Origin: Escherichia phage FFH2
Direction: 5' to 3' (one strand)
Length of the DNA: 64,000 nucleotides
Sequence record: KJ190158
The translations under genes were made by a program, and so were the position numbers. A model generated the notes under the pieces. That model worked only from the letters and a program-made list of their open reading frames with translations. It was not told where the DNA came from and did no database searches. Within the stretch, counting starts at the first letter, position 1, and the number at the start of each line of letters is the position of its first letter. Positions 1-64,000 of the stretch are shown one piece after another.

Positions 1-479
1 CTGCTGAGCGTATTGACTGGATCTGCAAACAGGTCAGATATTATATCCACACGCATCACGTTGACACCGTGGTTATGGAAGGGCTTTCCTTTGGATCACG
101 CGGGGATGCCACACGTGAACTGGCTGGGTTGTTTTACGGTCTTGAAATTATGCTTTGGGATGCCTTAGCTGATTGTGAAAATGACGGCCTGTTTAAGGTC
201 CACACAGTGACACCAACAACTGCCAAAAAGTTTGCTCGTAGTCATCTTCCTGAAGAACTTGCTTTTGAGGAGAAGAAAAAGCTTGACAAAAAGACAGGTA
301 AAGAGCATACTGTGAAGAAACCTGTTACAATGGATAAAAAGTTGATGGTTAAGGCCTGCGAAGTATCTGAACCTGGGTTCCTAGACGGGATCAATTTGGT
401 ACAAGGTAAGGCCGATCTCGCAGATGCTTATTGGATAGGCAGGGCTCATCTGGAGGGATTATCGCAAAGCGTAAAATAA
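1..479 (+). CDS. RuvC-like Holliday junction resolvase (5' partial; reading frame is open back to window start)
   Basis: Frame continues without a stop to position 1. C-terminal GKADLADAYWIGRAHL resembles the RuvC DAADALAIA..H motif, and an upstream VVMEG..SFG matches an acidic catalytic segment. Confidence 0.5.
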   Translation, partial: AERIDWICKQVRYYIHTHHVDTVVMEGLSFGSRGDATRELAGLFYGLEIMLWDALADCENDGLFKVHTVTPTTAKKFARSHLPEELAFEEKKKLDKKTGKEHTVKKPVTMDKKLMVKACEVSEPGFLDGINLVQGKADLADAYWIGRAHLEGLSQSVK

Positions 480-1036
480 GAAAGAAAGCTGTCAAAGCCC
501 CAGTTCATAACGGGTGGTTAAAAGATTCTAAGGACATAGCCAACTTTCGAAAAGAATTGTCAGAGGAGCAGGATGGTCTTGATCCGATCTTGTGCGAGCC
601 ACTTCGTAAGCCTTGTTTAGATCATGATCATCTGACTGGTCGTTGCAGGGGTGTTTTGTCTCAATGCACTAATACCTTTGAGGGGTATGTGCTTAAATAC
701 TGGATGAAATACTGTAACGAGTATACAGATTGCAGTTTATCAGAGGCGTTGCGCCGGATGGCTGACTATTTGGAGAAAGACTACAGCGACTTCCCGCTCC
801 ACAAAAACTACAGAGATGATATGACAAAGTTCTTGAGGAGATGCTCTAAAGCTACGATTATTGCACGAGCAGAATCAGATCTCAATCTTGTCATTGATCC
901 GGAGTGCACCAAGCATGAGGCTATTGAGTTCTACATGCAAGAGTTTATAAAGAAAACTGAGGAGAGAGATTTCTATGGGGATGAAAAAGGTATTCAATCC
1001 TTGCGACTCGGTCCTGATCAGGATGAAATACCGTAA
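431..1036 (+). CDS. Endonuclease VII-like (T4 gp49 family) junction-resolving nuclease; start codon uncertain (TTG at 431 or later)
   Basis: CLDHDHLTGRCRGVLSQCTNTFEG closely parallels T4 endo VII HLDHDHELNG..GLLCNLCNAAEG (zinc/His-Me finger). The 5' end overlaps the preceding ORF. Confidence 0.55.
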   Translation: MDRQGSSGGIIAKRKIRKKAVKAPVHNGWLKDSKDIANFRKELSEEQDGLDPILCEPLRKPCLDHDHLTGRCRGVLSQCTNTFEGYVLKYWMKYCNEYTDCSLSEALRRMADYLEKDYSDFPLHKNYRDDMTKFLRRCSKATIIARAESDLNLVIDPECTKHEAIEFYMQEFIKKTEERDFYGDEKGIQSLRLGPDQDEIP

Positions 1037-1196
1037 CTGGAAAGGTGTTGTTGCAGATCGCTGCGTTACTGAGCCTAATTTATGGTTTGGCTCTACAGAG
1101 TATCATAAAGAAGAGCAGTGGTTGATGCGTGCCTTCGATGTAGACAAGGGCGAATATCGTGACTTCGCTTTAAAAGACATTCTTCAGTTTTACTAA
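975..1196 (+). CDS. hypothetical protein (73 aa)
   Basis: ORF sits in the gap between neighbouring + strand genes; no recognisable motif. Confidence 0.3.
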   Translation: MGMKKVFNPCDSVLIRMKYRNWKGVVADRCVTEPNLWFGSTEYHKEEQWLMRAFDVDKGEYRDFALKDILQFY

Positions 1197-1208
1197 GGAA
1201 TCTTAACG

Positions 1209-2192
1209 ATGATGACAAAGTTAACTCTTGAGCAAATTTTAACACTAAAGCAACAGGGATACACTAATAGACAAATTGCTCGTGAATTTTTAGGCCGTGA
1301 GTCACGTGAGAGCTGGATCCGACTGCAGCTTAAACGTGCACAAGAGAATATGTCAGAGATTGTAGGAGAAGCAACGGAGCGCTTCCTTGAAGAGCACAAA
1401 GGTGCTAAAGTTTGGGTGTATGATACAGAGACATCTCCAACAAACGGCTGGTTCTTTGGGCACTATAAGACCAACATTCAAACCTGCGGTATTGAAATTA
1501 TGCCATATATGCTAACTTTCGCAGGTAAGTGGTTAGACAGTCCTAGTGTGGTTGACTGCGCTCTTCCTGATTATAAAATGTGGAGCGAAGATATTCACAA
1601 TGATCTTGAATTGATTCAGGACTTGTGGTATTATCTTGATAAATGCGATGTAGCAGTAGCCCACAATTCAGGTTTTGACTGTGGGTGGGCCAACCAACGA
1701 TTTGCATTTCACGGGTTGCCTCCAACAAGCTCCTACAAAGAGGTTGACACCCTTAAAATGATCAAGAAGGCATTCCGTTTGAATGCAAACACTTTAGAGT
1801 ATGCATGCAAATACTTCCAACTGGCCCGACAGAAACTGATTGACCACACATTTGAAATGTGGATCAAGTGTGTCCATGGCGATCTTGAGGCATTTAAACA
1901 GATGCGGGAGTATAATGTTGGTGATATCCTGTCTCTGGAAGGCTTGTATTTGCTGGCTCGCCCGTTTGCTAAGCAGCACCCAAACATGTCATTGTACTAC
2001 CAGGACGAGGAGCCAAAGGTTCGTTGCCCACGCTGTGGTGGAGAACACCTTCACGAGGAAGAAGCTTTGGCGTATACTCAGCTGAGTGCATTTAAAACAT
2101 ACCGCTGCGAAGGTTGTGGATCTGTTGTTCGTGATCGTAACAACATCCGTACCAGAGAAGAGATGAAAAACACCCTGATTCAGATAATCTAA
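1209..2192 (+). CDS. DEDDh-type 3'-5' exonuclease (DnaQ-like) with C-terminal CxxC..CxxC zinc ribbon
   Basis: YDTETSP (Exo I D.E) and VAHNSGFDCGW (Exo III H..fD) motifs. C-terminus has CPRCGG...CEGCG. Confidence 0.55.
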   Translation: MMTKLTLEQILTLKQQGYTNRQIAREFLGRESRESWIRLQLKRAQENMSEIVGEATERFLEEHKGAKVWVYDTETSPTNGWFFGHYKTNIQTCGIEIMPYMLTFAGKWLDSPSVVDCALPDYKMWSEDIHNDLELIQDLWYYLDKCDVAVAHNSGFDCGWANQRFAFHGLPPTSSYKEVDTLKMIKKAFRLNANTLEYACKYFQLARQKLIDHTFEMWIKCVHGDLEAFKQMREYNVGDILSLEGLYLLARPFAKQHPNMSLYYQDEEPKVRCPRCGGEHLHEEEALAYTQLSAFKTYRCEGCGSVVRDRNNIRTREEMKNTLIQII

Positions 2193-2200
2193 CAAGTAGA

Positions 2201-2228
2201 GGGAGGCTTGCGCCTCCCTTTTCCTTTT
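2201..2228 (+). terminator. rho-independent terminator after the exonuclease gene
   Basis: Hairpin gggaggcttgcgcctccc followed by ttttcctttt. Confidence 0.6.
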
Positions 2229-2237
2229 GGAGGCACT

Positions 2238-3056
2238 TTGAGCAAGAAAGAGTCTAACGACAAATACTACACAAACCCTGAGTATGCAGAATATCTTGTT
2301 GGTAGAGTAAAAGACAAGTATGGGAATTGTGCATACGTTGAGCCTTCTGCTGGAAGGGGTTCTTTTTCAAAACTATTTTCAGAGATACTGTCGTACGATC
2401 TAGTACCAGATCCTGAATTTGAAGGACCAACACCGTGCATTCAGGCAAACTTCTTGGAGGTGCATCCCAAGGCAGATGTCTTCATAGGTAACCCACCATT
2501 TGGCAAGAATTCATCTTTAGCTTGCAAATTCTTTAACCATTGTGCATCGTTGCTAGATCTTGGCGGGGCTATAGCCTTCATCTTGCCACGGACATTTGAA
2601 AAAATATTTTTTGCAAACAAACTGGACATGTCTATGCACCTTGTCTACAGCGAAAGGTGCCCTAAGAACTCGTTTTTACTTAATGGCAAACCTTATGACG
2701 TGCCATGTGTTTTCCAAATTTGGGAGAAAAAGGCGTGCAATAGGGATCCTGTAGAGATTGGAGAGAATAGGTTATTTTCTTTTAGCACACCAGATGACTA
2801 CGACTTCTGTGTAAGACGTGTTGGGTATAATGCTGGAAAAGTATTGGGTGATGATGACCCAAAATCTAAAGAATCTACATATTTCATAAAATCTTTAGTT
2901 GACGGTGTTGACAGAGTGTTTGCTGAATGCTATTCTTCTTTTCAAGAAGAAGCAGGTAAGACTGCTGGAATGAAGAGTATAGGCAAGAAAGAACTACAAT
3001 ACATTTTGGAGACCCGGTATGATCAAAAGTATAGACTTGACCAAAGAACTTACTGA
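2238..3056 (+). CDS. N6-adenine DNA methyltransferase (NPPF motif); probable TTG start at 2238 (six-frame ORF 2208 runs through the terminator)
   Basis: FIGNPPFGKNSS is catalytic motif IV of amino-MTases. GGAGG RBS at 2229-2233 lies 5 nt upstream of an in-frame TTG. There is no in-frame ATG near the 5' end. Confidence 0.6.
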   Translation: MSKKESNDKYYTNPEYAEYLVGRVKDKYGNCAYVEPSAGRGSFSKLFSEILSYDLVPDPEFEGPTPCIQANFLEVHPKADVFIGNPPFGKNSSLACKFFNHCASLLDLGGAIAFILPRTFEKIFFANKLDMSMHLVYSERCPKNSFLLNGKPYDVPCVFQIWEKKACNRDPVEIGENRLFSFSTPDDYDFCVRRVGYNAGKVLGDDDPKSKESTYFIKSLVDGVDRVFAECYSSFQEEAGKTAGMKSIGKKELQYILETRYDQKYRLDQRTY

Positions 3057-3477
3057 TGCAAAAGCTTTTGGTGAGACAGCAGTACAAAGGGGGCAGGCGA
3101 TGGGACTGGCACTACCTTTCGTCTTAAAAGAGCACTTTACAGATTTTCAACTTATCAAGGGTGATAAGGGAATGCTTATCCTGGAGCATAAGTTGAGTAA
3201 GAAACGCTATAAAGTTGTTTTTAATTCTAAAGCTCCAACAAAACTGGGATTCAGAACTTACAATCTTAACCCATCCTACACTAAGGGTGTTGGAAGGGTA
3301 GAACAACAGCATTTCAGTGCCAGAGCTTCTTTAGCCCCTTTGATGCTAAATTTCTCAGGGGTGGCTTTAGGATACCTTGATAAGAAAAGAGTTCTTCATG
3401 TCCGTTTCACAGACTTTGTAACGCTCTTAGCTAACAACGAGGTTGATGAAAAGGGACGTGTAAAAACAAACTTCTAA
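3019..3477 (+). CDS. hypothetical protein (start possibly ATG 3100 with AAAGGGGG RBS)
   Basis: ORF of 152 aa. Alternative in-frame ATG at 3100 is preceded by a strong RBS. Confidence 0.4.
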   Translation: MIKSIDLTKELTDAKAFGETAVQRGQAMGLALPFVLKEHFTDFQLIKGDKGMLILEHKLSKKRYKVVFNSKAPTKLGFRTYNLNPSYTKGVGRVEQQHFSARASLAPLMLNFSGVALGYLDKKRVLHVRFTDFVTLLANNEVDEKGRVKTNF

Positions 3478-3504
3478 TAACGCATAGTATGATTGGAGAC
3501 CGAA

Positions 3505-3696
3505 ATGACACTAAAGTTAACAATTCCAGACAGCTTTTCAGAAAACTTTATCCCAGAAATGATGAGTAAGATGCGATCATTGCTTGATCAGATTGAGGAG
3601 GCTGTTTGGGAAGACGATGCTGTAGTGGCTAACGAGCTGGTAGATAAGTGTAAAAGTATTATTGATGCAGTTGAAGAATACCACGGAGGTTTTTGA
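3505..3696 (+). CDS. hypothetical small acidic protein
   Basis: ATG with ggagaccgaa RBS; stop is 4-nt coupled to the next gene. Confidence 0.35.
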   Translation: MTLKLTIPDSFSENFIPEMMSKMRSLLDQIEEAVWEDDAVVANELVDKCKSIIDAVEEYHGGF

Positions 3697-4310
3697 TGGA
3701 TATTATTGTTCTTAACGCCCCACCCAGCAGTGGTAAGGATCACATTGCAGATCTCTTGTTGGAAGCTATTCCTAACTCACACCACCGCGAGGTTAAGGAG
3801 ATGCTCTTTAGTGTGGCAATTAAGGCAGCTGGTGTAACTCCTCAACTCTGGAATGCACTTTATGACCGCCACTACAAAGAAGAGCCTTGCCCTTTCTTAA
3901 TGATAGACGGCAAGCATGTTTCTCCGCGAGAATGGATGATCCATTGTAGTGAAAATCTGATTAAACCTATCTTTGGTGAAGATGCTTTCGGTAAAGCCGC
4001 AGTCGCATCTTTGAAGAAAGATTTCCCTAAAGGTAAAGGGGTTGTTGTTTACTCCGATGGTGGATTCAAAGAGGAGCTGGCATGCCTTAGCGAGTACGCA
4101 TACAGCACAGGTGGAGATCTGTTGTTGTTCCGTATTCACCGTGTCGGATATGACTGGGGAAATGATTCCAGAACCTATCTAAGTCTGGAAAAGAACGGAA
4201 TAAAAGGAATTGAGTTTGATGTTGTAAACCCTGAAGGTGCACCTTGGGAATGTGCATCGGAGATTGTGTGCAAGTATATTGATGCTAAAGAGGCCCAAGA
4301 AGAATGTTAA
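3693..4310 (+). CDS. deoxynucleoside monophosphate kinase
   Basis: N-terminal P-loop IIVLNAPPSSGKD and the size are typical of phage dNMP kinases (T4 gp1/T5 type). Confidence 0.55.
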   Translation: MMDIIVLNAPPSSGKDHIADLLLEAIPNSHHREVKEMLFSVAIKAAGVTPQLWNALYDRHYKEEPCPFLMIDGKHVSPREWMIHCSENLIKPIFGEDAFGKAAVASLKKDFPKGKGVVVYSDGGFKEELACLSEYAYSTGGDLLLFRIHRVGYDWGNDSRTYLSLEKNGIKGIEFDVVNPEGAPWECASEIVCKYIDAKEAQEEC

Positions 4311-4897
4311 TCGGAATTGATGTAGATTTGACACTGGTAGATTCAGGAACAGCATGGTGGGAGTGGTTGGAGCGTTTGTATGGTCCAGCCAGTAAGACAG
4401 TCGCTAAACCTTCTAATGGACTGATGTATTACGATCTGTCAAAGTATTGGCCTGATCGCCCCAAAGAAAACATCATAGGGCCTTTTGATTTCTGGAGTGA
4501 CCCATTCCTCTACGACTTTCTTAAGCCTGAAGAGGGGGCTATTGAGGTTATGAAAGATTTGGTGGCTCGTGGTCACAAGCTTGCATTTATCTCGGTATGC
4601 AAGAAAGGTCACCTTGCATCTAAATCAAGGTTCTTAAAGCGTTGGACCAGTGATTTTATGGATCTGGACGATCACACCCAGGGTCACGGCTTCTACGCCA
4701 CACATTTCAAAGGAAATGTGGCTGTAGATGTTATAATTGACGACAGGCATGAATACCTTAACCAATTCGCTTCACGACCTGAAGTTATTAAAATCCTAAA
4801 AGATACGCCTTATGAGCAATTCGAGGAGTTAAAGGTCAGTGTTGACTATACCGCTAATAGTTGGTATAAAATAGGAAAGTTTTTAGAAGGTATTTGA
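4304..4897 (+). CDS. HAD-superfamily 5'-(deoxy)nucleotidase-like hydrolase
   Basis: N-terminal IGIDVDLTLVDSG carries HAD motif I (DxDxT). Neighbours are nucleotide-metabolism genes. Confidence 0.5.
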   Translation: MLIGIDVDLTLVDSGTAWWEWLERLYGPASKTVAKPSNGLMYYDLSKYWPDRPKENIIGPFDFWSDPFLYDFLKPEEGAIEVMKDLVARGHKLAFISVCKKGHLASKSRFLKRWTSDFMDLDDHTQGHGFYATHFKGNVAVDVIIDDRHEYLNQFASRPEVIKILKDTPYEQFEELKVSVDYTANSWYKIGKFLEGI

Positions 4898-4898
4898 A

Positions 4899-5099
4899 AT
4901 GGGCAGATGTTCTAAAGGTGGCGATCCTGTAGTCAGATACGGTGACTGGCTGGAGGTATATGATCTGGGGGGTAAGCTAGTGTATGCCTCCAGGATCACC
5001 CAAGATATGTGCTCTGATATGTTTAACAGATACCTTGCATTTAAGGCCAATATAAACCCAGACGAAATTTCCAAAATTAAAACAAGGAGAGCTAAATAA
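4899..5099 (+). CDS. hypothetical protein (66 aa)
   Basis: ORF coupled to neighbours (stop overlaps next start). Confidence 0.35.
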   Translation: MGRCSKGGDPVVRYGDWLEVYDLGGKLVYASRITQDMCSDMFNRYLAFKANINPDEISKIKTRRAK

Positions 5100-6082
5100 T
5101 GCTAAAACTGTGCACTGCAAAGATCATTGCTGACAGCATTTCCGAGAAAGGTAAGCGTATCACCACTTTTGAACTAGAGTATCCTCGAATTATTCACTCA
5201 GAGCTTATGACGCACCGAGTATTCAGCCGAAACGCCATGTCTTCCCGTGCAGTGCCTGTCGGCAAGATGCTGCAGCAGATTGTGGAGAATCCGGCAATGC
5301 CAGTTCGCTTCGGTGTAAATAAGCGAGGGATGGAAGATGGTGGGGAACACGATCAAAAGATCCGTGTAGAGTACACTGACATGGAGCTAACCCCTGAAGA
5401 GTTTTGGAAAGAAGCTGCAAAAAACGCCGCTTGGCATGCAGAGAAGTTCGCCCTTGCTGGTTACCATAAACAAGTATGTAACCGCTTAGTGGAGCCGTTT
5501 CAGCGCATGAAAACAGTTGTAACAAGCACAGAGTGGAATAATTTTTTCCATCTCCGTTGCTGGCACGATGCGGATCCTACGATTCAGATGTTGGCTAATT
5601 GTATGTGGGAAGCTCTTGTGAATAGCACTCCTGAAATCCTTAAACCAGGTCAATGGCACACTCCATATGTAGAGCACGTTTATTTGGACGGAGAGTTTAA
5701 CTACGCTGTACGTGACACAGAAGGAAAGCTCTGCATTCTTGATACTAAAGAAGCTCTGTCTATTAGTGCTAGTTGCTGTGCACAAGTATCTTATCGAAAT
5801 ATTGACAGCACGTTTGAAAAGGCAGACAGTGTGGCTAAAAAATTGATTGGTGGGGATCGTATTCATGCAAGCCCTTACGAACACCAGGCAACACCTATGG
5901 ATCATGATAACGCAATGGAACGTTTAAACTACTACCTATCTTCATGTGAAATCACACAAGACATTAGTACTTGGCAGGAAGGTGTAACCCATCAAGACCG
6001 TGATGGTAAATTCTGGTCTGCCAACTTTTGTGGGTGGGTTCAGCACAGACAACTGCTTAATAACCACTTCGTGAAAGGTTAA
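5099..6082 (+). CDS. thyX: flavin-dependent thymidylate synthase ThyX
   Basis: ThyX signature RHRVFSRNAMSSRAVP (RHRxxxxxxxSxR) plus family-wide similarity. Confidence 0.85.
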   Translation: MLKLCTAKIIADSISEKGKRITTFELEYPRIIHSELMTHRVFSRNAMSSRAVPVGKMLQQIVENPAMPVRFGVNKRGMEDGGEHDQKIRVEYTDMELTPEEFWKEAAKNAAWHAEKFALAGYHKQVCNRLVEPFQRMKTVVTSTEWNNFFHLRCWHDADPTIQMLANCMWEALVNSTPEILKPGQWHTPYVEHVYLDGEFNYAVRDTEGKLCILDTKEALSISASCCAQVSYRNIDSTFEKADSVAKKLIGGDRIHASPYEHQATPMDHDNAMERLNYYLSSCEITQDISTWQEGVTHQDRDGKFWSANFCGWVQHRQLLNNHFVKG

Positions 6083-6083
6083 T

Positions 6084-6110
6084 CCTATCACAGCGATAGG
6101 TAACTTTTGT
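6084..6110 (+). terminator. terminator-like hairpin after thyX
   Basis: cctatcacagcgatagg followed by taacttttgtg. Confidence 0.45.
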
Positions 6111-6111
6111 G

Positions 6112-6140
6112 TTGACTAATAGTATCAGATAATCTATAAT
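6112..6140 (+). promoter_or_regulatory. sigma70 promoter (TTGACT-17-TATAAT) followed by 5' stem-loop ggctcac..gtgagcc (6144-6164)
   Basis: Near-consensus -35/-10 with 17-bp spacer. A perfect 7-bp stem lies immediately downstream. Confidence 0.6.
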
Positions 6141-6141
6141 A

Positions 6142-6642
6142 ATGGCTCACTTTGTTGGTGAGCCAGAAATGGAGACAGATATGAGTAATGTTATGATTCC
6201 TAAAAAGACATTTATTTCAGTTACTTTAGATTTCCTAGCTACCGTCCCTGGGTTTAACGTTCGCACACGAAACGGTCTCCGAGCTGCACTCTTCGCCGTA
6301 GGGTTTGATTTAAAAAATATTGATGTTCTTCGTGGAAAAAACGTTAGATGCAAAAATAAGCCAACCCATTATCGAAAGGCAGATGTATTTGCTGGTGTCA
6401 TGCGTGCAGACTTTAGATACCCACAAATGTATAACGGTGTAGATATTTTAGATGTAGATAAAGCACCTGGTGAGGCAATGCTTGTTCAAGATCTTCCGTA
6501 TGATATCCCTGTAGAGGATCGTGTTAATGTAAGAAAGTATACAAAACAATCTGAAAAGGCTGAAGATATTCATATTGTTGATGAACCTTTCAATTTTGAA
6601 GATCTGCATCGCCTAGAAAAATTATTCGGTATTGAAAGCTAA
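6142..6642 (+). CDS. hypothetical protein (true start probably ATG ~6181 downstream of the promoter/hairpin)
   Basis: Long ORF. The first ATG abuts the -10 element, so an internal start with ggagacagat RBS is likelier. Confidence 0.4.
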   Translation: MAHFVGEPEMETDMSNVMIPKKTFISVTLDFLATVPGFNVRTRNGLRAALFAVGFDLKNIDVLRGKNVRCKNKPTHYRKADVFAGVMRADFRYPQMYNGVDILDVDKAPGEAMLVQDLPYDIPVEDRVNVRKYTKQSEKAEDIHIVDEPFNFEDLHRLEKLFGIES

Positions 6643-6652
6643 GGTGGTGAAG

Positions 6653-6883
6653 ATGAGTCATAACTCCAAGTGGAAGGATCTTGGTTTTGCAAGTCGGGCA
6701 GAATATGTTGGCTGGCTTTGGTTCAACGGCCTGACAAACGATATTAAAATGTATGATGATGTTTATTATGACGAGTATACAGGTAAAATTATAAATATCT
6801 CTGTAGAAGAGGATACCTTTGTCCAGCAAGATACTGATACCTGCCTTGATAAATACGTTAATGAAGCGGAGGAAGCAAATTGA
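6653..6883 (+). CDS. hypothetical protein (~76 aa)
   Basis: ATG with aggtggtgaag RBS. Stop overlaps the nrdA start. Confidence 0.35.
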   Translation: MSHNSKWKDLGFASRAEYVGWLWFNGLTNDIKMYDDVYYDEYTGKIINISVEEDTFVQQDTDTCLDKYVNEAEEAN

Positions 6884-9195
6884 TCACCAAGGTAATTAAA
6901 AGCAACGGATGTGAAGTGGCATTCGATCCAGAACGTTTAAATAAGGCAGCTATTTTCGGTGACGACGGTAACGGCAATTGGTCACACATTGCACTGGATG
7001 CATACAAACGACTGTATGATGGATGTACAACCAAAGAAGTTAACCAAGCTATCATAGACTCCTGTGTTAGCCGTAAAGACGAAGCACATTCCCGTATGGC
7101 TGGTCGTGTTCTTATTGGTCAGATTTATAAAGAGGCTTTTGGAGGGTTTACAAAGATCCCTTCCTTACCATCATTCTACAATACCATGGTTGAGAAAGGG
7201 TATTGGGAGGATATGGGCTATAGCTTTACCGAGCTAAACACTTTAGACGCTGTTATTGACCACAGTAAAGATCTCGGTTATGGCTATGCAGTCCTTAAAC
7301 AGTTTCGCGACAAATACGGGATCAAGGATACTCTTAAAGACACCTTGTTTGAATCTCCCCAGATGATGTTTATGGGGATAGCAATGGCTGTCATGAAGAA
7401 TATGCCGAAAGAACGTCGTATCAACGATGTTGTAAAATTATACACTTATCTGTCCGACTTAAAGATCAATGCCCCGACACCGTACTTAAACGGGCTGCGC
7501 ACAGGTAAGACAGGGTATGCATCTTGTTGTGTAATAAAAGCTGATGATACAGCAAAATCTATTGGTGTGGCACGTGAAGTTGCGTACACAATGACGGTTA
7601 ACCAAGCAGGTATCGGCTACTATTTATCATCAAGATCTGCAGGCGATGGTGTTCGTGGTAACACTATTAAACACATGGGTAAGATTCCATATTATCGAGG
7701 TATTGATGCTGGGGTTAAGGAGAACAGACAACAATCACGTGGCGGTTCTGCAACAGTATCATTCCTTGCACTAGACCCGCAGATTGATGAGCTAATCCGT
7801 TTGAGAAACCCTATGACTGTTGCTTCAAAAAGAATCAACACCATGGACTACTCTATAGGTATTAATAGGTCGTTTATCAACCGTGTGGCTAAGAATTTAG
7901 ATTGGATGCTTGTTTCTTATAAGCACGCGCCTCAACTGCATGAAGGTATCTTCACCATGTCTATGGAGGAGTTTGATGCAGAGGTTGATCGTATCGCTAA
8001 AGATGACAGTATTCCTAAAACATGGATCCGAGCTAGAGATCTTGCTGTTGAACTGCTCACGCAGCGTATTGAGGTTGGAAGGCTGTTCGTATACTGGACA
8101 GACGAGATGAATAGACATACACCTTTTAAAGATGTGATCTATTCAAGTAACCTGTGTGCAGAAATAGCCCTCCCGACAAAAGGCTATTCAGATATGCGTA
8201 ATATCTTCAAGCACGATGTTGATGATGGCGAAGTTGCATTGTGCTTCCTGTCATCACTTGTAGCTGGAAGGGTTACCCCAGAGGAGTATGAGGATGTTGC
8301 ATATTACACGGTGCTTATGATTGACAATGTTATGGAAATCATGACATATCCGTATGAAAATATGGAGAGCACTGTTAAAAAACGCAGATCCATCGGAGTT
8401 GGCCTTACCAATGTTGCACATTTTATTGCCAGCCACAAGGTTACTTACGGATCTCCTGAAAGTAAACAGCTTGTTCACGATCTTGCAGAACTTCACAGCT
8501 ACAGCTTGCATAAGGCAAGTTTACGGTTGGCAAAAGAGCGTGGTGTCTGCGAGTGGATGCATAAAACAAAATATCCAGAAGGTTGGTTACCAATCGACAC
8601 CTATAACAAAGAGGTCGATAGCGTGGTGAAAGATCCTTCTCTTAAACAGGATTGGGAAGGGTTACGTAAAGAAATCATTGAAAATGGTGGGCTACGTAAT
8701 AGCGTTCTTGAAGCATATATGCCTAATGAAAGCTCTTCGCTGGCAACAAACACCACTAATGGGGTTTATCCTGTCCGTGAGCACATTATCTTTAAAAAAT
8801 CGCCACAAGGGCAGGTGCTGTTTATCGTTCCTGACTATGATGAGTTGAAAGAGTATTACACCTCGGCTTGGGACGTTGATACTAACGACATGATCGATAT
8901 GTATGCTGTGATTCAAAAATTCACAGGTCAGGCAATCAGCGCGGATTTATACATAGACTACACCAAGTTGAAAGATGGTAAAATTTCAATGAAGGAGCAG
9001 CTAGGGTATCTTATCCGTGCCACTAAATTCGGGATGAAGACATGGTATTATTTAAACTCCAGGGTTGGTGCTGGTGACTCCTTGGCAGAGGAACTTCATG
9101 CCAAGAAACAGGCTGAAGATGAAACCAGAAAGAACTATCCTTTGATTGCAGATAGTTCAGTTGAAGATCCGTATTGCGAAAGTTGTGCACTATAA
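6880..9195 (+). CDS. nrdA: class Ia ribonucleotide reductase large subunit (TTG start)
   Basis: N-terminal ATP-cone (VIKSNGCEVAFDPERL), active-site region NLCAEIALP, C-terminal YCESCAL tail; 771 aa. Confidence 0.9.
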   Translation: MITKVIKSNGCEVAFDPERLNKAAIFGDDGNGNWSHIALDAYKRLYDGCTTKEVNQAIIDSCVSRKDEAHSRMAGRVLIGQIYKEAFGGFTKIPSLPSFYNTMVEKGYWEDMGYSFTELNTLDAVIDHSKDLGYGYAVLKQFRDKYGIKDTLKDTLFESPQMMFMGIAMAVMKNMPKERRINDVVKLYTYLSDLKINAPTPYLNGLRTGKTGYASCCVIKADDTAKSIGVAREVAYTMTVNQAGIGYYLSSRSAGDGVRGNTIKHMGKIPYYRGIDAGVKENRQQSRGGSATVSFLALDPQIDELIRLRNPMTVASKRINTMDYSIGINRSFINRVAKNLDWMLVSYKHAPQLHEGIFTMSMEEFDAEVDRIAKDDSIPKTWIRARDLAVELLTQRIEVGRLFVYWTDEMNRHTPFKDVIYSSNLCAEIALPTKGYSDMRNIFKHDVDDGEVALCFLSSLVAGRVTPEEYEDVAYYTVLMIDNVMEIMTYPYENMESTVKKRRSIGVGLTNVAHFIASHKVTYGSPESKQLVHDLAELHSYSLHKASLRLAKERGVCEWMHKTKYPEGWLPIDTYNKEVDSVVKDPSLKQDWEGLRKEIIENGGLRNSVLEAYMPNESSSLATNTTNGVYPVREHIIFKKSPQGQVLFIVPDYDELKEYYTSAWDVDTNDMIDMYAVIQKFTGQAISADLYIDYTKLKDGKISMKEQLGYLIRATKFGMKTWYYLNSRVGAGDSLAEELHAKKQAEDETRKNYPLIADSSVEDPYCESCAL

Positions 9196-9202
9196 TTTTA
9201 AA

Positions 9203-9224
9203 GGGGCTTCGGCCCCATTTTAGA
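9203..9224 (+). terminator. terminator-like hairpin between nrdA and nrdB
   Basis: ggggcttcggcccc followed by attttag. Confidence 0.45.
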
Positions 9225-9234
9225 GGTTAGAATA

Positions 9235-10323
9235 ATGGCTGTATTTAATGCTGAGAACACCGCTCATAAAACTGGTGACTATCCGCTGTTTCTAGGACAG
9301 CAAATGGGTATGTACGACTCTATCAACAAAAAATATCCACAACTGTTTGAACTATACAAAAAACAAAAAGAACAAGACTGGGCAGAGGATGAAGTGGATT
9401 TGTCGCAATCTATTTCAGATTTTGTAACATGCTCCAAGTCAACTTATGATGTGATGGTGCAGACCTTGATGTGGCAATGGGAGGCTGATAGCGTTGCGGC
9501 AAGATCGATCATCTGCCTCTTTTCACCATTCATCACTAATAGTGAGCTTTTCACTCTATTGATGAAACAGTCAGAGATTGAAGTTCTTCACGCACTAACT
9601 TACTCAGAGATTGTTAGACAATGCCTCCCCAATGCCCGTGAGATTATAGAAGAGATTCAGGAAAACCAAAACGTTCTGAGCAGATCTGGCGTTATTGTCA
9701 AATACATGCAAGAGCTTGAGGTTATTGGTGCAAAATACCGACTGGATCCTTCTAGTGTTAAAGAAGATATTGTGCGGAAATGCATTCTTAGAGCGCTTTT
9801 TGCACTTTTAGCCCTGGAAAGTATTGAGTTTATTGCAAGTTTTGCATGCACTTTCGCAGTAGCTGAACAGGGTATTTTTGTTCAGGTGGCGCAGCTTGTT
9901 CAAAAAATCATGCTTGACGAAATGCTACACTCGAAAGGTGATTTTGCCATCATTGATATCCTGCTTAATGATCCGGCATGGGAGAAAAGCTTCCTTGAGA
10001 TAAAAGGGGAGTTAAAAGAGATTCTTGATGAAGTACGAACCAAAGAGTACGGTTGGAGTGACTATATTTTCAGCGAAGGAAGAGCGATTATAGGTCTTAA
10101 CTCACCGTTGCTTAAAGAATGGGTTGACTATAACTGCTCACCAATTTATGATTACTATGGCATCGACAAAGACTTTGTGCCGCCAACAAAGGACCCTCTA
10201 CCGTTTATGCAGGTGTGGATGAAACCTTCATTGCAACAGACGGCGAACCAAGAAATGTCGAACACTGACTACCGCGTCAACACAACTGTTAACGACGCTG
10301 AAGAAGAAATTTGGGAGTTTTAA
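9235..10323 (+). CDS. nrdB: class Ia ribonucleotide reductase small subunit
   Basis: Ferritin-like di-iron helices (E..H pairs), C-terminal EEIWEF-type tail; 362 aa next to nrdA. Confidence 0.9.
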   Translation: MAVFNAENTAHKTGDYPLFLGQQMGMYDSINKKYPQLFELYKKQKEQDWAEDEVDLSQSISDFVTCSKSTYDVMVQTLMWQWEADSVAARSIICLFSPFITNSELFTLLMKQSEIEVLHALTYSEIVRQCLPNAREIIEEIQENQNVLSRSGVIVKYMQELEVIGAKYRLDPSSVKEDIVRKCILRALFALLALESIEFIASFACTFAVAEQGIFVQVAQLVQKIMLDEMLHSKGDFAIIDILLNDPAWEKSFLEIKGELKEILDEVRTKEYGWSDYIFSEGRAIIGLNSPLLKEWVDYNCSPIYDYYGIDKDFVPPTKDPLPFMQVWMKPSLQQTANQEMSNTDYRVNTTVNDAEEEIWEF

Positions 10324-10326
10324 TAT

Positions 10327-10605
10327 ATGAGCTGTGAAAAATCTTTTTTCTTTATTATTTACGGTAAAGATAACTGCCCACATTGTGTAAGAGCAAAAGA
10401 ATTTGCAGTCAGTAAGGGTCTGCCTTTTGTATATAAGACACTTGGCGAGGGTTACACAAAAGAAGAGCTTATTGAGAAGTGCAGTCCAATCGTACCCAGA
10501 ACGTTGCCGCAGATCTTCTTAGAAAGTAATCTTGAAAGTGTCCATATAGGCGGTGCCGACGATTTCATCTCTTTTGTTAAAAATGGTTTTGGAGAGAAAA
10601 AGTGA
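10327..10605 (+). CDS. glutaredoxin/NrdH-like redoxin
   Basis: CPHC active-site motif in a ~90-aa protein immediately after nrdAB. Confidence 0.7.
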   Translation: MSCEKSFFFIIYGKDNCPHCVRAKEFAVSKGLPFVYKTLGEGYTKEELIEKCSPIVPRTLPQIFLESNLESVHIGGADDFISFVKNGFGEKK

Positions 10606-11462
10606 AAGTTGTAAAACGGGACGGTAGAGAAGAGTTCTATAACGGAATTAAGGTGATCAAGGCGGCAGAGTCCGCCTTACTTGAGTCTGGACATACTGAA
10701 GAAGAAGCTTACCGGATCGCCTGCGCGGTTAATGAAGTTGTTGCTAACAATCTACCAACCGACCAGTGCACGATCTCTGTAAAAAATATCCATATCCTTG
10801 TTGAAGACGCTCTTATGGATATGGGTTTAAAATGTGCAGCCAGAGAATACATCCAGTATAGGCAGACAAGAGATAATAACAGAGAGGCAGGTGGAAAACT
10901 GCTTGCAGATATTAGTGGCTTCTTGGATCGCACTTGTGATGAATTTACAAAAGAAAACGCAAATAAGCCTACCAATCATGTACACACTCATCGTGACCTG
11001 CTTGCAGGCATCCTTAGCAAACACCTTGCATCAACACAGATCCTGACAGACCGTGTCTCAGAAGAGCACAATAAAGGCTTCATCCATGTGCATGATCTTG
11101 ACTACTTGATCAGTCCGTTAACAAACTGTTGTTTGGTAAATTATCCAGATATGTTGGAAAACGGATTCAACATTGGTAACGCCCATGTCAGTAAGCCGAA
11201 GTCAATAGGGGTTGCAACAACAATCCTTAGCCAAATCTCTAGTGCAGTAGCTAGTGCTCAATATGGAGGTCAGACTATGAGCCATATTGATCATTATCTG
11301 GCACAGTATGCTGAAGCGACCTATGAGAAGAACCTTAAATTTTGCCAGGAACATTGGTTGCCAGATGCTGAGACTGTTGCAATGCAAATGACAGATAAAG
11401 ACGTATTTGACAGCATGCAGACTTTGCTCTATCAAATCAATACGTTAACCTCTGTCAACGGT
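10602..11462 (+). CDS. nrdD: anaerobic ribonucleotide reductase NrdD, exon 1
   Basis: N-terminal ATP-cone MKVVKRDGREEFYNGIKV. The frame ends ..TSVNG and is interrupted by an intron. Confidence 0.8.
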
Positions 11463-12260
11463 TAACAAACTGGCCGTTGTAAAACTCTCCTAACCTCATA
11501 AGAGGGGTCGGTAAATCCGGCTAACGGGGAACGCTAAGGCGAAAGCTATGCCAATCCCGTGACTAGTTCTTACAGGAGTTGGAACGGTTGTAACGACTAA
11601 CGAAAGGCAGAGATGCTTGACAAACATTTCTGAACCAAGTAGTGTAGAGGTTAGTTGAAATACTAACTTCGAAATGGAGAGGCTCTATGAAAAAGATCAT
11701 TCTTAATGGTGAAGAATCAAACTATGTGATTGATGAGGTTGGAAACGTATACGGAAAACGTGGAATGCTACACCCAATATTGTGGGGAGGTTATGGAAAA
11801 GGTAACAAGCATGTTAAACGCCGTTATATGTACTCTTTCAACCACAAAGGTAAAAAGATTCGAATCCAAACCTCAAGGATTGTTGCCTTGTATTGTTTGC
11901 CAGATGTCCCAGAAGACCCTGAAAACTGGGAAGTGAATCATAAAGACGGCAATACATTGAATGATCATCCGTCTAACCTAGAGTGGGTTTTGCCGGAAGA
12001 TAATAAGAGACATGCTTTCCGAACAGGGCTTTGCCCAGGCAAGTGCTATAGGAAAGTGCAGGCATACAAAGGGAAAACCTTGGTGGGTGAATATCCTTCA
12101 CTCTATGCCTGTGCAAAAGCCTTAAATTTGAACGTAGGTAACGTTCATAGGGCTATCGAAGGAAATGCCGAAGGTAAGCATCTCACAATAAAGGGTTATT
12201 ATCTTATTGAAGTAGAGTAAGAGATAGTCTGGCCCTGTGGAAACACAGGGGAGGAGACAG
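11463..12260 (+). mobile_element. group I intron interrupting nrdD, carrying an HNH homing-endonuclease ORF (boundaries approximate)
   Basis: Exon 1 ends on U (ggt). Exon 2 resumes in frame at cag act cca (QTPF) after a G. The ~800-nt insert holds a free-standing HNH ORF. This parallels the T4 nrdD intron. Confidence 0.6.
11687..12220 (+). CDS. HNH homing endonuclease (intron-encoded)
   Basis: WEVNHKDGNTLNDHPSNLEWV HNH motif. Paralogous to the ORF at 51736-52242. Confidence 0.7.
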   Translation: MKKIILNGEESNYVIDEVGNVYGKRGMLHPILWGGYGKGNKHVKRRYMYSFNHKGKKIRIQTSRIVALYCLPDVPEDPENWEVNHKDGNTLNDHPSNLEWVLPEDNKRHAFRTGLCPGKCYRKVQAYKGKTLVGEYPSLYACAKALNLNVGNVHRAIEGNAEGKHLTIKGYYLIEVE

Positions 12261-13523
12261 CAGACTCCATTCATCACATTAAGTTTAGGACTGGATACCT
12301 CGGTCTTTGGTAGAATGATTACCAAAAATTACTTGAAAGTCCACAAAATGGGTCTTGGTGAAGAACGTATCACACCTGTGTTCCCTAAAGTGCTGTTCTT
12401 CCTAGAAGAGGGTGTCAACATGAACCCTGGAGATCCTAACTATGATTTGAAAAGATTGGCTCTGGAATGCTCTGCAGAGCGGATTTATCCTGACTTTGTT
12501 TCTGTTCCACTAAATCGTAAAGTGACAGGCTCGACAGATGGTAAAGTAACGAGCATGGGTTGCCGGAGTTTTCTTAGCAAATACAATGACTTGGAAACAG
12601 GCGAGGAGAAATACCTTGGCAGATTTAACTTAGGCGTTGTTAGCCTTAACCTGCCAATGATTGCGGCAAAAGCTAAAACGGAAGGTGTTGATTTCTTTGC
12701 AGTTCTTGACGAATACTTGGATCTTGCATACGAGGCTCACCTTGTAAGGGTTAACCGTCTAAAAGGAACAAAGGCAGGGCAGAACCCTATCATGTGGTGT
12801 GAAGGCGCTCTTGCTCGCCTGGATCCTGAAGAGAGTATTGATAAACTCTTCTATGACGGGTACGCTTCCATCAGTATTGGGTATATTGGTGTGTATGAAA
12901 CCTGTCAGATTTTGGGCAGAGAGGGTGACAAGGCTTTAGCTCTTGGAATCCTTCAGCACATGAAAGATGCTTGTGAGCGATATAAGAAGGAAAGTGGACT
13001 AGCATTTAGCTTGTACGGCACCCCTTCTGAGAGTTTATGCTATAAAGCTGCAACCTGTCTGGATCGTGAATATCCAGAAGTGTTGAAGCACGAGCATGAA
13101 TACCTCACCAACAGTTTCCATCAGCCAGTATGGATCAATAGTTCACCTTTTGATAAGTGGAAGTATGAAGAAGGTTTTGCTATGATCTCTTCTGGTGGCA
13201 ACATTGGATATATAGAGACACCTAACCTGAAAAACAACCTGGATGCTTTAGAGGCTCTTGTTGACTTCGGGTATAAACACATTATGTATTTTGGTATTAA
13301 CCAACCTGTGGATAAATGTCTCAAGTGTGGTTTCTCTGGTGAGTTCAGTGCAACAGCTAAAGGCTTTGTATGCCCAGAGTGTGGAAACCATGAAGAGGGA
13401 ACGATCAGTGTAATTCGACGTGTGTCCGGATACCTTTCCAGTCCTAACTCCCGTCCTTACAATAAAGGTAAGCAAGCGGAAGTTATCGAGCGAGTTAAGC
13501 ACTATGGAAGTTGTAGTTGCTGA
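12261..13523 (+). CDS. nrdD: anaerobic ribonucleotide reductase NrdD, exon 2
   Basis: Has the glycyl-radical motif RVSGYLS and a C-terminal CxxC..CxxC zinc ribbon (CLKCG..CPECG). Confidence 0.8.
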   Translation, partial: QTPFITLSLGLDTSVFGRMITKNYLKVHKMGLGEERITPVFPKVLFFLEEGVNMNPGDPNYDLKRLALECSAERIYPDFVSVPLNRKVTGSTDGKVTSMGCRSFLSKYNDLETGEEKYLGRFNLGVVSLNLPMIAAKAKTEGVDFFAVLDEYLDLAYEAHLVRVNRLKGTKAGQNPIMWCEGALARLDPEESIDKLFYDGYASISIGYIGVYETCQILGREGDKALALGILQHMKDACERYKKESGLAFSLYGTPSESLCYKAATCLDREYPEVLKHEHEYLTNSFHQPVWINSSPFDKWKYEEGFAMISSGGNIGYIETPNLKNNLDALEALVDFGYKHIMYFGINQPVDKCLKCGFSGEFSATAKGFVCPECGNHEEGTISVIRRVSGYLSSPNSRPYNKGKQAEVIERVKHYGSCSC

Positions 13524-13526
13524 TAC

Positions 13527-13556
13527 TTGACAAAAGCTACAAGGATGTGGCATATT
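13527..13556 (+). promoter_or_regulatory. sigma70-like promoter (TTGACA-18-CATATT)
   Basis: Consensus -35 with an acceptable -10, upstream of a small zinc-ribbon ORF and nrdG. Confidence 0.45.
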
Positions 13557-13586
13557 ATTGACACACAGTGAGCTAGGAGGTACAGT

Positions 13587-13703
13587 ATGTCTACAGGTAT
13601 TTATAAAATTTGCAAGTGTGGTTGTCGTTGCAATCTTCGTTGGTGCAAGGCACTGGACGATTTTATTTGGCATTGCCCTAAATGTGATGCGGAGTATCTA
13701 TGA
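13587..13703 (+). CDS. small zinc-ribbon protein (38 aa, CxC..C....CPKC)
   Basis: GGAGG RBS. ATGA overlap with the nrdG start. Below the ORF-track size cutoff. Confidence 0.35.
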   Translation: MSTGIYKICKCGCRCNLRWCKALDDFIWHCPKCDAEYL

Positions 13704-14173
13704 ACATTGCCGGATACACAGAAATATCTTACACCGAAGGACCAGGTATTAGAACTGCCTTATGGGTATCTGGGTGCCCACACGCTTGCCCTGGTTGCTT
13801 TAATCAGGCATTTTGGTCAAAAGATAAGGGGAGAGAGTTTACTGAAGAAGATTTGCAAAAAATCTTGTCAGATTTAGATAACCCGTCTGTGTGCGGTATC
13901 TCTCTGCTGGGTGGAGAACCATTAGCATACTATAATGAGCCAGATATTATTAGCCTGATGGAGAAAATTAAGGAAAAATTTGGTGACAAGAAAACTATTC
14001 TTGTATATACTGGGTTCACATTTGACCATATCTCTAGTGATGTTCTTAAACTGGCTGATATCATCATTGACGGTAAGTATGTAAAAGATTTACCAACCAA
14101 GAAACCGTTCCGAGGTAGCGATAACCAAAGAATGTTTAAAAAAGTAGCAGGCGGTTGGGTTCAGGTAGACTAG
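13700..14173 (+). CDS. nrdG: anaerobic RNR activating enzyme (radical SAM)
   Basis: CPHACPGC 4Fe-4S cluster motif; size and position after nrdD. Confidence 0.85.
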   Translation: MNIAGYTEISYTEGPGIRTALWVSGCPHACPGCFNQAFWSKDKGREFTEEDLQKILSDLDNPSVCGISLLGGEPLAYYNEPDIISLMEKIKEKFGDKKTILVYTGFTFDHISSDVLKLADIIIDGKYVKDLPTKKPFRGSDNQRMFKKVAGGWVQVD

Positions 14174-14176
14174 TTG

Positions 14177-14206
14177 TTGACAAAGCTTTGTTTAGATAGG
14201 TATAAT
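14177..14206 (+). promoter_or_regulatory. sigma70 promoter (TTGACA-18-TATAAT)
   Basis: Consensus hexamers directly downstream of the nrdG stop. Confidence 0.6.
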
Positions 14207-14237
14207 TATCGTAAAATGAAAGAAGAGGGGGTGCCAA

Positions 14238-14351
14238 ATGGCTAAAAAAGCCTTGAAGAAGGCGTACAAAAAAGAGATTGCGCTTGAGCTTAAGAAAAAA
14301 CACAAGCGTGAAAAGAAATATCATGAGGATGAAGAGGGGGTGCAACAGTGA
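14238..14351 (+). CDS. small lysine-rich protein (37 aa)
   Basis: agaagaggggg RBS. MAKKALKKAYKKEIALELKKKHKREKKYHEDEEGVQQ. The GTGA overlap couples it to the next ORF. Confidence 0.3.
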   Translation: MAKKALKKAYKKEIALELKKKHKREKKYHEDEEGVQQ

Positions 14352-14698
14352 CACAAGAACGTATCGATTTGGCTAATAAGTTTGTAGATCTCATTTTGCC
14401 ACGGTTAGTTACTCAACATGCAGATGCTATTTCTACTAATCTTGATGGCTTACGTCTAATGCTGAATCGCACAGATGACCCTCGTATTCGGGCTGATTTA
14501 GAAGCCTCTGCCAACAAACTGGAAAAGTTCTTGCAAGTGGACACGCAAGAAGCCTTGCACAAGATCATGGTGGAAGGTTTCTCTAAAGAATTTACCGTTA
14601 AAGAGCTTAAGGAGCTGATCCACCAAGAAGAGATGAATATCCGAGTTCAGGCTGTTGCAAGCAGCATGGAAGCGGCTATTGAAAAACTGTTGCAGTAA
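14348..14698 (+). CDS. hypothetical protein (116 aa, GTG start)
   Basis: ORF coupled to the upstream small gene. Confidence 0.4.
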   Translation: MTQERIDLANKFVDLILPRLVTQHADAISTNLDGLRLMLNRTDDPRIRADLEASANKLEKFLQVDTQEALHKIMVEGFSKEFTVKELKELIHQEEMNIRVQAVASSMEAAIEKLLQ

Positions 14699-14736
14699 AA
14701 GTACTTGGCACATCTCAATCTGAAAGGAGTCCCAAC

Positions 14737-15525
14737 ATGGGTCGAGCTAAAGAAACAAAACGCATGCGTGATGAAGCTAGAGAGGCTCGCAAATCTGATC
14801 GCCTGCGTAAGGCTGCTGAGAAATTTGCTGACGAAAGAGAGCACACTGCTCCAGCTCTCCGACCAATGAATAAGAAGCAGCAAAAGTATCTTGATTATCT
14901 AGGGTCACGTAAGATTATTATTGTAAACGGTGTGTTTGGATCCGGTAAGACGTTCATGGCATCTGCATATGCAGGTGATCTTCTGCGTAAGAACGAGATT
15001 GATAAGATCATTGTTGCACGTCCTTACGTTCAGACAGGAAAGACTTCAGGATTTAAACCTGGAAATGCAATGCAGAAACTGTGGCCCTATCTTCGAAGCA
15101 TGATGGACACGATTTGTCGTCGTGTTGGCAAAGGTGCTTTTGCCGCAATGCTGGGAGACGGTCAGAACAGCCGTATCGAGATTTGTGAGGTTGAAAGCAT
15201 TCGTGGTCGTAGTTTCGATGAGCGATGCTTTGTCCTGATTGACGAGGCACAGCAAACTAACCCTGAAGAAATGTTGTCAATTATCACAAGGATCTCTGAT
15301 CAGGCCACCCTTGTAATTATGGGCGATAATAGCCAACGTGACATCCCTGGTAAATCTGGCCTTGCATGGGTGACGGATTTCTTTACTCGTCATCCAGATC
15401 CTGAGGTTGGAATGATCAGCTTTGATAGTCCAGACGATGTTGTTCGTTCCGGGTTGGGTCGTCAGATTGCACTCAATCTTATTGAGGATCGTGCAAATCA
15501 TATTTGGACCCCTGTTTCCGAGTAA
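14737..15525 (+). CDS. phoH: PhoH-like ATPase
   Basis: Walker A GVFGSGKTFMA and overall PhoH family architecture. Confidence 0.85.
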   Translation: MGRAKETKRMRDEAREARKSDRLRKAAEKFADEREHTAPALRPMNKKQQKYLDYLGSRKIIIVNGVFGSGKTFMASAYAGDLLRKNEIDKIIVARPYVQTGKTSGFKPGNAMQKLWPYLRSMMDTICRRVGKGAFAAMLGDGQNSRIEICEVESIRGRSFDERCFVLIDEAQQTNPEEMLSIITRISDQATLVIMGDNSQRDIPGKSGLAWVTDFFTRHPDPEVGMISFDSPDDVVRSGLGRQIALNLIEDRANHIWTPVSE

Positions 15526-15569
15526 TACAGAAGGGTGGTTATTCCACCCTTAGATATCTAAAACAGCTG

Positions 15570-15598
15570 TTGACAAACAGGTAAGATTTAGATATTAT
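15570..15598 (+). promoter_or_regulatory. sigma70 promoter (TTGACA-17-TATTAT)
   Basis: Preceded by hairpin aagggtgg..ccaccctt (15531-15552), a possible terminator. Confidence 0.55.
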
Positions 15599-15628
15599 TA
15601 CCGGACAAGACAAGGAGAAGGAGATAGT

Positions 15629-15940
15629 ATGGCTACAATACAAGAGAGGCTGAATAAAATATACTGCCTGTTTGTCTATAACGGCGAGACAATTTTGGCA
15701 TATAAAGGATCCAAGAATGTATGGATCAAGGACAGTGGTGGTAATATAATCAACTTAGCGTTGCTACGTGAGCGCCGACACAGATTCTTTATCGAGTCTC
15801 GGATTATTGAAAGCAACACCTGCTACAGAACAGGCGATAAAGTGATTGTTGACAATGATACGTGGTATGTGGTAGACTGGCAATCATTGAGCTGTGATGC
15901 TTCTGACAATCGTAAGTATTCCCTAGTGATTGCTAAATAA
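15629..15940 (+). CDS. hypothetical protein (103 aa)
   Basis: ORF with ggagaaggagat RBS downstream of the promoter. Confidence 0.45.
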   Translation: MATIQERLNKIYCLFVYNGETILAYKGSKNVWIKDSGGNIINLALLRERRHRFFIESRIIESNTCYRTGDKVIVDNDTWYVVDWQSLSCDASDNRKYSLVIAK

Positions 15941-16000
15941 AGGTAAATGTGAATCAGGTTTAAATAAATAGCTTTCAACTTCCAATATTAAGGATTTCTC

Positions 16001-17050
16001 ATGAATTTAACACCTCGCAGCACCATGGTACACGGCATGAAAGAAAAACAGAACGGTTTCGAACCTATGAGTAATAAAATGTTTGGTATGCCGGGTGGTA
16101 TTATGGAAACATACAGCTACCCAACACCTGTTGTTGACCACGTTCTTTATATCGACGATTTGGAAGACTTACAAGATCATATGTCTCGTCTGCAGACGAT
16201 CCGTATGGCTCAGCCGGAAGAAAGCATTCGGGTGATCATCAATAGCCCTGGGGGTTGCGTGCACATTGCAATGGCTTATCTGCAGGCATTCCGCGAGTCT
16301 CAGGCAAGCGTTGTTGCACATGCCGAAGGGATGTGTTGCTCTGCTGGAACAATCTTATGGCTTGGTTGCAAAGAACGTACTGTGGCTCCGGACACAGAAT
16401 TTATGTTCCACTACTATCAAGGTGGCACTTATGGTAACGGTGTGAACATGAATACTCAGGTCAGCTACTGGAAAAAACGTTTTGAACGCCTGATCGAAAA
16501 ATACTACGGTGGGGTGCTGACAGAAGATGAGATCGCATCCATCACAGCTGGTGGCGAAGTGTGGTTGGACGGAGAAGAGCTGGCAGCACGCACTGGAGCT
16601 ATTATTCTGGATGAAGGCAACATACAACGCATCCAGAACGGACAAAAACCGAAAAAGCTTCTGGCAAAAGGTGATGAGGAAGGCGTGTTAGGTGAAGCAG
16701 GTCTTCCGGAGATTCACCAGTGCACATCTTTAGATGAGTTAGTTCATGCTGTTGAATCTGCAAAAGCGGGCGGTTCGAAAGGTGATGTTCACACCGTGTT
16801 CCTGAACCTGCAGATGGAAAGTGGCGAGACCGTCAGAATTGCCCTGGGTGAAATTACTTCAGAAGATCTGCAGAGATTCTCTGTCGTTGAACTTCAGGAT
16901 ATTCTGTCTCAATTGAAGACTACTCTGAACGGCGGTGAAGAGGTTAAGGTGAAAGATAAGACTCGCAAGCGTCTGGTGGATAATATTATTAAAACAGCAA
17001 AAGAGCTCAATGAAAAAATCCTGGGTGCAGGAATTGTCGAAGAAGTTTAA
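16001..17050 (+). CDS. ClpP-like (S14 family) serine peptidase
   Basis: INSPGG motif and surrounding ClpP-fold similarity, with an acidic/lysine-rich C-terminal extension. Confidence 0.55.
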   Translation: MNLTPRSTMVHGMKEKQNGFEPMSNKMFGMPGGIMETYSYPTPVVDHVLYIDDLEDLQDHMSRLQTIRMAQPEESIRVIINSPGGCVHIAMAYLQAFRESQASVVAHAEGMCCSAGTILWLGCKERTVAPDTEFMFHYYQGGTYGNGVNMNTQVSYWKKRFERLIEKYYGGVLTEDEIASITAGGEVWLDGEELAARTGAIILDEGNIQRIQNGQKPKKLLAKGDEEGVLGEAGLPEIHQCTSLDELVHAVESAKAGGSKGDVHTVFLNLQMESGETVRIALGEITSEDLQRFSVVELQDILSQLKTTLNGGEEVKVKDKTRKRLVDNIIKTAKELNEKILGAGIVEEV

Positions 17051-17062
17051 ACATTAATTCTA

Positions 17063-17086
17063 AAGCCCTCTTCGGAGGGCTTTTAT
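17063..17086 (+). terminator. rho-independent terminator
   Basis: aagccctcttcggagggctt followed by ttat. Confidence 0.6.
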
Positions 17087-17101
17087 GATCTGGAGATTTG
17101 C

Positions 17102-17635
17102 ATGACTTGTGCTAGAAAACCTGATGAACAACGTAACGCCTACGATGAGTATGTGACACCGGAGTGGTGTGCAGAAGGGCTGTATGACCTTATTCCGTTC
17201 CCAGAAGACTGGACCTACTTAGAGCCTTGCAGGAATAGTGCCTCAGGTGTGTTCTACTCCCGTATGCCGTTAGGATCTGCATGGGGAGAAATCCAAGAAG
17301 GTGTTGACTATCTGAATACAGAATACAACCATGTTGACTGTATTATCACCAACCCACCATACAGCTTGGCTCGTGAGTTTGTAGACAAGGCGTTGAAAGA
17401 TGCTGACGTAGTTATTATGCTTTTACGTCTTAATTTTCTGGAAAGCAAAGCCAGATTTGAATGGTGGCTTGATAATGCACCTACCACTGTGATCACAATA
17501 TCTAAGCGTCCATCATTTCAATCAAATGGTAGAACTGACGGGCAAGCATATGCATATTTTGTATGGGACAAGAAAAACCGTCTAGACTTGCCGCCATTTA
17601 TGTGGTTGGCACCACCAGAGGCAGATTTGAAATGA
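17102..17635 (+). CDS. N6-adenine DNA methyltransferase (NPPY motif)
   Basis: CIITNPPYSLAREF catalytic motif IV; small Dam/T4-Dam-like size. Confidence 0.7.
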   Translation: MTCARKPDEQRNAYDEYVTPEWCAEGLYDLIPFPEDWTYLEPCRNSASGVFYSRMPLGSAWGEIQEGVDYLNTEYNHVDCIITNPPYSLAREFVDKALKDADVVIMLLRLNFLESKARFEWWLDNAPTTVITISKRPSFQSNGRTDGQAYAYFVWDKKNRLDLPPFMWLAPPEADLK

Positions 17636-17916
17636 AAATGAGTGCTAAGGACAAGTTGCACCAGTTAGCGCTAAAACGTCCTGTAACGCTCCCTGACGAG
17701 CTTAACTCCATTTATGATGCGATTGTAGGGGAGATACAAAATAAAGCGTTAGCAGGCTTTCTGGGATGCGGATTTTCGATAAATCTACCCTCGCATCTCT
17801 CAGATTACTTCCCGCACATTGTTGGGGATTTGAGGGCAGGAGGTCTGCAGGTGGATGTTGTTGGCATCTCTCCGGAGAAAAATAACACAGTTGCCTACTT
17901 GACAGTGACCTGGTAG
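17632..17916 (+). CDS. hypothetical protein (start ATG 17632 overlapping MTase stop)
   Basis: ORF; ATGA overlap. Confidence 0.4.
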   Translation: MKMSAKDKLHQLALKRPVTLPDELNSIYDAIVGEIQNKALAGFLGCGFSINLPSHLSDYFPHIVGDLRAGGLQVDVVGISPEKNNTVAYLTVTW

Positions 17917-17951
17917 TAGTGTATTTTGTTTTCAACAAGAGGGGGTCATTT

Positions 17952-18191
17952 ATGTACAAGTCATTCTCAATCTACTCAAGACAGGCGAAACACTACACAG
18001 AGATCCTGATCACTCAGAAAAAGTCTGTAGAAGGTGAGTGGGAGTATCACCATAAAATGTTGCGTCCAGATTGGGTTTTTGATAGACTTATTGCTATGAT
18101 CCCTCTTGGAGAAGTATACCCTCTGACAGGTCATAGGGATGCTTGGGATTTAATTGATTACATAGATTCATTTAAGGAGCCCAGTGTATGA
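17952..18191 (+). CDS. hypothetical protein
   Basis: ATG with agagggggtc RBS. Confidence 0.4.
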   Translation: MYKSFSIYSRQAKHYTEILITQKKSVEGEWEYHHKMLRPDWVFDRLIAMIPLGEVYPLTGHRDAWDLIDYIDSFKEPSV

Positions 18192-18586
18192 AGATTGAGA
18201 TCACTAAAGAAGGTAAGAAAGTGTCTGGAGACTATGCAACAGTAATTCGAGATTTAATGTTTGAAACCACCAAGTTCGGCACATCTAAAGTTGGTCAAAC
18301 TGTTAGTGTGCAAGGCAATATCACCACAGGGGAGAAGATAATCATCGTGATCAAAGGACAAGATCCTGTGGAAGGAACAGTGGGCCGAGGAGGCTACCTG
18401 TGCATTTCTGAAGAACCGCGCATGCTGGTTGCTGATAACTCCACAGGTAAAAAGCGGGTATGTAACACGGACGAGGTGATGATTATCTATCCAGTCAATC
18501 CAGATGATCCGGCAACATGGATTGTGGGAAATGAAATCTTCTCTTTAGAAGAGTTATCCTTTCCAGCTCCGCGCTCTGTTCAGTAA
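18188..18586 (+). CDS. hypothetical protein (132 aa)
   Basis: ORF; coupled to upstream gene. Confidence 0.45.
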   Translation: MKIEITKEGKKVSGDYATVIRDLMFETTKFGTSKVGQTVSVQGNITTGEKIIIVIKGQDPVEGTVGRGGYLCISEEPRMLVADNSTGKKRVCNTDEVMIIYPVNPDDPATWIVGNEIFSLEELSFPAPRSVQ

Positions 18587-18625
18587 TAATTTATCTTACC
18601 AGGGACGGTAGAAGTAGGAGGTAGC

Positions 18626-18859
18626 ATGAAAGTTAAATTTCTTACAGATTTAGGGTACCCTTCCTTGGTTGACTGCATTGGTAAAATTGTGGAAGCAAAA
18701 CGGCTATCTGCAAACGATAATGTTGTCATGGTTAAGGGAAAAGATTTATTAGCTGCAGGTGCAGAGTCTGGCAGGATCTCTCCTGACTATACATATTACT
18801 TATCTTTAAGTAATCTACCAGAACGAGGCGGCAAAGGCCTTGAAGTTGTGGAGGAGTGA
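18626..18859 (+). CDS. small acidic protein, MKVK-family paralog 1
   Basis: N-terminal MKVKFL... and C-terminal LEVVEE match the family spanning 22286-26674. Confidence 0.5.
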   Translation: MKVKFLTDLGYPSLVDCIGKIVEAKRLSANDNVVMVKGKDLLAAGAESGRISPDYTYYLSLSNLPERGGKGLEVVEE

Positions 18860-19401
18860 CAGGTATGCTTCTGATTAACTGGGAAGACCTCTATGGGGAC
18901 AAAGACCCTGTTGCGTTTGTTGATCGTAGATGGAGATACACTGAAGAACAACTGGCTGCAAAAAATTTAACTGCGAAACGCAGAAAGATCATCCAGTGCA
19001 AGTACAAATACGCACAATTTGCTGCAAAAGTGTCTCCACAAATCGAGAGTTTTGTACTTAAATTGTATGACGAATACCTCAAGTTCAAATTGGATTTTGT
19101 ACAGGTGTACCGTGCACAGGTACGCCCAGATACCAACATATGTAGATGGAAGGTTGTTTGTGACGGTAAAGATTTGCCGCTCAGCTTGACAATTGAGTGG
19201 CGTTATGGGTATCATGAGTGTGGTCTGTATGATACTTGGGATGTCATTGTAGATCCTGCTAAGTACCTGAACACAGAGGAGCTGGAATATATCAATAAGG
19301 TTATTCTCGATATGTTTTTCAGATACACCCGTGAAAACTCTGAGAAAGAACGGGATGATTTTCTTGACACCATCAGCAACCATCTGCAGTATACAATTTA
19401 A
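18856..19401 (+). CDS. hypothetical protein (181 aa)
   Basis: ORF. Confidence 0.45.
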   Translation: MTGMLLINWEDLYGDKDPVAFVDRRWRYTEEQLAAKNLTAKRRKIIQCKYKYAQFAAKVSPQIESFVLKLYDEYLKFKLDFVQVYRAQVRPDTNICRWKVVCDGKDLPLSLTIEWRYGYHECGLYDTWDVIVDPAKYLNTEELEYINKVILDMFFRYTRENSEKERDDFLDTISNHLQYTI

Positions 19402-19419
19402 CCTACAAAGGGAGGGCTA

Positions 19420-19644
19420 ATGAGTATAAATGTTGTGCTAATAGGCTACCTGGTAATAGCCGTTATAACAGCGGTATTCTTGACAGGTATATGCATCGTG
19501 TCTAGACGAAAGGTGAAGTTTGATGATTTTATCACCATCATCACTGCTGCACCTTTTTGGCCTATTGTTATCTTCATCGTAATAATGTGCCTAGTTGATT
19601 ACTACAAGAATATTCGTAAGGAGAAAAAGGAGAGTAGGGATTGA
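19420..19644 (+). CDS. small membrane protein (2 predicted TM helices)
   Basis: Hydrophobic segments IGYLVIAVITAVFL and WPIVIFIVIMCLV. Confidence 0.45.
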   Translation: MSINVVLIGYLVIAVITAVFLTGICIVSRRKVKFDDFITIITAAPFWPIVIFIVIMCLVDYYKNIRKEKKESRD

Positions 19645-19875
19645 GACCGCACCTAAAACTGTTTATACTGTTCTTAAAGAGATTGCGTTCTACGCAGATC
19701 TTAGCCAGGCACCTTTATGGGAAAAGAGCATGTATTTAAAATGGTGCGTTAATTTAGGGAGACCTTCCAGTGTTTCAAGCCATGTTTATTGAGATGCTAT
19801 CTGGGGTATTGTTACTGGTAGCCATCTTAGGTGGTGCAGTTCTGATGTATAACTATCTTGAAAAAGGAGACAGCA

Positions 19876-20061
19876 ATGGCAAAAAATAAATCTTTAGAGC
19901 AGGCTGAAAACCTTCTCCACGAGCTGGTAAAGGAGTGGAAAGTTGAATACTCAGATTTTAATGCACGAGAGGGTGAAGATTATTGGCCTACGGAGCGCTC
20001 AGAGGGCGAATGGTATCAAGATTTTATAGAGTGGTTATATCAGACGTGCGATGAGGGGTGA
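19876..20061 (+). CDS. hypothetical acidic protein (start ATG 19876)
   Basis: aaaggagacagca RBS. A 35-aa hydrophobic peptide ORF (19783-19890) overlaps upstream. Confidence 0.4.
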   Translation: MAKNKSLEQAENLLHELVKEWKVEYSDFNAREGEDYWPTERSEGEWYQDFIEWLYQTCDEG

Positions 20062-20519
20062 CGATGTTTGTTAAATATGTAAAAACGTGCCTCAACAGTC
20101 TTGGCAGAGAGCATTGGTACACCTTACTTGAAAAAGGAGAAATTTTAACAAAATCTGGAAAGATAACTTTGATACCCTTGGACGATAAAGACCCGTCACT
20201 CCTTGTCATAGATGATTACGTTACAGGTGTGTCGTACGAGGTCTCTGTGGAGAGGTTAATACGCAGAGCTGGCGGCCCTTGTGATCAAAGAGAGTATGTT
20301 TTCGATTCCGTTACAGAGAGGGATCATCCGTCTTTAATGTTCAGGATGGTAATCAGGGATATGAGGTCATCTATAGATAGGATCGTAAAGGACATTAAGG
20401 AACCTTTTAGGGTAAAAGTTAAGAAGTTTTTTGATTCTAAGATTAACATACTTGCTGTTGTGCTAGGCGTAATTCAACTTCTGTTAATTTTGCACTATTT
20501 TGAACTGTTGTTTAAGTAG
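20058..20519 (+). CDS. hypothetical protein with C-terminal TM helix
   Basis: ORF; C-terminal ILAVVLGVIQLLLIL. Confidence 0.45.
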   Translation: MTMFVKYVKTCLNSLGREHWYTLLEKGEILTKSGKITLIPLDDKDPSLLVIDDYVTGVSYEVSVERLIRRAGGPCDQREYVFDSVTERDHPSLMFRMVIRDMRSSIDRIVKDIKEPFRVKVKKFFDSKINILAVVLGVIQLLLILHYFELLFK

Positions 20520-20579
20520 TGTGCAACAAGGCACAAAGGATGTGCCATAATTAAACAAATTAAGAAAGAGGTAGAGAGA

Positions 20580-20927
20580 ATGTCAAAGATTAAATCGATA
20601 TTAATGTGGGTAGCTGTTGTGGCTTTTGTAGGATACTGGACTTGGGAAACTGAATTAAAAGATATCGGATATACCAGTCTTGAGAGCAAGGCATGCATTG
20701 GCATAACCGATGCATTCAGGCAAAATGCTATGGATCACGAATGTGTCGATGCAGATATAGATGAGAAACTGTCTAAGGACAAGGATTTTTACCATGGTCA
20801 TGCCTTGCTTGATAGTGGTGACACTGTAGAATTCTGGTCGTGGTTCCGTGAAGATGGAACAATAAAGACAGCAGTAAAGATTTCCAACAAAGAGTTAATG
20901 CTGTTGCAGCAGAAGGAGGTGCAATGA
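20580..20927 (+). CDS. hypothetical protein with N-terminal TM/signal anchor
   Basis: N-terminal ILMWVAVVAFVGYW. Confidence 0.45.
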   Translation: MSKIKSILMWVAVVAFVGYWTWETELKDIGYTSLESKACIGITDAFRQNAMDHECVDADIDEKLSKDKDFYHGHALLDSGDTVEFWSWFREDGTIKTAVKISNKELMLLQQKEVQ

Positions 20928-21211
20928 TTTGGATATCCTACACTGATGGCACCATGCTGTATACTGCAGGTACTAGGTATGAAGTTCAGGAGGACGATAA
21001 AAAATTTATCGTAAAAACATTTGACAAGGACGACAACCTTTTGTTAGAATTGACTTACAAGGTTGGGGAGGTATCTAGCATCCAATTGGATTGCGGTCAT
21101 AAAGATAACCCGCTCAAGAAACCTGGGGTAGGTAAAGCTTCAGAAGAACGCCTGTCTCGTATTGCAGAAAGCGTTTCTGCACAAAAATCTAAGAAGAGGA
21201 TTAGAAAATGA
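20924..21211 (+). CDS. hypothetical protein
   Basis: ORF coupled. Confidence 0.4.
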   Translation: MIWISYTDGTMLYTAGTRYEVQEDDKKFIVKTFDKDDNLLLELTYKVGEVSSIQLDCGHKDNPLKKPGVGKASEERLSRIAESVSAQKSKKRIRK

Positions 21212-21408
21212 GTGACAAAATTCTTAAATTTAATACCTACTATGAGAATGATTTGAACGATCTGTATTATATAGTGCGTAGCGAAAACCCAAATGTAGTA
21301 CTGTTTTGCCGAGAACCTTTCAAAAAAGAGGAGATTGAATCTACCATGGATGTGGATCAGATTTCACACCTGCTGCTCCTTGGATCATTAAAAGAGGCAG
21401 TATTCTAA
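21208..21408 (+). CDS. hypothetical protein
   Basis: ORF coupled. Confidence 0.4.
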   Translation: MSDKILKFNTYYENDLNDLYYIVRSENPNVVLFCREPFKKEEIESTMDVDQISHLLLLGSLKEAVF

Positions 21409-21427
21409 ACCAGGATGGAGGGTTTTT

Positions 21428-21613
21428 ATGAAGCACTATTGTCTGTCTGGTAGAATGGGTGCAGATTGTGATTGGGTTTTCTTAAAACTTGTCAGCATTC
21501 GAGAGTCCATTTCAGAGGAAGAGCAAGAAAGTGAGCTAATGTCCTGGATCAACCATTACGGTAACACTTTTCGGCATGTTAAGGTAGAAGAGTTGCCAAG
21601 TGAGGCTGATTGA
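21428..21613 (+). CDS. hypothetical protein
   Basis: ORF. Confidence 0.35.
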   Translation: MKHYCLSGRMGADCDWVFLKLVSIRESISEEEQESELMSWINHYGNTFRHVKVEELPSEAD

Positions 21614-21708
21614 CTATGATTGCATCAATATTAACGTTTATGGGTGGCGTGGCATTCGGATTCATTGTTTGCCTGTTTATAGTGATTATGTCTATGCGAG
21701 GCTGAATT

Positions 21709-22005
21709 ATGAAACTTTTTGAGTGGTTTAAAAAGTTTAAATATAAAGCTGTAGCCATCGTGCCGTGGTCCATTCAGTGGGTTGATGAAGGTGGTCTACC
21801 AATACCTGGTGACAAAGATACTGGGTACTGGATTATGATGGAGAACGGGTTTGGAAAGCGAAAGTATACGTGCACAAACTCTACTCGATCTGCGCTTAAT
21901 AGAGTGCCTGGTTACAAACTTATGGTTGTGTGGAAAATGTCAGGCGTGCCTCCAGCTAATGCTCAATTTCTTACTGACAATCCGACCACGGTAGAGGAAG
22001 ATTGA
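21709..22005 (+). CDS. hypothetical protein
   Basis: ORF. A 29-aa hydrophobic peptide ORF (21616-21705) precedes it. Confidence 0.4.
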   Translation: MKLFEWFKKFKYKAVAIVPWSIQWVDEGGLPIPGDKDTGYWIMMENGFGKRKYTCTNSTRSALNRVPGYKLMVVWKMSGVPPANAQFLTDNPTTVEED

Positions 22006-22289
22006 TAATGAAAAAGATTAACAGTGGTGAAGTTGAGTTTAAACTTGTCGGGAAAGGCACTTACTGGGAAGTTCGTCAAAAGGTATATTTGTTCGGTCTT
22101 ATTCCCTATTGGTCTAAATTCTACTGGGGAGCTAACGAGTGGGGAAGATACGCCACCAAATCAATGGCACTTATTGGTATAGCAGAGTACATTGCAGCCA
22201 GAGATAGGGTTGGAGACACTTATTACTATACTGCGGACGATATTCGTAACAGTGTTTACGTCCCACAACCACCTGATGGAGACCGTTGA
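22002..22289 (+). CDS. hypothetical protein
   Basis: ORF coupled. Confidence 0.4.
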   Translation: MIMKKINSGEVEFKLVGKGTYWEVRQKVYLFGLIPYWSKFYWGANEWGRYATKSMALIGIAEYIAARDRVGDTYYYTADDIRNSVYVPQPPDGDR

Positions 22290-22513
22290 TGAAAGTTAAA
22301 GTTTTAGATTCAAGCTTCTATATTGGTCAGGAGCCTTTAGTAGGAAAAGTGTTTACTGCTGTCCCTAACGAAGATTACCCTGACCTTTTAAAAATAAAAG
22401 GAGCAGATCTTATTGCCGCTGGTGCATCTCAGGAATGCTTTGACAGTCAGTGGACCTACAACTTTGCCCTAGGTGAGGATGTAGAGGTAGTGGAGGACGA
22501 TCATGAAGGTTAA
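22286..22513 (+). CDS. small acidic protein, MKVK-family paralog 2
   Basis: MKVKVLDSSFYIGQ... LIAAGA ... VEVVEDD. Confidence 0.5.
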   Translation: MMKVKVLDSSFYIGQEPLVGKVFTAVPNEDYPDLLKIKGADLIAAGASQECFDSQWTYNFALGEDVEVVEDDHEG

Positions 22514-22757
22514 AATTCTTGATTCTAACGTCTACTTGGGACAATCCTTCCTGAATGGAAAGGTCGTTCCTGCGGTATACTTTGAAGGGTTGCCGTGGGA
22601 TGATCCTGTGCGGCAACATCACAGTTATGTAGGCCACAACGTGGTGTTTATCTTGGGATCAGACCTGATCACCGCTGGTGCACCTGAATATTATTTCGGG
22701 GAAGAGTCCTACTATGCCTTTGGGGTAGGGTCAGATGCAGATATTGTAGAGCTGTGA
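22503..22757 (+). CDS. small acidic protein, MKVK-family paralog 3
   Basis: MKVKILDSNVYLGQ... LITAGA ... DIVEL; similar to 22286. Confidence 0.5.
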   Translation: MKVKILDSNVYLGQSFLNGKVVPAVYFEGLPWDDPVRQHHSYVGHNVVFILGSDLITAGAPEYYFGEESYYAFGVGSDADIVEL

Positions 22758-22769
22758 TGGGTAACCGTT

Positions 22770-23168
22770 GTGAAAAATAAACTGTTTAAAGTTACAATGA
22801 AAATTCGCGGGGCTTGGAGCGTAAAGCAAGGGCGTATTCCAGAATTTGAGAAAGACTTCTACGTAGTCTCCACCTCGGAGGAGGCTGCATGCTGGCAGGC
22901 TGGCTATGCCTATGCAAGAACCTGGTACGAAGGGTACCAGACTGGGGGCTATGACGGAGAAATTATCAGCAAGGGTGTAGAAGAAATTAATGTGTTGACA
23001 AGTGAAAAAGTTTTTGTTATAGTGCATCCAGATTCCAGAGTGAAGCATTACTGGAATGCCAGAACAAAAACTTGGACACCGTTTGCAGATTCTGCTACGC
23101 CACTTTTAAACCAGAAAGCTCTTGACTCTGCCCCAAGTTATGGGGTTGTTGAAGAAAAGCTAAACTGA
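22770..23168 (+). CDS. hypothetical protein; paralog of 24975-25370
   Basis: Shared VIVHPDSRVKHYWNARTKTWTP / VMRHPHSNIAYYWDVLNNEWTP block. Confidence 0.45.
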   Translation: MKNKLFKVTMKIRGAWSVKQGRIPEFEKDFYVVSTSEEAACWQAGYAYARTWYEGYQTGGYDGEIISKGVEEINVLTSEKVFVIVHPDSRVKHYWNARTKTWTPFADSATPLLNQKALDSAPSYGVVEEKLN

Positions 23169-23185
23169 AACAGTGAGGTGTCACC

Positions 23186-23476
23186 ATGATGGATTTAATT
23201 CTAAATATTGATAACGCAGGAGAGTTTAAAGACGATGGTGTAACAAGCATGGACAAACCCTGCTCTGCTAAGGTTGACTCAAAATGGACCTACAAGTTTG
23301 ACGGAGAGATCTTCGCAAATGATGAGAAGGTTGTAGATGCTGCAGCCATTTTAAACGCTCTAGGGTACGACCCTGTGAATTCTTTGATCAAGGATCCTGT
23401 TGAGTTTGCAGAGTATGTTCGAAAAATGGCAGATCTTGCTGTGGATATTTTAAAAACTATCGACAACAAGCTGTAA
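23186..23476 (+). CDS. hypothetical protein
   Basis: ORF with gaggtgtcacc RBS. Confidence 0.4.
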   Translation: MMDLILNIDNAGEFKDDGVTSMDKPCSAKVDSKWTYKFDGEIFANDEKVVDAAAILNALGYDPVNSLIKDPVEFAEYVRKMADLAVDILKTIDNKL

Positions 23477-23482
23477 AAACTG

Positions 23483-23511
23483 TTGACACAACGCTTCAGA
23501 TTTAGTATCAT
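23483..23511 (+). promoter_or_regulatory. sigma70 promoter (TTGACA-17-TATCAT) followed by stem-loop 23520-23540
   Basis: Consensus -35. Hairpin aagagggtttggttccctctt lies between the promoter and the HPF gene. Confidence 0.55.
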
Positions 23512-23558
23512 TGTTTTCAAAGAGGGTTTGGTTCCCTCTTCTTTAAAAGGAACACGTT

Positions 23559-23876
23559 ATGCAAATTGAAATCACTGGCAACGTAGAAATCACTGAAGGT
23601 ATGGTGTCTTTCATTTCCCACAAAATGTCTAAGCTGGAGCGTTTGCACCCCTCTGCCAACTATGCACGTGTGAGTGTAAAAGTTGAAAATGATCACCAGG
23701 AAGTTATGGCGCTCATTTTTGACAATTCTGGAAAAGAAGTTATTGCCAGGGCTAAAGGTAGTGATGCTTACGAGGCAACTGACCGTATGGTAGATGTTGC
23801 AGCACGTCAGCTGGCTAAATGCGGTGGAAAGAAAGGTAAGGGGAAAGGCAAAGTAAAGATTGACTTTGGAGAATGA
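23559..23876 (+). CDS. hpf: ribosome hibernation promoting factor / RaiA (YfiA) homolog
   Basis: MQIEITGNVEITEGM...KLERLHP...VKVE...GKEVIARAKGSDAYEATDRMVDVAARQLAK aligns with the bacterial HPF/RaiA signature (MQLNITG..EIT..L.., A.G.D.Y.AID...DKL.RQL.K). Confidence 0.75.
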   Translation: MQIEITGNVEITEGMVSFISHKMSKLERLHPSANYARVSVKVENDHQEVMALIFDNSGKEVIARAKGSDAYEATDRMVDVAARQLAKCGGKKGKGKGKVKIDFGE

Positions 23877-24013
23877 GGTGCTACAATGGGCGTGATTAAG
23901 AAACTAGTCCCAAATGTAGAGATTGCATGCTTTGAAATTATGTTTGCAATCGCAGTTGTAGTTAATGTGTTAGGTTACGGCTATTAATATCAAATAATTG
24001 AGGAGACCTCTAA

Positions 24014-24283
24014 ATGAAAATTAAATTATTCAAAACTGAGCTGGCAGACAAAAACTGTGGACTGGTTGAAGGCATGATTGTCGAAGCACGACCAGTTGAC
24101 TATATGAAGGTGGTTCGTGATGCCCTGGGTGAAGGTTTTGATCTGATGGAGCCAGCTCTGCGAGAAGATGTTATCGAGATGGCTAAAAAGCACACACCTG
24201 AAGGAATGGTGGTGTTTGTTGCACCAGGTAACGGAGAAGAGTTGATTGTAACTCCGGATGTGTATGAGATTGTAGAGGAATAA
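24014..24283 (+). CDS. small acidic protein, MKxK-family paralog 4
   Basis: MKIKLF... C-terminal YEIVEE. Confidence 0.45.
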   Translation: MKIKLFKTELADKNCGLVEGMIVEARPVDYMKVVRDALGEGFDLMEPALREDVIEMAKKHTPEGMVVFVAPGNGEELIVTPDVYEIVEE

Positions 24284-24374
24284 TCCTGCTTGGATTAGCA
24301 TACTTCCTCGACAAGGAAGGTTTGTAATTATTTGTGGGAAAGGAATCCCAATCTCTTACCATAGGTGATACTAT

Positions 24375-24638
24375 ATGATTGTTTATTTTAAAACTTCAGG
24401 TGGATACCCTGATTCTCAAAGCTTGATCGGAAAAACGTGCACAGCATACTCACCTCTTGATGAGGAGGTAGGCGATATTCTACGAAATATGTATCGGATT
24501 GATCCCCAAGAAGCCTTTGATCAAAACCTTGTATTTGTCAAGGGCTCAGACATGAAGTCTTTGGGAGCATTCCCTGAAGCAGATGATGATGCCGTTTATT
24601 CGTTCATGACCCCTTTTGAAGCTATGGTTGTCGGGTGA
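24375..24638 (+). CDS. small acidic protein, family paralog 5
   Basis: YFKTSGGYPDSQSLIGK...; acidic; family-like. Confidence 0.4.
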   Translation: MIVYFKTSGGYPDSQSLIGKTCTAYSPLDEEVGDILRNMYRIDPQEAFDQNLVFVKGSDMKSLGAFPEADDDAVYSFMTPFEAMVVG

Positions 24639-24642
24639 TAAT

Positions 24643-24975
24643 ATGAAAGTACGCTTTATTGGTGAAACAATTCCTGTGCATCTCCGGTCGCCTGAAGATT
24701 CTGCAGATCTTGCATCTCAGAAGGCGAGAGGTTATGATAAGAAAGTAATCTCAACCGATGTAGAACTTGAGGCTACTAGTCTACCTGACCCTGCTGCATT
24801 CTTTAATCATTATGGATACTATTTCAGCAATCTGATGAATATCGGTGAGCTTGTGTTTATTAGTGGTGGAGAAATTGTTAGCAAGCTTGGCGGCGATCCG
24901 GATGTCTTTCATGAAACCTGTCCTTTTGCATTTGTGGTAGGTTCAGATGTGGAAGTTATTGAGGAGGTGCGGTAA
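24643..24975 (+). CDS. small acidic protein, family paralog 6 (start MKVRFIG)
   Basis: C-terminal VEVIEEVR. ATG 24643 preferred over 24616. Confidence 0.45.
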   Translation: MKVRFIGETIPVHLRSPEDSADLASQKARGYDKKVISTDVELEATSLPDPAAFFNHYGYYFSNLMNIGELVFISGGEIVSKLGGDPDVFHETCPFAFVVGSDVEVIEEVR

Positions 24976-25370
24976 TGGTAAGCCTATACCGTGTTGAGTA
25001 TAGCTCAGATACTGTGTACAACGTAAGAAGCAAAGATCGCAGCGACAGAGTGCAAGAAATGTATGTTCTTGCCGACAGTCCGTTATCTGCAGCGTTCAAG
25101 GCAGGGGCTCTTGCATCTCGTTGGAAATTTGAAGGCGGATCTTTCTATGAAGAAACCCTTGAAGATTCTGTTGTTATTTCTTCTGTAGAGGTTTCAGATG
25201 ACTACGAAGGGAAAAAGTTCGTAATGCGGCACCCACACAGCAACATTGCGTACTACTGGGATGTTCTGAACAACGAGTGGACCCCAGATCTTCAGAAGGC
25301 TACTGTGCTAACACCGTTTTTGGCAGATAAGTTCCCACCAGAAGGTAATTTATCCGCACTGTTTCAGTAA
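24975..25370 (+). CDS. hypothetical protein; paralog of 22770-23168
   Basis: Shared HP.S...YW.....WTP block. Confidence 0.45.
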   Translation: MVSLYRVEYSSDTVYNVRSKDRSDRVQEMYVLADSPLSAAFKAGALASRWKFEGGSFYEETLEDSVVISSVEVSDDYEGKKFVMRHPHSNIAYYWDVLNNEWTPDLQKATVLTPFLADKFPPEGNLSALFQ

Positions 25371-25387
25371 TTTTCTTGCACACAGGT

Positions 25388-25416
25388 GTTGACAACACCA
25401 ACCCTGTGTGAAATAA
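25388..25416 (+). promoter_or_regulatory. sigma70 promoter (TTGACA-17-AATAAT)
   Basis: Consensus -35 embedded in the imperfect palindrome cacaggtg..ccctgtgtg. Confidence 0.45.
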
Positions 25417-25446
25417 TACCTTCATCTTAACAAGACGGGAGACTGA

Positions 25447-25707
25447 TTGATGAAGATTAAACTGAAAAACCTTGAAATGGCAGAGATTCAGGATGGTGTT
25501 GATTTCCGCTCTAAAGATGGTGACATCTTAGAGGTAAATCTTCCAACCTACGAGCTGATTAAAGGTTTTGGCAACGTTCAGGAAGAGGATATTCCAGAAA
25601 TTCTTATGATGTTGATTCTTGACGGAACTGTGTTTGTAGGTGAAGGTGAGAACGCTATTGCAATCCCAGGCCATTTTTATGAAGTAGTTGACGAAGAGGT
25701 GCTGTAA
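25447..25707 (+). CDS. small acidic protein, family paralog 7
   Basis: MMKIKLKNLE... C-terminal EVVDEEVL. Confidence 0.45.
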   Translation: MMKIKLKNLEMAEIQDGVDFRSKDGDILEVNLPTYELIKGFGNVQEEDIPEILMMLILDGTVFVGEGENAIAIPGHFYEVVDEEVL

Positions 25708-26058
25708 ATGAAAGTAGAAATTACCGGTTTTGATGTGAATGTGGTTCCGGAAGATATTTTAGCTAAACTTCCAGAAGGTTTTGGTAACGGCGTTGTGGTG
25801 GATGCTGTTCCTCCTACCAAAGACATTCTGCTGCAGTATGGTGTAGCAGAGGAAGATGTCGATAAAGTTCTTACAATGATGGCAATCGATCGTGTTGTCG
25901 TTGTTAAAGGTCTCGATAATTTTGAGAGTGATCCACTGATTATTCGTGGAGATGACTACAAAATCATCGATAATGAAGGCCAAGAGTTCTATGAGCCTTG
26001 TGCAGAAGATATTCTTAACTTATTACTGGAAGCAGGCACCGAAGAGGAGGACGAATAA
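25708..26058 (+). CDS. small acidic protein, family paralog 8
   Basis: MKVEITGFDV...; highly acidic C-terminus. Confidence 0.45.
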   Translation: MKVEITGFDVNVVPEDILAKLPEGFGNGVVVDAVPPTKDILLQYGVAEEDVDKVLTMMAIDRVVVVKGLDNFESDPLIIRGDDYKIIDNEGQEFYEPCAEDILNLLLEAGTEEEDE

Positions 26059-26387
26059 TGAAGATTGACCCGTTACTGAAGGCTCGTGCAGAAAAAGCGT
26101 ACACCATTAAGTTGACCAACTTGGTTCCTACTTGTCATCCGGATGTAGGTTGGCCCGAAGGTTTGGTGGAGGGAACTGTAACAGCTGCATACCTTCCTAA
26201 CATCAAATACCTCATGGAAATCTTGGAGCTGGATGAGGAAACGGCAGAAGAGTTCCAGTTGGACATGAAACAAAGTGGGACTCTGGTTATTCACGGGTGG
26301 TATAATACTAAAGATGCAGAAGACCCTCTGGTAACTTCTAATCTGGCATATGAAATCTTAGGGCCTTTGAACCTGGAGGAAGACTAA
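26058..26387 (+). CDS. small acidic protein, family paralog 9
   Basis: MKIDPLLK...LNLEED. Confidence 0.4.
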   Translation: MKIDPLLKARAEKAYTIKLTNLVPTCHPDVGWPEGLVEGTVTAAYLPNIKYLMEILELDEETAEEFQLDMKQSGTLVIHGWYNTKDAEDPLVTSNLAYEILGPLNLEED

Positions 26388-26674
26388 TGAAAGATCTGGT
26401 TAAGATTAAGATTAAAGATACCAATGGAGAACTCAGTCATTTTGGAATTAATGATGGTGACGAGCTGATCGCACACCTGCCTACCAAGGAGGTTGTAAGC
26501 AAAGCAGTTGCCGGAGAAGAAGCTGCAATGCAGGCTGCAGGTGTGGATGAAAACTATGTAGCTATGTGCATGTGCCGAGATCAGGTTGTTCTGTATAAAG
26601 CGTATCGACCAAACGGAGCCACGGAGTGGCTTGTATTCCGACCCGAAGGATATGAAATCTTAGAGGCACTATGA
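26387..26674 (+). CDS. small acidic protein, family paralog 10
   Basis: MKDLVKIKIKD...EILEAL. Confidence 0.4.
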   Translation: MKDLVKIKIKDTNGELSHFGINDGDELIAHLPTKEVVSKAVAGEEAAMQAAGVDENYVAMCMCRDQVVLYKAYRPNGATEWLVFRPEGYEILEAL

Positions 26675-26763
26675 TAAATCTTGCCAAGGTTGCAACGGCA
26701 CTGTTAATTATTTGCTGGTCAGTAACCTTAACACTGTGTCTTGTATTTCAGTGAGGTGCTTGT

Positions 26764-27027
26764 ATGAACATCCTGATGTGGGTTATAGCAGTGGCGTTTG
26801 TTGCATGTTTTTGCTGCTGGGTTGCGGTGAGGATTTCTGTAGCTACCCTTCGGAAGTTGGGGTTCTCAGAATGGGATATTAATATCCTTTCTTTTCGCAA
26901 TGAAACAATCTCAGCCGCCCTGCTTTGTAAGAAATTTAAGTGGGAACCTTGTGAGGTCATGAGCTATCTAAGAACAGGCGATATCCCTGAAAGATTTAAA
27001 AAAGTTCTTGACGGCAAGGATAAATGA
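26764..27027 (+). CDS. small membrane protein
   Basis: N-terminal ILMWVIAVAFVACFCCWVAV. Confidence 0.4.
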   Translation: MNILMWVIAVAFVACFCCWVAVRISVATLRKLGFSEWDINILSFRNETISAALLCKKFKWEPCEVMSYLRTGDIPERFKKVLDGKDK

Positions 27028-27182
27028 CAGTATAGTGACTAACAAGAGGTGAGGGGTGACTGATTTTACTGAAGCTTTAATGATGGCCTTGTCTGTTTTA
27101 GCGCTATCGGTGTGTTTTGGGGCGTTATTCACATCTCTGGTTAAAGTTTTACATACAGTATTATTACCCAAGGAGCGCAGTA

Positions 27183-27434
27183 ATGACGAAGATTGACTTG
27201 AATGCTGGTGATCATGTTGTTGTCAAATGCATTGGAGATTATCTTGGATTCACAATCGGCAATACTTACGAGGCGGTAGTGGCGAAGGTTTATCATGATA
27301 AAGTCCTCAGTCTTGTATTTGACTGTGATGATGACGGAGATGACCGTTACGTCTGTGAGGTGCTGGCTCGTGACGATAGTGAAGACCAGAAATTCCTGGT
27401 TATTGAACTGAACGGTATTTTTGTAGAACGTTAA
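27183..27434 (+). CDS. hypothetical acidic protein (start ATG 27183)
   Basis: aaggagcgcag RBS. A ~38-aa hydrophobic peptide ORF overlaps upstream. Confidence 0.4.
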   Translation: MTKIDLNAGDHVVVKCIGDYLGFTIGNTYEAVVAKVYHDKVLSLVFDCDDDGDDRYVCEVLARDDSEDQKFLVIELNGIFVER

Positions 27435-27462
27435 TTTAAAACAACATAAGGAGACTCTTACT

Positions 27463-27768
27463 ATGGCTAAATCTAAAGTTGAACTGTTCACCTCTCTTCC
27501 TTCTGACACTGCAGAGCGTGATCGCCTTCGCAAAACAATCGAAGAACTGGTGGAACTCCAACTTCAGATTAAAGATCTGAAAGATGCCATTAAGGATATC
27601 ATTCTCGTTGAGAAGCAGGATCACCTGTATTCTCCTAAATTCATCAAATCTCTGGTTGCTACCGAGTTTGATATTCGCTATGAGGCTGAAAAACGTCGAG
27701 CTAAAATCGAAGAAGAGGTTGAGCACATGTCCGAGGCAGACATTCTGTTCAAACGCTCTGTAGAATAA
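27463..27768 (+). CDS. hypothetical coiled-coil protein
   Basis: aaggagactctt RBS; heptad-rich sequence. Confidence 0.45.
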   Translation: MAKSKVELFTSLPSDTAERDRLRKTIEELVELQLQIKDLKDAIKDIILVEKQDHLYSPKFIKSLVATEFDIRYEAEKRRAKIEEEVEHMSEADILFKRSVE

Positions 27769-27773
27769 TGACA

Positions 27774-27803
27774 AAGAGGGGGGCTTGGGCCCCTCTTTTT
27801 ACT
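27774..27803 (+). terminator. rho-independent terminator
   Basis: aagaggggggcttgggcccctctttttact. Confidence 0.65.
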
Positions 27804-27823
27804 ATCTATGGAGGAGATTTAAG

Positions 27824-28156
27824 ATGGGTATACCGATCACTGTAAAAGAATTGAATGAACGTGATGCAGGTGGTCTATGGCCTGCACGAAAAATACGCTG
27901 CATCCGTATGAAAGAGAACCTTGAGCATCTTGAGCAACAGAAACGGATTGAGGTTGGCGATATTTTCGAAGTATTTTATTCTGATCGCCGTAACTGGGAA
28001 ACCATTCAACCTTCCGGTTTTGTTCTTGCTAAGCTTGACACTGGAGAAGTGATTGTTCCTGGGTTGGATATTGTCTTCGAAATTATACAGGAGTGGGATC
28101 CGGACAAGATTAGATACGAAGAGCTATTCGGTGAAGGTATTATCAAACCTGTGTGA
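27824..28156 (+). CDS. hypothetical protein
   Basis: ATG with tggaggagat RBS. Confidence 0.45.
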   Translation: MGIPITVKELNERDAGGLWPARKIRCIRMKENLEHLEQQKRIEVGDIFEVFYSDRRNWETIQPSGFVLAKLDTGEVIVPGLDIVFEIIQEWDPDKIRYEELFGEGIIKPV

Positions 28157-28164
28157 GGTGGATT

Positions 28165-28464
28165 ATGTCTACAAAGGCGGCTAAATACTCCTATATGCCA
28201 TCAACCTCTGCAGAGGTAGACTTTAGTTTCGATGTGTTTCCACTGTTTGAGGTGGTTCTGGCATACCCAACAATACTATCTACTCCTGAATCACTTGTGC
28301 CTGTTAAGTTGCAGAACGCTATGCATTACATGCACTACAACAACAAATGTAGGCACAGATGGTGTCAGGACGAGGAAAAAGATTTGGATAGTTTGAGAGA
28401 TTTTGACAGTCACCTTTTGACACCTTTCAGCTACTCCAACCTTGATAAGCCCTCGTGGGTATAG
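28165..28464 (+). CDS. hypothetical protein
   Basis: ATG with gaggtggatt RBS. Confidence 0.4.
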   Translation: MSTKAAKYSYMPSTSAEVDFSFDVFPLFEVVLAYPTILSTPESLVPVKLQNAMHYMHYNNKCRHRWCQDEEKDLDSLRDFDSHLLTPFSYSNLDKPSWV

Positions 28465-28488
28465 CAAAATATCAAATTTAAGACACCT

Positions 28489-28516
28489 AGGACGCTCTGT
28501 GGCGTCCTTTTCTTTA
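28489..28516 (+). terminator. rho-independent terminator
   Basis: aggacgctctgtggcgtcct followed by tttctttat. Confidence 0.65.
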
Positions 28517-28824
28517 TCTGGTGCACGATTGCATACCTTGGGTAGTTAATCTCATTACAGAGCGTTTAAGAGCTCCCTACAAACAACTCCATATTTCGAG
28601 CGTAGCGAGAACGCACGTCCGTTTTGACCCAAATCACCATACGCTCGGATTTTAACCAAACCCTCGCGGCGTTTCTGTGGACACATTACCGATCCAGTGA
28701 TAGTATCCACACATAGTTTGTAGAATATGGAGTACACAATGAGAACATTGTCCGAAGTTTTAGTGGTGATCCTGATGATCATTACGTCCATAGCGGCTGT
28801 TGCCGGAATACTCACGGGTGGAAC

Positions 28825-29037
28825 ATGATCAACACACATGCATCTGAAGAGACATCCGAAGGAGTTACCATCTGTCCCTTGGCTGAGCCAGTGAAAGAGG
28901 AAAACTTCGATTCTGAAGATTATCCATCTCCGTCCCAGGTAGATCCTGAGGCTGATGACCTAACGTGGGAAGACATCGTAGATATCTGGTTCTCTATTAT
29001 GCCTGAGCACGAAGAGTTCAGGGGTGGTAGACTATGA
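28825..29037 (+). CDS. hypothetical acidic protein
   Basis: ORF. Preceded by a 29-aa hydrophobic peptide ORF (28738-28827) and a TGGACA-17-TAGTAT promoter-like site (28677-28705). Confidence 0.4.
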   Translation: MINTHASEETSEGVTICPLAEPVKEENFDSEDYPSPSQVDPEADDLTWEDIVDIWFSIMPEHEEFRGGRL

Positions 29038-29156
29038 AGCACCGAGCCCACACAGGTTCCTCATACTAAAGCATGGCCTGAAGAGGCAAACGTGCATAAT
29101 TCCTGCGCATTTGGACGTATAATCCTGTTCACACTCTCATTTCCAGAGGAGATTTT

Positions 29157-29372
29157 ATGAAGATAGAAATATTTGGTGGAGCTGACAACACTCGTGGCCT
29201 GATTTACCTTGAATTTGATGAATCATACCTGCCAGAGGTGTTAAATATAGACTCTGTTGCTGAGGCTTTGGGAGTAAACCCTAAAGAACTCCACTCTTGT
29301 GCTGAGATCGATGGTTGGGAAGAGACCATGAACATTGATTTCAGTGAAGTAGAGGATGAACCGCTGGACTGA
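29157..29372 (+). CDS. small acidic protein (MKIEIFGG..., family-like)
   Basis: gaggagatttt RBS. Last + strand gene before the ORF-free region. Confidence 0.4.
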   Translation: MKIEIFGGADNTRGLIYLEFDESYLPEVLNIDSVAEALGVNPKELHSCAEIDGWEETMNIDFSEVEDEPLD

Positions 29373-30823
29373 CACACAATTAGCTGCCCGGCTAAAGTGC
29401 TGGAAGCACCTATAACACATCTTTCAACTAAATTTCCTACCACCACAATCACTTACCTCCCACACATGACTGTTTGCTTGTTTAGTGAGCAGTCATGCCT
29501 TGACATTCTTGCCTATCCTGATAAAATTAAGTTCTTCTCTTTTCTTTTACCGAGTAATTCGGGTTTTCTGTTCTCTTCGGTTTGAAGGGGTATAGAGATA
29601 CACCTGAGTGAACAGGGTGAACAACCGAACATTTGGCTATGGCATTAGCATGGCGAAGCGGACGGGTGACGAAAGAGGGGCCGGAGGACACCAGTCACTG
29701 CCATATGATATATGGGTGATAACCTGAAGAGTCTGAATAAGTGTTTAAGTACCAGTCAGAGGAAAAGGTGAATGGTAGCCGAAGGGGGAGGGGGGTTTCT
29801 TGTATCTTTAATTTGTATATTATGTATACACTTGTAAACCAATCTCATCTGAATTTGTTTACCACACAAAGTGGATAGGGACAAATATTACCTATTAAAC
29901 TTGAATTATTTATAGAAATACCACAACACCACTTAAGTCTTTGATTTTACACACAAATCCTACAGATATTCACCCTCCATATTTAACATACCTGTAACAT
30001 ATTCCATACCCTACCTGACCGATCAATTCACCCAACTACATCCCCATATTTTCCCTGTCTGTACTACCCCTGCCCCGCCGGGAGTCCCGTCATATCTGGC
30101 TTTCCAGCAAATATCACACCCACAAATATCATTGCCTGAAGAGGGTTTCATCCCATAATACATGCCTTACCTGAAGAGCGCTTCATACACCACGTAAATT
30201 TTTTAATTGACCCCCTCCCCGCCGCCGGAGAGGTTGGCTTTTCCCACACAGACCTGAAGAGTCAGCCAGAAATATCTGAACAGGTCCAGCTATGCCACGA
30301 TTTTGTGCTTGTCCTACAGGAGTGCCTCCCTGTCAGGAGCCGGTAGCGACTGGAGTGCTGCCAGGCGGACGAAATGGGAATCATTCTCATTCTTATAACA
30401 ATTCTCAAATATCGAGGCAGTGAGGCAAATTAATAGGTGAGGCCGTTCACACAATGGCACAACATTTGCAACCTATCTTGTGGGAGTGAATGAGAATACC
30501 TATCATTGTGAGAATAGTTATCATTACGGGCAATTTAACATAATACCCATTATGCGCACCACTGGCGATCCATACAGGGATTGATAACATGGGTTACTGT
30601 TTACACACATAACAATTATATTTCTTACTATTTGTGTGGGATATAGTTAGCAGCCGATAGATTAGATATTGACCTGTAGACTTCCAACCGTCCAGACGTC
30701 TAAACGCCCACACAACAAGGGTTATACATACACAACTGAATGTAAACAGGGCCGCAAAAATGCTACCATACAAGCTTGTAAATTTTTCATGCAGCACTTG
30801 ACAAAGAGGAGGAAAACTTGTCT

Positions 30824-30894
30824 GACACTTTAGACACAATAGTGACATAATATGACATAATGGTGACACTGAACATAATTGACATGCCTGACTG
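30824..30894. repeat. helically phased array of TGACA pentamers (about 8 copies at ~10-11 bp spacing)
   Basis: TGACA/AGACA at 30824, 30833, 30844, 30854, 30865, 30881, 30890 (plus 30800) in an ORF-free region. Confidence 0.6.
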
Positions 30895-30928
30895 TTTACA
30901 TAGCTAACTATTCATACAGAAATGATAA

Positions 30929-31161
30929 GCCATGCCATTCGTTTGCATGATAATAATTAACTTGTTTACAATAGATGACATAATATAAAAGCAGGGCAAC
31001 TATTAGAAGATCTATAGTTGCCTTGCTTGTTATGTCATGATTAACTAAATACAAGGCAACTATGATCTGATTAATAGTTTGCAGACAAACTATCACGGGG
31101 GTGATGGTTACTGCTTTTATATTATGTCGCGACTCCGTCGCGCCATGCCATTCGTTTGCAT
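30929..31161. repeat. nested repeat structure: 20-bp direct repeats flanking 18-bp inverted repeats that enclose caactat inverted iterons
   Basis: gccatgccattcgtttgcat occurs at 30929-48 and 31142-61; gacataatataaaagcag at 30977-94 pairs with ctgcttttatattatgtc at 31111-28; ggcaactat..atagttgcc at 30995-31022. Confidence 0.6.
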
Positions 31162-31774
31162 AGTTGCCTTATTGTTACAGATAAAATAATTGTATTGTTA
31201 ATTATTTCTTATCTTTCTCTTAGTCATCTAATGATTCCAGTCAGTATAGTAATGTACAGTAAACATTAGACGACTAAAGATTTCTCTGTTTATTATAACT
31301 TACCGTGACAATTTCAGGCTGTTTACGAAAAATGTTGACACCTGGGCCGATTTATGTTATGCAGTTTACACGAATAATTATTTTATGCAGGTATTGACTA
31401 TTCCGTTATTCTATGGTTGGAATAAATACTTAGCAGACTATAGAATGGTGAGCGTACGTAAATTCTGAGATCTGGCGGCTATAGTTATACTCGATTTTTC
31501 ACGTAGAACACGCTTTTGTTAGTGTGTAAGTGTATGACTTATAAAGATTTTTAGTTGTTGACAAGATATTGAAGATGTGCATCAGGTTAAATTTTGTGCA
31601 ATAGCGGCATTACGTGCAATTTTGAGAGAGAAAACGGGTAAAAATGGCCTTGCTATCACACAATGAAAAATTATGCAATAGTTATTTTACATGTATGTTT
31701 GTACAGTGTGTGGGATTGATGGCTAGTCAATTATTCCACTTGCCAGGCTGGGCCGTTTGTGGTAGGAGAAATAC

Positions 31775-31808
31775 AGACAAAAAGAAAGGGGCCTTTTAAA
31801 GCCCCTGA
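31775..31808 (-). terminator. rho-independent terminator ending the leftward early cluster
   Basis: On the - strand: aggggctttaaaaggcccct followed by ttctttttgtc. Confidence 0.65.
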
Positions 31809-31824
31809 TAGTTTAGTTAAGAAA

Positions 31825-32244
31825 TTATAATGATTCGTATATTTCATAGATTCGATTTGCCAGGTCGTTACGGTAGCGGAATTTTTCCTCACGTTTGATC
31901 ATCAGATCTTTAAAGCCATATTCTTTAAGCACTTCATTAACTTTATGGCGGCATACCTTCATATTATCCTGTGCGTCACCAATAAACCTGTTGCTATGGT
32001 GCATGGCTTTAATTTCTTCTTCCAGGACCAGAGCAACTATGCGGACCGGATCAAGCTGATAGGCGGTAACATCCATGCGGCATTGTAAACGACTTTTTAC
32101 GTCTGCCACCGGATATACTGCAACCTCTTCCCCGTCAACATTGACAATAATTAGTTTACCATCGATTTCGAATCCTTTCGCCGCCGGACCGTGACAAAAA
32201 GCGTTATCAAAGCTATATGCCGGATTATTAGATTTAATGTTCAT
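31825..32244 (-). CDS. hypothetical protein (139 aa)
   Basis: ORF; own promoter at 32294-32322 (TTGACA-17-TATATT, - strand). Confidence 0.5.
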   Translation of the reverse strand: MNIKSNNPAYSFDNAFCHGPAAKGFEIDGKLIIVNVDGEEVAVYPVADVKSRLQCRMDVTAYQLDPVRIVALVLEEEIKAMHHSNRFIGDAQDNMKVCRHKVNEVLKEYGFKDLMIKREEKFRYRNDLANRIYEIYESL

Positions 32245-32293
32245 GGTGTTTTTACCTCTTAGTTAATTTTCTTACAACTTCCCTTCAAAAAAG

Positions 32294-32322
32294 AATATAG
32301 CAAAACTGCCGATCCTTGTCAA
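32294..32322 (-). promoter_or_regulatory. sigma70 promoter (TTGACA-17-TATATT)
   Basis: The -35 lies inside the palindrome atccttgtcaaccaaggat. Confidence 0.55.
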
Positions 32323-32390
32323 CCAAGGATAGCATAATTTTTATGTGATCAAGGGGCTTTATTGCCCCCCTGATCGTGCAACTTGTTGTA

Positions 32391-32654
32391 TTATTTGTTG
32401 CTCATCCAGTTTTCCCAAGCTGCCTGATAATCTGCCTCACTGCGGCGGATCTCTTCTTGTTCTTCAAGCCGGATCTCTTCTTCCAGGTACCCCAGGATAT
32501 CGGCTTTTTTGGTCTGGCGTAACATCCAATCATCTTTTTTACGAGTAAAGATCTTATAAGCTTTCTCGCAAACCTCTTTTTTGCTACCTTTTTGGACTTC
32601 AAGAACACGATAAGCCATATATTGAACTAGTTTGAGCTGGTCAAGACGTTTCAT
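32391..32654 (-). CDS. hypothetical basic protein (87 aa)
   Basis: ORF; upstream hairpin gggccttttggccc. Confidence 0.45.
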   Translation of the reverse strand: MKRLDQLKLVQYMAYRVLEVQKGSKKEVCEKAYKIFTRKKDDWMLRQTKKADILGYLEEEIRLEEQEEIRRSEADYQAAWENWMSNK

Positions 32655-32714
32655 AGTGTTTTCCTCTTTGTGCGGTTCTGATTAGTGGGCCTTTTGGCCC
32701 GTGTCATTATCTTA

Positions 32715-32987
32715 TTACTTATGGCGGCAGAATTCAAGCGTTTTTAATTGATAATCTTCCTCAGCCTGGAGTACTACCGCCTCGATCATTTCGTTGGCAT
32801 TGTTAAAGCCATAACCTTTAGCGAACTCATCCGCGCCACCTTCGTGATCATGTTCTGCGTTCATCGCTTCCACAAAATGGAATTCCAAATTGTTGAGGTA
32901 GGGGCTTGATGTTCCGTCCTCTTTTTCGATGAGATCCCAGATAGCATTAAAACGTGATTCGACTTCTTGATTAATCCAGCTTGACAT
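32715..32987 (-). CDS. hypothetical acidic protein (90 aa)
   Basis: ORF; promoter TTGACA-17-TAACAT at 33042-33070 and 5' hairpin gggcacttttgccc. Confidence 0.45.
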   Translation of the reverse strand: MSSWINQEVESRFNAIWDLIEKEDGTSSPYLNNLEFHFVEAMNAEHDHEGGADEFAKGYGFNNANEMIEAVVLQAEEDYQLKTLEFCRHK

Positions 32988-33198
32988 AATGTTTTCCTCT
33001 CTTCTGGTTGTTGTGTGGGCACTTTTGCCCCTTCAAGATAAATGTTACCCCACCCCCTGGCAGATGTCAACGGTTTTTATAGTTCTTATATGACAGGCAG
33101 GCCCGGTGATTGTCTCCCCCCGTCGCCAGGTGCCTGCCGTTGAATAAGTATAACAAAAAACAGGACCATTGCAAGCCCTGTTTTCTAGTCAATAAGGA

Positions 33199-33390
33199 TT
33201 ATATTTTTTCGCCTATGTAGTCCGGTCGGTTTTTCTCTGTCATGCGCTTTAGCAATTCTTGCATGTTACTTATGGCTTGTAGTGTATCCCCTTCCAGGCT
33301 TGAATCAACATAATCAGGATCGTCTATGACCTTTCTATGATTATGATAACGCAGTACCGCTAATACCTTTCTAACTTGTTCGATATTCAT
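33199..33390 (-). CDS. hypothetical protein (63 aa)
   Basis: ORF. Confidence 0.35.
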   Translation of the reverse strand: MNIEQVRKVLAVLRYHNHRKVIDDPDYVDSSLEGDTLQAISNMQELLKRMTEKNRPDYIGEKI

Positions 33391-33539
33391 TTTTACCGCT
33401 CTTTAAAACAAGGTGCCAACCGTTTCCAATAGATCACTGACTACCAGGACAATACTGATCAGCACATACCTAACCATAAGGGGAAAGAGCGCCAGCGATC
33501 CCGCCACAATCCCCAAGGTGATGATTATCTTTCTCATGG

Positions 33540-33824
33540 TTAACGGTTTACGTAAGCTTTACCGTTTACGGTGATGGGCAGATCTTCCAGGTCTGGATCT
33601 TCCTTAAGGTCGCGAGCAAGCTCACCGCACCGGATACCCTCGAATCCGTAGTACTCTGTCGTGCCGTCCTGGAAAGTTTTAGCGGCAAGGCATAAGCGAT
33701 AAGTAACCCCGATTTGATTGACGGCATGAATATCCGTTAGATTAACCTCTTTTGCCAGCTCTTTAGCCATTACAGGCGCATTAAGTCCAACAACCAGGGC
33801 AACCACTGCGATCATCTTTTTCAT
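33540..33824 (-). CDS. small secreted/periplasmic protein (signal peptide)
   Basis: N-terminal MKKMIAVVALVVGLNAPVMA|KE signal-peptide pattern. A 44-aa hydrophobic peptide ORF (33408-33536) follows. Confidence 0.45.
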   Translation of the reverse strand: MKKMIAVVALVVGLNAPVMAKELAKEVNLTDIHAVNQIGVTYRLCLAAKTFQDGTTEYYGFEGIRCGELARDLKEDPDLEDLPITVNGKAYVNR

Positions 33825-33915
33825 TGTGTCTATCCTCTTTCTGCTACGTTTAAGGCGGCGGTAACCGCCTGTTTATGCTTTGTTGGTTAATTTTCGGGTA
33901 TCGGTATAAATTAAA

Positions 33916-34131
33916 CTATGCTGTACGCTCAACTATAACAACGGTTTGGGGGATCTCCCCTTCCACCACTAGTAAGGCCTTTTTCTGCGTGATAGATATC
34001 TTTACCCGTTGCAGCGTGGCGGTGAAGTCTTTCATTTCGTCACGTGGTGTTTTAGTGCAATGCCAGATTTCAGGCTTGCCGATCTGTAAGTTGCGTAAAA
34101 ATTCTGTTTTTCCTGTTTTGTTAGTGATCAT
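33916..34131 (-). CDS. hypothetical protein (71 aa)
   Basis: ORF. A 34-aa hydrophobic peptide ORF (34144-34245) lies upstream. Confidence 0.35.
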   Translation of the reverse strand: MITNKTGKTEFLRNLQIGKPEIWHCTKTPRDEMKDFTATLQRVKISITQKKALLVVEGEIPQTVVIVERTA

Positions 34132-34322
34132 TTGTCAACCTCACCCGATACCGTTGGAAGACAAGATCACATTAGCCATGGTTGCAATCAGGCCAATACC
34201 TAAGGCAATAACCAGGATCACAGCATCAATTAATTTTTGTTTCATGGTGTTTATTCTCTTCTGTTAGTAACCTTATTCATGGGGCCGTAGCAGCGGCCCC
34301 AGGGTAAGGCGGCTATATGCTT

Positions 34323-34568
34323 TTAGTGTTTCATTCCAACCATCGCGGCACGGATCGCCGTAGTGCTGTACTTGAAGCCGTCCGGGGTCTTATCTTGTCC
34401 GGTTAGCTCCAGAAAAAGCATCATATCCCGCGCCGCATCATTACGATTAGCATTGGCGTTAATAAAGCCTTGGGCCAACCGGTACAATGACTCATCGTTA
34501 TTAATCCAAAGGCTTACATTCCAATGAGTTTTGTTTTTGTAACCGTTATAACCTTTATTGCTTTTCAT
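34323..34568 (-). CDS. hypothetical protein (81 aa)
   Basis: ORF. Confidence 0.4.
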   Translation of the reverse strand: MKSNKGYNGYKNKTHWNVSLWINNDESLYRLAQGFINANANRNDAARDMMLFLELTGQDKTPDGFKYSTTAIRAAMVGMKH

Positions 34569-34914
34569 GGTGTTTACCTCTTCTTTGTTCCAGGTGGCGG
34601 ATCATTCTACCACCTTATGTATTATGCTTTGTTAGATGGTTGTTTGTTGTCAAACTATTTTAACGATAATCATCATATGCTTTATTGACCTGGCGAATAT
34701 AACATTCAAAAGCTAGATCAATAGATTTATATTCACGGATATATTCACCGTAGGAAACCACATACATTTCTATAGCTTCCTCATATGCGAGTAGAATAGA
34801 ATCTAAGCCTACGATCTCAGTCTTTGCAATAATAGCCATGATTTTTATCCTCTTTGTGGTTGGTGGGGCTTGTTGCCCCCTTTGATTTATATATTACAGT
34901 CTTATATGGTCATG

Positions 34915-35148
34915 TCAACTATTTTCAAAAAATTTTTCTGCTGTGATATTCTTCCCGGTAGGGTTCGCTACTTTCAAAATTTTATCATGCACTGGACGCC
35001 CAAAAGAATAAGCGCCGTACACAGTAAACCAATAATCGCCGTCAGGTTGTACTATTACCGCCGCATATGGTACGCCTTTTTCGTTTTTGCTGACAAAATA
35101 GATCACATTGCCATTAATAGCCTCAGCGCGTTTAATTTGTTCCATCAT
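34915..35148 (-). CDS. hypothetical protein (77 aa)
   Basis: ORF; upstream hairpin ggggcttgttgcccc. Confidence 0.4.
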   Translation of the reverse strand: MMEQIKRAEAINGNVIYFVSKNEKGVPYAAVIVQPDGDYWFTVYGAYSFGRPVHDKILKVANPTGKNITAEKFFENS

Positions 35149-35202
35149 GATGATTTACCTCTCTTTATTTTCATAATTGGGGCCTTTTCGGCCCCGCCAG
35201 GT

Positions 35203-35487
35203 TTATTTATTGATAGCGTGCAGTGGGAAAGGTACGCCAGGTTGATAAATAACCTTTACAACCTCATCAGGACAAAAGAAGTTGCAGAACTCACCGCAAT
35301 ATGCCTCATCCTCTTTCAACTCTTCATCAACATACTCAAAAAAGTAGTCGATGCTTGGATAATCCTGGCCGGGATTATAGTCAACCATCGTTAATAATAA
35401 CTCTTGATCATTCCGTAGGATGTGCATACCCGCTTTTAAGTATTTTGCTTCCATTTCTACTACATCGCCAGCGGTAACAATAGCCAT
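35203..35487 (-). CDS. hypothetical acidic protein (94 aa)
   Basis: ORF; promoter TTGCAT..caatatggaTAATAA and 5' hairpin gggggaggccccc upstream. Confidence 0.45.
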   Translation of the reverse strand: MAIVTAGDVVEMEAKYLKAGMHILRNDQELLLTMVDYNPGQDYPSIDYFFEYVDEELKEDEAYCGEFCNFFCPDEVVKVIYQPGVPFPLHAINK

Positions 35488-35689
35488 GATTTTAACTCCT
35501 ATCTATCTGGTCAACGATTGGGGGCCTCCCCCTCGACAACTCTTATTATCCATATTGTCGGGAATGATGCAAGTACTTCTTTAAAAATTTTTTAAGCGCC
35601 CCGTATGCCGTTGTAACGCCAAAATAATAAAGGCCATGCGGTTGCATGGCCTTTATGTGATTATATTGCTGCAGGCCCTGCTAGGGGCC

Positions 35690-36040
35690 TTATTTTGCAT
35701 TCTTGCCTGTATTGCCGCCACGGTACCAGCGTCTGCGGTGAAAATGGTAATAATCACCCTCGGCATTAAACATCAGATGATTTTCAATAACCAGCTTACG
35801 AAGGTAGGCCGGATCTTGTTCCATTCTTGCCAGATTCCAGCGGCTGTTACGTAAGCGTATAAATTCCATATTCAGGCCGTTGATTGCAGTATGGATGTCA
35901 AAGTAACCACCTTTGAGACGTTCACGCATGGCGTTAAGCTCAACACAATATACAGATTTCTCACAAATCAAGGTATTAGCTATGGCGCGGACCTGGGCAA
36001 GGGGGTTAAGCTCATTAAGGTAATATAGTTTTATTTTCAT
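35690..36040 (-). CDS. hypothetical protein with basic C-terminus (116 aa)
   Basis: ORF. Confidence 0.45.
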   Translation of the reverse strand: MKIKLYYLNELNPLAQVRAIANTLICEKSVYCVELNAMRERLKGGYFDIHTAINGLNMEFIRLRNSRWNLARMEQDPAYLRKLVIENHLMFNAEGDYYHFHRRRWYRGGNTGKNAK

Positions 36041-36057
36041 AAAATCACCTGCTGAAA

Positions 36058-36366
36058 TTAGTTTGAGAAAACATCGTTCACAATAGCGATCACAATGCCG
36101 CCCACCTTGTCACGGTCAACAACGCACAAATCACCATAGATCATGCGGTAGTCTGGATGATCTTTCACAGAATAGTCAATAAGTGTTTTCTTGTCGTCCA
36201 GCTTCGTAACTTCCATTCTCATAACGATATGAGAATCATCAAAGGCATTATTCCGAAAAGTCATAGCCTGACCGCCAGGGCACCCGGTGATCTCCACTTC
36301 CACACCATCTACGATCTGACCATCAAAGAAATAAAGATTATTAGCCTGGATAAACATGTCTATCAC
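36058..36366 (-). CDS. hypothetical protein (102 aa)
   Basis: ORF; conserved 45-bp element copy 1 immediately upstream. Confidence 0.45.
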   Translation of the reverse strand: MIDMFIQANNLYFFDGQIVDGVEVEITGCPGGQAMTFRNNAFDDSHIVMRMEVTKLDDKKTLIDYSVKDHPDYRMIYGDLCVVDRDKVGGIVIAIVNDVFSN

Positions 36367-36403
36367 TCCTTGTTAACTGCGTGGTCTTTTAACAGGGTTT
36401 AAA

Positions 36404-36448
36404 TTTACTTTATTGATGGCCCTGAAGTCAAGGCCATCTAAAAATAAA
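36404..36448 (-). repeat. conserved 45-bp intergenic element, copy 1 (hairpin GATGGCC..GGCCATC with TTGACT in loop, then CAATAAAGTAAA)
   Basis: Near-identical copies at 40146-40190 and 40764-40810. On the - strand it reads as -35 TTGAC(T/G) plus 18 bp plus TAAA(C/T)T. Confidence 0.6.
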
Positions 36449-36450
36449 TT

Positions 36451-36651
36451 TTACAGGCCTACAATCTCTTTGATTCGTTTAACCGCCGCCTCAGCGCCTT
36501 GGGGGTAAAAATTATGGTAACCAATCACGCGAGTGATACTAATCGCCGTTTGATGATCTTCATAGTCGCCCTTGAAGATTTCTTGACCGTCAATCAGCAC
36601 GGCAATTTTTTCTTCTTTTTTGAAGTTAATAACGCGGATATTGTTGCTCAT
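36451..36651 (-). CDS. hypothetical protein (66 aa)
   Basis: ORF; promoter and ggggaaacatcccc hairpin upstream. Confidence 0.4.
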   Translation of the reverse strand: MSNNIRVINFKKEEKIAVLIDGQEIFKGDYEDHQTAISITRVIGYHNFYPQGAEAAVKRIKEIVGL

Positions 36652-37129
36652 TTTTGTTTCTCCTTTCTGGTTTTTGTGTTGGTGGGGATGTTTCCCCGTT
36701 GATTGTTATTATCCATATTGCGGACCAGATTGCAACACCCTGGAAGAAAAATTTTTTGAAAAAGTTAAGCCCCCATGATCGGGGGCGTTATCAGTTACTT
36801 ATAGCAATAAAGTACATTCCTACCCCTAACAATATTTCAAGGGCGATGATCTCAAGCCATACCATAACACGGCGCACCTTATCAGCGCATGGCTTATCCT
36901 TGGTTGTCATCGTCTCCCCCTTCCCTCCTGTTAGTAGTGACGTGGTTTACAATGGCCCCCAGGAGTCCTATCACCACGCACACCACAAGAAAAATTATCT
37001 CCGCTGTTGTTCGATCCATTGTTATAAAATTCCTCAAGATCAGGCCTGAAAATAAAGCGTTCGTTATTGAATCCGTCACGCCAGGCGGCTGGCTTCAAAT
37101 CTTCACTAAAGGGATTAATTAACGTGACG

Positions 37130-37503
37130 TTATTTAAACGGCTGGTCCACATATTTTCTATTCCTCTCAAATAGGCGATCCGCCTCAGTTAAACATATCT
37201 CATGGGCTTGGTCTCTGGTTTTAGCCTCATCAAAAACCTGTTGTGCCAGGCTGCAGCGTAGGGAGACTGGAAGATCACTATAATAGGCGTTGACAAACGT
37301 TTGTGCGTCATACAGGTCGGAAAACACTTTACCCTTTCTATTATCGCCCTTGTCAACAATTGCAAGGATAACCAATACAATAGTTGCAACCACTCCCAGG
37401 AAAATAGATATAACAAACCATAGAAAAGCGGATCTACCTATCTTGCCAGCGATCCAGGCGTTGAACAAGGCAACTACTACAGCCAAAATAATAAATTCCA
37501 TTC
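37130..37503 (-). CDS. membrane protein (2-3 TM helices; start ATG 37503)
   Basis: gaggtacatag RBS; hydrophobic stretches. Confidence 0.45.
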
Positions 37504-37565
37504 TATGTACCTCTTTTGCAGTTCTGTTTAACAATAAGGCGGCAAATATGCCGCCTGTTACCTGA

Positions 37566-37946
37566 TTAAAAATTATCGCCGTAAATCTTTCCGCTTTCTG
37601 CCCACACCACCACGCGGGGCATGTTATCCCATACATCTTGTTTCAGATTTAACGCGTGCAATTCTTCGGTGGTGCTCATACCAGGCACGGGCTGATTGTA
37701 TACTGCAAAACGACCACCTGCATAATCATAGGCCAGGGTTAAATCACACTGAATCATCTTTTTGATCATGGCGTTGAGCATAGCGTTAGCCGCATACTGG
37801 TCACGTTTTAAAGGCAACTCTTTGATTAGTTTGCGATAGTTTTCAATGTGATCGCACACTGTTTCACGTGGAAGATCTTTCATATCCTCGCGAAAGGTAA
37901 CCAGGTTAAACATAACGGTGTCAATAGCTTTAGTAGTGTTTTTCAT
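37566..37946 (-). CDS. hypothetical protein (126 aa)
   Basis: ORF; promoter TTGCAA-17-TATATT (37999-38027) and 5' hairpin ggggcaaacgtcttgcccc (37971-37990). Confidence 0.5.
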   Translation of the reverse strand: MKNTTKAIDTVMFNLVTFREDMKDLPRETVCDHIENYRKLIKELPLKRDQYAANAMLNAMIKKMIQCDLTLAYDYAGGRFAVYNQPVPGMSTTEELHALNLKQDVWDNMPRVVVWAESGKIYGDNF

Positions 37947-37998
37947 AATGTTTTCCTCTTTGTTTTGTGTGGGGCAAACGTCTTGCCCCCTTGAGTTT

Positions 37999-38027
37999 TA
38001 ATATAGCAGGTTTTTAGATTATTGCAA
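37999..38027 (-). promoter_or_regulatory. sigma70 promoter (TTGCAA-17-TATATT)
   Basis: Hexamers with 17-bp spacer upstream of a 5' stem-loop and the gene at 37946. Confidence 0.5.
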
Positions 38028-38035
38028 CACTTTAT

Positions 38036-38659
38036 TTATGAAAAACTCATCTCTCCATATTCATCTACATCAAACCGCCAATCATTGGCCTCAATAAGGC
38101 CGATCAGGTTTTCGGTAGTGAACTGCTCTAGATAGGCCTCCTCCAGGTCTACGTAAACCTTGCGGGATAGCTCCCGTACCGTCTCGGTGATCAGCTCTTC
38201 CAGGTCTTCCACTTTGTTTTCTTGTTTGGCGGTCAGATCTAGCCAGGTGGTATCAATGTATCCGCTTACAGTGTTTTCATGGCTGTAATGGCTGTACTTG
38301 TCGCGTTCAATACTGGCTGATAACTCGCCATCGTGCATTGTGCCGAACAAGTGACGAATTGATCGGAACTTGGTCAGGGCCTTTACTTTACGCAAGAATT
38401 TTTCTAAATCCACGTTTTCAGCACTGATTGACGCGCCGTCACCCTGGCACCAAAAGCCGGACCAATGTACATCGGTATCTTCAAGGCCGTACTCTGGAAA
38501 AACTTGTTCTTTATAATATTCAATTACACTTTCTGCGAAAAAATCCTCTCCGCTGTGTTCTTCTCTTTCGCGGACCATTTCAATAGCTTTTTCTTTTTGT
38601 TCGTCGGTCAGCACGTCGAAAGATAAATTGCAACCTGTGGTAATGTTAACGGTGGTCAT
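38036..38659 (-). CDS. hypothetical highly acidic protein (207 aa)
   Basis: ORF; promoter TTGACA-16-TATAAT at 38717-38744 and 5' hairpin ggcgggaagttttcccgcc (38688-38706). About 25% D+E. Confidence 0.5.
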   Translation of the reverse strand: MTTVNITTGCNLSFDVLTDEQKEKAIEMVREREEHSGEDFFAESVIEYYKEQVFPEYGLEDTDVHWSGFWCQGDGASISAENVDLEKFLRKVKALTKFRSIRHLFGTMHDGELSASIERDKYSHYSHENTVSGYIDTTWLDLTAKQENKVEDLEELITETVRELSRKVYVDLEEAYLEQFTTENLIGLIEANDWRFDVDEYGEMSFS

Positions 38660-38716
38660 GATATTTTCTCCTGTTTTCTTTGTTAGTGGCGGGAAGTTTT
38701 CCCGCCTGTGTGTTTA

Positions 38717-38744
38717 ATTATACTTATTGAGATTTACTTGTCAA
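38717..38744 (-). promoter_or_regulatory. sigma70 promoter (TTGACA-16-TATAAT)
   Basis: Consensus hexamers on the - strand. Confidence 0.6.
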
Positions 38745-38994
38745 CACTATTTTTTAAATTATTGTGGCGCAAAATGTTTAAAATCTCTTCAACGTCATCA
38801 ACACGGCGGCAATTTTTAAACGCTACCAATTGCCCCATGATTTTAATCACTGGGCGGCCTTGCCAGTGCCCCTGGAGAAAGCGCGCCTTGACTTTATCGG
38901 TGGGACTATCACGCCACCAAATGGCCTTGTTATTGCAGTAGTAAAAATTATTCAGGACAATATCAACTTTATCAAAATTTTTTAATTTACGCAT
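38734..38994 (-). CDS. hypothetical basic protein (86 aa)
   Basis: ORF. Confidence 0.4.
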   Translation of the reverse strand: MRKLKNFDKVDIVLNNFYYCNNKAIWWRDSPTDKVKARFLQGHWQGRPVIKIMGQLVAFKNCRRVDDVEEILNILRHNNLKNSVDK

Positions 38995-39239
38995 AGTGTT
39001 TACTCCTTCCTTCTTGCTTTGATGTGGTTAGTATATCCGGACTATTCCAAGGTGTCAAGCTTTAAATAAAATCACTGTCAATGATATTTTTAACACCATA
39101 AAACGGCCCTAGGCGATGTTTTCAGGTTAATAAAGGGGATTGCATAGGTAGGGGCTTTTGTGGCGTTTGTGGGGCCAACCAGGGGCGCTATTCGTAGGAT
39201 AGAAATAAAAAGCCCCGCACAATGGCGGGGCGTTGGTTG

Positions 39240-39437
39240 CTATTTGTCTTTGTGGCGGTATCGTTCCGCCTGTCGTTCACGTTCCAAAAGCAGGCCCGGT
39301 AATTTGCGATCATAGTGATTTCTCCAGATCTTCCCGAACCTTTTCGGTTTATTCAGTTTATTGTTACGCTGGCGGCGTTCCGGCAGCTCTTCGGAATCGT
39401 GGGGGCGCTTTACAATTTTTTCGAAATTAATTTTCAT
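39240..39437 (-). CDS. hypothetical very basic protein (~65 aa, start MKINFEK)
   Basis: aaagggggcg RBS; R/K-rich. Confidence 0.4.
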   Translation of the reverse strand: MKINFEKIVKRPHDSEELPERRQRNNKLNKPKRFGKIWRNHYDRKLPGLLLERERQAERYRHKDK

Positions 39438-39798
39438 AAACGCCCCCTTTACTGATCTCAATATTTGCCTGAATCGCCCGGATACGACGTTTTATAGTCT
39501 CCTGATCCTTGCAATCATATCCCCAAAAGTCTACGATTTTTGCGCCGCCAGCCTTTAAGCGGTATAATGTTTCTTGCATCTTGTAAGCTGGGATCGGTCT
39601 CGGTGTTACCTGGTCCCCTTTCCCATCCTTGTACTTGATAATGTAGTCTTCGTTGTCGTTGAATACCCAAAATGGGTATTCTGTAAGCGCGTTGCTCTCT
39701 TTTTCGTTTTTGGATTGGATCTTGTTTACAATTAAAGCCGTAGCAATAGCGCCAATAATAAAACTTGCCCCGCTGATCATGTTACTTTCTCCTTTCAT
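39427..39798 (-). CDS. hypothetical protein with N-terminal TM helix (123 aa)
   Basis: ISGASFIIGAIATALIV hydrophobic segment. Confidence 0.45.
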   Translation of the reverse strand: MKGESNMISGASFIIGAIATALIVNKIQSKNEKESNALTEYPFWVFNDNEDYIIKYKDGKGDQVTPRPIPAYKMQETLYRLKAGGAKIVDFWGYDCKDQETIKRRIRAIQANIEISKGGVYEN

Positions 39799-39856
39799 TG
39801 TGCTGATAAACTATCTTTATAGATGGCCCTGCCACCAGGACCACCGAAAAAACAGT

Positions 39857-40102
39857 TTATTTGACGATACCGACAAAACAGATCCCGCCTTCCCCTATAT
39901 AGGCAATATCGGTAATTTTATAATTTGTCAAGATCCGCGTGTTCAGATCATTAATAAAATCGGTCATCGCGTTGGTGTAGTTGTCTTCCGTGTCTAAGGC
40001 ATAATCCCAGGTGTAAACCTTTTTACGTCCGAAGCCTTTTACCATGATACGGGCGCTTTTGGTGTTGGTAGGGGCATAATATTTGGTAATTAGTGCGGCC
40101 AT
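39857..40102 (-). CDS. hypothetical protein (81 aa)
   Basis: ORF; conserved 45-bp element copy 2 (40146-40190) upstream. Confidence 0.45.
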   Translation of the reverse strand: MAALITKYYAPTNTKSARIMVKGFGRKKVYTWDYALDTEDNYTNAMTDFINDLNTRILTNYKITDIAYIGEGGICFVGIVK

Positions 40103-40191
40103 TGTTTTAACTCCTCTATATTAGTTCAGTGTTAACAGTGTAAAGTTTACTTTATTGATGGCCCTGGAGTCAAGGCCATCTAAAAATAAAT

Positions 40192-40533
40192 TTACTCGTT
40201 TTCTTCCAGTTCTGCAAGCTCTTCTTTCACTTCTTCAAGCTCTGTCTGTAATTCTTGGTATTCTTCATCGTCCTCAATATCCAGGCTGTCGATGTAGTCG
40301 CTAAATCCGCAGCGGTAAGCGATAGGATCTAGCTCCTTGAGGATACGCGACGGAAGAAAAGAAATGTTTCCGATCATAATTTCGCCGTAGATCTCGTCTA
40401 ACCATTCATCATAGTTTTCGTCGTACTTGTCCTCGTCGATTTCAAAGTTATCGATCTTATTCTCAAGGTCTGCGATCTGTTTTTTCAGCGCGGCGATCTG
40501 CATGGCTTTTTCTGCGGCGGTCATAGTAGTCAT
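40192..40533 (-). CDS. highly acidic coiled-coil protein (113 aa); possible DNA mimic
   Basis: About 30% D/E (ELEEVKEELAELEENE, DEDKYDENYDEW). Size and charge resemble Ocr-type anti-restriction proteins. Promoter TTGACA-16-TATACT and 5' hairpin gggaaaacttccc upstream. Confidence 0.45.
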   Translation of the reverse strand: MTTMTAAEKAMQIAALKKQIADLENKIDNFEIDEDKYDENYDEWLDEIYGEIMIGNISFLPSRILKELDPIAYRCGFSDYIDSLDIEDDEEYQELQTELEEVKEELAELEENE

Positions 40534-40810
40534 GGTGTTTTCTCCTTTTGTGTGTTCTGGGAAGTTTTCCCGTTTATGTGTTTAGTATACTGATCTAAGT
40601 TAGCTTGTCAATTAAAAGTTTAAGAAAAATTTTGCGATACCGTTGGCGCTACCCATCAACATTTGCGCCAGGATGTAACCAATGATGCAAACGATAATAG
40701 TTACCTTTGTGTGCTGGCGTGTAGTACTCATCTTCAAGCCTCCTTTTAGCTTAACTGGGATTAGTTTACTTTATTGATGGCCCTGGCGTCAAGACCATCT
40801 AAAAATAAAC

Positions 40811-41206
40811 TTAGTAAGTTTTCAGTACTTTCCCGTCCAATCTGTCAAGCTGGATCTCGATAGCTGCAGAAAACCTATTATAAACCACATCGCCCATGGA
40901 GTCCAGCCAATCTATGACGTTATACACCTGCTCTTTATTCTTGCAAGTCCGGATCCGTTTCATTACGTAAGACGGATCAATATTAGTGCTCTCGTTGTTG
41001 TGGTCATGCGCCTGGCCTGCTGCATTAGTTATAGATTTTACAACCACCTGAAAGGGCTTTAAGGTGCCTTTTGCGTTCATCTCACGCGCTTTTGCGGCGC
41101 GGTTGTTATATGTTACACAACGGCGGCAAATGTTGACCAAATGCATATCAATAATTTTTTCATCGTTTGCCAGTTCGTTCATGATGCGGCGTACGTTCTT
41201 ATTCAT
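40811..41206 (-). CDS. hypothetical protein (131 aa)
   Basis: ORF; promoter TTGACA-16-TAAACT and hairpin ggcgggaatgtttcccgcc upstream. A 35-aa hydrophobic peptide ORF (40624-40731) lies downstream. Confidence 0.45.
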   Translation of the reverse strand: MNKNVRRIMNELANDEKIIDMHLVNICRRCVTYNNRAAKAREMNAKGTLKPFQVVVKSITNAAGQAHDHNNESTNIDPSYVMKRIRTCKNKEQVYNVIDWLDSMGDVVYNRFSAAIEIQLDRLDGKVLKTY

Positions 41207-41292
41207 GATCTTTTTCCTTTGTGTTGGCGGGAAACATTCCCGCCTTTTGTGCCCAGTTTACTTTAATTTTGCAGCGTGTCAATAATTTTTTT

Positions 41293-41691
41293 TTATTCGT
41301 GGGCGCATGTCACAATGTGCTTTTTATACCCCAGGTGGGCAGCAAGTGCTGACAAAAACTCATCTTCATAGATCCAGCCGTTGGCAGTGATCCCCATAGC
41401 ATTTAACGCGCTTTCAAGTGCTGCATTGGCCTTATCATAACCGTGACCGCTCGCCTTGCCACCAGTATAACCGTACTTGTTGTTCTTGCTGTCGTGCATC
41501 CAAAAGACGCAATAATGAGTGTTACCGCTGGAGGCGGCATAGTACCGGATCTCCGCTACTTCGTGCAAATTATTATCATCGTCCAGGCCAACCAGATTAT
41601 AAGCCTTGTAAAATCCACGATCACGGCGGCAGTTCTTGACATCAGAAAAAGAGAAGTCGGCATTGTCAAAATTAAAGGTTGTGGTTTTCAT
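41293..41691 (-). CDS. hypothetical protein (132 aa)
   Basis: ORF. Confidence 0.45.
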   Translation of the reverse strand: MKTTTFNFDNADFSFSDVKNCRRDRGFYKAYNLVGLDDDNNLHEVAEIRYYAASSGNTHYCVFWMHDSKNNKYGYTGGKASGHGYDKANAALESALNAMGITANGWIYEDEFLSALAAHLGYKKHIVTCAHE

Positions 41692-41755
41692 GATTTTATC
41701 CTCTTAGTGTCTTTTGTGATTTCAGTATATTTTGTGTCGGGGCGTATGTCAATAC

Positions 41756-41953
41756 TTATTTTTTATTAAACCAGTGATTGATCTGACCTTTTGTCAGGGC
41801 GCAACGATTAAGTTGGTGCCGGGTATAGCTCTGACCGCGACGGAATTTATAAAGGCCTTGCCCGTTGTTGATGGTTACGTCCACCTGGCAAACCATTTGA
41901 TCGGTGACCACCTGGCGAGCGTTGCGACGTACTTTGATTCCGTAGGCGTTCAT
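41756..41953 (-). CDS. hypothetical basic protein (65 aa)
   Basis: ORF. A ~58-aa ORF (42041-42217) lies upstream. Confidence 0.35.
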   Translation of the reverse strand: MNAYGIKVRRNARQVVTDQMVCQVDVTINNGQGLYKFRRGQSYTRHQLNRCALTKGQINHWFNKK

Positions 41954-42374
41954 GATTTTTTATCCTCTCTGTTAATTAGTGTGGTGTTGTTCACCTTGCG
42001 AGGATAAGAATAACAAGAACTGTCCGAGCTGTCAACTATTAGTTAAAATTATTTTTTGGGCGGAATTCTCCAGCCGCCGCCCCTGCCAGGTTAACCATCA
42101 TTTTTTCGTACTCTTCTTTATATTCCAACGCTCCCGCTATAGCCTTTTCAACCAGGGCGATAGCCTCAGCGTCATTAATAGCTACATTTTCCAGGGGGAT
42201 CATATTACCTTTCATTTTTGTACCTCCTCTTCAATTGTTACCTATCCTATAGCATAGGCCCACCAGGTTTACAAGCCTTCATTCTCTCCTACCTGGTCAG
42301 TTAGGTCCTGCCAGGCTGGCCCCACTAGGTTGCAGCGGTTAGTGCATCAGGTTAGAAAAATTTTTTGAAAAGTG

Positions 42375-42403
42375 TTGACAGCGGCCCCGCCAGGTGGCAC
42401 AAT
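42375..42403 (+). promoter_or_regulatory. promoter-like site (TTGACA-17-CACAAT), module copy B
   Basis: Consensus -35 with a weak -10. Followed by structured element B (42421-42456) and Fur-box-like palindrome 42475-42496. Confidence 0.35.
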
Positions 42404-42518
42404 ATACCTATCGAAAGGACGGCAGGCACCGGTGACGGGGGAGACAACCACCGGGGATGGGCGCTGCATAAAATGAGAACGGTTATCATTATCATTTAAA
42501 AATTTATGCAAAAAATCC

Positions 42519-42546
42519 TTGCTTTCTTTGTCCTGTGTGATACTAT
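42519..42546 (+). promoter_or_regulatory. promoter-like site (TTGCTT-16-TACTAT), module copy C
   Basis: Followed by element C (42571-42595) and Fur-box-like palindrome gagaATGATTATCATTc (42611-42627). Confidence 0.4.
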
Positions 42547-42739
42547 AATAACAAGCCGGGGCAACAGGGGCCGGGAGACAATCACCGGGCCTGCCCGTTA
42601 TTCTGCAAACGAGAATGATTATCATTCAAAATTCTAAATGAGAACTCCTCGCATTTAATAAATTTAATTAGCACGCTAATTACACTCCGTAACAATTTAC
42701 TATAAAATAGTATCCACTAAAATATTCCCATATAGAAAT

Positions 42740-43200
42740 TTTAAAAATCCATTTCTGAAAACGAAAAATCGATTTCGTCCCTAAAAATTTCAGGCCTAGA
42801 TCCGGAACGATTTCCAGAAAATCCGATTCAGAAAACGAAAAACAGATCGAGTACTGAGAAATTTATCGAGAAAAATTTTCAGAAAATCCAAGCCCTGAAA
42901 TGAAAAGTAGATCGAGTACCTGGAAAGCTGCACCGCAACTTCAAGATAGTGGTTAGATTGTTACCATAGAAGGTCAAGGGTAAGTGGAGGAAGTTCTAGT
43001 AGAGGGAGGTTAGCATGTGTGGGAAATCTATAATGGTGGCCTGGAATATAGTGCAAACGATAGGATGAGTTATTCAGCTTGTCGCGCCTACTCTGAAAAA
43101 TCCATTTTAGTTTTCGATCCATTTTCTGATTTTCTAAGAATTTTAAAATATCCGGCCCGGTGAAATATCAAAAGGAGGAAATCCATTTTAGAAATCCCCC
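42740..43200. repeat. iteron-like direct repeats (gaaaacgaaaaa; agatcgagtac; aaatccatttt)
   Basis: gaaaacgaaaaa at 42757 and 42832; agatcgagtac at 42844 and 42909; aaatccatttt three times. ORF-free. Confidence 0.5.
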
Positions 43201-43231
43201 TTATACTTGATATGCCAGGAATTTTCAAGTA

Positions 43232-43561
43232 TCAGCTGTCTTTGTTTTTAGGTTTGTACATGCGCAGAGGTATGGTCTTTGTAACATTCCATTTCCTCAA
43301 CCCTTCCCAGCTCCAGTTGTGGGCGTGATACCCGGTTATGCATGCACTGCTGGCGTGATCATAAGCATAAGAGAACGCTATGTGCACCAGGTGGGGCCAG
43401 TCCTTCCACGGCTGTGGACCGTAAGCCTTTCTCCAACACCGACACAAACTAATTGTCTCAAGAATAGGGAGAATAACAATTCCATATACCACCACCAGAA
43501 TGGTCAGTGCAATGATTGTCAGGAACACATACCCTGCAGTTGAAATGATGATCTCTGTCAT
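43232..43561 (-). CDS. membrane protein (2 N-terminal TM helices)
   Basis: IIISTAGYVFLTIIALTILVVVYGIVILPIL. Confidence 0.45.
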   Translation of the reverse strand: MTEIIISTAGYVFLTIIALTILVVVYGIVILPILETISLCRCWRKAYGPQPWKDWPHLVHIAFSYAYDHASSACITGYHAHNWSWEGLRKWNVTKTIPLRMYKPKNKDS

Positions 43562-43761
43562 TTGTCGTCCCCTTTCTTACGAATATAGATGTGAGAGCCT
43601 GCCTGTATATAAATTTCTCGACCATCCTCTGCAAAGATATGAAATACACGATCACCTTCGTACTCGATACGAGATATCTTCATAATGGTCTTTCCACCTG
43701 GGATACGGATCTCGTCCCCCACAGCGATGTTCCATGCAGATTTAAGCTTAAACATCTGCAC
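43558..43761 (-). CDS. hypothetical protein (67 aa)
   Basis: ORF coupled. Confidence 0.4.
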   Translation of the reverse strand: MQMFKLKSAWNIAVGDEIRIPGGKTIMKISRIEYEGDRVFHIFAEDGREIYIQAGSHIYIRKKGDDK

Positions 43762-43993
43762 CCTCCTTTGGGAACTTGAACTCTGGCATAGCCATATACG
43801 CTACAACAGGGTTGTGATCAAAGTAGAACTGACCGTTAATTATCCCGGTTTTGTCCACATAGTTACCAGATCCTGCAAGAACAACCTCGCAAGCTCCGAA
43901 ATCCACATTGCCATTCTCATCTGCCATGGCTACAATATACTTTCCTAGAGGCATGTTTTTAACGCCGTCTACAAATGTCCACCCTTTGTTCAT
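43748..43993 (-). CDS. hypothetical protein (81 aa)
   Basis: ORF. Confidence 0.4.
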   Translation of the reverse strand: MNKGWTFVDGVKNMPLGKYIVAMADENGNVDFGACEVVLAGSGNYVDKTGIINGQFYFDHNPVVAYMAMPEFKFPKEGADV

Positions 43994-44014
43994 AACTTTA
44001 TCTCCTGGACTTTC

Positions 44015-44347
44015 TTAAGGTAACCAGTAAACAATTTCGCCTTTCAGTTCCATGTCGTTACCGACATAGATTTTCCAGCCATCCATTTTAGCCACTGCAG
44101 GAGTGAAGTCCGAAGAACCACTAACCTCTTTCCAAGTCCCGTAGTCAGGTTGCCAGATATAGAATCCACCTTCCTTGTCCCATGCTCCATATACCACATC
44201 GAGCAGGTTGCCCATTGCAACAATAGTAGGCCGTGGGAACAATGCATCTACAGATGCGCCACAATATCTAGTATCTTTTAAATTGCACTCCCAAAAGATG
44301 TCTGCCAGTGTGGCGGCGATAGCTTTACGTCTTTCTAATGTTACCAT
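44015..44347 (-). CDS. hypothetical protein (110 aa)
   Basis: ORF. Confidence 0.4.
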   Translation of the reverse strand: MVTLERRKAIAATLADIFWECNLKDTRYCGASVDALFPRPTIVAMGNLLDVVYGAWDKEGGFYIWQPDYGTWKEVSGSSDFTPAVAKMDGWKIYVGNDMELKGEIVYWLP

Positions 44348-44354
44348 ATCATAC

Positions 44355-44546
44355 TCACTTGTTGTTGATAAGTTCTAAAACTTTCTGTCTTACTTTGTCA
44401 AGGTCTGTGGATTCAAAAACTGTACGATATCCCCAACTTTGCCCATAGGAGTGACTGCAATCCCCGTAGCACCATTGCTCAATTTGATAGTATTCAAGGA
44501 ACGGGTGCTGTCTAACTATGATACCATCCCGGTTAAAAATTACCAT
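44355..44546 (-). CDS. hypothetical protein (63 aa)
   Basis: ORF. Confidence 0.35.
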   Translation of the reverse strand: MVIFNRDGIIVRQHPFLEYYQIEQWCYGDCSHSYGQSWGYRTVFESTDLDKVRQKVLELINNK

Positions 44547-44609
44547 AATACATCACTCTCTGTTAGTTTATGCATATATTATACACTGCAGTTTTCAGAT
44601 GTCAATCTT

Positions 44610-44861
44610 TTACAGGTTACTCCAGTATAATCGGCATTTACATTTTGGGCAATAAGGTTCTTTTATGTAATAACCATCAGTCTTTGGAACACTTTTTGGT
44701 GCAGTTTTAAGATTGTACCTGGTAAAACATCGGAAGCAGGTTACCTCTCCCACCTGTTGATCGTTGATCCACTCACCAGAGTAAAGCTCTTTCTTGTTTC
44801 TCATAATTCTCTCCCAAATCCTCTGCAATCTTATACCAAAATCTCCAGCCAGAAAGCACAC
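44610..44861 (-). CDS. hypothetical zinc-ribbon protein (83 aa)
   Basis: C..C ... CPKCKC motifs. Confidence 0.4.
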   Translation of the reverse strand: MCFLAGDFGIRLQRIWERIMRNKKELYSGEWINDQQVGEVTCFRCFTRYNLKTAPKSVPKTDGYYIKEPYCPKCKCRLYWSNL

Positions 44862-45054
44862 GGGAACACTTTGAGGATTGAATCTTTACTTGGCTCGGAA
44901 GTTCTTTTTCCGTATGGTAGGTAGAAATACCCTCCTGCAGACTCTAACACAGCCCCTTCGGTTGTATCTATCACAGCCAGAATTAAGATTTTAGTCTCCA
45001 TAGTGCTCCCTCTCTCAATCGTTGTGGTGACTATACCATCTCAAAAACCAGCTG

Positions 45055-45594
45055 TCAACACTTTTTGTACTCCACCACGATAATATCCATATCAAAAGTG
45101 GCAAGGTTAATAACGTCCTCTACGTGCTCCCACTTCAAACCGCCTATGCCGCACCCGATCTTAGGGATGTAGAATGGTAAAGTCGATCCACTGAATACCT
45201 CATTGACTAGCTCAAAGCCTTTCAGGATTGAGAAATATTCAGCATTAGGTCCTGGGTAGAACTGAGTATACAGATTGATTCCGTAGACAATACCTCTCGG
45301 AGATAAGTGCTCCCATCGGGAGAACGCACCCAGTTTACTTAGGCAACCATGTCTGGTCTCTTTGTCAGCTGCCAATGCTTGAGGGAACTCACGGGCAATC
45401 TGTTTTGCTATCCCCTTGCCCATTGTGTGGAAGCAGTTACAACCGTGGATCAGGTGACCAGCACCACTCTTAAAAAGGGAGATTAAATCTCCCTCTACAG
45501 TATCAATAATCACGGTATGCCAGCTCCTCTTCCACAATTTCAAAAAACTCATCCCAACCTTGTGGCATATTTGAGTTACCGAAGTGGCTTTCAT
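45055..45594 (-). CDS. macro-domain protein (ADP-ribose binding/hydrolase-like)
   Basis: HLIHGCNCFHTMGKGIAKQI matches the macro-domain core (NAAN..GGGV.GAI-like). A second G-rich loop IGCGIGGL follows. Confidence 0.6.
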   Translation of the reverse strand: MKATSVTQICHKVGMSFLKLWKRSWHTVIIDTVEGDLISLFKSGAGHLIHGCNCFHTMGKGIAKQIAREFPQALAADKETRHGCLSKLGAFSRWEHLSPRGIVYGINLYTQFYPGPNAEYFSILKGFELVNEVFSGSTLPFYIPKIGCGIGGLKWEHVEDVINLATFDMDIIVVEYKKC

Positions 45595-45928
45595 AGTAAA
45601 GGTTCTTACCGCTAGGAAGGTAGAAATCTGTTACCTCATAAAATCCACAATCGTCGCACTCACCTTCTTCAAACTTGGCCTTAACCTTAATACCGAGGAA
45701 GGTGAAAAGTTTATGGACATCTTCAGTTTCGAACTCCCAGGGAATGTTGTTTTCCGCATCGGTGTAGAACTGGATCAGCAGACCATTGTCCAGTTTACCA
45801 AAATACTCTGTGAAGTAACTTCCTTCCCAGAAATCTTTATGACAAATAATATCCATGCGTTTGCCCATAATAATGGTGTGAGCGTTTTGGGCATCGTCAC
45901 GAATCAGTTTTGGCATTTCATAGATCAT
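45503..45928 (-). CDS. hypothetical protein (141 aa)
   Basis: ORF overlapping the macro-domain gene start. Confidence 0.4.
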   Translation of the reverse strand: MIYEMPKLIRDDAQNAHTIIMGKRMDIICHKDFWEGSYFTEYFGKLDNGLLIQFYTDAENNIPWEFETEDVHKLFTFLGIKVKAKFEEGECDDCGFYEVTDFYLPSGKNLYYESHFGNSNMPQGWDEFFEIVEEELAYRDY

Positions 45929-45996
45929 CTTAGTTCTCCGGGTTCAACAGGTGGTGGCGCTACAGGAAGATCATAAAACATAGCTATCACAGTCTC

Positions 45997-46194
45997 TTAC
46001 ACAGGAATTGCTTCAAACAGGCCGTTATCTATACCGTCCTTCAGATAGAGATTATATTCTATGTCGGTATCTGTGTAAAGGGCAGCATCCAGCATTCTAT
46101 CTGTGAGTCCATCCATTGGGTGGAGAAACCACCACCCACGCCAGTCAAAGTAACAGCCTGGTGCATCTTCTCTTACACGGATTCGATAAATCAT
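45997..46194 (-). CDS. hypothetical protein (65 aa)
   Basis: ORF. Confidence 0.35.
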   Translation of the reverse strand: MIYRIRVREDAPGCYFDWRGWWFLHPMDGLTDRMLDAALYTDTDIEYNLYLKDGIDNGLFEAIPV

Positions 46195-46290
46195 GGGCAG
46201 TGGCCTCCTGTTAGTTATACATCCCAGTTTTCTTCGTTCATCACGTCCTCCCGTTCTATGAAGTTATAATTGCACACCTTTCAACCTGTG

Positions 46291-46707
46291 TCAACAGAAA
46301 ACTTCAACAAATTCTTCCACAGTTTTAATGTCGTGGGAAAAAGGTTTACGGCTATAACGGGCAATAGCACTATCAACCACCGCCCGGTACTCTAAATCTT
46401 CAGAGTATTTCATGAAGCATTGTAGCGTCTCTGGACAGATAGCTAAATAGCTCCACCACCCCTCTTCAGATTGGTAGTCGAATCCCATACTCTCCAACCA
46501 TGAAGCGTACACACCTGCACCCTCTAGCCAGTGGGTATTTTCATCAAGAAATTTATTCACCGACATGTGTGCTTCCAGGCACTCGTCAAGCTCTTTTCCG
46601 TTAACCAGCCATGCACTGACTGTGGCGCATCCGAGGTCTACAGATTGAGTTGACAGGTTGTATTGGTCATAGTTCTCAGGTTTAACAATGATATCTTCTA
46701 ATGTCAT
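46291..46707 (-). CDS. hypothetical acidic protein (138 aa)
   Basis: ORF. Confidence 0.4.
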   Translation of the reverse strand: MTLEDIIVKPENYDQYNLSTQSVDLGCATVSAWLVNGKELDECLEAHMSVNKFLDENTHWLEGAGVYASWLESMGFDYQSEEGWWSYLAICPETLQCFMKYSEDLEYRAVVDSAIARYSRKPFSHDIKTVEEFVEVFC

Positions 46708-46769
46708 TTTTCAGATCTCCTTATACAAAAATGCCCCACCCTTTCGGGCAGGGCTATGTTAACTAGATG

Positions 46770-47996
46770 TTAAAACGGTATGTCATCATCAAAGGCGTAC
46801 TGTGCTGGATTCTGATCCATCGGGTCATCTTCCTCATCATTTACAGGAGGAGCGTCTACAGTGTTTTGCTGTGGAGCTGCTTCCTGTTTGGCAGCCTGAG
46901 GTTCTTGATGGTCAGTTGACCCAGCACCGTTCTTGATCCAATCGTACAACGGCTCAGCCAGATTAGTCAAGACATCTTTTGCTTCTGCAGTAATTGCCAC
47001 TGCAAAATCATCAACTTTCGTTTTCTTGTCAATACGGCGACAAGCGTTCAACACCGCATTACCGACACTGGCACCTACTTCATCTTCAGTTCGGTTGGTG
47101 GCTTGAGCATACTCTTTCTTAAGCTCAATGGTGACTACGTGCAGTGTTTTAGCCACTCCCAGTGGGTCGTCTACCTTAAACCCGCGATCCAGGATGATCT
47201 GCAACGCATTGATGCTATGCCCCGTTTCCACACCGATAGGGTCGTAAGAGGATTTACGCTTGCCACCAGATCCTTGAGTGCCGTTCTCTGCCTTAGGGGG
47301 ATAGGCCTTGAAACCACTGATAATGTTTCCGGTGTCTTTGTCAACAATGGCTGCAACACGACCACCTACCACCAGGTCTTTAAGCTGCTCATCAGTTACA
47401 ACCATAGCACCTTCGCCAATCTTGTGGTCATTAACAGTAACCACGTTGCCAACAATCTGAGTCACATCACCATAGATGCGTAAAACGTCCTGATTGGCAT
47501 TCTGCTGAGGTTTCTGCTTCTGGCCTTGTGATTGTGCACCTTGTTGCTGTTTTTGCTGCTGAGTCGCTGCTGGAGCCTCTCCTGCACCCAGCTTAACCAT
47601 CTTAGCCAGTGAGCCCTTGTAATAGGTCTTACCGTTATGCTCGTTTGCCTTCAAAGGGATATTTACGATCCATCCTGGCGTTACGGTTTCCCACTTGTCA
47701 TCAATCTTAACAGAGACAGAGTCTTGATGACCTGGTTTAAGCAGCTTATCACCCATGCTGATCCAGACTTCTTCACCACCTTGAAGCAGGTTATCAGAGG
47801 AATCCAGTTCAGAAATCAGTAAAGAGATGGTGTGGCTGGATTCAATTTTCTTACCTTGCCACACAGTGGTTTTAATACCTGTTGTAGGATCAGCACCTTT
47901 AATAGGCTTGATGCTAACACGTTTAATCATGCCGTGAGCTAGTAAAACAGTTTCACGCGGATTCATTGGGTTAGCGAATTGTTGAATAACGCTCAT
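46770..47996 (-). CDS. ssb: single-stranded DNA-binding protein with host-SSB-like acidic C-terminal tail
   Basis: Gln-rich linker, then C-terminus ...FDDDIPF (identical to the E. coli SSB C-terminal DDDIPF tip). Sits in the replication module. Confidence 0.6.
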   Translation of the reverse strand: MSVIQQFANPMNPRETVLLAHGMIKRVSIKPIKGADPTTGIKTTVWQGKKIESSHTISLLISELDSSDNLLQGGEEVWISMGDKLLKPGHQDSVSVKIDDKWETVTPGWIVNIPLKANEHNGKTYYKGSLAKMVKLGAGEAPAATQQQKQQQGAQSQGQKQKPQQNANQDVLRIYGDVTQIVGNVVTVNDHKIGEGAMVVTDEQLKDLVVGGRVAAIVDKDTGNIISGFKAYPPKAENGTQGSGGKRKSSYDPIGVETGHSINALQIILDRGFKVDDPLGVAKTLHVVTIELKKEYAQATNRTEDEVGASVGNAVLNACRRIDKKTKVDDFAVAITAEAKDVLTNLAEPLYDWIKNGAGSTDHQEPQAAKQEAAPQQNTVDAPPVNDEEDDPMDQNPAQYAFDDDIPF

Positions 47997-48361
47997 TATT
48001 TGTCTCCTTGTTCTTCGTTAGTGCTTGCCGTGTGTGCGAACCCTGCTTGAATTAATTTGTCCTGAACTTGAGCCAACAGGCCCATTGCAAAACTTGTGGT
48101 CCCAGAGAGGGCCATCAGCATATCCCGTTGTTGAGCTACCCAACCTAAGGCATAGTCCAAACGACGATATTTTTCTTCTTCACGCAGAGCCTGAAATAAT
48201 TGTTCAGCCTCCGGTTGTTGTGTGAGCTCCTGAAGTCTTCCCATGAAAGAAGAAAGCACTAGCAAAAGAGACACTTGATCTTTACTTAACCCTAAGAAAA
48301 ATTCTTGAGGTTGTTCTTGCTCGTTCATCGCAACCGACTCTTGATCGTTCATTTGTTCCAT
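47996..48361 (-). CDS. hypothetical protein (121 aa)
   Basis: ORF coupled to ssb. Confidence 0.4.
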   Translation of the reverse strand: MEQMNDQESVAMNEQEQPQEFFLGLSKDQVSLLLVLSSFMGRLQELTQQPEAEQLFQALREEEKYRRLDYALGWVAQQRDMLMALSGTTSFAMGLLAQVQDKLIQAGFAHTASTNEEQGDK

Positions 48362-48444
48362 TATGGAATCTCCGATTTTATTTGAACAACATAGAAGGAG
48401 ACACTATTTTAGCATCCCCTTCTGTAAATTACAATAGGTATTTG

Positions 48445-48690
48445 TTAGCCAATCACTTCGAAAGTTCCCCAATTCCCGTCCAGCAGGCAGGTGATCGGAT
48501 CCCCATCGTCGTCAAAGATTTCAAAGTTTTCAGCATCCAGGATGTGGCCCTCGAACACAATACTTTCGTCGCCACCACCAGAGATAACAGCGTATTCCTT
48601 ACCTTGAGTCAAGTTTTGACACCCTTTGCCACCAAAACCTACTTCAACACAACGTACTTTCTGTCCTGCGCGAGCAACTACTTCAGTCAT
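48445..48690 (-). CDS. hypothetical protein (81 aa)
   Basis: ORF. Confidence 0.4.
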   Translation of the reverse strand: MTEVVARAGQKVRCVEVGFGGKGCQNLTQGKEYAVISGGGDESIVFEGHILDAENFEIFDDDGDPITCLLDGNWGTFEVIG

Positions 48691-48707
48691 CTTAAGGTCT
48701 CCTGATA

Positions 48708-49028
48708 TTAATCGTCAAGTTCAAAATAGATTTTAACAGCTTCATCGAAGATTGGAATCCCGATGTTGTTGATAAGCTGCCAAACTACCATATCTTTACC
48801 TGGATCTGGGAGAATGTCAACCTTTCTCCATGCGCTGTATACCCAGTTCGGACCGCCTTCTGCACTAACTGGCAGATTTTCACCAGCCTCCTGTAGATAC
48901 TTATACAGCAAAAGATATTCTGGATACTCCAGAACACTGTCCTCTGTAGTATATAGCAGTTCACGGTATACTTTTAAGAACCCTGCTGGGGTGATGTTTT
49001 CAGTCTTCATTTGCTGCTTCTCCTGCAT
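48708..49028 (-). CDS. hypothetical protein (106 aa)
   Basis: ORF. Confidence 0.4.
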   Translation of the reverse strand: MQEKQQMKTENITPAGFLKVYRELLYTTEDSVLEYPEYLLLYKYLQEAGENLPVSAEGGPNWVYSAWRKVDILPDPGKDMVVWQLINNIGIPIFDEAVKIYFELDD

Positions 49029-49389
49029 TCATCAGATCTGCCATAGCGTCACCCACGAAGAGAACAACCACATCGTTTACCGCGTCAGCATCATCTTTGT
49101 TGACGTTGCTGAATTTAGGACACACAGCAATAATCATATAGACACCGTTACCCACCTGAACTGTCCGTGTGGTGCACATCATGGCGGTATTTGTGCCTTC
49201 TTTGAAGGCGAAGCCTTGAAGACGCTCCTCTAGAGTGTTACCGGTAGACTTCAGAAGCGCCAGCTCGTCCAAGGCATAGATGATATCTCCGGAAGTTAGT
49301 GTTGCCTTGCCATCAGACACCATAATCACTCCATCAGCACCGTCAAGCTTAGAGGCTTCAAAGATATCAATATCCCAAATATTTTTCAT
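49000..49389 (-). CDS. hypothetical protein (129 aa)
   Basis: ORF. Confidence 0.4.
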   Translation of the reverse strand: MKNIWDIDIFEASKLDGADGVIMVSDGKATLTSGDIIYALDELALLKSTGNTLEERLQGFAFKEGTNTAMMCTTRTVQVGNGVYMIIAVCPKFSNVNKDDADAVNDVVVLFVGDAMADLMNAGEAANED

Positions 49390-49721
49390 TACGCTTCCTC
49401 GTCGTCTAAGTAATCATCAAGAGAGGTGAAGATTTCACCGAAGTATTCTAAGATTTCTAGCTCACGTGTGGTGCAGCAAACATAATCGCCTTGGTCGTCC
49501 TTAATAGTGGCCTCTTTACCCAGAATATCTACTTCAAGTTCATCGTTCAACAGGACGGCCCCTGTGTAAACTTTGTCAGCTGTGCAGTCCCGAAAAGCAG
49601 AGTCCTTCTCCAGATAGTCTGGCTTAACCTTGGCTTTAATTCGTTGGTATTGTTTGGTCATTGTTGTGGTCCCCTTTCGTTTTGATAGGACCATTGTATT
49701 AGGTCCTATCGCTGTTGTCAA
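49389..49721 (-). CDS. hypothetical protein; paralog of 49725-49979
   Basis: Shared KPDYLEKDSAFRDCTADKVYTG / KPECVANDRAFKDCTVGAIYEA block. Confidence 0.45.
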   Translation of the reverse strand: MTTAIGPNTMVLSKRKGTTTMTKQYQRIKAKVKPDYLEKDSAFRDCTADKVYTGAVLLNDELEVDILGKEATIKDDQGDYVCCTTRELEILEYFGEIFTSLDDYLDDEEA

Positions 49722-49724
49722 GTA

Positions 49725-49979
49725 TTAATGTTCAGGTTTTACAAAAACGACTTCATTAACAGTGCACCAGACAGAGTCTCCTTCATCATCTTTAAAGGTA
49801 AGGCACTGTGCTGAGTTTTCCAGCTCATCGATCTCTTCTTGTGATAAAGGGGCCCCTTCTTCCAGAAGGGCTTTTACCAGAGGGTTCTCACAAAACTCTG
49901 CTTCATAAATTGCACCGACTGTGCAATCTTTAAAAGCTCGGTCATTTGCAACGCATTCTGGCTTCAAAGTAATTTTCAT
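49725..49979 (-). CDS. hypothetical protein; paralog of 49389-49721
   Basis: See paralog. Confidence 0.45.
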   Translation of the reverse strand: MKITLKPECVANDRAFKDCTVGAIYEAEFCENPLVKALLEEGAPLSQEEIDELENSAQCLTFKDDEGDSVWCTVNEVVFVKPEH

Positions 49980-50055
49980 CTTGGCAGTCTCCTTAGTTAT
50001 TTAAAAATCACCGATCTGTTTGTGTGAAGCATCTTATATCTAATCTTACTTCTTG

Positions 50056-50454
50056 TCAATGGCTATTTTCAATCAGCCACACAGGGTCGAGGTAAATTTG
50101 TTGGCGTGTTGCCCAATGACAAACTTCATTGTACATCTGAATCTCTTTGTCCGTCAGTTCACGAATAGGCTCATCTATACCCTCATTTTTGTGGTAATCC
50201 CAGTCGGCATCGATTTCCCACAGCCATGACTTGTTGTCACCACGCTTACGCACACAGAAGTCACCGGGACGGCCTGCCAATGCATTTAAGAACTCGTTCT
50301 CCGCTCGCTCTTGGAGAATACTAAGGAGCAAAACGTTAGAACATGACCGTAGAATATGCTTCAGCTCACAATCATCAATCTCAACTTCAATACGTTGTTT
50401 GACTGTGTGGGTACCTTTTACTAACATCCTACCTCCTCTAAACGAACTCTGCAA
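50056..50454 (-). CDS. hypothetical protein (132 aa)
   Basis: ORF. Confidence 0.4.
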   Translation of the reverse strand: MQSSFRGGRMLVKGTHTVKQRIEVEIDDCELKHILRSCSNVLLLSILQERAENEFLNALAGRPGDFCVRKRGDNKSWLWEIDADWDYHKNEGIDEPIRELTDKEIQMYNEVCHWATRQQIYLDPVWLIENSH

Positions 50455-50632
50455 GGGTTGTGTTGTTCACTGCACCGCAGTAAATGGAGTATCCCAGCCC
50501 ATTAGAGTGCAGAAACCACGGCGTTCCGAAATTATCTTTCACGTAGACATCGCCGTTGCTTGTAAAGGGCCAATATTCTTCGCCAAGGGTAAAATACCTA
50601 CTCATACCTTCAGCAAGATACTTTACTTTCAT
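50438..50632 (-). CDS. small protein, KD..G..W(F/Y)L family member 1
   Basis: YVKDNFGTPWFLHSNGLGY. Confidence 0.4.
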   Translation of the reverse strand: MKVKYLAEGMSRYFTLGEEYWPFTSNGDVYVKDNFGTPWFLHSNGLGYSIYCGAVNNTTLAEFV

Positions 50633-50856
50633 AGGTCCTCTTCTACAGCTACAAACTTGGCAAGCAGGGTGGTTCCGTAGATATGATACTCACCGTTTGC
50701 CAGATGGGAGATAAACCAGGCAATCCCTTCCTCGTCTTTAATCATCTTGTTTGCACGATTTTTATCGTAATAAACCTCGTAGGTCTTTCCTTCTTTAAAG
50801 AATGACAGGTCTGTCATCTTTTCTTCTACAAAAGTAGCTTTAACCAAAGTTGTCAT
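50629..50856 (-). CDS. small protein, family member 2
   Basis: MIKDEEGIAWFISHLANGEY. Confidence 0.4.
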   Translation of the reverse strand: MTTLVKATFVEEKMTDLSFFKEGKTYEVYYDKNRANKMIKDEEGIAWFISHLANGEYHIYGTTLLAKFVAVEEDL

Positions 50857-51227
50857 TGATCGGTCTCCTTCTTGTTAAGTCTGAATACTGCAATAATAAC
50901 ATTCCCAAGGTGCAGTGTCAAATCATTTCCAAGATACCACAACATTCCACGGTCATCTTTGATGAAAGGGTAACAATCTGGTGCCTTCCAGACATTGTAC
51001 ACTTTCCCAACCTGAAAGAAATCAGGCCCTGTTGGGATTTTGGTACCAGGCCACACTTGAGATACCTGAACACACTCCACCTGCATAATAACAGGGATAG
51101 TCATAGATGTAAATGTTTTTGTTGGTTCTACTACCATAAAAGTCTCCTCTTTGCTCAACAACACTTCCATGTGTTGATAGTTTACATTAGTGACAATCAC
51201 CCCAATTACGACCACACAAGTATTCAC
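50853..51227 (-). CDS. small protein, family member 3
   Basis: FIKDDRGMLWYLGNDLTLH. Confidence 0.4.
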   Translation of the reverse strand: MNTCVVVIGVIVTNVNYQHMEVLLSKEETFMVVEPTKTFTSMTIPVIMQVECVQVSQVWPGTKIPTGPDFFQVGKVYNVWKAPDCYPFIKDDRGMLWYLGNDLTLHLGNVIIAVFRLNKKETDQ

Positions 51228-51543
51228 CTGTGATCTGGAACGGGACTCCCATCATTTTAGAAGCTTGCCAGAAGCAATGTACCACCATTTCGCCCACAGG
51301 ACTCCAGATAAGTTCAAGCTTTCCGTCATCGTTCAAGATAGGATCGTACACCGTGTTTCCGTCTCTGTCAACCACTTCGTTTCCGTCCTCATCCTTGCGT
51401 GCCTTTTTGTACTTATGACCGTCGAACACATGAAGTTTGGCCTCCTGCTCTGCCTTAAATGCTTCCAGTTCTTCGATTGTGTCGAAGGTGTACACAGTCT
51501 TATACTTCGGTGTGTCAGGGACTTGAAGCTGATATTCATCCAT
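51187..51543 (-). CDS. hypothetical protein (118 aa)
   Basis: ORF. Confidence 0.4.
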   Translation of the reverse strand: MDEYQLQVPDTPKYKTVYTFDTIEELEAFKAEQEAKLHVFDGHKYKKARKDEDGNEVVDRDGNTVYDPILNDDGKLELIWSPVGEMVVHCFWQASKMMGVPFQITGEYLCGRNWGDCH

Positions 51544-51735
51544 CTGTTCAGGTAGGTCGTTAAGCTACCCCGCACCATTACGTGCATAGCCATACAGTTT
51601 CCTGTATGGATCGGACTACCTCACTGCCTTGGTAACAAGGCACCTCCCATTTCGACCGCACTTGCTGGCCTACTCTACTCGCTTCTTCACACCAACCTAT
51701 GTTGGAGCTATGCTTTCGATAGTCTCTGAACGTTA

Positions 51736-52242
51736 CTACCAGGTGTAGTTTTTAGAGATATGTTTCCACTGTCTTCTTTGCTTTATAGCCCTGACGGTCT
51801 CATAAGGATATCCAAGATCCCTAATCTCGCATTGTCGTAGACCACTCTGCAACAGTTCGCAAATCTCTATTACCTCATCTTCTGTCAGCACAGCGTTAGC
51901 ATTATACTCACCAACTGGCCTTACTCTGAGGTCATTATCATAGGCGTGCTTGATATTTCCACCAGGGGTGGTCCATTCTAGGTTCCAGTATGCATTGTTG
52001 TACTTATTCCCATCCTTATGGTTCACCCATGTGAGTCTTTCAGGATCTGGGTTTGATACAAAGCATTCAGCAACCAGGTGGTGGACACCTTTTGTGCACT
52101 GCTTCCCCTCGATTAGCATGGTTACGCAAAGGTAACCTCTACCATTATCAAAACAAAACATTGTTGTATGATCACGTTTCGATAAAGGTATTGTTCCATC
52201 ATCAAACACGGTATACCCGTGATAATCAGCTGTTCTAGCCAT
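51736..52242 (-). CDS. HNH homing endonuclease (free-standing)
   Basis: WVNHKDGNKYNNAYWNLEW HNH motif. Paralogous to the nrdD intron HEG. Lies immediately downstream of the DNA polymerase gene. Confidence 0.65.
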   Translation of the reverse strand: MARTADYHGYTVFDDGTIPLSKRDHTTMFCFDNGRGYLCVTMLIEGKQCTKGVHHLVAECFVSNPDPERLTWVNHKDGNKYNNAYWNLEWTTPGGNIKHAYDNDLRVRPVGEYNANAVLTEDEVIEICELLQSGLRQCEIRDLGYPYETVRAIKQRRQWKHISKNYTW

Positions 52243-52377
52243 TTTAACTACACCCCTTTAGTCTTCGCTGCGGATTAGCATATTGAGCTTTTACCATACT
52301 CAGGTGTAAAAGTCAACTTAGCTTCCCCGTCAATTAAAGAGGTTATTCGACATAGATTACTCTATGAAGCCACAATG

Positions 52378-54807
52378 TTATTTATGGTAATAAATAATAC
52401 GACGAACACCTTCATCGTACCACCCACGCTTCACCATTTGGTGGTGCATGAGTATCCCAACTAAGTCACACAACGATGCACCACCATTTTGTTGGTATGC
52501 ATTAAGTAAAGAGTGTTTAGATCGGGTCCAGATGGCATGACCATCAAAAGAGTAGATAAACTTCTTACCCGTTGCTTCCCAGAATTTCTCCAGATCCTCT
52601 TTACGGCCCTTAAGACCAGGGTTGGCATCCCAAAGCGCATCGATTACCCTTTGTCCCAACTCTGGAGAGATGTCCAGCATATCTGCAACTTTATCTTTTT
52701 GTGCCCCGTACATAACCCCATACGTGATAGGTTTACCGTCGTTACGGGACACCTCTCTGCCTGCTACTTTTGTATATGCCTCAGCATTGTTTTGGTGTGC
52801 GTCTCCGTTACTTACAACATCATAATACAAGCCGTTGTCGAACTCAAAGGCACCCCAAGCCCCGATAAGCTGCTCTAAGTTGGACCCGTCAATACCGATC
52901 TCAAAGTATCCAGGAGGAACACCCCACAGACTACGCATCTCTTTACCCATAACCACTTTAGGAGATGGTTTAGGCATGTTTGCACAAATACTGTGTTTCT
53001 GTCTGGAAGTGTTTGTTAATCCAGAGCTTTTAGCAGGAAGCTTATGGTCAATCTTCAAACGTGGGTGATTAAGAAGACCAGTGTCAACCTTATCCTCCTT
53101 GATTGGATCAAGTACCGATCTGCGGTTTCGCAATGATAACCATAAGACGATATCTTTAGCCATCTCTCCGTTCAATTTTTCAAGATTCGGACACAGGTGT
53201 CCAAACGTATCTTTCAGTTGCGGAGAAGTAATAAGTGCCCTAGCTTTTCTACGTATTTTCCCGAATACTTCCTTTTTAATCCTTTCGGAGTTAGGAAAGC
53301 TTCGGAACTTGTGCACTGTTGTCTGAAACTTAGCATCAGTTTTGTTCCAGAAGTTGATAATTAGGTCACAATACTCTGACTCTAAAAGCTCGTCCATGTA
53401 TGCATATACTCGTGCATCAACATCTGCATCAGGTAGAGCTTTCTTCTTGCTGTCTTTAGTTACATCCTTAGTTCTCCACATTGTCGGAAGCCAACCAGCA
53501 CTGATCAGGTATCGCTTAATGTCGTCCTGATTGCTGATTTTCATAGGTATCTTGCAGTCAGGCATTCGCTTCTGCTGCAGATCGCTTATTGCCTGATCCA
53601 TCAGCTCTTTAGGCAAAGGTTGTGGTGTGGAGGTGCCCTTAATATAGCCTCTCAAGAAATCAGCCATCTTATCGTGGTCTTTGCAGCCCATCTCTTCACA
53701 CCATTTTATCCCCATTTTACTGACATCTCCTGTGGAGGTAAATGCTCGCTTAGGTGGGGCTTTGAACTCTAAAGCGCTCATGTCTACAGGATAGCCAAGC
53801 TTATCTTTTAACCATTTCCAACCATTATTGGAGATTGTCCCATCTTGGTTAAACGGCTTTTCAGGGAACTTGGGCCGCTGAGACATTGACAGCTCTTTTA
53901 AAGGTAGTTGTGGTTCAACACGATCAGCTATTTCTTTCATCCACGCATCGCAACGGTCACGTAAAGCAATAGCCCCGTCTATGTCGAAATACACACCCTG
54001 ACGGGCCTGCAGCTCCATCAGGAAGTGCTGCAGCATGCCTCGACGTAGTGCGTTCTTCCAGGTGATCTTCTTGAACCCTTTCGGCTTCTCTTTGGCTGGA
54101 TCGTACATAAAGTTCTGCATGTCAGATTTGCCGTAGAATACACCTTTTGATTCCGCTACCAGCTCTTTCCAGAGCAGCTCCTGGATGATAACGTCCTCGA
54201 ATACACGATCCACATACTTCCACAACGGAAGATCGCGCCAGTCATCAATTTGAACTTTCTGGTTACCAAGGGCGTAGCCCCATGCCATAAGGCCGTGAGG
54301 ACCAACAGGCTGCATTTTCTTAGTAACCGGGTTGAATACAGAGTCCGGACAACCTTTTGGTAAAGGGCGATCAGGCCACAAGATTCGGCTCATCGCCAAC
54401 GTATCAAACAGGTTAACCTGGTGGTCGTTGATAGTCCCCATACATTTAGGATCACGGAACATATCAAAATGAATACCGGATAATCTCTCCATCAGCATAA
54501 AGTCATAACTGTAGCAGTTATGGCAGTTCAAAGCTGTTGGTGACCAGTCGGAATTGCCTGTAAGCCAACCCTCCAACTCCGAAAAATCTGCTATGCGAAC
54601 TTCAAAATCCTTATAAAGAGTTTTCTTTGCCAGAATAAAGTTCTTAGCCTTCTCTATATCCTCCTCGGAGTAGTGTGTGCGGTCATTTAGAGGAAGGAAC
54701 AGCATAAAACGGTTCTTATTCAGCTCTTTAAACAGGCCGCAATGATAATAAAGATCTGGGTCTTCCAAAAGCCCTGAGGCCTCCAGATCGAAGCACCAAT
54801 TACTCAT
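52378..54807 (-). CDS. family A DNA polymerase, T7 gp5-like
   Basis: Exo I FDLEASGL; HCGLF, AWGYALG, AGWLPT, GIDGSNLEQL...FEFDNG (motif A) and KPITYGVMYGAQ (motif B) parallel T7 gp5 blocks; 809 aa. Confidence 0.85.
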   Translation of the reverse strand: MSNWCFDLEASGLLEDPDLYYHCGLFKELNKNRFMLFLPLNDRTHYSEEDIEKAKNFILAKKTLYKDFEVRIADFSELEGWLTGNSDWSPTALNCHNCYSYDFMLMERLSGIHFDMFRDPKCMGTINDHQVNLFDTLAMSRILWPDRPLPKGCPDSVFNPVTKKMQPVGPHGLMAWGYALGNQKVQIDDWRDLPLWKYVDRVFEDVIIQELLWKELVAESKGVFYGKSDMQNFMYDPAKEKPKGFKKITWKNALRRGMLQHFLMELQARQGVYFDIDGAIALRDRCDAWMKEIADRVEPQLPLKELSMSQRPKFPEKPFNQDGTISNNGWKWLKDKLGYPVDMSALEFKAPPKRAFTSTGDVSKMGIKWCEEMGCKDHDKMADFLRGYIKGTSTPQPLPKELMDQAISDLQQKRMPDCKIPMKISNQDDIKRYLISAGWLPTMWRTKDVTKDSKKKALPDADVDARVYAYMDELLESEYCDLIINFWNKTDAKFQTTVHKFRSFPNSERIKKEVFGKIRRKARALITSPQLKDTFGHLCPNLEKLNGEMAKDIVLWLSLRNRRSVLDPIKEDKVDTGLLNHPRLKIDHKLPAKSSGLTNTSRQKHSICANMPKPSPKVVMGKEMRSLWGVPPGYFEIGIDGSNLEQLIGAWGAFEFDNGLYYDVVSNGDAHQNNAEAYTKVAGREVSRNDGKPITYGVMYGAQKDKVADMLDISPELGQRVIDALWDANPGLKGRKEDLEKFWEATGKKFIYSFDGHAIWTRSKHSLLNAYQQNGGASLCDLVGILMHHQMVKRGWYDEGVRRIIYYHK

Positions 54808-55538
54808 ACTGTCTCCTCCTGTGTCTTCTCAGCATTCTTTCTTGCAGCTATTGCATCGTCCCTGTTCTTGAAATACCCAAGGCATTTCCTTTTACCATCT
54901 ACATGAATTCTGGCTACCCATCTTTCATGGGTTTTATCCCAATTCACCCCTGAGCAACCGCTGGTGTTATTATACTGCACGGCTCTTCCACTCTTGTGCG
55001 AAAAACCATTATCTTCGAAGAACTTTCTTGCCCACTCTGCCTCTTCAAAAGTTCTGTACTGGCCTAGCCAGACCCTTTCACCTACAGAGTCTGTGCCTTG
55101 AGCTACCCATGCCCCTCTTTCTTCAGAATAGTGCACCCCGACCCTGCCAGATTTGTTGTTGCTACGAGGTATCTTGCAACTTTTCTTTTTGTTATCTGTA
55201 GGTTCGAGTAGTTGCAAATTATGAATACTGTTGTCAGCCACACCACCTGTTTCCCTTATCTCCTTGATGTGGTCAACCTCATACCCTTCCGGTACAGGAC
55301 CGTTAAACATTTCCCAGATTATAACGTGGGCACCTTTAGTGCAATGCTTTCCTAGACTAACCACAGGCCTGCCATCAGCATCTTGCCCCTTGTCAGCTCT
55401 GGAGCCTGCTGAAGTTTTAACATATCCTACACCGCTGCCTGCCAGAATGTCTATCTTCCAAAAAAGATTTTGACCGTCATACTCCAATATTTCTGACCAC
55501 AAGTGATTAGCTACACAGTGATCTCTGAACTCGTTCAT
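54804..55538 (-). CDS. HNH homing endonuclease with AP2-like DNA-binding repeats
   Basis: EVDHIKEIRETGG HNH core plus two RVGVHY../GVNWDKTHERWVARIHV AP2-type repeats. Inserted between the polymerase and primase-helicase genes. Confidence 0.65.
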   Translation of the reverse strand: MNEFRDHCVANHLWSEILEYDGQNLFWKIDILAGSGVGYVKTSAGSRADKGQDADGRPVVSLGKHCTKGAHVIIWEMFNGPVPEGYEVDHIKEIRETGGVADNSIHNLQLLEPTDNKKKSCKIPRSNNKSGRVGVHYSEERGAWVAQGTDSVGERVWLGQYRTFEEAEWARKFFEDNGFSHKSGRAVQYNNTSGCSGVNWDKTHERWVARIHVDGKRKCLGYFKNRDDAIAARKNAEKTQEETV

Positions 55539-55596
55539 AAAGTGTTCTCCTTAAAGGGGAGGCGGTTGTACTACCCCTCCCACTCTTTGTTAAACA

Positions 55597-57675
55597 TTAA
55601 AAAGGTGTTTCATCATCCTCAAAACCAGGGACCGGATCAGAGGATGGATCATCGTATTGGAGGTCTTCCTGCGTGTCAATAGGCTTGACAGTGGGTGTTA
55701 CAACCTTATCAGCCACAACCTTGCCCATAGGTGTTTCTACAACTGCATGCTCTTGATCCTCAAACATAGCCTGAGGTCTCCAAACAACCTCCCCACCTTC
55801 TCCGTCTGTAAACATTTGCATTTCTTTGTCCCAGTACCAATTACTGGCATCATGGAACTTACCTGTGTGCGGGTCCATAACTAAAGTGTCAGCAATACCT
55901 AAAGTTTTTGCTGGACGGTTCTTAAGACCTACCAGACGGACACGTCCACGAGAACGATCCACCATTTCTTCGGCCTCGACACCTATGACTACCCAACTCA
56001 ACTGTTCAAGCCCAGCCGATCCTCGCAAATTCTCTTTTCGCACAGGATACCAGAAAGGTAACGGGTTACCATCTTTGTCCTTAGGAGGCACAATCTCTGT
56101 ACGTTTGAGGTGAGCGATCACCAAGATAAACACGTTAAACTGCTTACAAAACGCAGCCAGTTGGGTCATAGCCATGTCCAGTTCTTTTCGCTCATCCTTA
56201 ACATTAAGCCCTGAAATTACCATGGACAGGTGATCCAGCACAATATAACGACAATAGTACAGGCAAACCATTTGCTTAAGCTTGGTAATCAACTCGTCCA
56301 CCGGAATAGACCCGAAATGTTTGAACACTTTGATTTTTCCAGCTTTTGCCCATGATTGGTGAATCTCTGCGTGTTCTTGATCAGTTAAAAACTGGCTAGG
56401 ATCTTCAACAAACTCTTTAACATCAAACCCTAACTGGTTTGCATACAAGGAGTTAATTGCTTCCTCTGGATCCTCCTCAAGATGGATCATGCATAGACGA
56501 TCATCCTCTTCATAGTCATCGGCCTTCGGGCATGTCGGGTCCATTAAGTATCTTGCAATACAGTGTTCCAGTTTTTTAGCCACGGTTGTTTTACCGCCGC
56601 CTGATGGACCTGTAAGCATTACGAGTGTCCCTTTGTGCAAGCCTTTTAGCATTTTTTGCAGTTTTGGGAACTCTGCACTGATATCTACCCCGTTGGAAGT
56701 CTTTTTCCGCAAAGACTCGATAGAGAAGTCTTCTAAATCCGACACAGCATCAGGCACATATTTAACAGGGTGCCGGAACATGTTGACAATATCTTCCAGC
56801 TTTTTAGCCTTCAGCATGTCTCGGATATCTTTTACACCGTCAGGGTCATTTACTTCACCAGGGTATTCTACGTGGTAAACGTTATCAGCCATCAAAAATG
56901 CTGCGATATTGTGCGTGGCCTCAACACCTTTAATGACGTGTTTTTGCTTCTCTACCTCGTTAGCTGCATCGTTATCCATTGCCAGCACAACTGTTCCATA
57001 GCTACGGATAAACTTCTCATTGTTTGCAAAAGTATCTACTGCGTTTGCACATCCACAGTTAATTCCAACAAAAGGCAGGCAGGGTTTTCCTGCCAGATCA
57101 CCACCGTTGATAACTGCGTCGATCCCGTCCTGGACCTCTTTAGCCCACTGCTTCACCTTTGCCGGGGCTTTAGCGTTGGTGAGAATCCCTTTTACTTGTA
57201 TCTGATATGCAGCCTGCCATGCTGCAATAACATCACCTTCTCCCTCACAAACGTTAATCTGCTTACGGTTGTTGGAAGATGCACACAGCTTTTGACCAAA
57301 CATCTGGGAGTTGGCCTTTACGATGCCAACAACGGAGAAATGGCCCCTTTGCTCTTTAGGAATAGTCCAGTCACGCTTTTTGAAACCAGACAGATTTCCG
57401 TAGCGGTCGTAATATGGGAAATATGTTGCAGTGACTGTCACACCGTCTTCTTGGGACAATGCTGATCGCACACCAAAATATTGTGCAGCCATCAGACCGA
57501 TATTTTGTTGTGGGACAGGGACAATTTTAGTATTTTCTAAAACAGTCTCTACAGTTTCAACTTCTTTTTCATCACGATAGTCTCGTTTCACACTTCCCCC
57601 ACTTTTATACTTAGTTGCTTTCGGGTTTGGCTCACCGAAACGGTTGTATGCAGATGCCATAAATTTACTTCCCAT
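55597..57675 (-). CDS. primase-helicase (T7 gp4-like: TOPRIM primase + DnaB-family helicase)
   Basis: TOPRIM NVCEGEGDVIAA / AMDNDAAN; Walker A LTGPSGGGKTT; acidic C-terminus ending ...EDDETPF. Confidence 0.8.
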   Translation of the reverse strand: MGSKFMASAYNRFGEPNPKATKYKSGGSVKRDYRDEKEVETVETVLENTKIVPVPQQNIGLMAAQYFGVRSALSQEDGVTVTATYFPYYDRYGNLSGFKKRDWTIPKEQRGHFSVVGIVKANSQMFGQKLCASSNNRKQINVCEGEGDVIAAWQAAYQIQVKGILTNAKAPAKVKQWAKEVQDGIDAVINGGDLAGKPCLPFVGINCGCANAVDTFANNEKFIRSYGTVVLAMDNDAANEVEKQKHVIKGVEATHNIAAFLMADNVYHVEYPGEVNDPDGVKDIRDMLKAKKLEDIVNMFRHPVKYVPDAVSDLEDFSIESLRKKTSNGVDISAEFPKLQKMLKGLHKGTLVMLTGPSGGGKTTVAKKLEHCIARYLMDPTCPKADDYEEDDRLCMIHLEEDPEEAINSLYANQLGFDVKEFVEDPSQFLTDQEHAEIHQSWAKAGKIKVFKHFGSIPVDELITKLKQMVCLYYCRYIVLDHLSMVISGLNVKDERKELDMAMTQLAAFCKQFNVFILVIAHLKRTEIVPPKDKDGNPLPFWYPVRKENLRGSAGLEQLSWVVIGVEAEEMVDRSRGRVRLVGLKNRPAKTLGIADTLVMDPHTGKFHDASNWYWDKEMQMFTDGEGGEVVWRPQAMFEDQEHAVVETPMGKVVADKVVTPTVKPIDTQEDLQYDDPSSDPVPGFEDDETPF

Positions 57676-58459
57676 TAATTCTGCTCCTTACTACAGGCTC
57701 GTTTGCTAAGAATACGGCTTTTGCCCAGCCACGTGGTGTGAGGCTTCGGATCATCTTCGTTCTTGCACTCTTTCCACCCAGCTTGGCGTGTTGCATGGAA
57801 TACCCGCTAACCGCGTCAACTATTTGCGGGACAGGTTTTGTGGCCGGGATTATAAATCCATTACCTATCCAGCCGCAAGTTATTTTTGGATAGGCATCAC
57901 GTGGAGCTATAAATTCAGGAAACCAGGGGTTTACATCATCCTCCGGTAAATACCCGCCATAGTCAGAAGGGTGAAAACGGTAATCAGGTTTGCGCCACAG
58001 TGTGGACATAACACCCACAGGATTCTCTACATGCCACGGGCAATCGTAAATCTCTCCCAACTCTTCTGCAACCCGAGCATCCTTTACAGCATTAATCTGG
58101 ATCAGCGGGTCCTTAGCCAGCTTCTTCTTAAAGTGTGCAGCACCTGACACCGCTAAGTGGGTGCACGGAGGAAATGCAAGAACAAAGTCCGGAGCGGGGT
58201 ACATGCAGAAAGTTTCCTGAGGGAACCATGGATCAATCCAATAATCTACATAGTGAATATTTGGATGATCGGTGATCACCTCTGCATAACTGCCGTGGTC
58301 AGCACCTTCTGCATTAAAGCACAGGCACAGGTACCCAGCTTTTGCCCAGTCAATAACTGCACCACCAGACCCGTCAAATAGGCTCCACACAACACCTTTG
58401 TGGTAGTGTTCTTTGTAGATGAATTTCAATTTGCTGTCTCCTAATGCAAAAAGCCCCAC
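57665..58459 (-). CDS. C5-cytosine DNA methyltransferase-like protein
   Basis: LFDGSGG (motif I-like F.G.GG), FPPCTHLAVSG (motif IV PC) and HVENPVG (motif VI ENV) in canonical order. Confidence 0.5.
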   Translation of the reverse strand: MGLFALGDSKLKFIYKEHYHKGVVWSLFDGSGGAVIDWAKAGYLCLCFNAEGADHGSYAEVITDHPNIHYVDYWIDPWFPQETFCMYPAPDFVLAFPPCTHLAVSGAAHFKKKLAKDPLIQINAVKDARVAEELGEIYDCPWHVENPVGVMSTLWRKPDYRFHPSDYGGYLPEDDVNPWFPEFIAPRDAYPKITCGWIGNGFIIPATKPVPQIVDAVSGYSMQHAKLGGKSARTKMIRSLTPRGWAKAVFLANEPVVRSRINGK

Positions 58460-58480
58460 CCTTTCGGGCAGGGCCTAATG

Positions 58481-58963
58481 TTAAACCCGGATACCTATTG
58501 TATACTCGGTGGATACCAATGTCAAATCTAAATTTAAAATTTCTTGCATCTCATAGTATGCGTCCAGGGTGAGATACATTTCCCCATCCTTTTCTACATA
58601 TTTGTCCAAGTGCTTGAGGCATTTCGGATAACTATCAAGTGCAGCTTTCAGGCACTCAAACTCTGTGCTGTTGATGAACCCTTCCATCTTGGCTACCCGT
58701 TCTGGGGTAACGATAGCACTGTAGTGAGATTTAGCTTCCTGAATGCAATGCGTCCAAGCATCAACCTTCTCTTCGAAAAGCCCGAAGAACTTCTTTTTGG
58801 TGAGCTTCAGATTCTTCAAGTGCTTAAGCACTCGGTTGCCGATTACAGCCACATCACGAAACTTAAGGATCACCTTGTCGATATCCTCGCGGCCTATTTT
58901 CACAAAGCAGGCTTCGCACATTTCAGGGGCTGCGTAACCTACTTTCCACATAAAATCTGACAT
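58481..58963 (-). CDS. hypothetical protein (160 aa)
   Basis: ORF. Confidence 0.4.
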   Translation of the reverse strand: MSDFMWKVGYAAPEMCEACFVKIGREDIDKVILKFRDVAVIGNRVLKHLKNLKLTKKKFFGLFEEKVDAWTHCIQEAKSHYSAIVTPERVAKMEGFINSTEFECLKAALDSYPKCLKHLDKYVEKDGEMYLTLDAYYEMQEILNLDLTLVSTEYTIGIRV

Positions 58964-58975
58964 ACCGCCTTCTCC

Positions 58976-59371
58976 TTATTCCTTAAAAGCTATGATATCA
59001 TAGGAACTTGCAGATGATTCTGGTGAAGAATGACTCCAGTCCAGGTCATCAGAATAGTCAGCGTACTGTGCGCCACTACGCAGTTTGTATTTTACCCACT
59101 TACCTGGTGCAGGGTTTTCACCACCTTCCCATACTTCCCAGCCTTCTGGCAGGCCGTCCTGAGCGTAGTCATCCACCTCACTAATGATCTTAGGGTTTGG
59201 CACCAAGATCCCCGCAGGCTCTTCCTTCCGGATAAGTGTCCACACAGCGTAGGTGTCTGAGCAGGCGCATGATAGTAAAGTATATCCACTATTCAGAACT
59301 TCTGCAAGCTCTTTTTCAGCATCTTCCAATTTGGTTAAGTGGTATTGGATAATCTTCACACCTGTAATCAT
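58976..59371 (-). CDS. hypothetical protein (131 aa)
   Basis: ORF. Confidence 0.4.
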   Translation of the reverse strand: MITGVKIIQYHLTKLEDAEKELAEVLNSGYTLLSCACSDTYAVWTLIRKEEPAGILVPNPKIISEVDDYAQDGLPEGWEVWEGGENPAPGKWVKYKLRSGAQYADYSDDLDWSHSSPESSASSYDIIAFKE

Positions 59372-59676
59372 CAGAAACCTCCCACTTCTTCAGCAAATGC
59401 AGCTGCTGTCGTCGCTGCATCCAGATATGACTCTAGTTCACGGGCTGCACGTTTGTAAATTGAGTGGCGCATATCGTTTGGCAGTTGGTGGAAGTCCACC
59501 TCTTCACCGTTGTGGTAAACATGCACATCAGTGATTTGTCTAAATCCATAATAGTCAACATCAGAATCACGGCACTCTGGGTCTGGCAACTGGACAACTG
59601 CCTGAGCTTCCACAGTGAACATATCGTCAAGTTCGAAATCGATTTCAAAAGTGTATGGTTTATAACGTTTCATCAT
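59371..59676 (-). CDS. hypothetical protein (101 aa)
   Basis: ORF coupled. Confidence 0.4.
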   Translation of the reverse strand: MMKRYKPYTFEIDFELDDMFTVEAQAVVQLPDPECRDSDVDYYGFRQITDVHVYHNGEEVDFHQLPNDMRHSIYKRAARELESYLDAATTAAAFAEEVGGF

Positions 59677-59689
59677 TTGATTGTACTCT

Positions 59690-61015
59690 TTATTGATCAG
59701 ACTTATCTTTCGTAATTAAGGTCGGAGTAAGTTTGTAATAGCGGAAGCCACCACCACCTTGCCAGTTTACAGACTTAGAAATACCCCCTTGATCTTCACC
59801 ATCGATCACTTTTTCCAAGCGCGGAATAATATGGGTATGACAATGATCACCTAGCTCGATTGAGATCCAACGTCTTTTCATCTTGTGAGCTACAGCAGCA
59901 GTAGTTCCCGAACCACCGAATGAATCCAATACCAAATCGCCTTCTAGCGTACACATTTCGAAAATCCGCTTCAAAAGAGCTTCTGGTTTTTTCCCATTTT
60001 TGAAACTAACGCCGCCTTCATTTGCTATTCCATTCCAACTAATGTCTGTCCAAACATCAGTTATTAGTTCTGCAGGTTGCATCTCACCGTCAATTTCCAA
60101 AAGTCTATTGGAGTAAAAGACCATTTGCCTACCATTTGCGATATAAAATCCTTCAACATCCTCATTTGGATGTACATAAACCTTATTCCTATCTCTCTTT
60201 GACTTCTCGATAGTTTCTTTTCTCTTTATTTTAGCTCCACCACCAATTGCAACAGATTGAAATACACGTTCTGCATTATCAATTGCGAATTGTGCTAATT
60301 CATCATCGAATGTATCAGGCAGTTTTTTCTTGGCTTCTTTTGCATCTTTATAGCCATTGGCCTTTGCAAACGCATCGGCAATACCGCACCACGTCCAATT
60401 TTTATAATGGTCGTCCGGGTTTAATAAGTATTTGTTATACCCTGTATCATACCCTTTAGGTATATAGATTTTGTTAAGCGGTTTCTGGGTGCGATCTTTT
60501 GCATATACAAGCAAAAAGTTTGCTGTGGAGAAAACTGTAGCTCCTGTTGCCTTAAATCCTGAAGGGGAGTTTGTGGTCATCGATATGGTATTTAACTGAT
60601 TTGCACGACCAAAAATCTCGTCCATCAAAACTTTTAAATACGCCATTTCGCAATCATCTAAGTGAACGAATATTACCCCATCATCACTTAGAAGATTACG
60701 AATTATTTCTAACCTATCCCTCATTAAGCCCAGCCAAATGGAATGCTCCAGGCTATCATCGTAGTGCTCAAAAGCCCTTCCGGTATTGAATGGTGGGTCG
60801 ATGTAAACACACTTCACTTTGCCTGTATACTCTTGCTCTAGCGCCTTCAATGCTAATAAGTTATCTCCAAAAATCAGTTTATTATCAAAAATATCGTTTT
60901 CGGTCACTTTCTGGCTGCGGTAAGACTTGCTCGAATCTTCTAACAAAATGTGCGGCTCTAGCTTTTTGCGCTCGTTTTTACCTATCCAGGTAAGTTCTAA
61001 TTTAGTTTTGCTCAT
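59690..61015 (-). CDS. beta-class amino DNA methyltransferase (N6-adenine or N4-cytosine)
   Basis: DPPFNTG (motif IV) precedes FGGSGTT (motif I), the circular permutation typical of beta-class MTases. Confidence 0.7.
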   Translation of the reverse strand: MSKTKLELTWIGKNERKKLEPHILLEDSSKSYRSQKVTENDIFDNKLIFGDNLLALKALEQEYTGKVKCVYIDPPFNTGRAFEHYDDSLEHSIWLGLMRDRLEIIRNLLSDDGVIFVHLDDCEMAYLKVLMDEIFGRANQLNTISMTTNSPSGFKATGATVFSTANFLLVYAKDRTQKPLNKIYIPKGYDTGYNKYLLNPDDHYKNWTWCGIADAFAKANGYKDAKEAKKKLPDTFDDELAQFAIDNAERVFQSVAIGGGAKIKRKETIEKSKRDRNKVYVHPNEDVEGFYIANGRQMVFYSNRLLEIDGEMQPAELITDVWTDISWNGIANEGGVSFKNGKKPEALLKRIFEMCTLEGDLVLDSFGGSGTTAAVAHKMKRRWISIELGDHCHTHIIPRLEKVIDGEDQGGISKSVNWQGGGGFRYYKLTPTLITKDKSDQ

Positions 61016-61076
61016 CGTTTGGTGCTCTCCTTAGTTTTTGTGGGGAGGAGTGCCTCCCCTTTATACTCACATCTTA

Positions 61077-61418
61077 CTACTCAAGGTCTTCAGAGTCAAG
61101 CTCAAAAAGAATCAAACTGTGCATGCCTGCAGAGAGATCAACACACCCTGCAACAATAAGGGTCTGATAGTAAGGTTCAGCACCCTCAATGTCTTCGTTA
61201 AAATCTACAACAAGATAGTCACCTTTGTTAAAGGTGTATTTGTCCGATGTAAACGCAAAACCTGCCCAGTCCCCGACTGCAGGATCTTTATCAGTCACCT
61301 TTGTTAGCAGCAGGTCTTTTTCACGAGATCTTTTAGTAAAATCGTGAATCACAACATCCTTCTCTTCAGGAGTTGGATTGCCACACACGTAGTTAACTAT
61401 ATTTCTCCACAAACTCAT
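61077..61418 (-). CDS. hypothetical protein (113 aa)
   Basis: ORF coupled to the helicase gene. Confidence 0.4.
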   Translation of the reverse strand: MSLWRNIVNYVCGNPTPEEKDVVIHDFTKRSREKDLLLTKVTDKDPAVGDWAGFAFTSDKYTFNKGDYLVVDFNEDIEGAEPYYQTLIVAGCVDLSAGMHSLILFELDSEDLE

Positions 61419-62785
61419 ACGTCCCCCTCTTCTGCTCTGGTTTCAAAATCTTTCCTGACAATTTTGTCTAAGTCAGGGAATGTTGTATTGTAAAACTCTA
61501 CGACTCGCGGGTCAACAATAATGTCAACTTCTCTTAGTGGACGCAACAAGTTTATTCCTTGTATTGTCTTAACTCTACTCAAAGCGACATACGTCATCCC
61601 AGGAGAGAAAGCTCCGTTCTTTCCAAGGTCTAGGTTGTAACAATCTAGCGTAAGTCCTTGACTTTTATGAGATGTTACGGCGTACCCAGATTTCAGAGGA
61701 AGTTGCTTGTATGACCCAATCACTACCCTCTCTATAAACTTCTCCATCTTCCTTTCTGCAATGTTGTATCTTTGAGAGGGCTTATACTCGTTATTCTCCC
61801 ACAACCTCTGCTCTATGTCAACCTGTGTTCCATCTTCAAGCTCTACCACCACCGCCTTGTTCTTAAATTTAACAATTGTGGCACGTGTTCCGTTAACATA
61901 ATAAGGTACTTTGTGCGTCGGGTCAACATCGTTGGCGGTTATCATAACTTTCATGCCAATTTTCAACTTCATCTCCTGCTCAACTGGCAGGGTGGAGGGA
62001 AACTTACCCTTCATTTCACCAGTGTATACCTTCTCTGGGGCGTTGATGGCATCATAGAACCTTCTGTTTACTTCCTCTGCTTGTTTGTTGGTGGCGCAAA
62101 TTGTGAGAGCATCTGTTGGTACACCACCTTTGTAACAGCGAGCATTAAGTTCTGCTACAACCTCTTTTATGCGACGACCCTCACGAACACAGTTGAGCAT
62201 TGTGGCAAATCGAATAGACTCCTGTCGGAACTGATCTATTAGGGCTATGTTGTGGAGGTCAAGCTCTTTCCAAGATTCGGTGTAGCAACACAGGTCCGTA
62301 TGGTAGAAGTTGAAGTAGGCTTCCTTCTCCATAGAAGAGACAACAGGAGGTGCCTGGTAAAAATCGCCAAACAATATGACCTGTATGCCTCCGAAAGGTT
62401 TGTCATTTTTTCGAAGGAAGCGGAGTTTCCTATCCATCTCTATAAACTTATCAGCACGGATCATAGAGATTTCATCGATAATTAGGATGGTAAATGCCTT
62501 GCTTTTCAAAGGCTTTGCTGTTTTTGCCCTTATTGCGGTCCAGTCCGACTCCATGCTCACACCTGCTGCAAGATCGAATGTTCGGTGTGCTGTTGCTCCA
62601 TTAACGTTTAAAGCGGCTACCCCTGTCGGGGCAACCGTTATGCAAGAGTCTCCATACATTGACTGGATCATGTTGATGAGATACGTCTTCCCACAACCTG
62701 CAGGTCCTGAAACGAAGACATTCTCACCGCTCATGATTGCAATGAGGGCAGCATCTGTGCCTACGTCATACTGCCCTTTTTCCAT
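61415..62785 (-). CDS. SF1B helicase, Dda/RecD-like
   Basis: Walker A SGPAGCGKTY, Walker B ILIIDEISM, and a C-terminal TSHKSQG..ALSRV motif typical of Dda/Pif1/RecD helicases. Confidence 0.75.
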   Translation of the reverse strand: MEKGQYDVGTDAALIAIMSGENVFVSGPAGCGKTYLINMIQSMYGDSCITVAPTGVAALNVNGATAHRTFDLAAGVSMESDWTAIRAKTAKPLKSKAFTILIIDEISMIRADKFIEMDRKLRFLRKNDKPFGGIQVILFGDFYQAPPVVSSMEKEAYFNFYHTDLCCYTESWKELDLHNIALIDQFRQESIRFATMLNCVREGRRIKEVVAELNARCYKGGVPTDALTICATNKQAEEVNRRFYDAINAPEKVYTGEMKGKFPSTLPVEQEMKLKIGMKVMITANDVDPTHKVPYYVNGTRATIVKFKNKAVVVELEDGTQVDIEQRLWENNEYKPSQRYNIAERKMEKFIERVVIGSYKQLPLKSGYAVTSHKSQGLTLDCYNLDLGKNGAFSPGMTYVALSRVKTIQGINLLRPLREVDIIVDPRVVEFYNTTFPDLDKIVRKDFETRAEEGDV

Positions 62786-63990
62786 TACGCCTCCTCGTAG
62801 ATAATGTCGATGATGTTACCATCACGGTCAACTACGTATTCAATCGGATCGCCATCTTTGCGTGATTCCGGTGCTGCTACGATTTCGTAGCGGCATGCAC
62901 GGCACTTAGCACTGTTGTGTTGGTATGGCACACTAACCACATCCGCAGGGTCAACCATAACCATCATTACAGTGCCATAGCCCGCTGCATACTCTTTGCT
63001 GGCGCAGTGCAGGCCATAAGAACACGCAGCTTCCGGATCATCTTCTACAAAGTTACGAGGCATGGACACAAAAGCACCCTGGTATTGTGGAACTTTACCG
63101 CTGTGCCAATCCACCCACCTGCTCCCGTTAAACTGAACCCCCTTATAGCAAATGATTCGACCATCTTCTGCAACCTGGATGTCATTAGCCTGCATGAAAT
63201 CGTAGAGCATGTTCACAGATTTTGCAGACGGGTTGCGTAGCAGACGGACAAGGAATTTAACATATCGGTCGTCCAGTGTTCCATCTACATAATCTTCCTC
63301 AATTTTCTTTGCAATGGTGGATCGCATCTCTACACCGTAGTAGTAGAGCTTACCATCTTTCATGATCAGGTTGTCTGCAAGTGTGGTGAACTCATTCTTG
63401 CGTTCCAGCCAGACAAGGATTTCACCAATTGCCTCGTCATATTCCTGAACAGAGATATGATCGAAGACTTTCTGGTAAACTTCCTCACTTTCGCTGCGGC
63501 GAATTTCAAAAATGCCTTCGTTGCAGGTGATCTGGAGGAGTTCCCCGCAAATAACTACCAAAGGCTCGATGCTTCGAGTCTGTTGCTGAGACACACTGCT
63601 CACCACCTCCAGCACCGGATCTTTGACTTCTACTAAAGGTTCTTCTGACTTGATTGCCACTCCAGTGAACCCCACACCGTGAACAACACACAGTGGGTAT
63701 ACCACACCCCAACGTTTAACGGAACCTTCCCCTAAGTCTAAGATCATGGCGTACTTACCGTTATCTTCCAGCCCATATCGAAATAAACGGGCCTCTTCAC
63801 GGGTTTCAAAATCCTCACGGGTGTAGCAGACGCTGTCACGGTCAGGATCGAACAGCTCTGGGGCACCTACTGCCAGTGTCCAGGTTGTGTCACCTTTCTC
63901 AATGGCACATGTGAAACCCTTCTTCTCAAGTTCTGCACGGCGGTCGCGTGCTTCTTTACGAGTTTTGAAATGTTCGTAGATGAAAATCAT
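62785..63990 (-). CDS. hypothetical protein (401 aa) in replication module
   Basis: Long ORF coupled to the helicase; no motif recognised by eye. Confidence 0.4.
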   Translation of the reverse strand: MIFIYEHFKTRKEARDRRAELEKKGFTCAIEKGDTTWTLAVGAPELFDPDRDSVCYTREDFETREEARLFRYGLEDNGKYAMILDLGEGSVKRWGVVYPLCVVHGVGFTGVAIKSEEPLVEVKDPVLEVVSSVSQQQTRSIEPLVVICGELLQITCNEGIFEIRRSESEEVYQKVFDHISVQEYDEAIGEILVWLERKNEFTTLADNLIMKDGKLYYYGVEMRSTIAKKIEEDYVDGTLDDRYVKFLVRLLRNPSAKSVNMLYDFMQANDIQVAEDGRIICYKGVQFNGSRWVDWHSGKVPQYQGAFVSMPRNFVEDDPEAACSYGLHCASKEYAAGYGTVMMVMVDPADVVSVPYQHNSAKCRACRYEIVAAPESRKDGDPIEYVVDRDGNIIDIIYEEA

Positions 63991-64000
63991 CTTGGTCTCC

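Follow-up and report, generated by a model that had tools for sequence, protein, structure and literature searches.

A probable mobile group I intron with an HNH endonuclease gene in nrdD of Escherichia phage FFH2

The nrdD gene of Escherichia phage FFH2, a Vequintavirus (rV5-like) coliphage, is interrupted by an insert of 798 nt between codons G287 and Q288. The insert is very probably a mobile phage group I intron of the IA2 type, and the probability of this reading was set at roughly 0.88. The interruption is not a chance break of the ORF. The window, i.e., the whole stretch of DNA that was analyzed, comprised 64,000 nt of sequence record KJ190158. The original prediction, an nrdD intron of group I that is about 0.8 kb long and encodes an HNH endonuclease, was supported, since a covarying core and an intact I-HmuI-like ORF were found. 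The coordinates of the features are listed in Table 1.

nrdD exons and splice sites

The first exon starts with a GTG codon overlapping the stop codon of the glutaredoxin gene, and the same start is annotated in phage rV5. Its ORF (10602-11465) runs to ...TSVNG, with GGT as the final sense codon, and is then closed by TAA. The second exon resumes with CAG ACT CCA TTC, i.e., QTPF, directly 3' of G12260. Both exons are placed in one frame, the insert length being 3 x 266 nt, and they contain no stops or frameshifts. In Pfam search, exon 1 showed an ATP-cone over residues 1-91 and positions 1-154 of the NRDD profile, and exon 2 showed positions 156-562 together with the glycine-radical domain. 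Because the profile ends at 154 in exon 1 and starts at 156 in exon 2, the two NrdD halves abut at the junction. The protein spliced in silico has 707 aa, of which 698 (98.7%) are identical to the uninterrupted NrdD of rV5 without any gap. The nrdD CDS of rV5, 2124 nt, equals the summed exon lengths (861 + 1263). Downstream of nrdD is an intact nrdG, the activase gene, and nrdAB and the glutaredoxin gene are located immediately upstream.

The intron starts with the in-frame UAA (11463-11465) and ends with omega-G at G12260. A 240-nt junction spliced in silico was compared with uninterrupted nrdD genes, i.e., those of rV5, O157 typing phage 14, and others, and one ungapped match of 98-99% identity was obtained. 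At the sequence level, precise excision of the insert restores the intron-less allele of the relatives. The boundary bases differ, i.e., T/T...G/C compared with G/C in the intron-less genes (a slash marks the junction), so the splice boundaries are fixed and no sliding is possible.

The pair U11462•G11473 in P1 is the U•G wobble expected of group I introns at the 5' splice site. RNAalifold with 8 related introns recovered P1, with no variation in the U•G pair and covariation in two pairs next to it, and the Rfam alignment of an ORF-less relative placed P1 at the same position. The terminal guanosine expected before the 3' exon is also present, with G12260 preceding CAG ACU CCA. A short P10 of only 3 bp is possible between CUG (11470-11472) and the first exon 2 bases, CAG. 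The original prediction had NrdD stopping after ...TSVNG at U11462 and resuming in register at QTPFITL (12261) after a G, in line with group I splice-site rules. These positions were correct to the base, and the comparison with intron-less relatives, the abutting profile positions and the U•G and terminal guanosine bear out the rest.

Table 1. Features of the nrdD locus and the second intron in the FFH2 window
Feature	Coordinates	Strand	Remark
nrdD exon 1	10602..11462	+	287 codons; ATP-cone and N-terminal part of NrdD
P1	11456..11479	+	5' exon CAACGGU (11456-11462) / internal guide GCCGUUG (11473-11479), 7 bp
Group I intron, IA2-type	11463..12260	+	798 nt, phase 0; between codons G287 and Q288
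P3 5' strand (CUCUCC)	11485..11490	+	pairs with 11676-11681
Two hairpins between P3 5' strand and J3/4	11494..11521	+	covariation, MFE folds
P4 (ACGGGG/UCCCGU) enclosing P5/P5a (GC..GC-GAAA-GC..GC)	11524..11560	+	RNAalifold, MFE folds
P6/P6a hairpin	11562..11588	+	closing pairs covary; MFE folds
P7 5' strand / R element (AACGACUA, bulged C)	11592..11599	+	pairs with 12225-12230; Rfam alignment of relative
P7.1 (11600-11643) and P7.2 (11647-11670)	11600..11670	+	covariation, MFE folds
P3 3' strand (GGAGAG)	11676..11681	+	also Shine-Dalgarno of HNH ORF
P8	11683..12217	+	CUCUAU 11683-11688 / GUAGAG 12212-12217; covariation, MFE fold
HNH ORF, I-HmuI-like	11687..12220	+	177 aa, intact; stop UAA 12218-12220
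P7 3' strand / S element (UAGUCU, 12225-12230), P9 and 3' tail	12225..12260	+	Rfam alignment, covariation
P9 (CCCUGUG-GAAA-CACAGGG)	12233-12250	+	covariation; MFE folds
nrdD exon 2	12261..13523	+	QTPFITL... to glycine-radical domain; stop 13521-13523
Second group I intron, in DNA polymerase gene	51541..52383	-	843 nt; Rfam RF00028

RNA fold of the intron

All helices of a group I catalytic core were located in the insert, i.e., the P3-P8 and P4-P6 domains and the P3/P7 pseudoknot. In P3, all six pairs covary among 8 introns, and unconstrained MFE folding predicts this helix in both the FFH2 RNA and an ORF-less relative. The same unconstrained folds of the FFH2 ribozyme and the 257-nt relative also contain the two inserted hairpins, P4-P6, P7.1, P7.2, P8, and P9, with MFE z scores of -5.1 (FFH2 ribozyme, ORF loop removed) and -3.4 (257-nt relative). 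RNAalifold on the 5' halves of 8 introns recovered P4, P5, and P5a besides P1, and 7 of the 23 pairs were compensatory. Because P7 is part of a pseudoknot, its support is limited to five invariant pairs and one covarying pair, which is adjacent to the bulge and appears as A-U, G-C or U-A.

A test was made on 11 helices including the P3/P7 pseudoknot. The cells were paired in 99.5%, compared with 37-46% when the partners were slid, and this fraction is inflated because the strands were picked by eye, a concern that the RNAalifold and MFE folds lessen but do not fully remove. Changes on both sides were seen in 35 of the 48 pairs, and the observed values were reached by none of 500 shuffles.

The covariance-model search, a check suggested with the original prediction, gave matches that were significant but below the threshold. 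RF00028 matched the FFH2 intron with E = 7e-5, but the score of 27.7 bits is below the gathering cutoff of 50. The ORF-less relative scored 29.8 bits (E = 6e-6), and both alignments covered the full length of the model. As controls, the proven T4 nrdD intron scored 105 bits and a T4-type td intron 42.7 bits, the latter also below the cutoff of 50. The R element (GUAACGACUA) and the S element (AAGAGAUAGUCU) were aligned to the Rfam consensus, and the posterior probability was high across AAGAGAUAGUCUGG-CCCUGUGGAAACACAGGG. The 3' tail of the intron, GAGGAGACAG, terminates in the omega-G.

The P7.1/P7.2 insertion is a trait of subgroup IA, and IA2 is defined according to the classification of Michel and Westhof. 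In FFH2, P7.1 and P7.2 come after the P7 5' strand and before the P3 3' strand, and the P4/P5 sequence is td-like, its signature ACGGGGAAC...CAAUCCCGUG being common to the T4 td intron and two T4 td-type loci (L037 and L046). P7.1 is larger in the ORF-bearing intron than in the ORF-less form. The pair of hairpins inserted ahead of J3/4, i.e., CCUC-AUAA-GAGG (11494-11505) and GUCGG-UAAAU-CCGGC (11507-11521), is not known from the textbook IA2 layout. They are common to a subfamily of IMG/VR introns, and related two-hairpin introns are widespread in viral metagenomes (L009, L011, L013, L014, L020, L038, and others).

Endonuclease gene, alleles and alternative explanations

The ORF originally predicted to encode an HNH endonuclease matched Pfam HNH_3 with 29.3 bits, where 24.8 is the cutoff, and contains the H-N-H (beta-beta-alpha-metal) motif. 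Its catalytic segment VNHKDGNTLNDHPSNLEWV aligns with VDHKDGNKDNNLSTNLRWV of I-HmuI. The ORF also matched phrog_59 (1.5e-26) and the I-HmuI structure, PDB 1U3E (E = 2.7e-4, residues 8-160 against 8-159). The I-HmuI NUMOD-like domain PF22083 scored 18.4 bits, below its cutoff of 27, and the 1U3E alignment runs through this region to residue 160. The whole ORF lies inside the P8 loop, where the AU of its AUG and its last two sense codons form P8; in ORF-less relatives, P8 is a short hairpin at the corresponding place.

The Shine-Dalgarno sequence is located in the P3 3' strand and precedes the AUG by 5 nt, or by 7 nt when counted from its GGAG core. Because this sequence lies in P3 and the AUG in P8, folding and endonuclease translation should exclude each other in each RNA molecule. 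It may be proposed jointly that FFH2-type introns form a sub-lineage of phage IA2 introns, perhaps undescribed, in which P2 is lacking and two covarying hairpins stand instead, and that translation and folding are strict alternatives in each transcript, acting as a built-in switch between host gene and mobility gene. This joint proposal is tentative and rather doubtful.

Three alleles of the nrdD site were found in INPHARED. The FFH2-type intron is present in 26 records with 97-99.5% identity, the 257-nt ORF-less intron is at the identical site in 14 records, and the site is empty in the remaining Vequintavirus records, e.g., rV5. Such empty, ORF-less and ORF-bearing alleles at one site are what a mobile intron would be expected to leave. 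The compared phages are approximately 95-98% identical elsewhere, and the distribution of the intron is patchy. Exon base -1 is U in all intron-bearing alleles and G in all five sampled empty alleles (GGG/CAA), which also differ from the intron-bearing ones at +3. Such a contrast at -1 would be seen if the intron carried the adjoining exon bases along with it and depended on the U•G pair.

A course of events can be proposed from these features. The nrdD pre-mRNA would be transcribed through the intron, and ribosomes on exon 1 would halt at the UAA formed by the first three intron bases. The RNA would fold to the group I core, with U11462•G11473 in P1, the P3/P7 pseudoknot, P4-P6, P7.1/P7.2, P8, and P9. 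Free guanosine would attack after U11462, the 3'-OH of exon 1 would then attack after G12260, and ligation, i.e., ...GUCAACGGU-CAGACUCC..., would give the 707-aa NrdD. In mixed infection, the HNH endonuclease should introduce nicks or cuts into intron-less nrdD near the insertion site, and recombinational repair would copy the intron with adjacent exon bases, i.e., homing with co-conversion.

The same alleles could be left by an intron that still splices and has lost its mobility, either because the HNH protein has no activity or has taken on another role or because empty alleles (GGG/CAA) are not substrates, so that vertical descent and ordinary recombination account for the distribution. The -1 and +3 differences of the five empty alleles could represent resistant target sites, but co-conversion would also yield them. 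The endonuclease gene is dispensable, as the ORF-less form is common (14 records), and the match of the C-terminal DNA-binding domain is below threshold; however, the ORF is intact and conserved at 97-99.5% in 26 records, the H-N-H catalytic segment is kept in comparison with I-HmuI, and patchy occurrence in phages of approximately 95-98% identity fits recent transfer. Lost mobility is considered unlikely.

Explanations without splicing have less probability still. In Aeromonas phage Aeh1, NrdA is reportedly split by mobE, its halves being made as separate polypeptides that come together afterwards. An endonuclease cassette might similarly have divided FFH2 nrdD into a true split gene, whose two ORFs would be translated apart and assembled post-translationally. 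Two nrdD CDSs are given in several GenBank records, a non-splicing HNH insertion was reported in phage CB7 (PMC7344957), and a GTG at 12237 starts an ORF continuing into exon 2. However, this GTG, which is the sole in-frame start preceding exon 2, falls within the stem of P9, lacks a Shine-Dalgarno sequence and would give a foreign N-terminus. A group I core, complete and covarying, is also present in the insert, the rules for U•G and omega-G are followed exactly, and the 257-nt ORF-less version kept at the site would be senseless for a mere endonuclease cassette. With a ribozyme core present and no credible downstream start, an Aeh1-type arrangement was rejected, and a split gene is very unlikely. 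It is scarcely credible that nrdD is a pseudogene killed by selfish DNA in a phage depending on the class I reductase (nrdAB). The nrdAB and glutaredoxin genes do lie directly upstream, and some related genera have no nrdDG (PMC7344957), but the exons are free of stops and frameshifts, the protein is 98.7% identical to an uninterrupted homolog, the nrdG activase gene is intact downstream, and 26 independent isolates have kept the arrangement.

DNA polymerase gene and comparison with known systems

Another intron of the group I type was found in the window's DNA polymerase gene. Its RF00028 match (26.8 bits, E = 1.4e-4) begins at the exon break. The intron interrupts Pol A motif C, and splicing would restore YYH/DEYQLQVP; the Pfam DNA_pol_A match spans the junction in the spliced protein only. 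Once joined across the 843 nt, DNA polymerase becomes one gene of 925 codons. The locus spans 1601, 1034, and 758 nt in relatives. An HNH ORF at 51736-52242 (phrog_59, 1.5e-36) is located upstream of the R element of this intron. It had been predicted to flank the polymerase gene; the HNH gene is real, but it sits within the intron of the gene and not beside it. The other HNH gene, predicted at 54804-55538 with AP2 repeats, was supported for HNH (HNH_3, 2e-11), and its AP2 match, 31 bits, is just under the Pfam cutoff of 33.3. Ribonucleotide reductase and DNA polymerase genes of phages are classic targets of group I introns.

The T4 nrdD (sunY) intron with I-TevII interrupts the same host gene in the same conserved segment (...NTL.S.NGQTPF...). 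Both introns are phage IA-type group I introns without P2, start with U/UAAC, open with an in-frame stop codon, and contain a homing endonuclease ORF. However, the T4 splice site follows nt 538, inside the Y codon of ...QAYE-Y-EVNTL and 32 nt upstream of the FFH2 site, so the FFH2 intron is a separate insertion. The T4 endonuclease is annotated as GIY-YIG, whereas that of FFH2 is HNH, and the intron lengths are 1033 and 798 nt. The ORF of the T4 intron is in the 3' peripheral region (P9.1), in contrast to L8 in FFH2. In blastn with the FFH2 intron, T4 was not among the matches, and the two introns showed no similarity in DNA. Descent from the T4 nrdD/I-TevII lineage was rejected on the site, the endonuclease family and the blastn result.

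The endonuclease resembles I-HmuI from the DNA polymerase intron of Bacillus phage SPO1, an HNH protein of approximately 175 aa like the FFH2 ORF. The two align end to end, the catalytic ..HKDGN...N.L.W.. segment is conserved, and both are encoded inside phage group I introns of essential DNA-metabolism genes. I-HmuI is a nicking endonuclease. The host gene and host phylum are different, and the sequence identity is low.

In Pectobacterium phage CB7, a related Certrevirus, HNH-bearing introns are present in terminase, DNA polymerase, nrdA, and nrdB, with splicing shown by RT-PCR, and nrdD is uninterrupted (PMC7344957). An intron in the rV5 terminase gene has also been described (PMC3606486). 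These phages share with FFH2 the subfamily, i.e., Vequintavirinae, and the layout of HNH genes in introns of essential genes; an nrdD intron is not reported in either paper (PMC7344957, PMC3606486). In the searchable literature, neither an RNA structure nor a subgroup assignment nor a test of splicing was found for the FFH2-type nrdD intron. Although real, the nrdD intron is an ordinary, probably mobile element that GenBank records of near-identical phages already annotate, and it leaves the general knowledge of group I introns unchanged.

Phages WalterGehring (MZ501111), FV3 (NC_019517), slur16, and nomo carry a near-identical intron (97-99.5%) at the same site, and AlexBoehm (MZ501048) has the ORF-less form there. 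In the GenBank records of the BASEL phages, nrdD is a CDS joined from two pieces with an internal 'putative homing endonuclease', and the annotated introns are 797 and 257 nt long; comparative genomics was used in the BASEL paper to set the intron boundaries. In many other records of relatives, nrdD is still annotated as two separate genes, compared with the single joined gene of 707 codons given here. The locus offers a natural series at one site, i.e., empty, ORF-less, and with endonuclease, together with diagnostic flanking bases. These coliphages are easy to grow, and it is reasonable to consider their nrdD a convenient system for studying homing and co-conversion as well as how the endonuclease is gained and lost.

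The nrdD gene and its insert

At 9.2-14.2 kb, the window encodes NrdB, a glutaredoxin, a NrdD that is divided into two pieces, and NrdG. The DNA of 10602-13523 showed 95-98% identity with rV5-like coliphages of the genus Vequintavirus, e.g., WalterGehring, nomo, slur16, and FV3. The original prediction read the insert in nrdD as a group I intron with an HNH endonuclease gene, and this reading is correct. As it had claimed, the NrdD frame, which starts from GTG at 10602, breaks after TSVNG, i.e., a TAA follows the GGT codon that ends at 11462, and the frame restarts with QTPFITL at 12261, immediately 3' of G12260. The GTG start is supported by the ATP-cone domain match in exon 1. In the Pfam search, exon 1 carried NRDD profile positions 1-154 besides the ATP-cone, and exon 2 carried positions 156-562 and the glycine-radical domain.

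The insert is 798 nt long, and both exons share one frame. In the comparison with the intron-less nrdD of relatives that had been proposed, excision restored an rV5-type gene in register. The 240-nt junction spliced in silico, in which GUCAACGGU is followed directly by CAGACUCCAUUC, was aligned in one ungapped piece (98-99% identity) with nrdD genes that lack the insert, e.g., those of rV5 and O157 typing phage 14. The rV5 nrdD coding sequence of 2124 nt is exactly 861 + 1263 nt, and the spliced NrdD (707 aa) was identical to rV5 NrdD in 698 of 707 residues, without gaps. The insert boundaries cannot slide because the bases flanking each boundary differ.

The predicted HNH ORF was also present in the insert, at 11687-12220, encoding 177 aa with Pfam HNH_3 above the cutoff and a phrog_59 match (1.5e-26). 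The protein was aligned end to end with I-HmuI (PDB 1U3E, E = 2.7e-4), which is encoded in the DNA polymerase intron of SPO1; both are HNH endonucleases of the same kind, with conservation of the catalytic segment. In a promoter scan, no sigma-70-type candidate within the intron qualified as an internal promoter of the HNH gene. A perfect TTGACA lies at approximately 11619, in the extra hairpin of an enlarged P7.1 (44 nt, vs 10 nt in the ORF-less form), with no qualifying -10 element in the scan.

In the window, nrdG (13700-14173) comes almost directly after nrdD, with two promoter-like sites at 13527-13586. The nrdD-nrdG interval varies within the genus, i.e., different small ORFs were found in rV5 (L004, 2880-3240) and another putative homing endonuclease in WalterGehring (L001, 4459-5451).

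Splice sites and fold of the ribozyme

The group I splice-site rules invoked in the original prediction hold at both ends. The pair U11462•G11473 closes the end of a 7-bp P1 (CAACGGU/GCCGUUG), and the last base of the intron is G (12260). A short P10 is possible between CUG 11470-11472 and the first three bases of exon 2. Two hairpins follow the P3 5' strand ahead of J3/4. They depart from the textbook layout, and a literature search for names of them ('P3.1', 'P3.2') returned nothing relevant. The intron was assigned to the IA2 type because of its P7.1/P7.2 helices and td-like P4/P5. More than half of the group I introns in viruses belong to this subtype (PMC11835236).

Features of the nrdD intron RNA, and the DNA polymerase intron
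Feature	Position	Strand	Remark
P1	11456-62 / 11473-79	+	
In-frame UAA	11463-65	+	
P3	11485-90 / 11676-81	+	
Two hairpins between P3 5' strand and J3/4	11494-505 and 11507-21	+	
P4	11524-29 / 11555-60	+	
P5/P5a	11533-51	+	
P6	11562-88	+	
P7	11592-99 / 12225-30	+	
P7.1	11600-43	+	
P7.2	11647-70	+	
P8	11683-88 / 12212-17	+	
P9	12233-50	+	
omega-G	12260	+	
DNA polymerase group I intron	51541-52383	-	exons 52384-54807, 51187-51540

No Rfam family matched at gathering thresholds across the whole window. When the whole window was scanned at E <= 0.05, only two matches were obtained, i.e., the introns of nrdD and of the DNA polymerase gene. The covariance-model search suggested beforehand gave a sub-threshold RF00028 match at the nrdD insert (27.7 bits, E = 7e-5, gathering score 50 bits). 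The ORF-less relative, i.e., a 257-nt intron at the same site without an endonuclease gene, scored 29.8 bits (E = 6e-6) against the same gathering score, and both alignments covered the full model. As controls, the proven T4 nrdD intron scored 105 bits and a T4-type td intron 42.7 bits. Because the td-type intron also falls below 50 bits, the threshold is uninformative for ORF-bearing IA2 phage introns. In a permissive Rfam alignment, the model's 5' half fell within the HNH ORF. This placement was rejected, since the ORF-less relative and the comparative data showed that the actual 5' half, from P1 to P7, is at 11456-11599.

When IMG/VR was scanned for the pattern AACGGGGAAC...CAATCCCGTG, i.e., the P4-P5-P4' signature, 47 loci were obtained, including T4 td-type introns and a subfamily with the same 5' layout as the nrdD intron. 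From the 5' halves of eight related introns, RNAalifold with no structure given recovered P1, the hairpin before J3/4, P4, P5, and P5a; the U•G of P1 was invariant and 7 of 23 pairs were compensatory.

Five introns were aligned globally with MAFFT, but this alignment was dropped, as the P7.1-P8 region was misaligned. For the long-range helices, strands were instead assigned in each of the eight introns, concatenated to equal length, and scored as a gapless alignment. Of the assigned helix cells, 99.5% were paired, vs 37-46% with partners slid by 1-3 columns. Both-sided changes occurred in 35 of 48 pairs, and none of 500 shuffles reached the observed values. Because the strands were picked by eye, this covariation is supportive rather than independent evidence. 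In the same set, all six P3 pairs covaried, the variants being CUCUCC/GGAGAG (window), CUCUGC/GCAGGG, ACGGUG/CGCCGU, UACCUU/AGGGUA, AUAUCU/GGAUAU, and ACACCC/GGGUGU, and the P7 pair next to the bulge was A-U, G-C, or U-A. As an alternative partner of P3', the second hairpin's 3' strand was considered and was rejected, since it fits only one intron (L009), while the distal strand covaries in all eight. Unconstrained MFE folding was applied to the window ribozyme, with the ORF loop swapped for 9 nt, and to the 257-nt relative. Both folds gave P3, both hairpins, P4-P6, P7.1, P7.2, P8, and P9, with z-scores of -5.1 and -3.4, respectively.

The P8 loop holds the entire HNH ORF. The P8 5' strand CUCUAU includes the AU of its AUG, the 3' strand GUAGAG forms its last two sense codons, and its Shine-Dalgarno sequence is the P3 3' strand GGAGAG. 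We infer that core folding and endonuclease translation compete.

The 3' tail GGAG (12252-12255) is complementary to CUCC at +5 to +8 of exon 2 (12265-12268). In the ORF-less variant (L002) both sides are changed (GGGG/CCCC), the exon change being synonymous. These bases may form a helix across the 3' splice site, or the match may be coincidental.

Relatives and the DNA polymerase intron

In INPHARED, 26 records carry the 798-nt intron (97-99.5% identity) and 14 have, at exactly this site, the ORF-less intron of 257 nt, with approximately 86% identity in the shared core and a short P8 hairpin in place of the ORF. The site is empty in the remaining Vequintavirus records. The 5' junction is GGU in every intron-bearing allele, i.e., GGU-CAG in the 798-nt form and GGU-CAA in the 257-nt form (hyphens mark the junction), and GGG-CAA was found in 5/5 sampled empty alleles (L004, L053-L056); the differing sites are 11462 and 12263. 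The pattern fits the U•G need of the ribozyme and co-conversion of flanks during a presumed homing of the intron, and it may reflect either. With GGG-CAA, the current empty sites could be poor endonuclease targets.

JEP1 (L003, MT740314, 3468-4217), Campylobacter phage C2, and phita32 have an extra HNH insertion of approximately 0.75 kb farther downstream, which leaves nrdD in three pieces; the window is without it. Approximately 19 'Campylobacter phage' records in INPHARED (MG0656xx; C2, A135, A147, and others) showed 94-98% identity with E. coli Vequintavirus in nrdD and the polymerase gene, which suggests mislabelled hosts or contaminating coliphages.

Two HNH genes had been predicted to flank the DNA polymerase gene. 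This stands for 54804-55538, which is free-standing and directly upstream, but 51736-52242 lies inside the gene and is intron-encoded, because the gene is split by an intron. The polymerase ORF 52378-54807 (-) terminates with RRIIYYHK, and ORF 51187-51543 (-) opens with MDEYQLQVP. Removal of 52383-51541 (843 nt, U before, G last) gives YYH-DEYQLQVP, i.e., Pol A motif C, in a 925-aa protein. The RF00028 match falls exactly at this break (26.8 bits, E = 1.4e-4). Only for the spliced protein did the Pfam DNA_pol_A match cross the junction and pass the cutoff (34.5 vs 27.9 bits). The corresponding span in relatives is 1601 nt, 1034 nt with an ORF-less intron of approximately 276 nt (including rV5), or 758 nt when empty. 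As the HNH ORF is upstream of the R element, it is probably in the P6 loop. The free-standing endonuclease (-) has putative AP2-type DNA-binding repeats, and its stop overlaps the polymerase start (ATGA). The position is analogous to that in phage CB7, whose polymerase gene has a free-standing, non-spliced HNH at its 5' end (PMC7344957).

Comparison with known introns

In the related phage CB7, in vivo splicing of HNH introns has been shown (PMC7344957); the nrdD intron is predicted from its sequence to splice. In the BASEL records of GenBank, the nrdD exons are joined, with lengths corresponding to introns of 797 and 257 nt, and the BASEL paper set intron boundaries by comparative genomics. 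Terminase introns of rV5 were published, with no others reported in that paper (PMC3606486), and our literature search found no paper on the structure or splicing of the rV5, FV3, or Vequintavirus nrdD intron.

The T4 nrdD (sunY) intron also has no P2. However, it splices after gene nt 538, which corresponds to a point 32 nt 5' of the window site, its P1 is AUGAGU/GCUCAU, and its product is the GIY-YIG enzyme I-TevII instead of an HNH. Because site and endonuclease differ, the window intron entered this conserved part of NrdD independently and is outside the T4 lineage. It is an ordinary, known kind of element in a classic kind of target, and near-identical genomes already annotate it.

Follow-up and report, generated by a model that had tools for sequence, protein, structure and literature searches.

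The 64,000-nucleotide stretch of KJ190158 analysed here (the window) comes from a Vequintavirus, an rV5-like coliphage with 97% identity to rV5. It carries ten genes for small acidic proteins with similar N- and C-termini, and these raise the questions of whether the proteins form one family, how they evolve and what they do. The original prediction saw a single family of about ten members of the kind that often marks rapidly diversifying specificity modules. The analysis favours, with a probability of roughly 60%, two old five-gene families of SH3-like proteins in which each barrel is a putative host-protein-binding module.

Results

Organization of the gene block

All ten ORFs were found where they had been placed (Table 1). 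In three of them an ATG is a likelier start than the opening TTG, in agreement with the rV5 annotation: it lies one codon downstream in two cases (22289 instead of 22286, and 25450 instead of 25447), and in the third it lies at 24643 rather than at TTG 24616. The proteins are single-domain and mostly strongly acidic, with 74-116 aa and a pI of 4.05-4.8 in nine of the ten (5.4 in A). As most neighbouring genes encode acidic proteins as well, acidity is no distinguishing mark of the ten. The small acidic proteins are indeed expanded to multiple copies in an accessory region, and most of their genes are translationally coupled: B and C overlap by 11 nt, the gaps in E/F/Q are 4 and -1 nt, and those in G/H/I/J are 0, -1 and -1 nt, the start of I overlapping the stop of H. 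Gene A is isolated, about 3.4 kb upstream of the remaining family genes.

Table 1. Coordinates of the family genes and associated features in the window
Feature	rV5 name	Coordinates	Strand	Remarks
A, family 1	gp122	18626..18859	+	77 aa; phrog_5009 E 6e-36
B, family 1	gp135	22289..22513	+	74 aa; phrog_5009 E 2e-38
C, family 1	gp136	22503..22757	+	84 aa; phrog_5009 E 4e-32
P	gp137	22770..23168	+	132 aa; paralogue of Q; follows B-C
Sigma-70 consensus promoter	P144	23483..23511	+	TTGACA-17-TATCAT; annotated in rV5
D, family 2	gp141	24014..24283	+	89 aa
E, family 1	gp142	24375..24638	+	87 aa; HMM E 1e-6
F, family 1	gp143	24643..24975	+	110 aa; HMM E 6e-5
Q	gp144	24975..25370	+	131 aa; paralogue of P; follows E-F
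Sigma-70 consensus promoter	P150	25389..25417	+	TTGACA-17-AATAAT, extended -10; annotated in rV5
G, family 2	gp145	25450..25707	+	85 aa; leave-one-out E 2.3e-4
H, family 2	gp146	25708..26058	+	116 aa; leave-one-out E 3.9e-6
I, family 2	gp147	26058..26387	+	109 aa; leave-one-out rank 1, E 1.6e-3
J, family 2		26387..26674	+	95 aa; leave-one-out E 1.1e-5
ORF, not a member by any test		29157..29372	+	hhalign aligns 11 N-terminal columns only
HMM E-values of E and F are from a profile of A, B and C searched against the window's full set of 467 ORFs in six frames.

The family genes lie in an operon-like block together with a phage ribosome hibernation factor (HPF) and many other small genes. P144 stands upstream of HPF, D, E, F and Q, and P150 upstream of G-H-I-J, with G as its first gene; such consensus promoters are found throughout the genome according to the rV5 paper. 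The sigma-70 consensus promoters and the operon-like arrangement suggest early or middle expression driven by host RNA polymerase, a timing read from the promoter consensus.

The tendency to duplicate, which had been claimed for further genes of the window, holds for P and Q (22770/24975; phmmer E 3e-9), for 49389/49725 (E 4e-8) and for 50629/50853 (E 3e-4 to 1.3e-3). It is marginal for 50438, which is a mutual top match with 50629 at E 0.016-0.024. The gene orders B-C-P and E-F-Q repeat one pattern, namely two family 1 genes followed by P or Q.

Sequence relationships among the ten proteins

With regard to the single family of about ten, the homology proved to be real, but on sequence comparison the proteins fall into two families of five: A, B, C, E and F (family 1), and D, G, H, I and J (family 2). 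HMM comparisons gave significant similarity within each group and not between groups. Leave-one-out profile HMMs always ranked the omitted member first among about 460 window ORFs, with E-values of 1e-14 to 1.5e-5 in family 1 (4e-6 for A, 5e-8 for E, 1.5e-5 for F) and of 4e-6 to 1.6e-3 in family 2, of which I is the weakest member. Each family profile retrieves exactly its own five, the next match having E>2. Pairwise, B and C share 40% identity (blastp E 5e-15), G and H match with phmmer at E 1.3e-4, and hhalign joins F to the deep family 1 profile at P 4e-14. Between the families, hhalign gave P 0.06, which is not significant; P 0.017 over strands b1-b2 with the deep group-1 profile and P 0.0011 over strands b2-b3 after removal of insertions are likewise not significant alone.

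The motifs thought to unite the ten fared differently. The central G(A/S)DL(I/L)(A/T)AG block is confined to family 1: in the alignments, GxDLxxAG is present in A, B and C, degenerate in E and F, and missing from D, G, H, I and J. Both families conserve the MK(V/I)K start, but it also occurs in unrelated neighbours (18188, MKIEITK; 29157, MKIEIFGG). The acidic VEE ending partly reflects GAGGAG, which serves as the Shine-Dalgarno sequence for the next, coupled gene. ORF 29157, which had been proposed as a probable further member, ranked only 18th in the leave-one-out search (E 15).

Several GenBank records (e.g. isim_201) label D a 'sigma 54 modulation factor', a candidate assignment that we rejected, as D has no Pfam match at E<=1. 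The true HPF is the neighbour at 23559-23876, on whose orthologues Ribosomal_S30AE (PF02482) is recorded, and the HPF/RaiA-type label on D looks like annotation carry-over. H has an acidic C-terminal tail and a net charge of -21. In the rV5 record, two 1-nt insertions split J into gp148 and gp149, as seen in the nucleotide alignment.

Predicted fold

AlphaFold models of B and D, taken from families 1 and 2 respectively, reached a pLDDT of about 92. Both are confidently predicted to be SH3-like barrels with the same strand order, the five antiparallel strands forming a small barrel that superposes on SH3/KOW structures. In the models, the MK(V/I)K(V/I/L) N-terminus forms strand 1 and the (Y)E(V/I)(V/I)E C-terminus forms strand 5. 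B is predicted to be the minimal barrel, and in C strands 2 and 3 are separated by a short insert. Family 2 proteins have a helical segment of about 30 residues inserted between these strands, predicted at residues 30-60 of D, and the insert of E and the long one of F occupy the same place.

Sequence identity to the barrels of SH3, KOW, PsaE and the retroviral integrase C-terminal domain is only 4-25%, and Pfam SH3/KOW models matched none of the ten proteins at E<=1 and none of 37 family 1 homologues at E<=0.1. In contrast to known SH3-like barrels, family 1 has strands 3 and 4 joined by a helix and a long loop, family 2 exhibits a three-helix insert in the n-Src-equivalent loop, and both are without the polyproline-binding signature and without a basic surface. 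A ring former of the Sm/Hfq type was also considered and rejected: there is no N-terminal alpha-helix, the models opening with strand 1 at residue 2, and no Pfam LSM match.

Wider family and relatives

A, B and C match phrog_5009 end to end (E 1e-32 to 1e-38, residues 1-74/83). E matches it weakly (E 1.2e-4), and F and all group 2 proteins gave no match to it. This entry and its weaker relatives phrog_8603 and phrog_13367 have the same pattern, MKVKxL...GK.v.A...G.DLi.AGA...Y.F...EvvE. PHROGs, which lists neither a function nor any paralogy, places E, F and group 2 separately (phrog_13920, 13661, 11868, 12359, 12155, 12457 and 12794), mainly with proteins of rV5-like phages. The wider family 1 numbers 45 representatives at E<=1e-3 out of 1.84 billion, some of them fusions with two or three domains per chain (P0103, P0104 and P0127). 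Structural neighbours of the B model in BFVD come from many phages (TM 0.7-0.86), the second-best being the Shigella phage CM1 orthologue of E.

Outside rV5-like phages, the phrog_5009 family is found as one small accessory gene of lambdoid/P22-like prophages and RB49-like T-even phages. Its homologues lie in the gap between the Q antiterminator and holin, next to NinX in a stretch flanked by recombination genes (RecT or Erf) and the integrase gene, or, in the RB49-like phage Phi1, among small hypothetical ORFs grouped in a block. Both families are multi-copy sets in the rV5-like lineage only. Family 1 is shown to be a five-copy local expansion of the larger, uncharacterised phage/prophage family that phrog_5009 and its relatives form.

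Conservation and evolutionary rate

Five other Vequintavirus genomes each contain 1:1 counterparts of all ten genes, identical in content and order, and a divergent uncultured relative (35-90% protein identity) keeps all ten in synteny. The ten evolve as coding genes with a dN/dS of 0.05-0.35 and a median of 0.09, compared with about 0.10 for neighbouring genes; values were 0.10 for A, 0.06 for E and, highest of the ten, 0.35 for G. In the uncultured relative, median identity was 55% for the families and 59% for the neighbours (Mann-Whitney p 0.36). The sole copy-number change seen was that B and C are occasionally fused through recombination within the GxDLIxAGA motif they share, and such hybrids replace B and C in two loci (L015 and L016). 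These data show that the duplications are older than the split of Vequintavirus from the uncultured relative, and that each copy has since been maintained as a 1:1 orthologue under purifying selection.

Discussion

Whether the two families in turn go back to one SH3-like ancestor gene, with group 2 as a derivative that gained the helical insert and lost the GxDLxxAG helix, is in our estimation an even bet. The predicted fold and strand order are identical, the inserts lie in the same loop, the models of B and D match many of the same PDB chains, and genes of both families are interleaved within one cluster. Moreover, the two hhalign comparisons of lowest P place structurally equivalent strands in register and, in a field of 33 profiles of neighbouring genes, group-1 genes take positions 2, 4, 5, 6 and 11 when compared with the group-2 profile, and group-2 genes take positions 1, 2 and 5 when compared with the group-1 profile. 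Nevertheless, no single comparison is significant, the hhalign probabilities are 3-20%, and the generic MK(V/I)K start, also found in the unrelated 29157 and 18188, contributes to the signal. No Vequintavirus group-2 protein is recognisable in the best 50 BFVD neighbours of the group-1 model, of which many are unnamed, and SH3-like barrels are very common among small phage proteins, which makes convergence or independent acquisition plausible. The opposite extreme, that there is no real family and that the common features arose as artefacts of composition or position, from A-rich second codons (MK starts), Glu-Glu codons doubling as ribosome-binding sites and generally acidic small ORFs, is barely tenable. 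It would account for the C-terminal GAGGAG codons serving as downstream Shine-Dalgarno sequences in at least six cases, for the MK(I/V)E/K starts of unrelated genes and for ORF 29157, which is similar by eye yet fails every test. Against it stand the leave-one-out ranks, the grouping of A, B and C already made by PHROGs, and dozens of distant family 1 homologues that keep the internal residues Y11, G38, G45, Y57 and F59. It is already refuted within the groups and is a fair description of part of the resemblance between them.

The suggestion that these are rapidly diversifying anti-defence or host-range modules, with copies turning over between related phages, has several circumstances in its favour: the genes are multi-copy, lineage-restricted, small and acidic, they lie in an accessory region, the B/C hybrids attest to recombination within the array, and the homologues occupy prophage regions of small unannotated genes. 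In lambdoid phages, such regions often harbour host-modulating genes. We nevertheless regard it as unlikely. Content and order of the 5+5 set are constant from the five Vequintavirus genomes to the uncultured relative, at least 80% of a 12-kb query (window 18000-30000) is found at 90-99% identity in 114 of 123 phage records, and neither dN/dS nor divergence exceeds that of the neighbours, which leaves rapid diversification unsupported. Accessory small-gene clusters of large virulent phages resemble the array in consisting of short, coupled, unannotated genes behind host-type promoters. T4-like genomes contain regions of small novel ORFs, and multi-copy small-gene families occur in the accessory regions of large virulent phages. 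The rV5-like copies differ in that they do not vary between relatives, but form a constant and conserved set.

No function for any of the ten emerged from Pfam, NCBIfam, PHROG annotation or sequence searches of the PDB, and sequence and fold searches of the PDB showed no characterised anti-defence protein among the neighbours. The virion proteins that PMC3606486 names in its main text include none of the ten. A putative anti-defence or host-factor-binding role is possible. In the favoured reading of two old families, each acidic barrel would most likely serve as a small protein-binding module in the cytoplasm, with a different host protein to sequester or modulate in each case; direct nucleic acid binding is unlikely given the acidity of the proteins. 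Small acidic phage inhibitors of host proteins are exemplified by T7 Gp2, T4 AsiA, Ocr and Arn. The ten would resemble these in being small, acidic, cytoplasmic and encoded in a non-structural gene block, but no relationship in sequence or fold was detected, and the likeness is an analogy for the proposed action.

An action on translation together with the co-transcribed hibernation factor, for example by KOW- or ribosomal-protein-like barrels docking on ribosomes, could be envisaged from the position of D, E and F downstream of P144 and the HPF gene. This is very unlikely, as KOW Pfam models are unmatched, strongly acidic proteins are poor rRNA binders, and the prophage homologues do not lie beside translation genes. 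Adjacent copies may act as hetero-oligomers, as the tight translational coupling and the two- and three-domain fusions of distant homologues, the sole grounds for this idea, suggest. That all ten form one ancient SH3-like superfamily whose coupled neighbours (B/C, E/F and G/H/I/J) hetero-oligomerise and capture host machinery seems decidedly doubtful; the target might then be the translation apparatus, in view of co-transcription with the hibernation factor. If true, it would add to large virulent phages a novel type of host-takeover factor, modular and built of several subunits.

Phages of the rV5 type are in wide use as components of phage-therapy and biocontrol cocktails directed at E. coli O157 and other strains, and about one third of their genes are unannotated, including the whole ten-gene block. 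The reduction of these ten genes to two conserved SH3-like families, one of which also occurs in prophages and T-even phages, provides a compact, testable target set. It also corrects an over-reading, since in these rV5-like families multi-copy does not mean fast-evolving.

Two paralogous families in the array

This analysis revealed that the small-protein genes of the array fall into two conserved paralogous families, and not into the single family of about ten members that had been proposed. All ten ORFs (A to J, table) were found where the original prediction had placed them, with an ATG start being likelier than the ORF-opening TTG in three of them (22289 rather than 22286, 25450 rather than 25447, and 24643 rather than 24616). 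All-against-all blastp supported real paralogy, but within two separate clusters: group 1, comprising A, B, C, E and F, and group 2, comprising D, G, H, I and J. Full-length matches to phrog_5009 were obtained for A, B and C (E 1e-32 to 1e-38), and the only further genes detected by a profile built from these three, among all 467 six-frame ORFs of at least 40 aa in the window, are E (1e-6) and F (6e-5). Single-sequence searches are weak in group 2 (G-H 1e-4), and a G+H profile scores I and J at about 0.01 and D at 0.2-0.3. When any four members of group 2 were used for training, the omitted fifth ranked first among the approximately 460 non-training ORFs of the window (E 4e-6 to 1.6e-3), as did the omitted member of group 1 (E 1e-14 to 1.5e-5). 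Deeper profiles of 37 and 17 sequences each retrieved exactly their own five genes, the next match having E>2. ORF 29157, previously considered a probable additional member, ranked 18th in the leave-one-out search (E 15), which rules it out of either family.

With regard to the features said to unite all ten proteins, the central GxDLxxAG block is genuine but limited to group 1. The MK(V/I)K(V/I/L) start forms strand 1 in both families, but is present in unrelated genes too. The acidic C-terminus corresponds to strand 5 plus a tail, but in at least six genes its GAG-GAG (Glu-Glu) codons also serve as the Shine-Dalgarno sequence for the next gene, to which they are coupled, a dual-coding constraint which gives unrelated proteins a C-terminal resemblance. 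As the E-x-E-V-V-E-E ending is kept in distant family-1 homologues, the acidic end of the wider family 1 is a shared family character as well.

Coordinates of the genes and other features discussed (A to J are annotated as 'hypothetical protein' in the rV5 RefSeq record; a single position is a gene start)
Feature	Position	Strand	Remarks
A	18626		rV5 gp122
B	22289		rV5 gp135
C	22503		rV5 gp136
P	22770-23168	+	paralogue of Q
Sigma-70 consensus promoter	23483-23511		coincides with P144 annotated in rV5
HPF/RaiA ribosome hibernation factor	23559-23876	+	PF02482 recorded on orthologues
Further sigma-70 consensus match	23860-23887		upstream of D
D	24014-24283	+	rV5 gp141
E	24375		rV5 gp142
F	24643		rV5 gp143
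Q	24975-25370	+	paralogue of P
Sigma-70 consensus promoter	25389-25417		coincides with P150 annotated in rV5
G	25450		rV5 gp145
H	25708		rV5 gp146
I	26058		rV5 gp147
J	26387-26674	+	rV5 gp148/149
Terminator	~27780		end of second (P150) unit
Glu-Glu/Glu-Asp gene ends	18859, 22513, 24975, 25707, 26058, 26387		GAGGAG/GGAGGA, Shine-Dalgarno of next overlapping gene
Tandem paralogues	49389-49721 / 49725-49979	-	
Small tandem genes	50438-50632 / 50629-50856 / 50853-51227	-	
B/C hybrid gene	L015 5001-5213; L016 5001-5213		metagenomic rV5-like genomes
B model (AlphaFold2), residues	b1 2-5, b2 21-26, b3 33-37, b4 56-61, b5 65-69		short helix 38-43
D model (AlphaFold2), residues	b1 2-5, b2 22-27, b3 66-69, b4 76-79, b5 84-88		three helices 30-60

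Relation between the families

A sequence relationship between the two groups was not demonstrable, as none of the hhalign profile comparisons was significant. The direct comparison gave P 0.06 over 10 columns, the deep group-1 profile gave P 0.017 over 27 columns from strand 1 to strand 2, and cutting out the inter-strand insertions gave P 0.0011 over strands 2-3. In a ranking of 38 neighbouring gene profiles against each family profile, the members of the other family clustered near the top; ORFs 29157 and 18188 also ranked there, with only the MKIEI start in common. The strand order is identical in the models of B (pLDDT 91.7) and D (pLDDT 92.1), both predicted to be SH3-like five-stranded barrels. 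Searched against BFVD by fold, the B model matched many unnamed phage proteins; none of the matched proteins was characterised, and none of the 50 best could be recognised as belonging to group 2. Three of these structural neighbours, A0A514CYF5, A0A514CYE9 and A0A514CYG1, have nearly consecutive UniProt accessions and are probably encoded by neighbouring genes of one other phage, which, if so, would be a second phage with several copies of the fold of B.

Phage setting and expression

In megablast searches, 123 phage records match window positions 18000-30000. Judging from its sequence, the window belongs to a Vequintavirus (rV5-like myophage), since the best matches, Escherichia phages PDX, O157 typing phage 5 and rV5, are 97-98% identical over the full length. 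Eighteen 'Campylobacter phage' records (MG0656xx; host given as Campylobacter jejuni or Campylobacter) also match, at ~97% identity among the matches listed, probably because they are mislabelled or derive from contaminants. In the window, as in four further genomes, J is an intact gene of 95 aa (compared with 9889-10159 of locus L001); in the rV5 reference, two single-base insertions split it into gp148 and gp149, reflecting either sequencing errors or a pseudogene. Several GenBank records of Vequintavirus phages, MN850597 (isim_201) among them, annotate D as 'sigma 54 modulation factor', but it has neither an S30AE domain nor similarity to the true HPF; the label was probably carried over from the annotation of phage APCEc02.

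The translational coupling is tight. The two annotated promoters point to a P144 unit comprising HPF, a 33-aa ORF, D, E, F and Q, and to a P150 unit comprising G, H, I, J and four more small genes. HPF lies mid-array and would be co-transcribed with D, E and F from P144. The rV5 genome paper (PMC3606486) assigns genes 82-163 to one rightward block that includes nucleotide-metabolism genes, and in its main text gp133 is the sole protein of this region named among virion proteins; it makes no mention of paralogues or of the genes discussed here. Literature searches turned up no transcriptome or functional study of any Vequintavirus. At window positions ~29400-31000, the GC skew flips sign and the coding density falls, where rightward transcription gives way to the leftward block. 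A tRNA scan found no tRNA genes in the whole window.

Age and maintenance of the duplications

Rapid diversification had been suggested for the array, an idea that finds no support here. All ten genes occur in the same order in five other Vequintavirus genomes (rV5, Aya, AlexBoehm/Bas56, isim and JEP1), and their pooled pairwise dN/dS is 0.05-0.35 (median 0.09), compared with ~0.10 for 24 neighbouring genes, with no difference in dN (p 0.5). Metagenome contigs (L005-L007) are the sole source for a far more divergent uncultured relative, of which the best isolate covers just 28%, at 87% identity; no phage-collection isolate covers more than 28% of the 20-kb L005 locus. This relative carries exactly five plus five genes in synteny, with a median identity to the window of 55% for the families and 59% for the neighbours (p 0.36). 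Given this conserved synteny and neighbour-like divergence, the duplications are old and every copy has been maintained. An extra 98-aa gene (PF27050, Phage_P22_Y8K6) is inserted between Q and G at L005 11389-11685.

Copy number, proposed as a point of comparison among related phages, is five plus five in all of these genomes, the one kind of change seen being a B/C hybrid found elsewhere. This 70-aa protein (P0014), with the N-terminus of B and the C-terminus of C, stands in place of both genes in assemblies of two different samples (contigs of 133 kb and 79 kb). Its junction lies inside the common GADLIAAGA motif, and it is a product of unequal recombination between tandem paralogues. A further protein, P0036, resembles C with an internal stretch deleted.

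The predicted duplications elsewhere were mostly borne out. P and Q are paralogues (28% identity, E 3e-9), and the pattern of two family-1 genes followed by a P/Q gene occurs twice (B-C-P and E-F-Q), hinting at an ancient segmental duplication of a three-gene block. The divergent relative L005 has a different 106-aa gene in place of P. On the minus strand, 49389 and 49725 (E 4e-8) share AF(R/K)DCT...(I/F)KDD(Q/E)GD motifs, and 50629 and 50853 are related at 3e-4, but 50438 is marginal (0.016). None of these minus-strand genes has a Pfam family above threshold.

Distribution and possible function

A tblastn search of 50,697 phage records with B found only Vequintavirus records (84-100% identity), and one with the distant homologue P0106 gave no match. 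Profile searches of 5.8 billion proteins showed both groups to be nearly confined to rV5-like phage contigs of up to ~140 kb, and detected no group-2 relatives outside such phages. The exception is P0030, a group-1 homologue (75 aa, 49% identical) located between the Q antiterminator and holin genes of lambdoid E. coli prophages. When the group-1 profile was run exhaustively with HMMER against 1.84 billion representatives, 45 matched at E<=1e-3, about 35 of which are small proteins of the same pattern; P0103, P0104 and P0127 have two or three tandem domains per chain. Short stretches of the giant repetitive proteins P0093, P0123, P0126 and P0128 also match, and we assume these to be spurious. 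P0087, from a 657-bp metagenome contig, is a 98-aa chimera in which an unrelated N-terminal half (PF24132) precedes the C-terminal half of I; it arose either by recombination or during assembly.

In Morganella and other prophages, family-1 homologues occupy the stretch bounded by RecT/YqaJ or Erf/SSB and by the integrase gene, adjoining NinX and an MT-A70 methylase; others occur in a small-ORF cluster of a lytic phage and, in the RB49-like phage Phi1, within a run of small hypothetical ORFs. The two prophage loci examined hold one copy only (L003, by family profiles, where no neighbour belongs to either family; L008/L009, by gene list).

Pfam, NCBIfam and PDB sequence searches with the ten proteins and the 37-sequence family-1 profile gave no matches, and no function is given by Pfam, NCBIfam, PHROG annotation or PDB. 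Nine of the ten proteins have a pI of 4.05-4.8. Given this acidity, the small single-domain barrels, the host-type promoters and the location of homologues amid the small accessory genes that prophages and T-even phages carry, each barrel would bind a host protein, one target per paralogue. The coupling and the fused multi-domain homologues suggest that adjacent copies may act as hetero-oligomers. We offer this functional proposal, of modules binding host proteins and possibly acting as hetero-oligomers, tentatively and consider it rather doubtful, whereas we put the probability of the structural and evolutionary description of both families at about 0.85. As the examined prophage loci hold a single copy, group 1 is a five-fold expansion, specific to this lineage, of a wider accessory family that is uncharacterised. 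Overall, the array is genuine but unremarkable: the accessory block of a well-sampled phage genus contains two conserved families of paralogues that encode uncharacterised SH3-like proteins.

Follow-up and report, generated by a model that had tools for sequence, protein, structure and literature searches.

The hpf locus and its predicted transcription unit

The locus described here lies in a 64,000-nucleotide stretch of DNA from Escherichia phage FFH2 (sequence record KJ190158), which was analysed at its full length and is called the window in the following. It consists of a short gene, hpf, preceded by a promoter, a leader stem-loop and a Shine–Dalgarno-like site. The following features were assigned.

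23483..23511, + strand: sigma-70-type promoter TTGACA-17-TATCAT, equivalent to P144 of phage rV5 (11/12 consensus matches, rV5 annotation and conservation)
23520..23540, + strand: leader stem-loop at the predicted 5' end of the transcript, with a 7-bp stem (AAGAGGG/CCCTCTT) and a 7-nt loop (TTTGGTT)
23547..23551, + strand: Shine–Dalgarno-like AAGGA, 7 nt before the ATG, kept in 9/9 Vequintavirus loci
23559..23876, + strand: hpf open reading frame with a 105-aa product, read from the sequence
23559..23822, + strand: codons 1-88, HPF/RaiA-family domain (profile, pairwise, structural and dN/dS evidence)
23823..23876, + strand: codons 89-105 and the stop codon, polybasic tail GGKKGKGKGKVKIDFGE (pLDDT, charge and isolate comparison)

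Both promoter hexamers (TTGACA at 23483-23488 and TATCAT at 23506-23511, separated by a 17-nt spacer, within the 16-18 nt usual for sigma-70) were found at the coordinates given in the earlier note on this DNA, and they match the consensus at 11 of 12 positions. The hexamers were unchanged in nine Vequintavirus loci; the spacer was mutated in phages Aya and FV3. At the homologous position the rV5 record (DQ832317) carries the annotation 'Sigma70-type promoter; P144'. Sites with at least 11 of 12 matches occurred nine times on the + strand and 11 times on the − strand of the 64-kb window, compared with 0.87 ± 1.0 per strand in mononucleotide shuffles, which corresponds to a more than tenfold enrichment of near-consensus promoters. 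We infer a transcription start at ~23518-23520; a literature search found no transcriptome, transcript-timing or start-site data for rV5-like phages.

From P144, hpf would be transcribed early by the host RNA polymerase as the first gene of a small operon, and the transcript probably runs through the next five small ORFs as far as a strong promoter at 25389-25417. The signals detected between hpf and this promoter were limited to a weaker site resembling a promoter (23860-23887) and a hairpin of weak terminator character (24303-24319). The earlier note had described P144 as the gene's own promoter; it is better termed the promoter of a sub-operon beginning with hpf. The weaker site (TTGACT-16-TACAAT, preceded by TG) coincides in part with the 3' end of hpf and is immediately followed by a 33-aa ORF (23887..23988; rV5 ORF 145) that is named 'putative membrane protein' in some records.

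The leader hairpin was confirmed at exactly the position previously given for it, with a folding energy of −9.9 kcal/mol (z = −2.35; three of 200 shuffled sequences folded equally well). In most Vequintavirus loci its stem is conserved and its loop is variable. An interpretation as a conserved regulatory structure was rejected because compensatory changes are absent, a G-to-A mismatch in the stem reduces the hairpin to −4.4 kcal/mol in the clade formed by nomo, Murica and V18, and the hairpin is missing from the sister lineage described below (L010-L012). An intrinsic terminator was also rejected: the tail that follows the stem, TCTTTAAAA, is too T-poor for the terminator scan, rV5 annotates no terminator there, and a terminator downstream of the −10 element would abort the P144 transcripts. 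In E. coli, stem-loops at the 5' terminus are a textbook means of slowing 5'-end-dependent decay, and by analogy the leader hairpin is possibly a stabilizer of the hpf mRNA. A promoter followed by a 5' hairpin is not a recurrent design in the window, since only ~4 of the 20 strong promoters have one. On the − strand, the near-consensus promoters at 38717-38744 and 58497-58525 have leader hairpins of −14.6 and −20.0 kcal/mol, respectively, within the first 40 nt, both of which are stronger than the hpf hairpin.

The gene is situated amid apparently paralogous small ORFs (22286-26674) of ~75-120 aa, all of which are hypothetical in rV5. Several of these start with MK(V/I)K and end in an acidic YEIVEE, VEVIEE, YEVVDEE or YEILEAL, and a pair of ORFs encoding 132 aa (22770..23168) and 131 aa (24975..25370) have the motif HP.S...YW...W.TP in common. 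Further downstream, at the junction of the + strand and − strand gene arrays, ~2.4 kb (29400-31800) contain almost no ORFs; this region corresponds to the 'non-coding' box 104013-106618 of rV5. Its AT content is high (GC 0.34-0.37 at 30.5-32 kb) and short repeats are densely packed in it. Among them, 20 nt at 30929-30948 recur without mismatch as a direct repeat at 31142-31161, an inverted repeat of 18 nt, also perfect, pairs 30977-30994 with 31111-31128, and a hairpin has its arms at 30989-31003 and 31014-31028. The region may serve as an origin of replication, have a regulatory role or encode an unknown RNA; when the 64-kb window, the ORF-poor region included, was scanned for Rfam families and tRNAs, there were no matches.

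Family assignment, structure model and putative ribosome contacts

The 105-aa product, with the sequence quoted in the earlier note, had been taken there for a homologue of HPF and RaiA, and a profile search and a structural superposition had been proposed as checks. Both bore the assignment out. The protein was matched by the Pfam profile PF02482 (Ribosomal_S30AE) over residues 3-88 with a score of 48.2 bits (cut-off 23.7, E = 1.8e-12) and by the NCBIfam HPF/YfiA family model TIGR00741 with 46 bits (cut-off 40.9). E. coli HPF chains were aligned to residues 1-89 by phmmer (E = 5e-12), and BLASTP gave 42% identity to E. coli HPF (E = 4e-18) and 25% identity to E. coli RaiA. The alignment with HPF spans residues 1 to ~91, so the homology formerly claimed along the whole length holds for this portion and not for the tail, which is unaligned. 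All six near-invariant positions of the family are kept (T12, A63, D69, Y71, D75 and Q84) and the pI of the domain (5.9) is like that of the E. coli HPF domain. Scores with the two equivalog models were below their cut-offs (55.5 bits against 125 for NF007780, the enterobacterial YhbH-type short HPF, which is further marked by turning 90S into 100S dimers in an RMF-dependent manner, and 17.4 bits against 158 for NF007654, RaiA/YfiA). With 105 aa and a single Pfam domain the protein is not a long HPF of the Gram-positive type, which has a C-terminal dimerization domain and a total of ~180-190 aa.

A model was predicted with AlphaFold2 from an alignment of five sequences, with a pLDDT of ~92 over residues 1-88. 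It contains strands at residues 2-7, 33-42, 47-55 and 60-67 and helices at residues 13-29 and 70-89. The best 35 PDB matches of the model were without exception HPF, RaiA or protein Y, that is, ribosome-bound or ribosome-binding proteins of the HPF/RaiA family. Superposition on ribosome-bound E. coli HPF (6h4n_x) gave an r.m.s.d. of 1.2 Å over 89 columns and superposition on Vibrio cholerae HPF (4hei) gave 1.1 Å, within a range of 1.1-1.5 Å for solved HPFs. Matches to T7 Gp1.2 and to the dsRNA-binding domain fold (TM 0.4-0.5) were rejected as generic alpha/beta resemblance. Because the profile, pairwise and structural tests all agree, membership of the HPF/RaiA family is established; within it, the protein belongs to the short HPF type and is closer to HPF than to RaiA. 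It is nearest to the enterobacterial short HPF subfamily, yet it is the equivalog of neither E. coli paralogue. Names in other GenBank records comprise hpf, ribosome hibernation factor and RaiA, and the RefSeq name 'RaiA' fits less well than 'HPF'.

The ribosome-contacting residues were compared using a published list of HPF–ribosome contacts (bioRxiv 10.1101/2025.10.07.680626). Six positions are kept or conservatively replaced, namely Lys26 (Lys25 in the phage protein), Gln29 (Arg28), Glu60, Arg83, Lys87 and Lys91; all of these bar Gln29 are contacts of the E. coli short HPF (YhbH; PDB entries 2rql, 6h4n and 6h58) that the phage protein retains. Lys80, which is described as strictly conserved and rRNA-contacting, is replaced by Val in the phage protein and by Thr in the sister lineage, and 18 of the 21 homologues from cells or metagenomes carry Lys there. 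Further replacements in the phage protein are Lys89 by Gly, Asp/Glu51 by Met and His55 by Phe. Five basic residues in helix alpha2 and at the C-terminus form the track in contact with 16S rRNA (Lys80, Arg83, Lys87, Lys89 and Lys91); the phage protein keeps three of them (Arg83, Lys87 and Lys91), and additional lysines are present at positions 92, 94, 96, 98 and 100.

The Lys/Gly-rich tail reported previously is present at residues 89-105. It carries a net charge of +4, and a pLDDT of below 50 for residues 91-105 predicts it to be disordered. Compared with E. coli HPF, the phage protein has a one-residue deletion in the beta1-alpha1 loop and its 17-residue tail replaces the 7-residue end KDKLKQH. 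E. coli RaiA (YfiA, protein Y) has the same fold, belongs to the same binding-site family and, like the phage protein, has a C-terminal extension that exceeds the HPF end in length; the last part of the RaiA tail is acidic, whereas the phage tail is polybasic and unrelated in sequence. The RaiA extension heads towards the RMF site and confers inactivation of 70S ribosomes that does not depend on RMF.

Both the length and the reading frame of the tail differ among isolates, giving proteins of 99-106 aa and leaving the domain intact. The Murica protein has 99 aa, that of APECc02 has 101 aa with a shifted frame, that of JEP1 has 103 aa and that of FV3 ends in FWD; the tail in the sister lineage has another sequence and is likewise basic. 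The tail-coding DNA (23823-23873) is a purine-rich low-complexity run, GGTGGAAAGAAAGGTAAGGGGAAAGGCAAAG, and frameshifts or truncations are found at the homologous tail positions of four loci (L004, L005, L007 and L008; 99, 101, 103 and 106 aa). The differences could be genuine and due to slippage, or they could be artefacts of sequencing through homopolymers.

Distribution, selection and origin

The 2.5 kb around hpf match rV5-like phages (genus Vequintavirus) with 98-99.6% identity. The rV5 protein gp144 (ABI79209; P0001) is 98% identical and its gene has the same P144, leader and neighbouring genes; the FFH2 protein departs from the genus consensus at two residues only, Leu52 (for Phe) and Arg64 (for Lys). 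A tblastn search of a 50,697-record phage collection (E ≤ 1e-3) found hpf in 117 records, all of them Vequintavirus bar one misfiled Salmonella genome. The gene is thus conserved throughout the genus, and rV5-like phages are, along with Cronobacter phage GAP32, the published cultivated example of a phage HPF, so that the earlier note was mistaken in calling it uncommon in this kind of phage. Neither the literature searched nor the named BFVD matches bore out its statement that cyanophages are the best-known carriers of such genes. In cyanophage papers 'hibernation' denotes a phage lifestyle and not an HPF gene, and a protein of Azotobacter phage TayeBlu has been likened to a different factor family, with Helena-Bueno 2024 cited.

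GenBank and two Nature Communications papers already contain hpf together with its family assignment and promoter; added here are the selection on the gene, the age of its acquisition, the departures at contact residues and the behaviour of the tail. In the rV5 record (DQ832317) ORF 144 is named 'sigma 54 modulation factor' (ABI79209). Viral HPF was reported in seven cultivated phages, with rV5 ABI79209 on the list, by Mizuno et al. (2019; PMC6375957); six of the phages infect E. coli and are close relatives of one another, and the seventh is Cronobacter phage GAP32. The HPF annotation was repeated by Mathieu et al. (2020). Several records are annotated otherwise. In OR062528, MT884008 and MT884010 the gene is mislabelled 'ATP-dependent protease La Type I'. 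The APECc02 record places 'sigma 54 modulation factor' on an unrelated downstream 89-aa ORF (the homologue of rV5 ORF 146), from where the label was propagated to nomo, and marks its true hpf as hypothetical. The host label of 18 'Campylobacter phage' records (MG0656xx) looks doubtful because they are 98-99.6% identical to this coliphage region.

The hpf gene is under strong purifying selection. Over codons 1-88, pairwise dN/dS was 0.02-0.2 in nearly all pairs, and the rV5 and FV3 genes differ by 16 synonymous and no non-synonymous changes.

A word-indexed homologue search returned five proteins, all from the phage clade; the cellular relatives came from an exhaustive HMMER search of 1.84 billion representative proteins, which gave 24 at E ≤ 1e-3. 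The best relative beyond the phage clade among these representatives was an enterobacterial-type HPF with 45% identity (E = 3.6e-7). A sister lineage of Vequintavirus (L010-L012) was found in the Logan contigs ERR6997038_58, ERR4623478_391 and SRR25571739_58736, which extend up to ~137 kb; its proteins are partly deposited as E. coli assembly entries (EFM7019398.1 and EMB7054210.1). Gene order in this lineage is that of Vequintavirus, and a third of 8 kb aligns at ~73-76% DNA identity; the lineage is uncatalogued and absent from the 50,697-record phage collection. Its HPF (P0004) is 63% identical to the phage protein and encoded at the syntenic position.

The composition of hpf (GC 0.434, GC3 0.387) equals that of its neighbours (0.428 ± 0.020 and 0.397 ± 0.044). 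Recent horizontal transfer was rejected, and the acquisition of hpf is old, because the composition matches that of the phage, identity to cellular HPFs reaches 42-45% at most and a syntenic 63% identical copy is present in the sister lineage. Its source would have been a gammaproteobacterial host lineage, with strong purifying selection retaining the gene ever since this early capture.

The jumbo phages GAP32 and Escherichia phage PBECO4 are enterobacterial myoviruses that also encode PF02482-fold proteins. These were matched by Foldseek in BFVD (E = 6e-7 to 1.5e-6, TM 0.66-0.73). They share just 16-24% identity with the phage HPF and were missed by tblastn at E ≤ 1e-3, which argues for an independent acquisition; the GAP32 protein groups with Firmicutes sequences in the tree of Mizuno et al. 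(PMC6375957).

Proposed role on the ribosome

Gene 144 of the rV5-like coliphages probably encodes a short HPF-type hibernation factor that is expressed early and docks on host ribosomes (rough probability 0.6). As with cellular HPF, the domain would dock in the 30S decoding channel (A, P and E sites) of vacant host ribosomes, using the retained Lys25, Arg28, Glu60, Arg83, Lys87 and Lys91. The disordered polybasic tail would add non-specific affinity for rRNA and may compensate for the lost Lys80 and Lys89; it may extend towards the RMF site, and binding may be independent of RMF, as for RaiA. The likely net effect would be that idle ribosomes are parked or protected, or that host hibernation factors are competed against, in slow-growing or stressed cells. 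Simple silencing of translation is not obviously beneficial, because a block of the decoding site would also stop translation of the phage.

Against this reading stand the lost contact residues and the sole experiment found in the literature, in which rV5 HPF was not recovered with salt-washed 70S and 100S ribosomes. The negative result is not decisive, because high-salt washing, here with 500 mM NH4Cl, also strips cellular RMF, HPF and RaiA. [quoted passage not shown] The cells were harvested at OD600 = 1 and the ribosomes were pelleted through 500 mM NH4Cl; the authors call the result inconclusive (PMC6375957). The earlier note had held that a lack of ribosome association in vitro would speak against its proposal, and such a lack has in part been published, for high-salt-washed 70S and 100S, under conditions that disfavour binding (PMC6375957).

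The alternative that comes next, which we consider unlikely though worth weighing, was proposed by Mizuno et al. (2019; PMC6375957). Here, the protein would counteract hibernation by binding weakly or transiently at the HPF/RaiA site, displacing or excluding host HPF, RaiA and RMF. The benefit, for which we would claim as little, would be that ribosomes of stationary-phase or stressed hosts stay or become available for phage mRNAs. The loss of Lys80, Lys89 and Asp/Glu51 suggests binding of lower affinity or of an altered kind; the protein was missing from salt-washed ribosomes, and 100S levels did not rise with its expression (PMC6375957); and its tail is longer than that of HPF, as is the RaiA tail, which points to the RMF site. 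A weak binder would, however, be a poor rival to abundant host factors. Early sigma-70 expression would moreover take place in growing cells too, in which there is little hibernation to relieve.

It is somewhat less likely again that the HPF fold has been kept for a non-ribosomal RNA or protein target, for example in a small RNA-binding or inhibitor protein of early host takeover. In its favour, Lys80, Lys89 and Asp/Glu51 are lost and the published ribosome-association assay was negative (PMC6375957). Strongly conserved contacts have been lost in both phage lineages, the proteins form an isolated clade whose nearest non-phage relative is 45% identical (E = 3.6e-7), the scores are far below the HPF and RaiA equivalog cut-offs and hpf sits amid dozens of small early ORFs without known function. 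On the other hand, Arg83, Lys87, Lys91, Lys25, Arg28 and Glu60 are kept together with all near-invariant family positions, 35 of the 35 top structural matches are HPF/RaiA and non-family folds match weakly (TM ~0.4-0.5), and the conditions of the negative assay disfavour binding.

A decaying passenger gene or a sigma-54 modulator is highly improbable: the old annotation 'sigma 54 modulation factor' goes back only to the location of the gene within the rpoN operon rather than to any demonstrated activity, the tail frameshifts and truncations of some isolates leave the domain intact, and decay is ruled out by a dN/dS of 0.02-0.2 over the domain and by retention across the genus and the sister lineage.

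Alongside the preferred reading of an early-expressed, ribosome-docking hibernation factor, we put forward with considerable reserve that the protein is a functionally diverged hibernation-factor mimic and no simple copy, having lost the Lys80, Lys89 and Asp/Glu51 contacts that are otherwise conserved and acquired its disordered polybasic tail, which would bind host ribosomes readily reversibly and independently of RMF and either counter the shutdown of host ribosomes or shield the 16S decoding centre from nucleases. The shutdown that it might counter would be hibernation or defence-triggered dormancy; if this equally doubtful proposal is true, the mimic would be a means by which the phage counters ribosome hibernation. 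Few phage genes act on the ribosome, and how virulent phages fare with dormant or slow-growing hosts is an active question. Since rV5-like phages are common in gut, food-safety and phage-therapy collections, the role of their conserved hpf gene would be useful to know.
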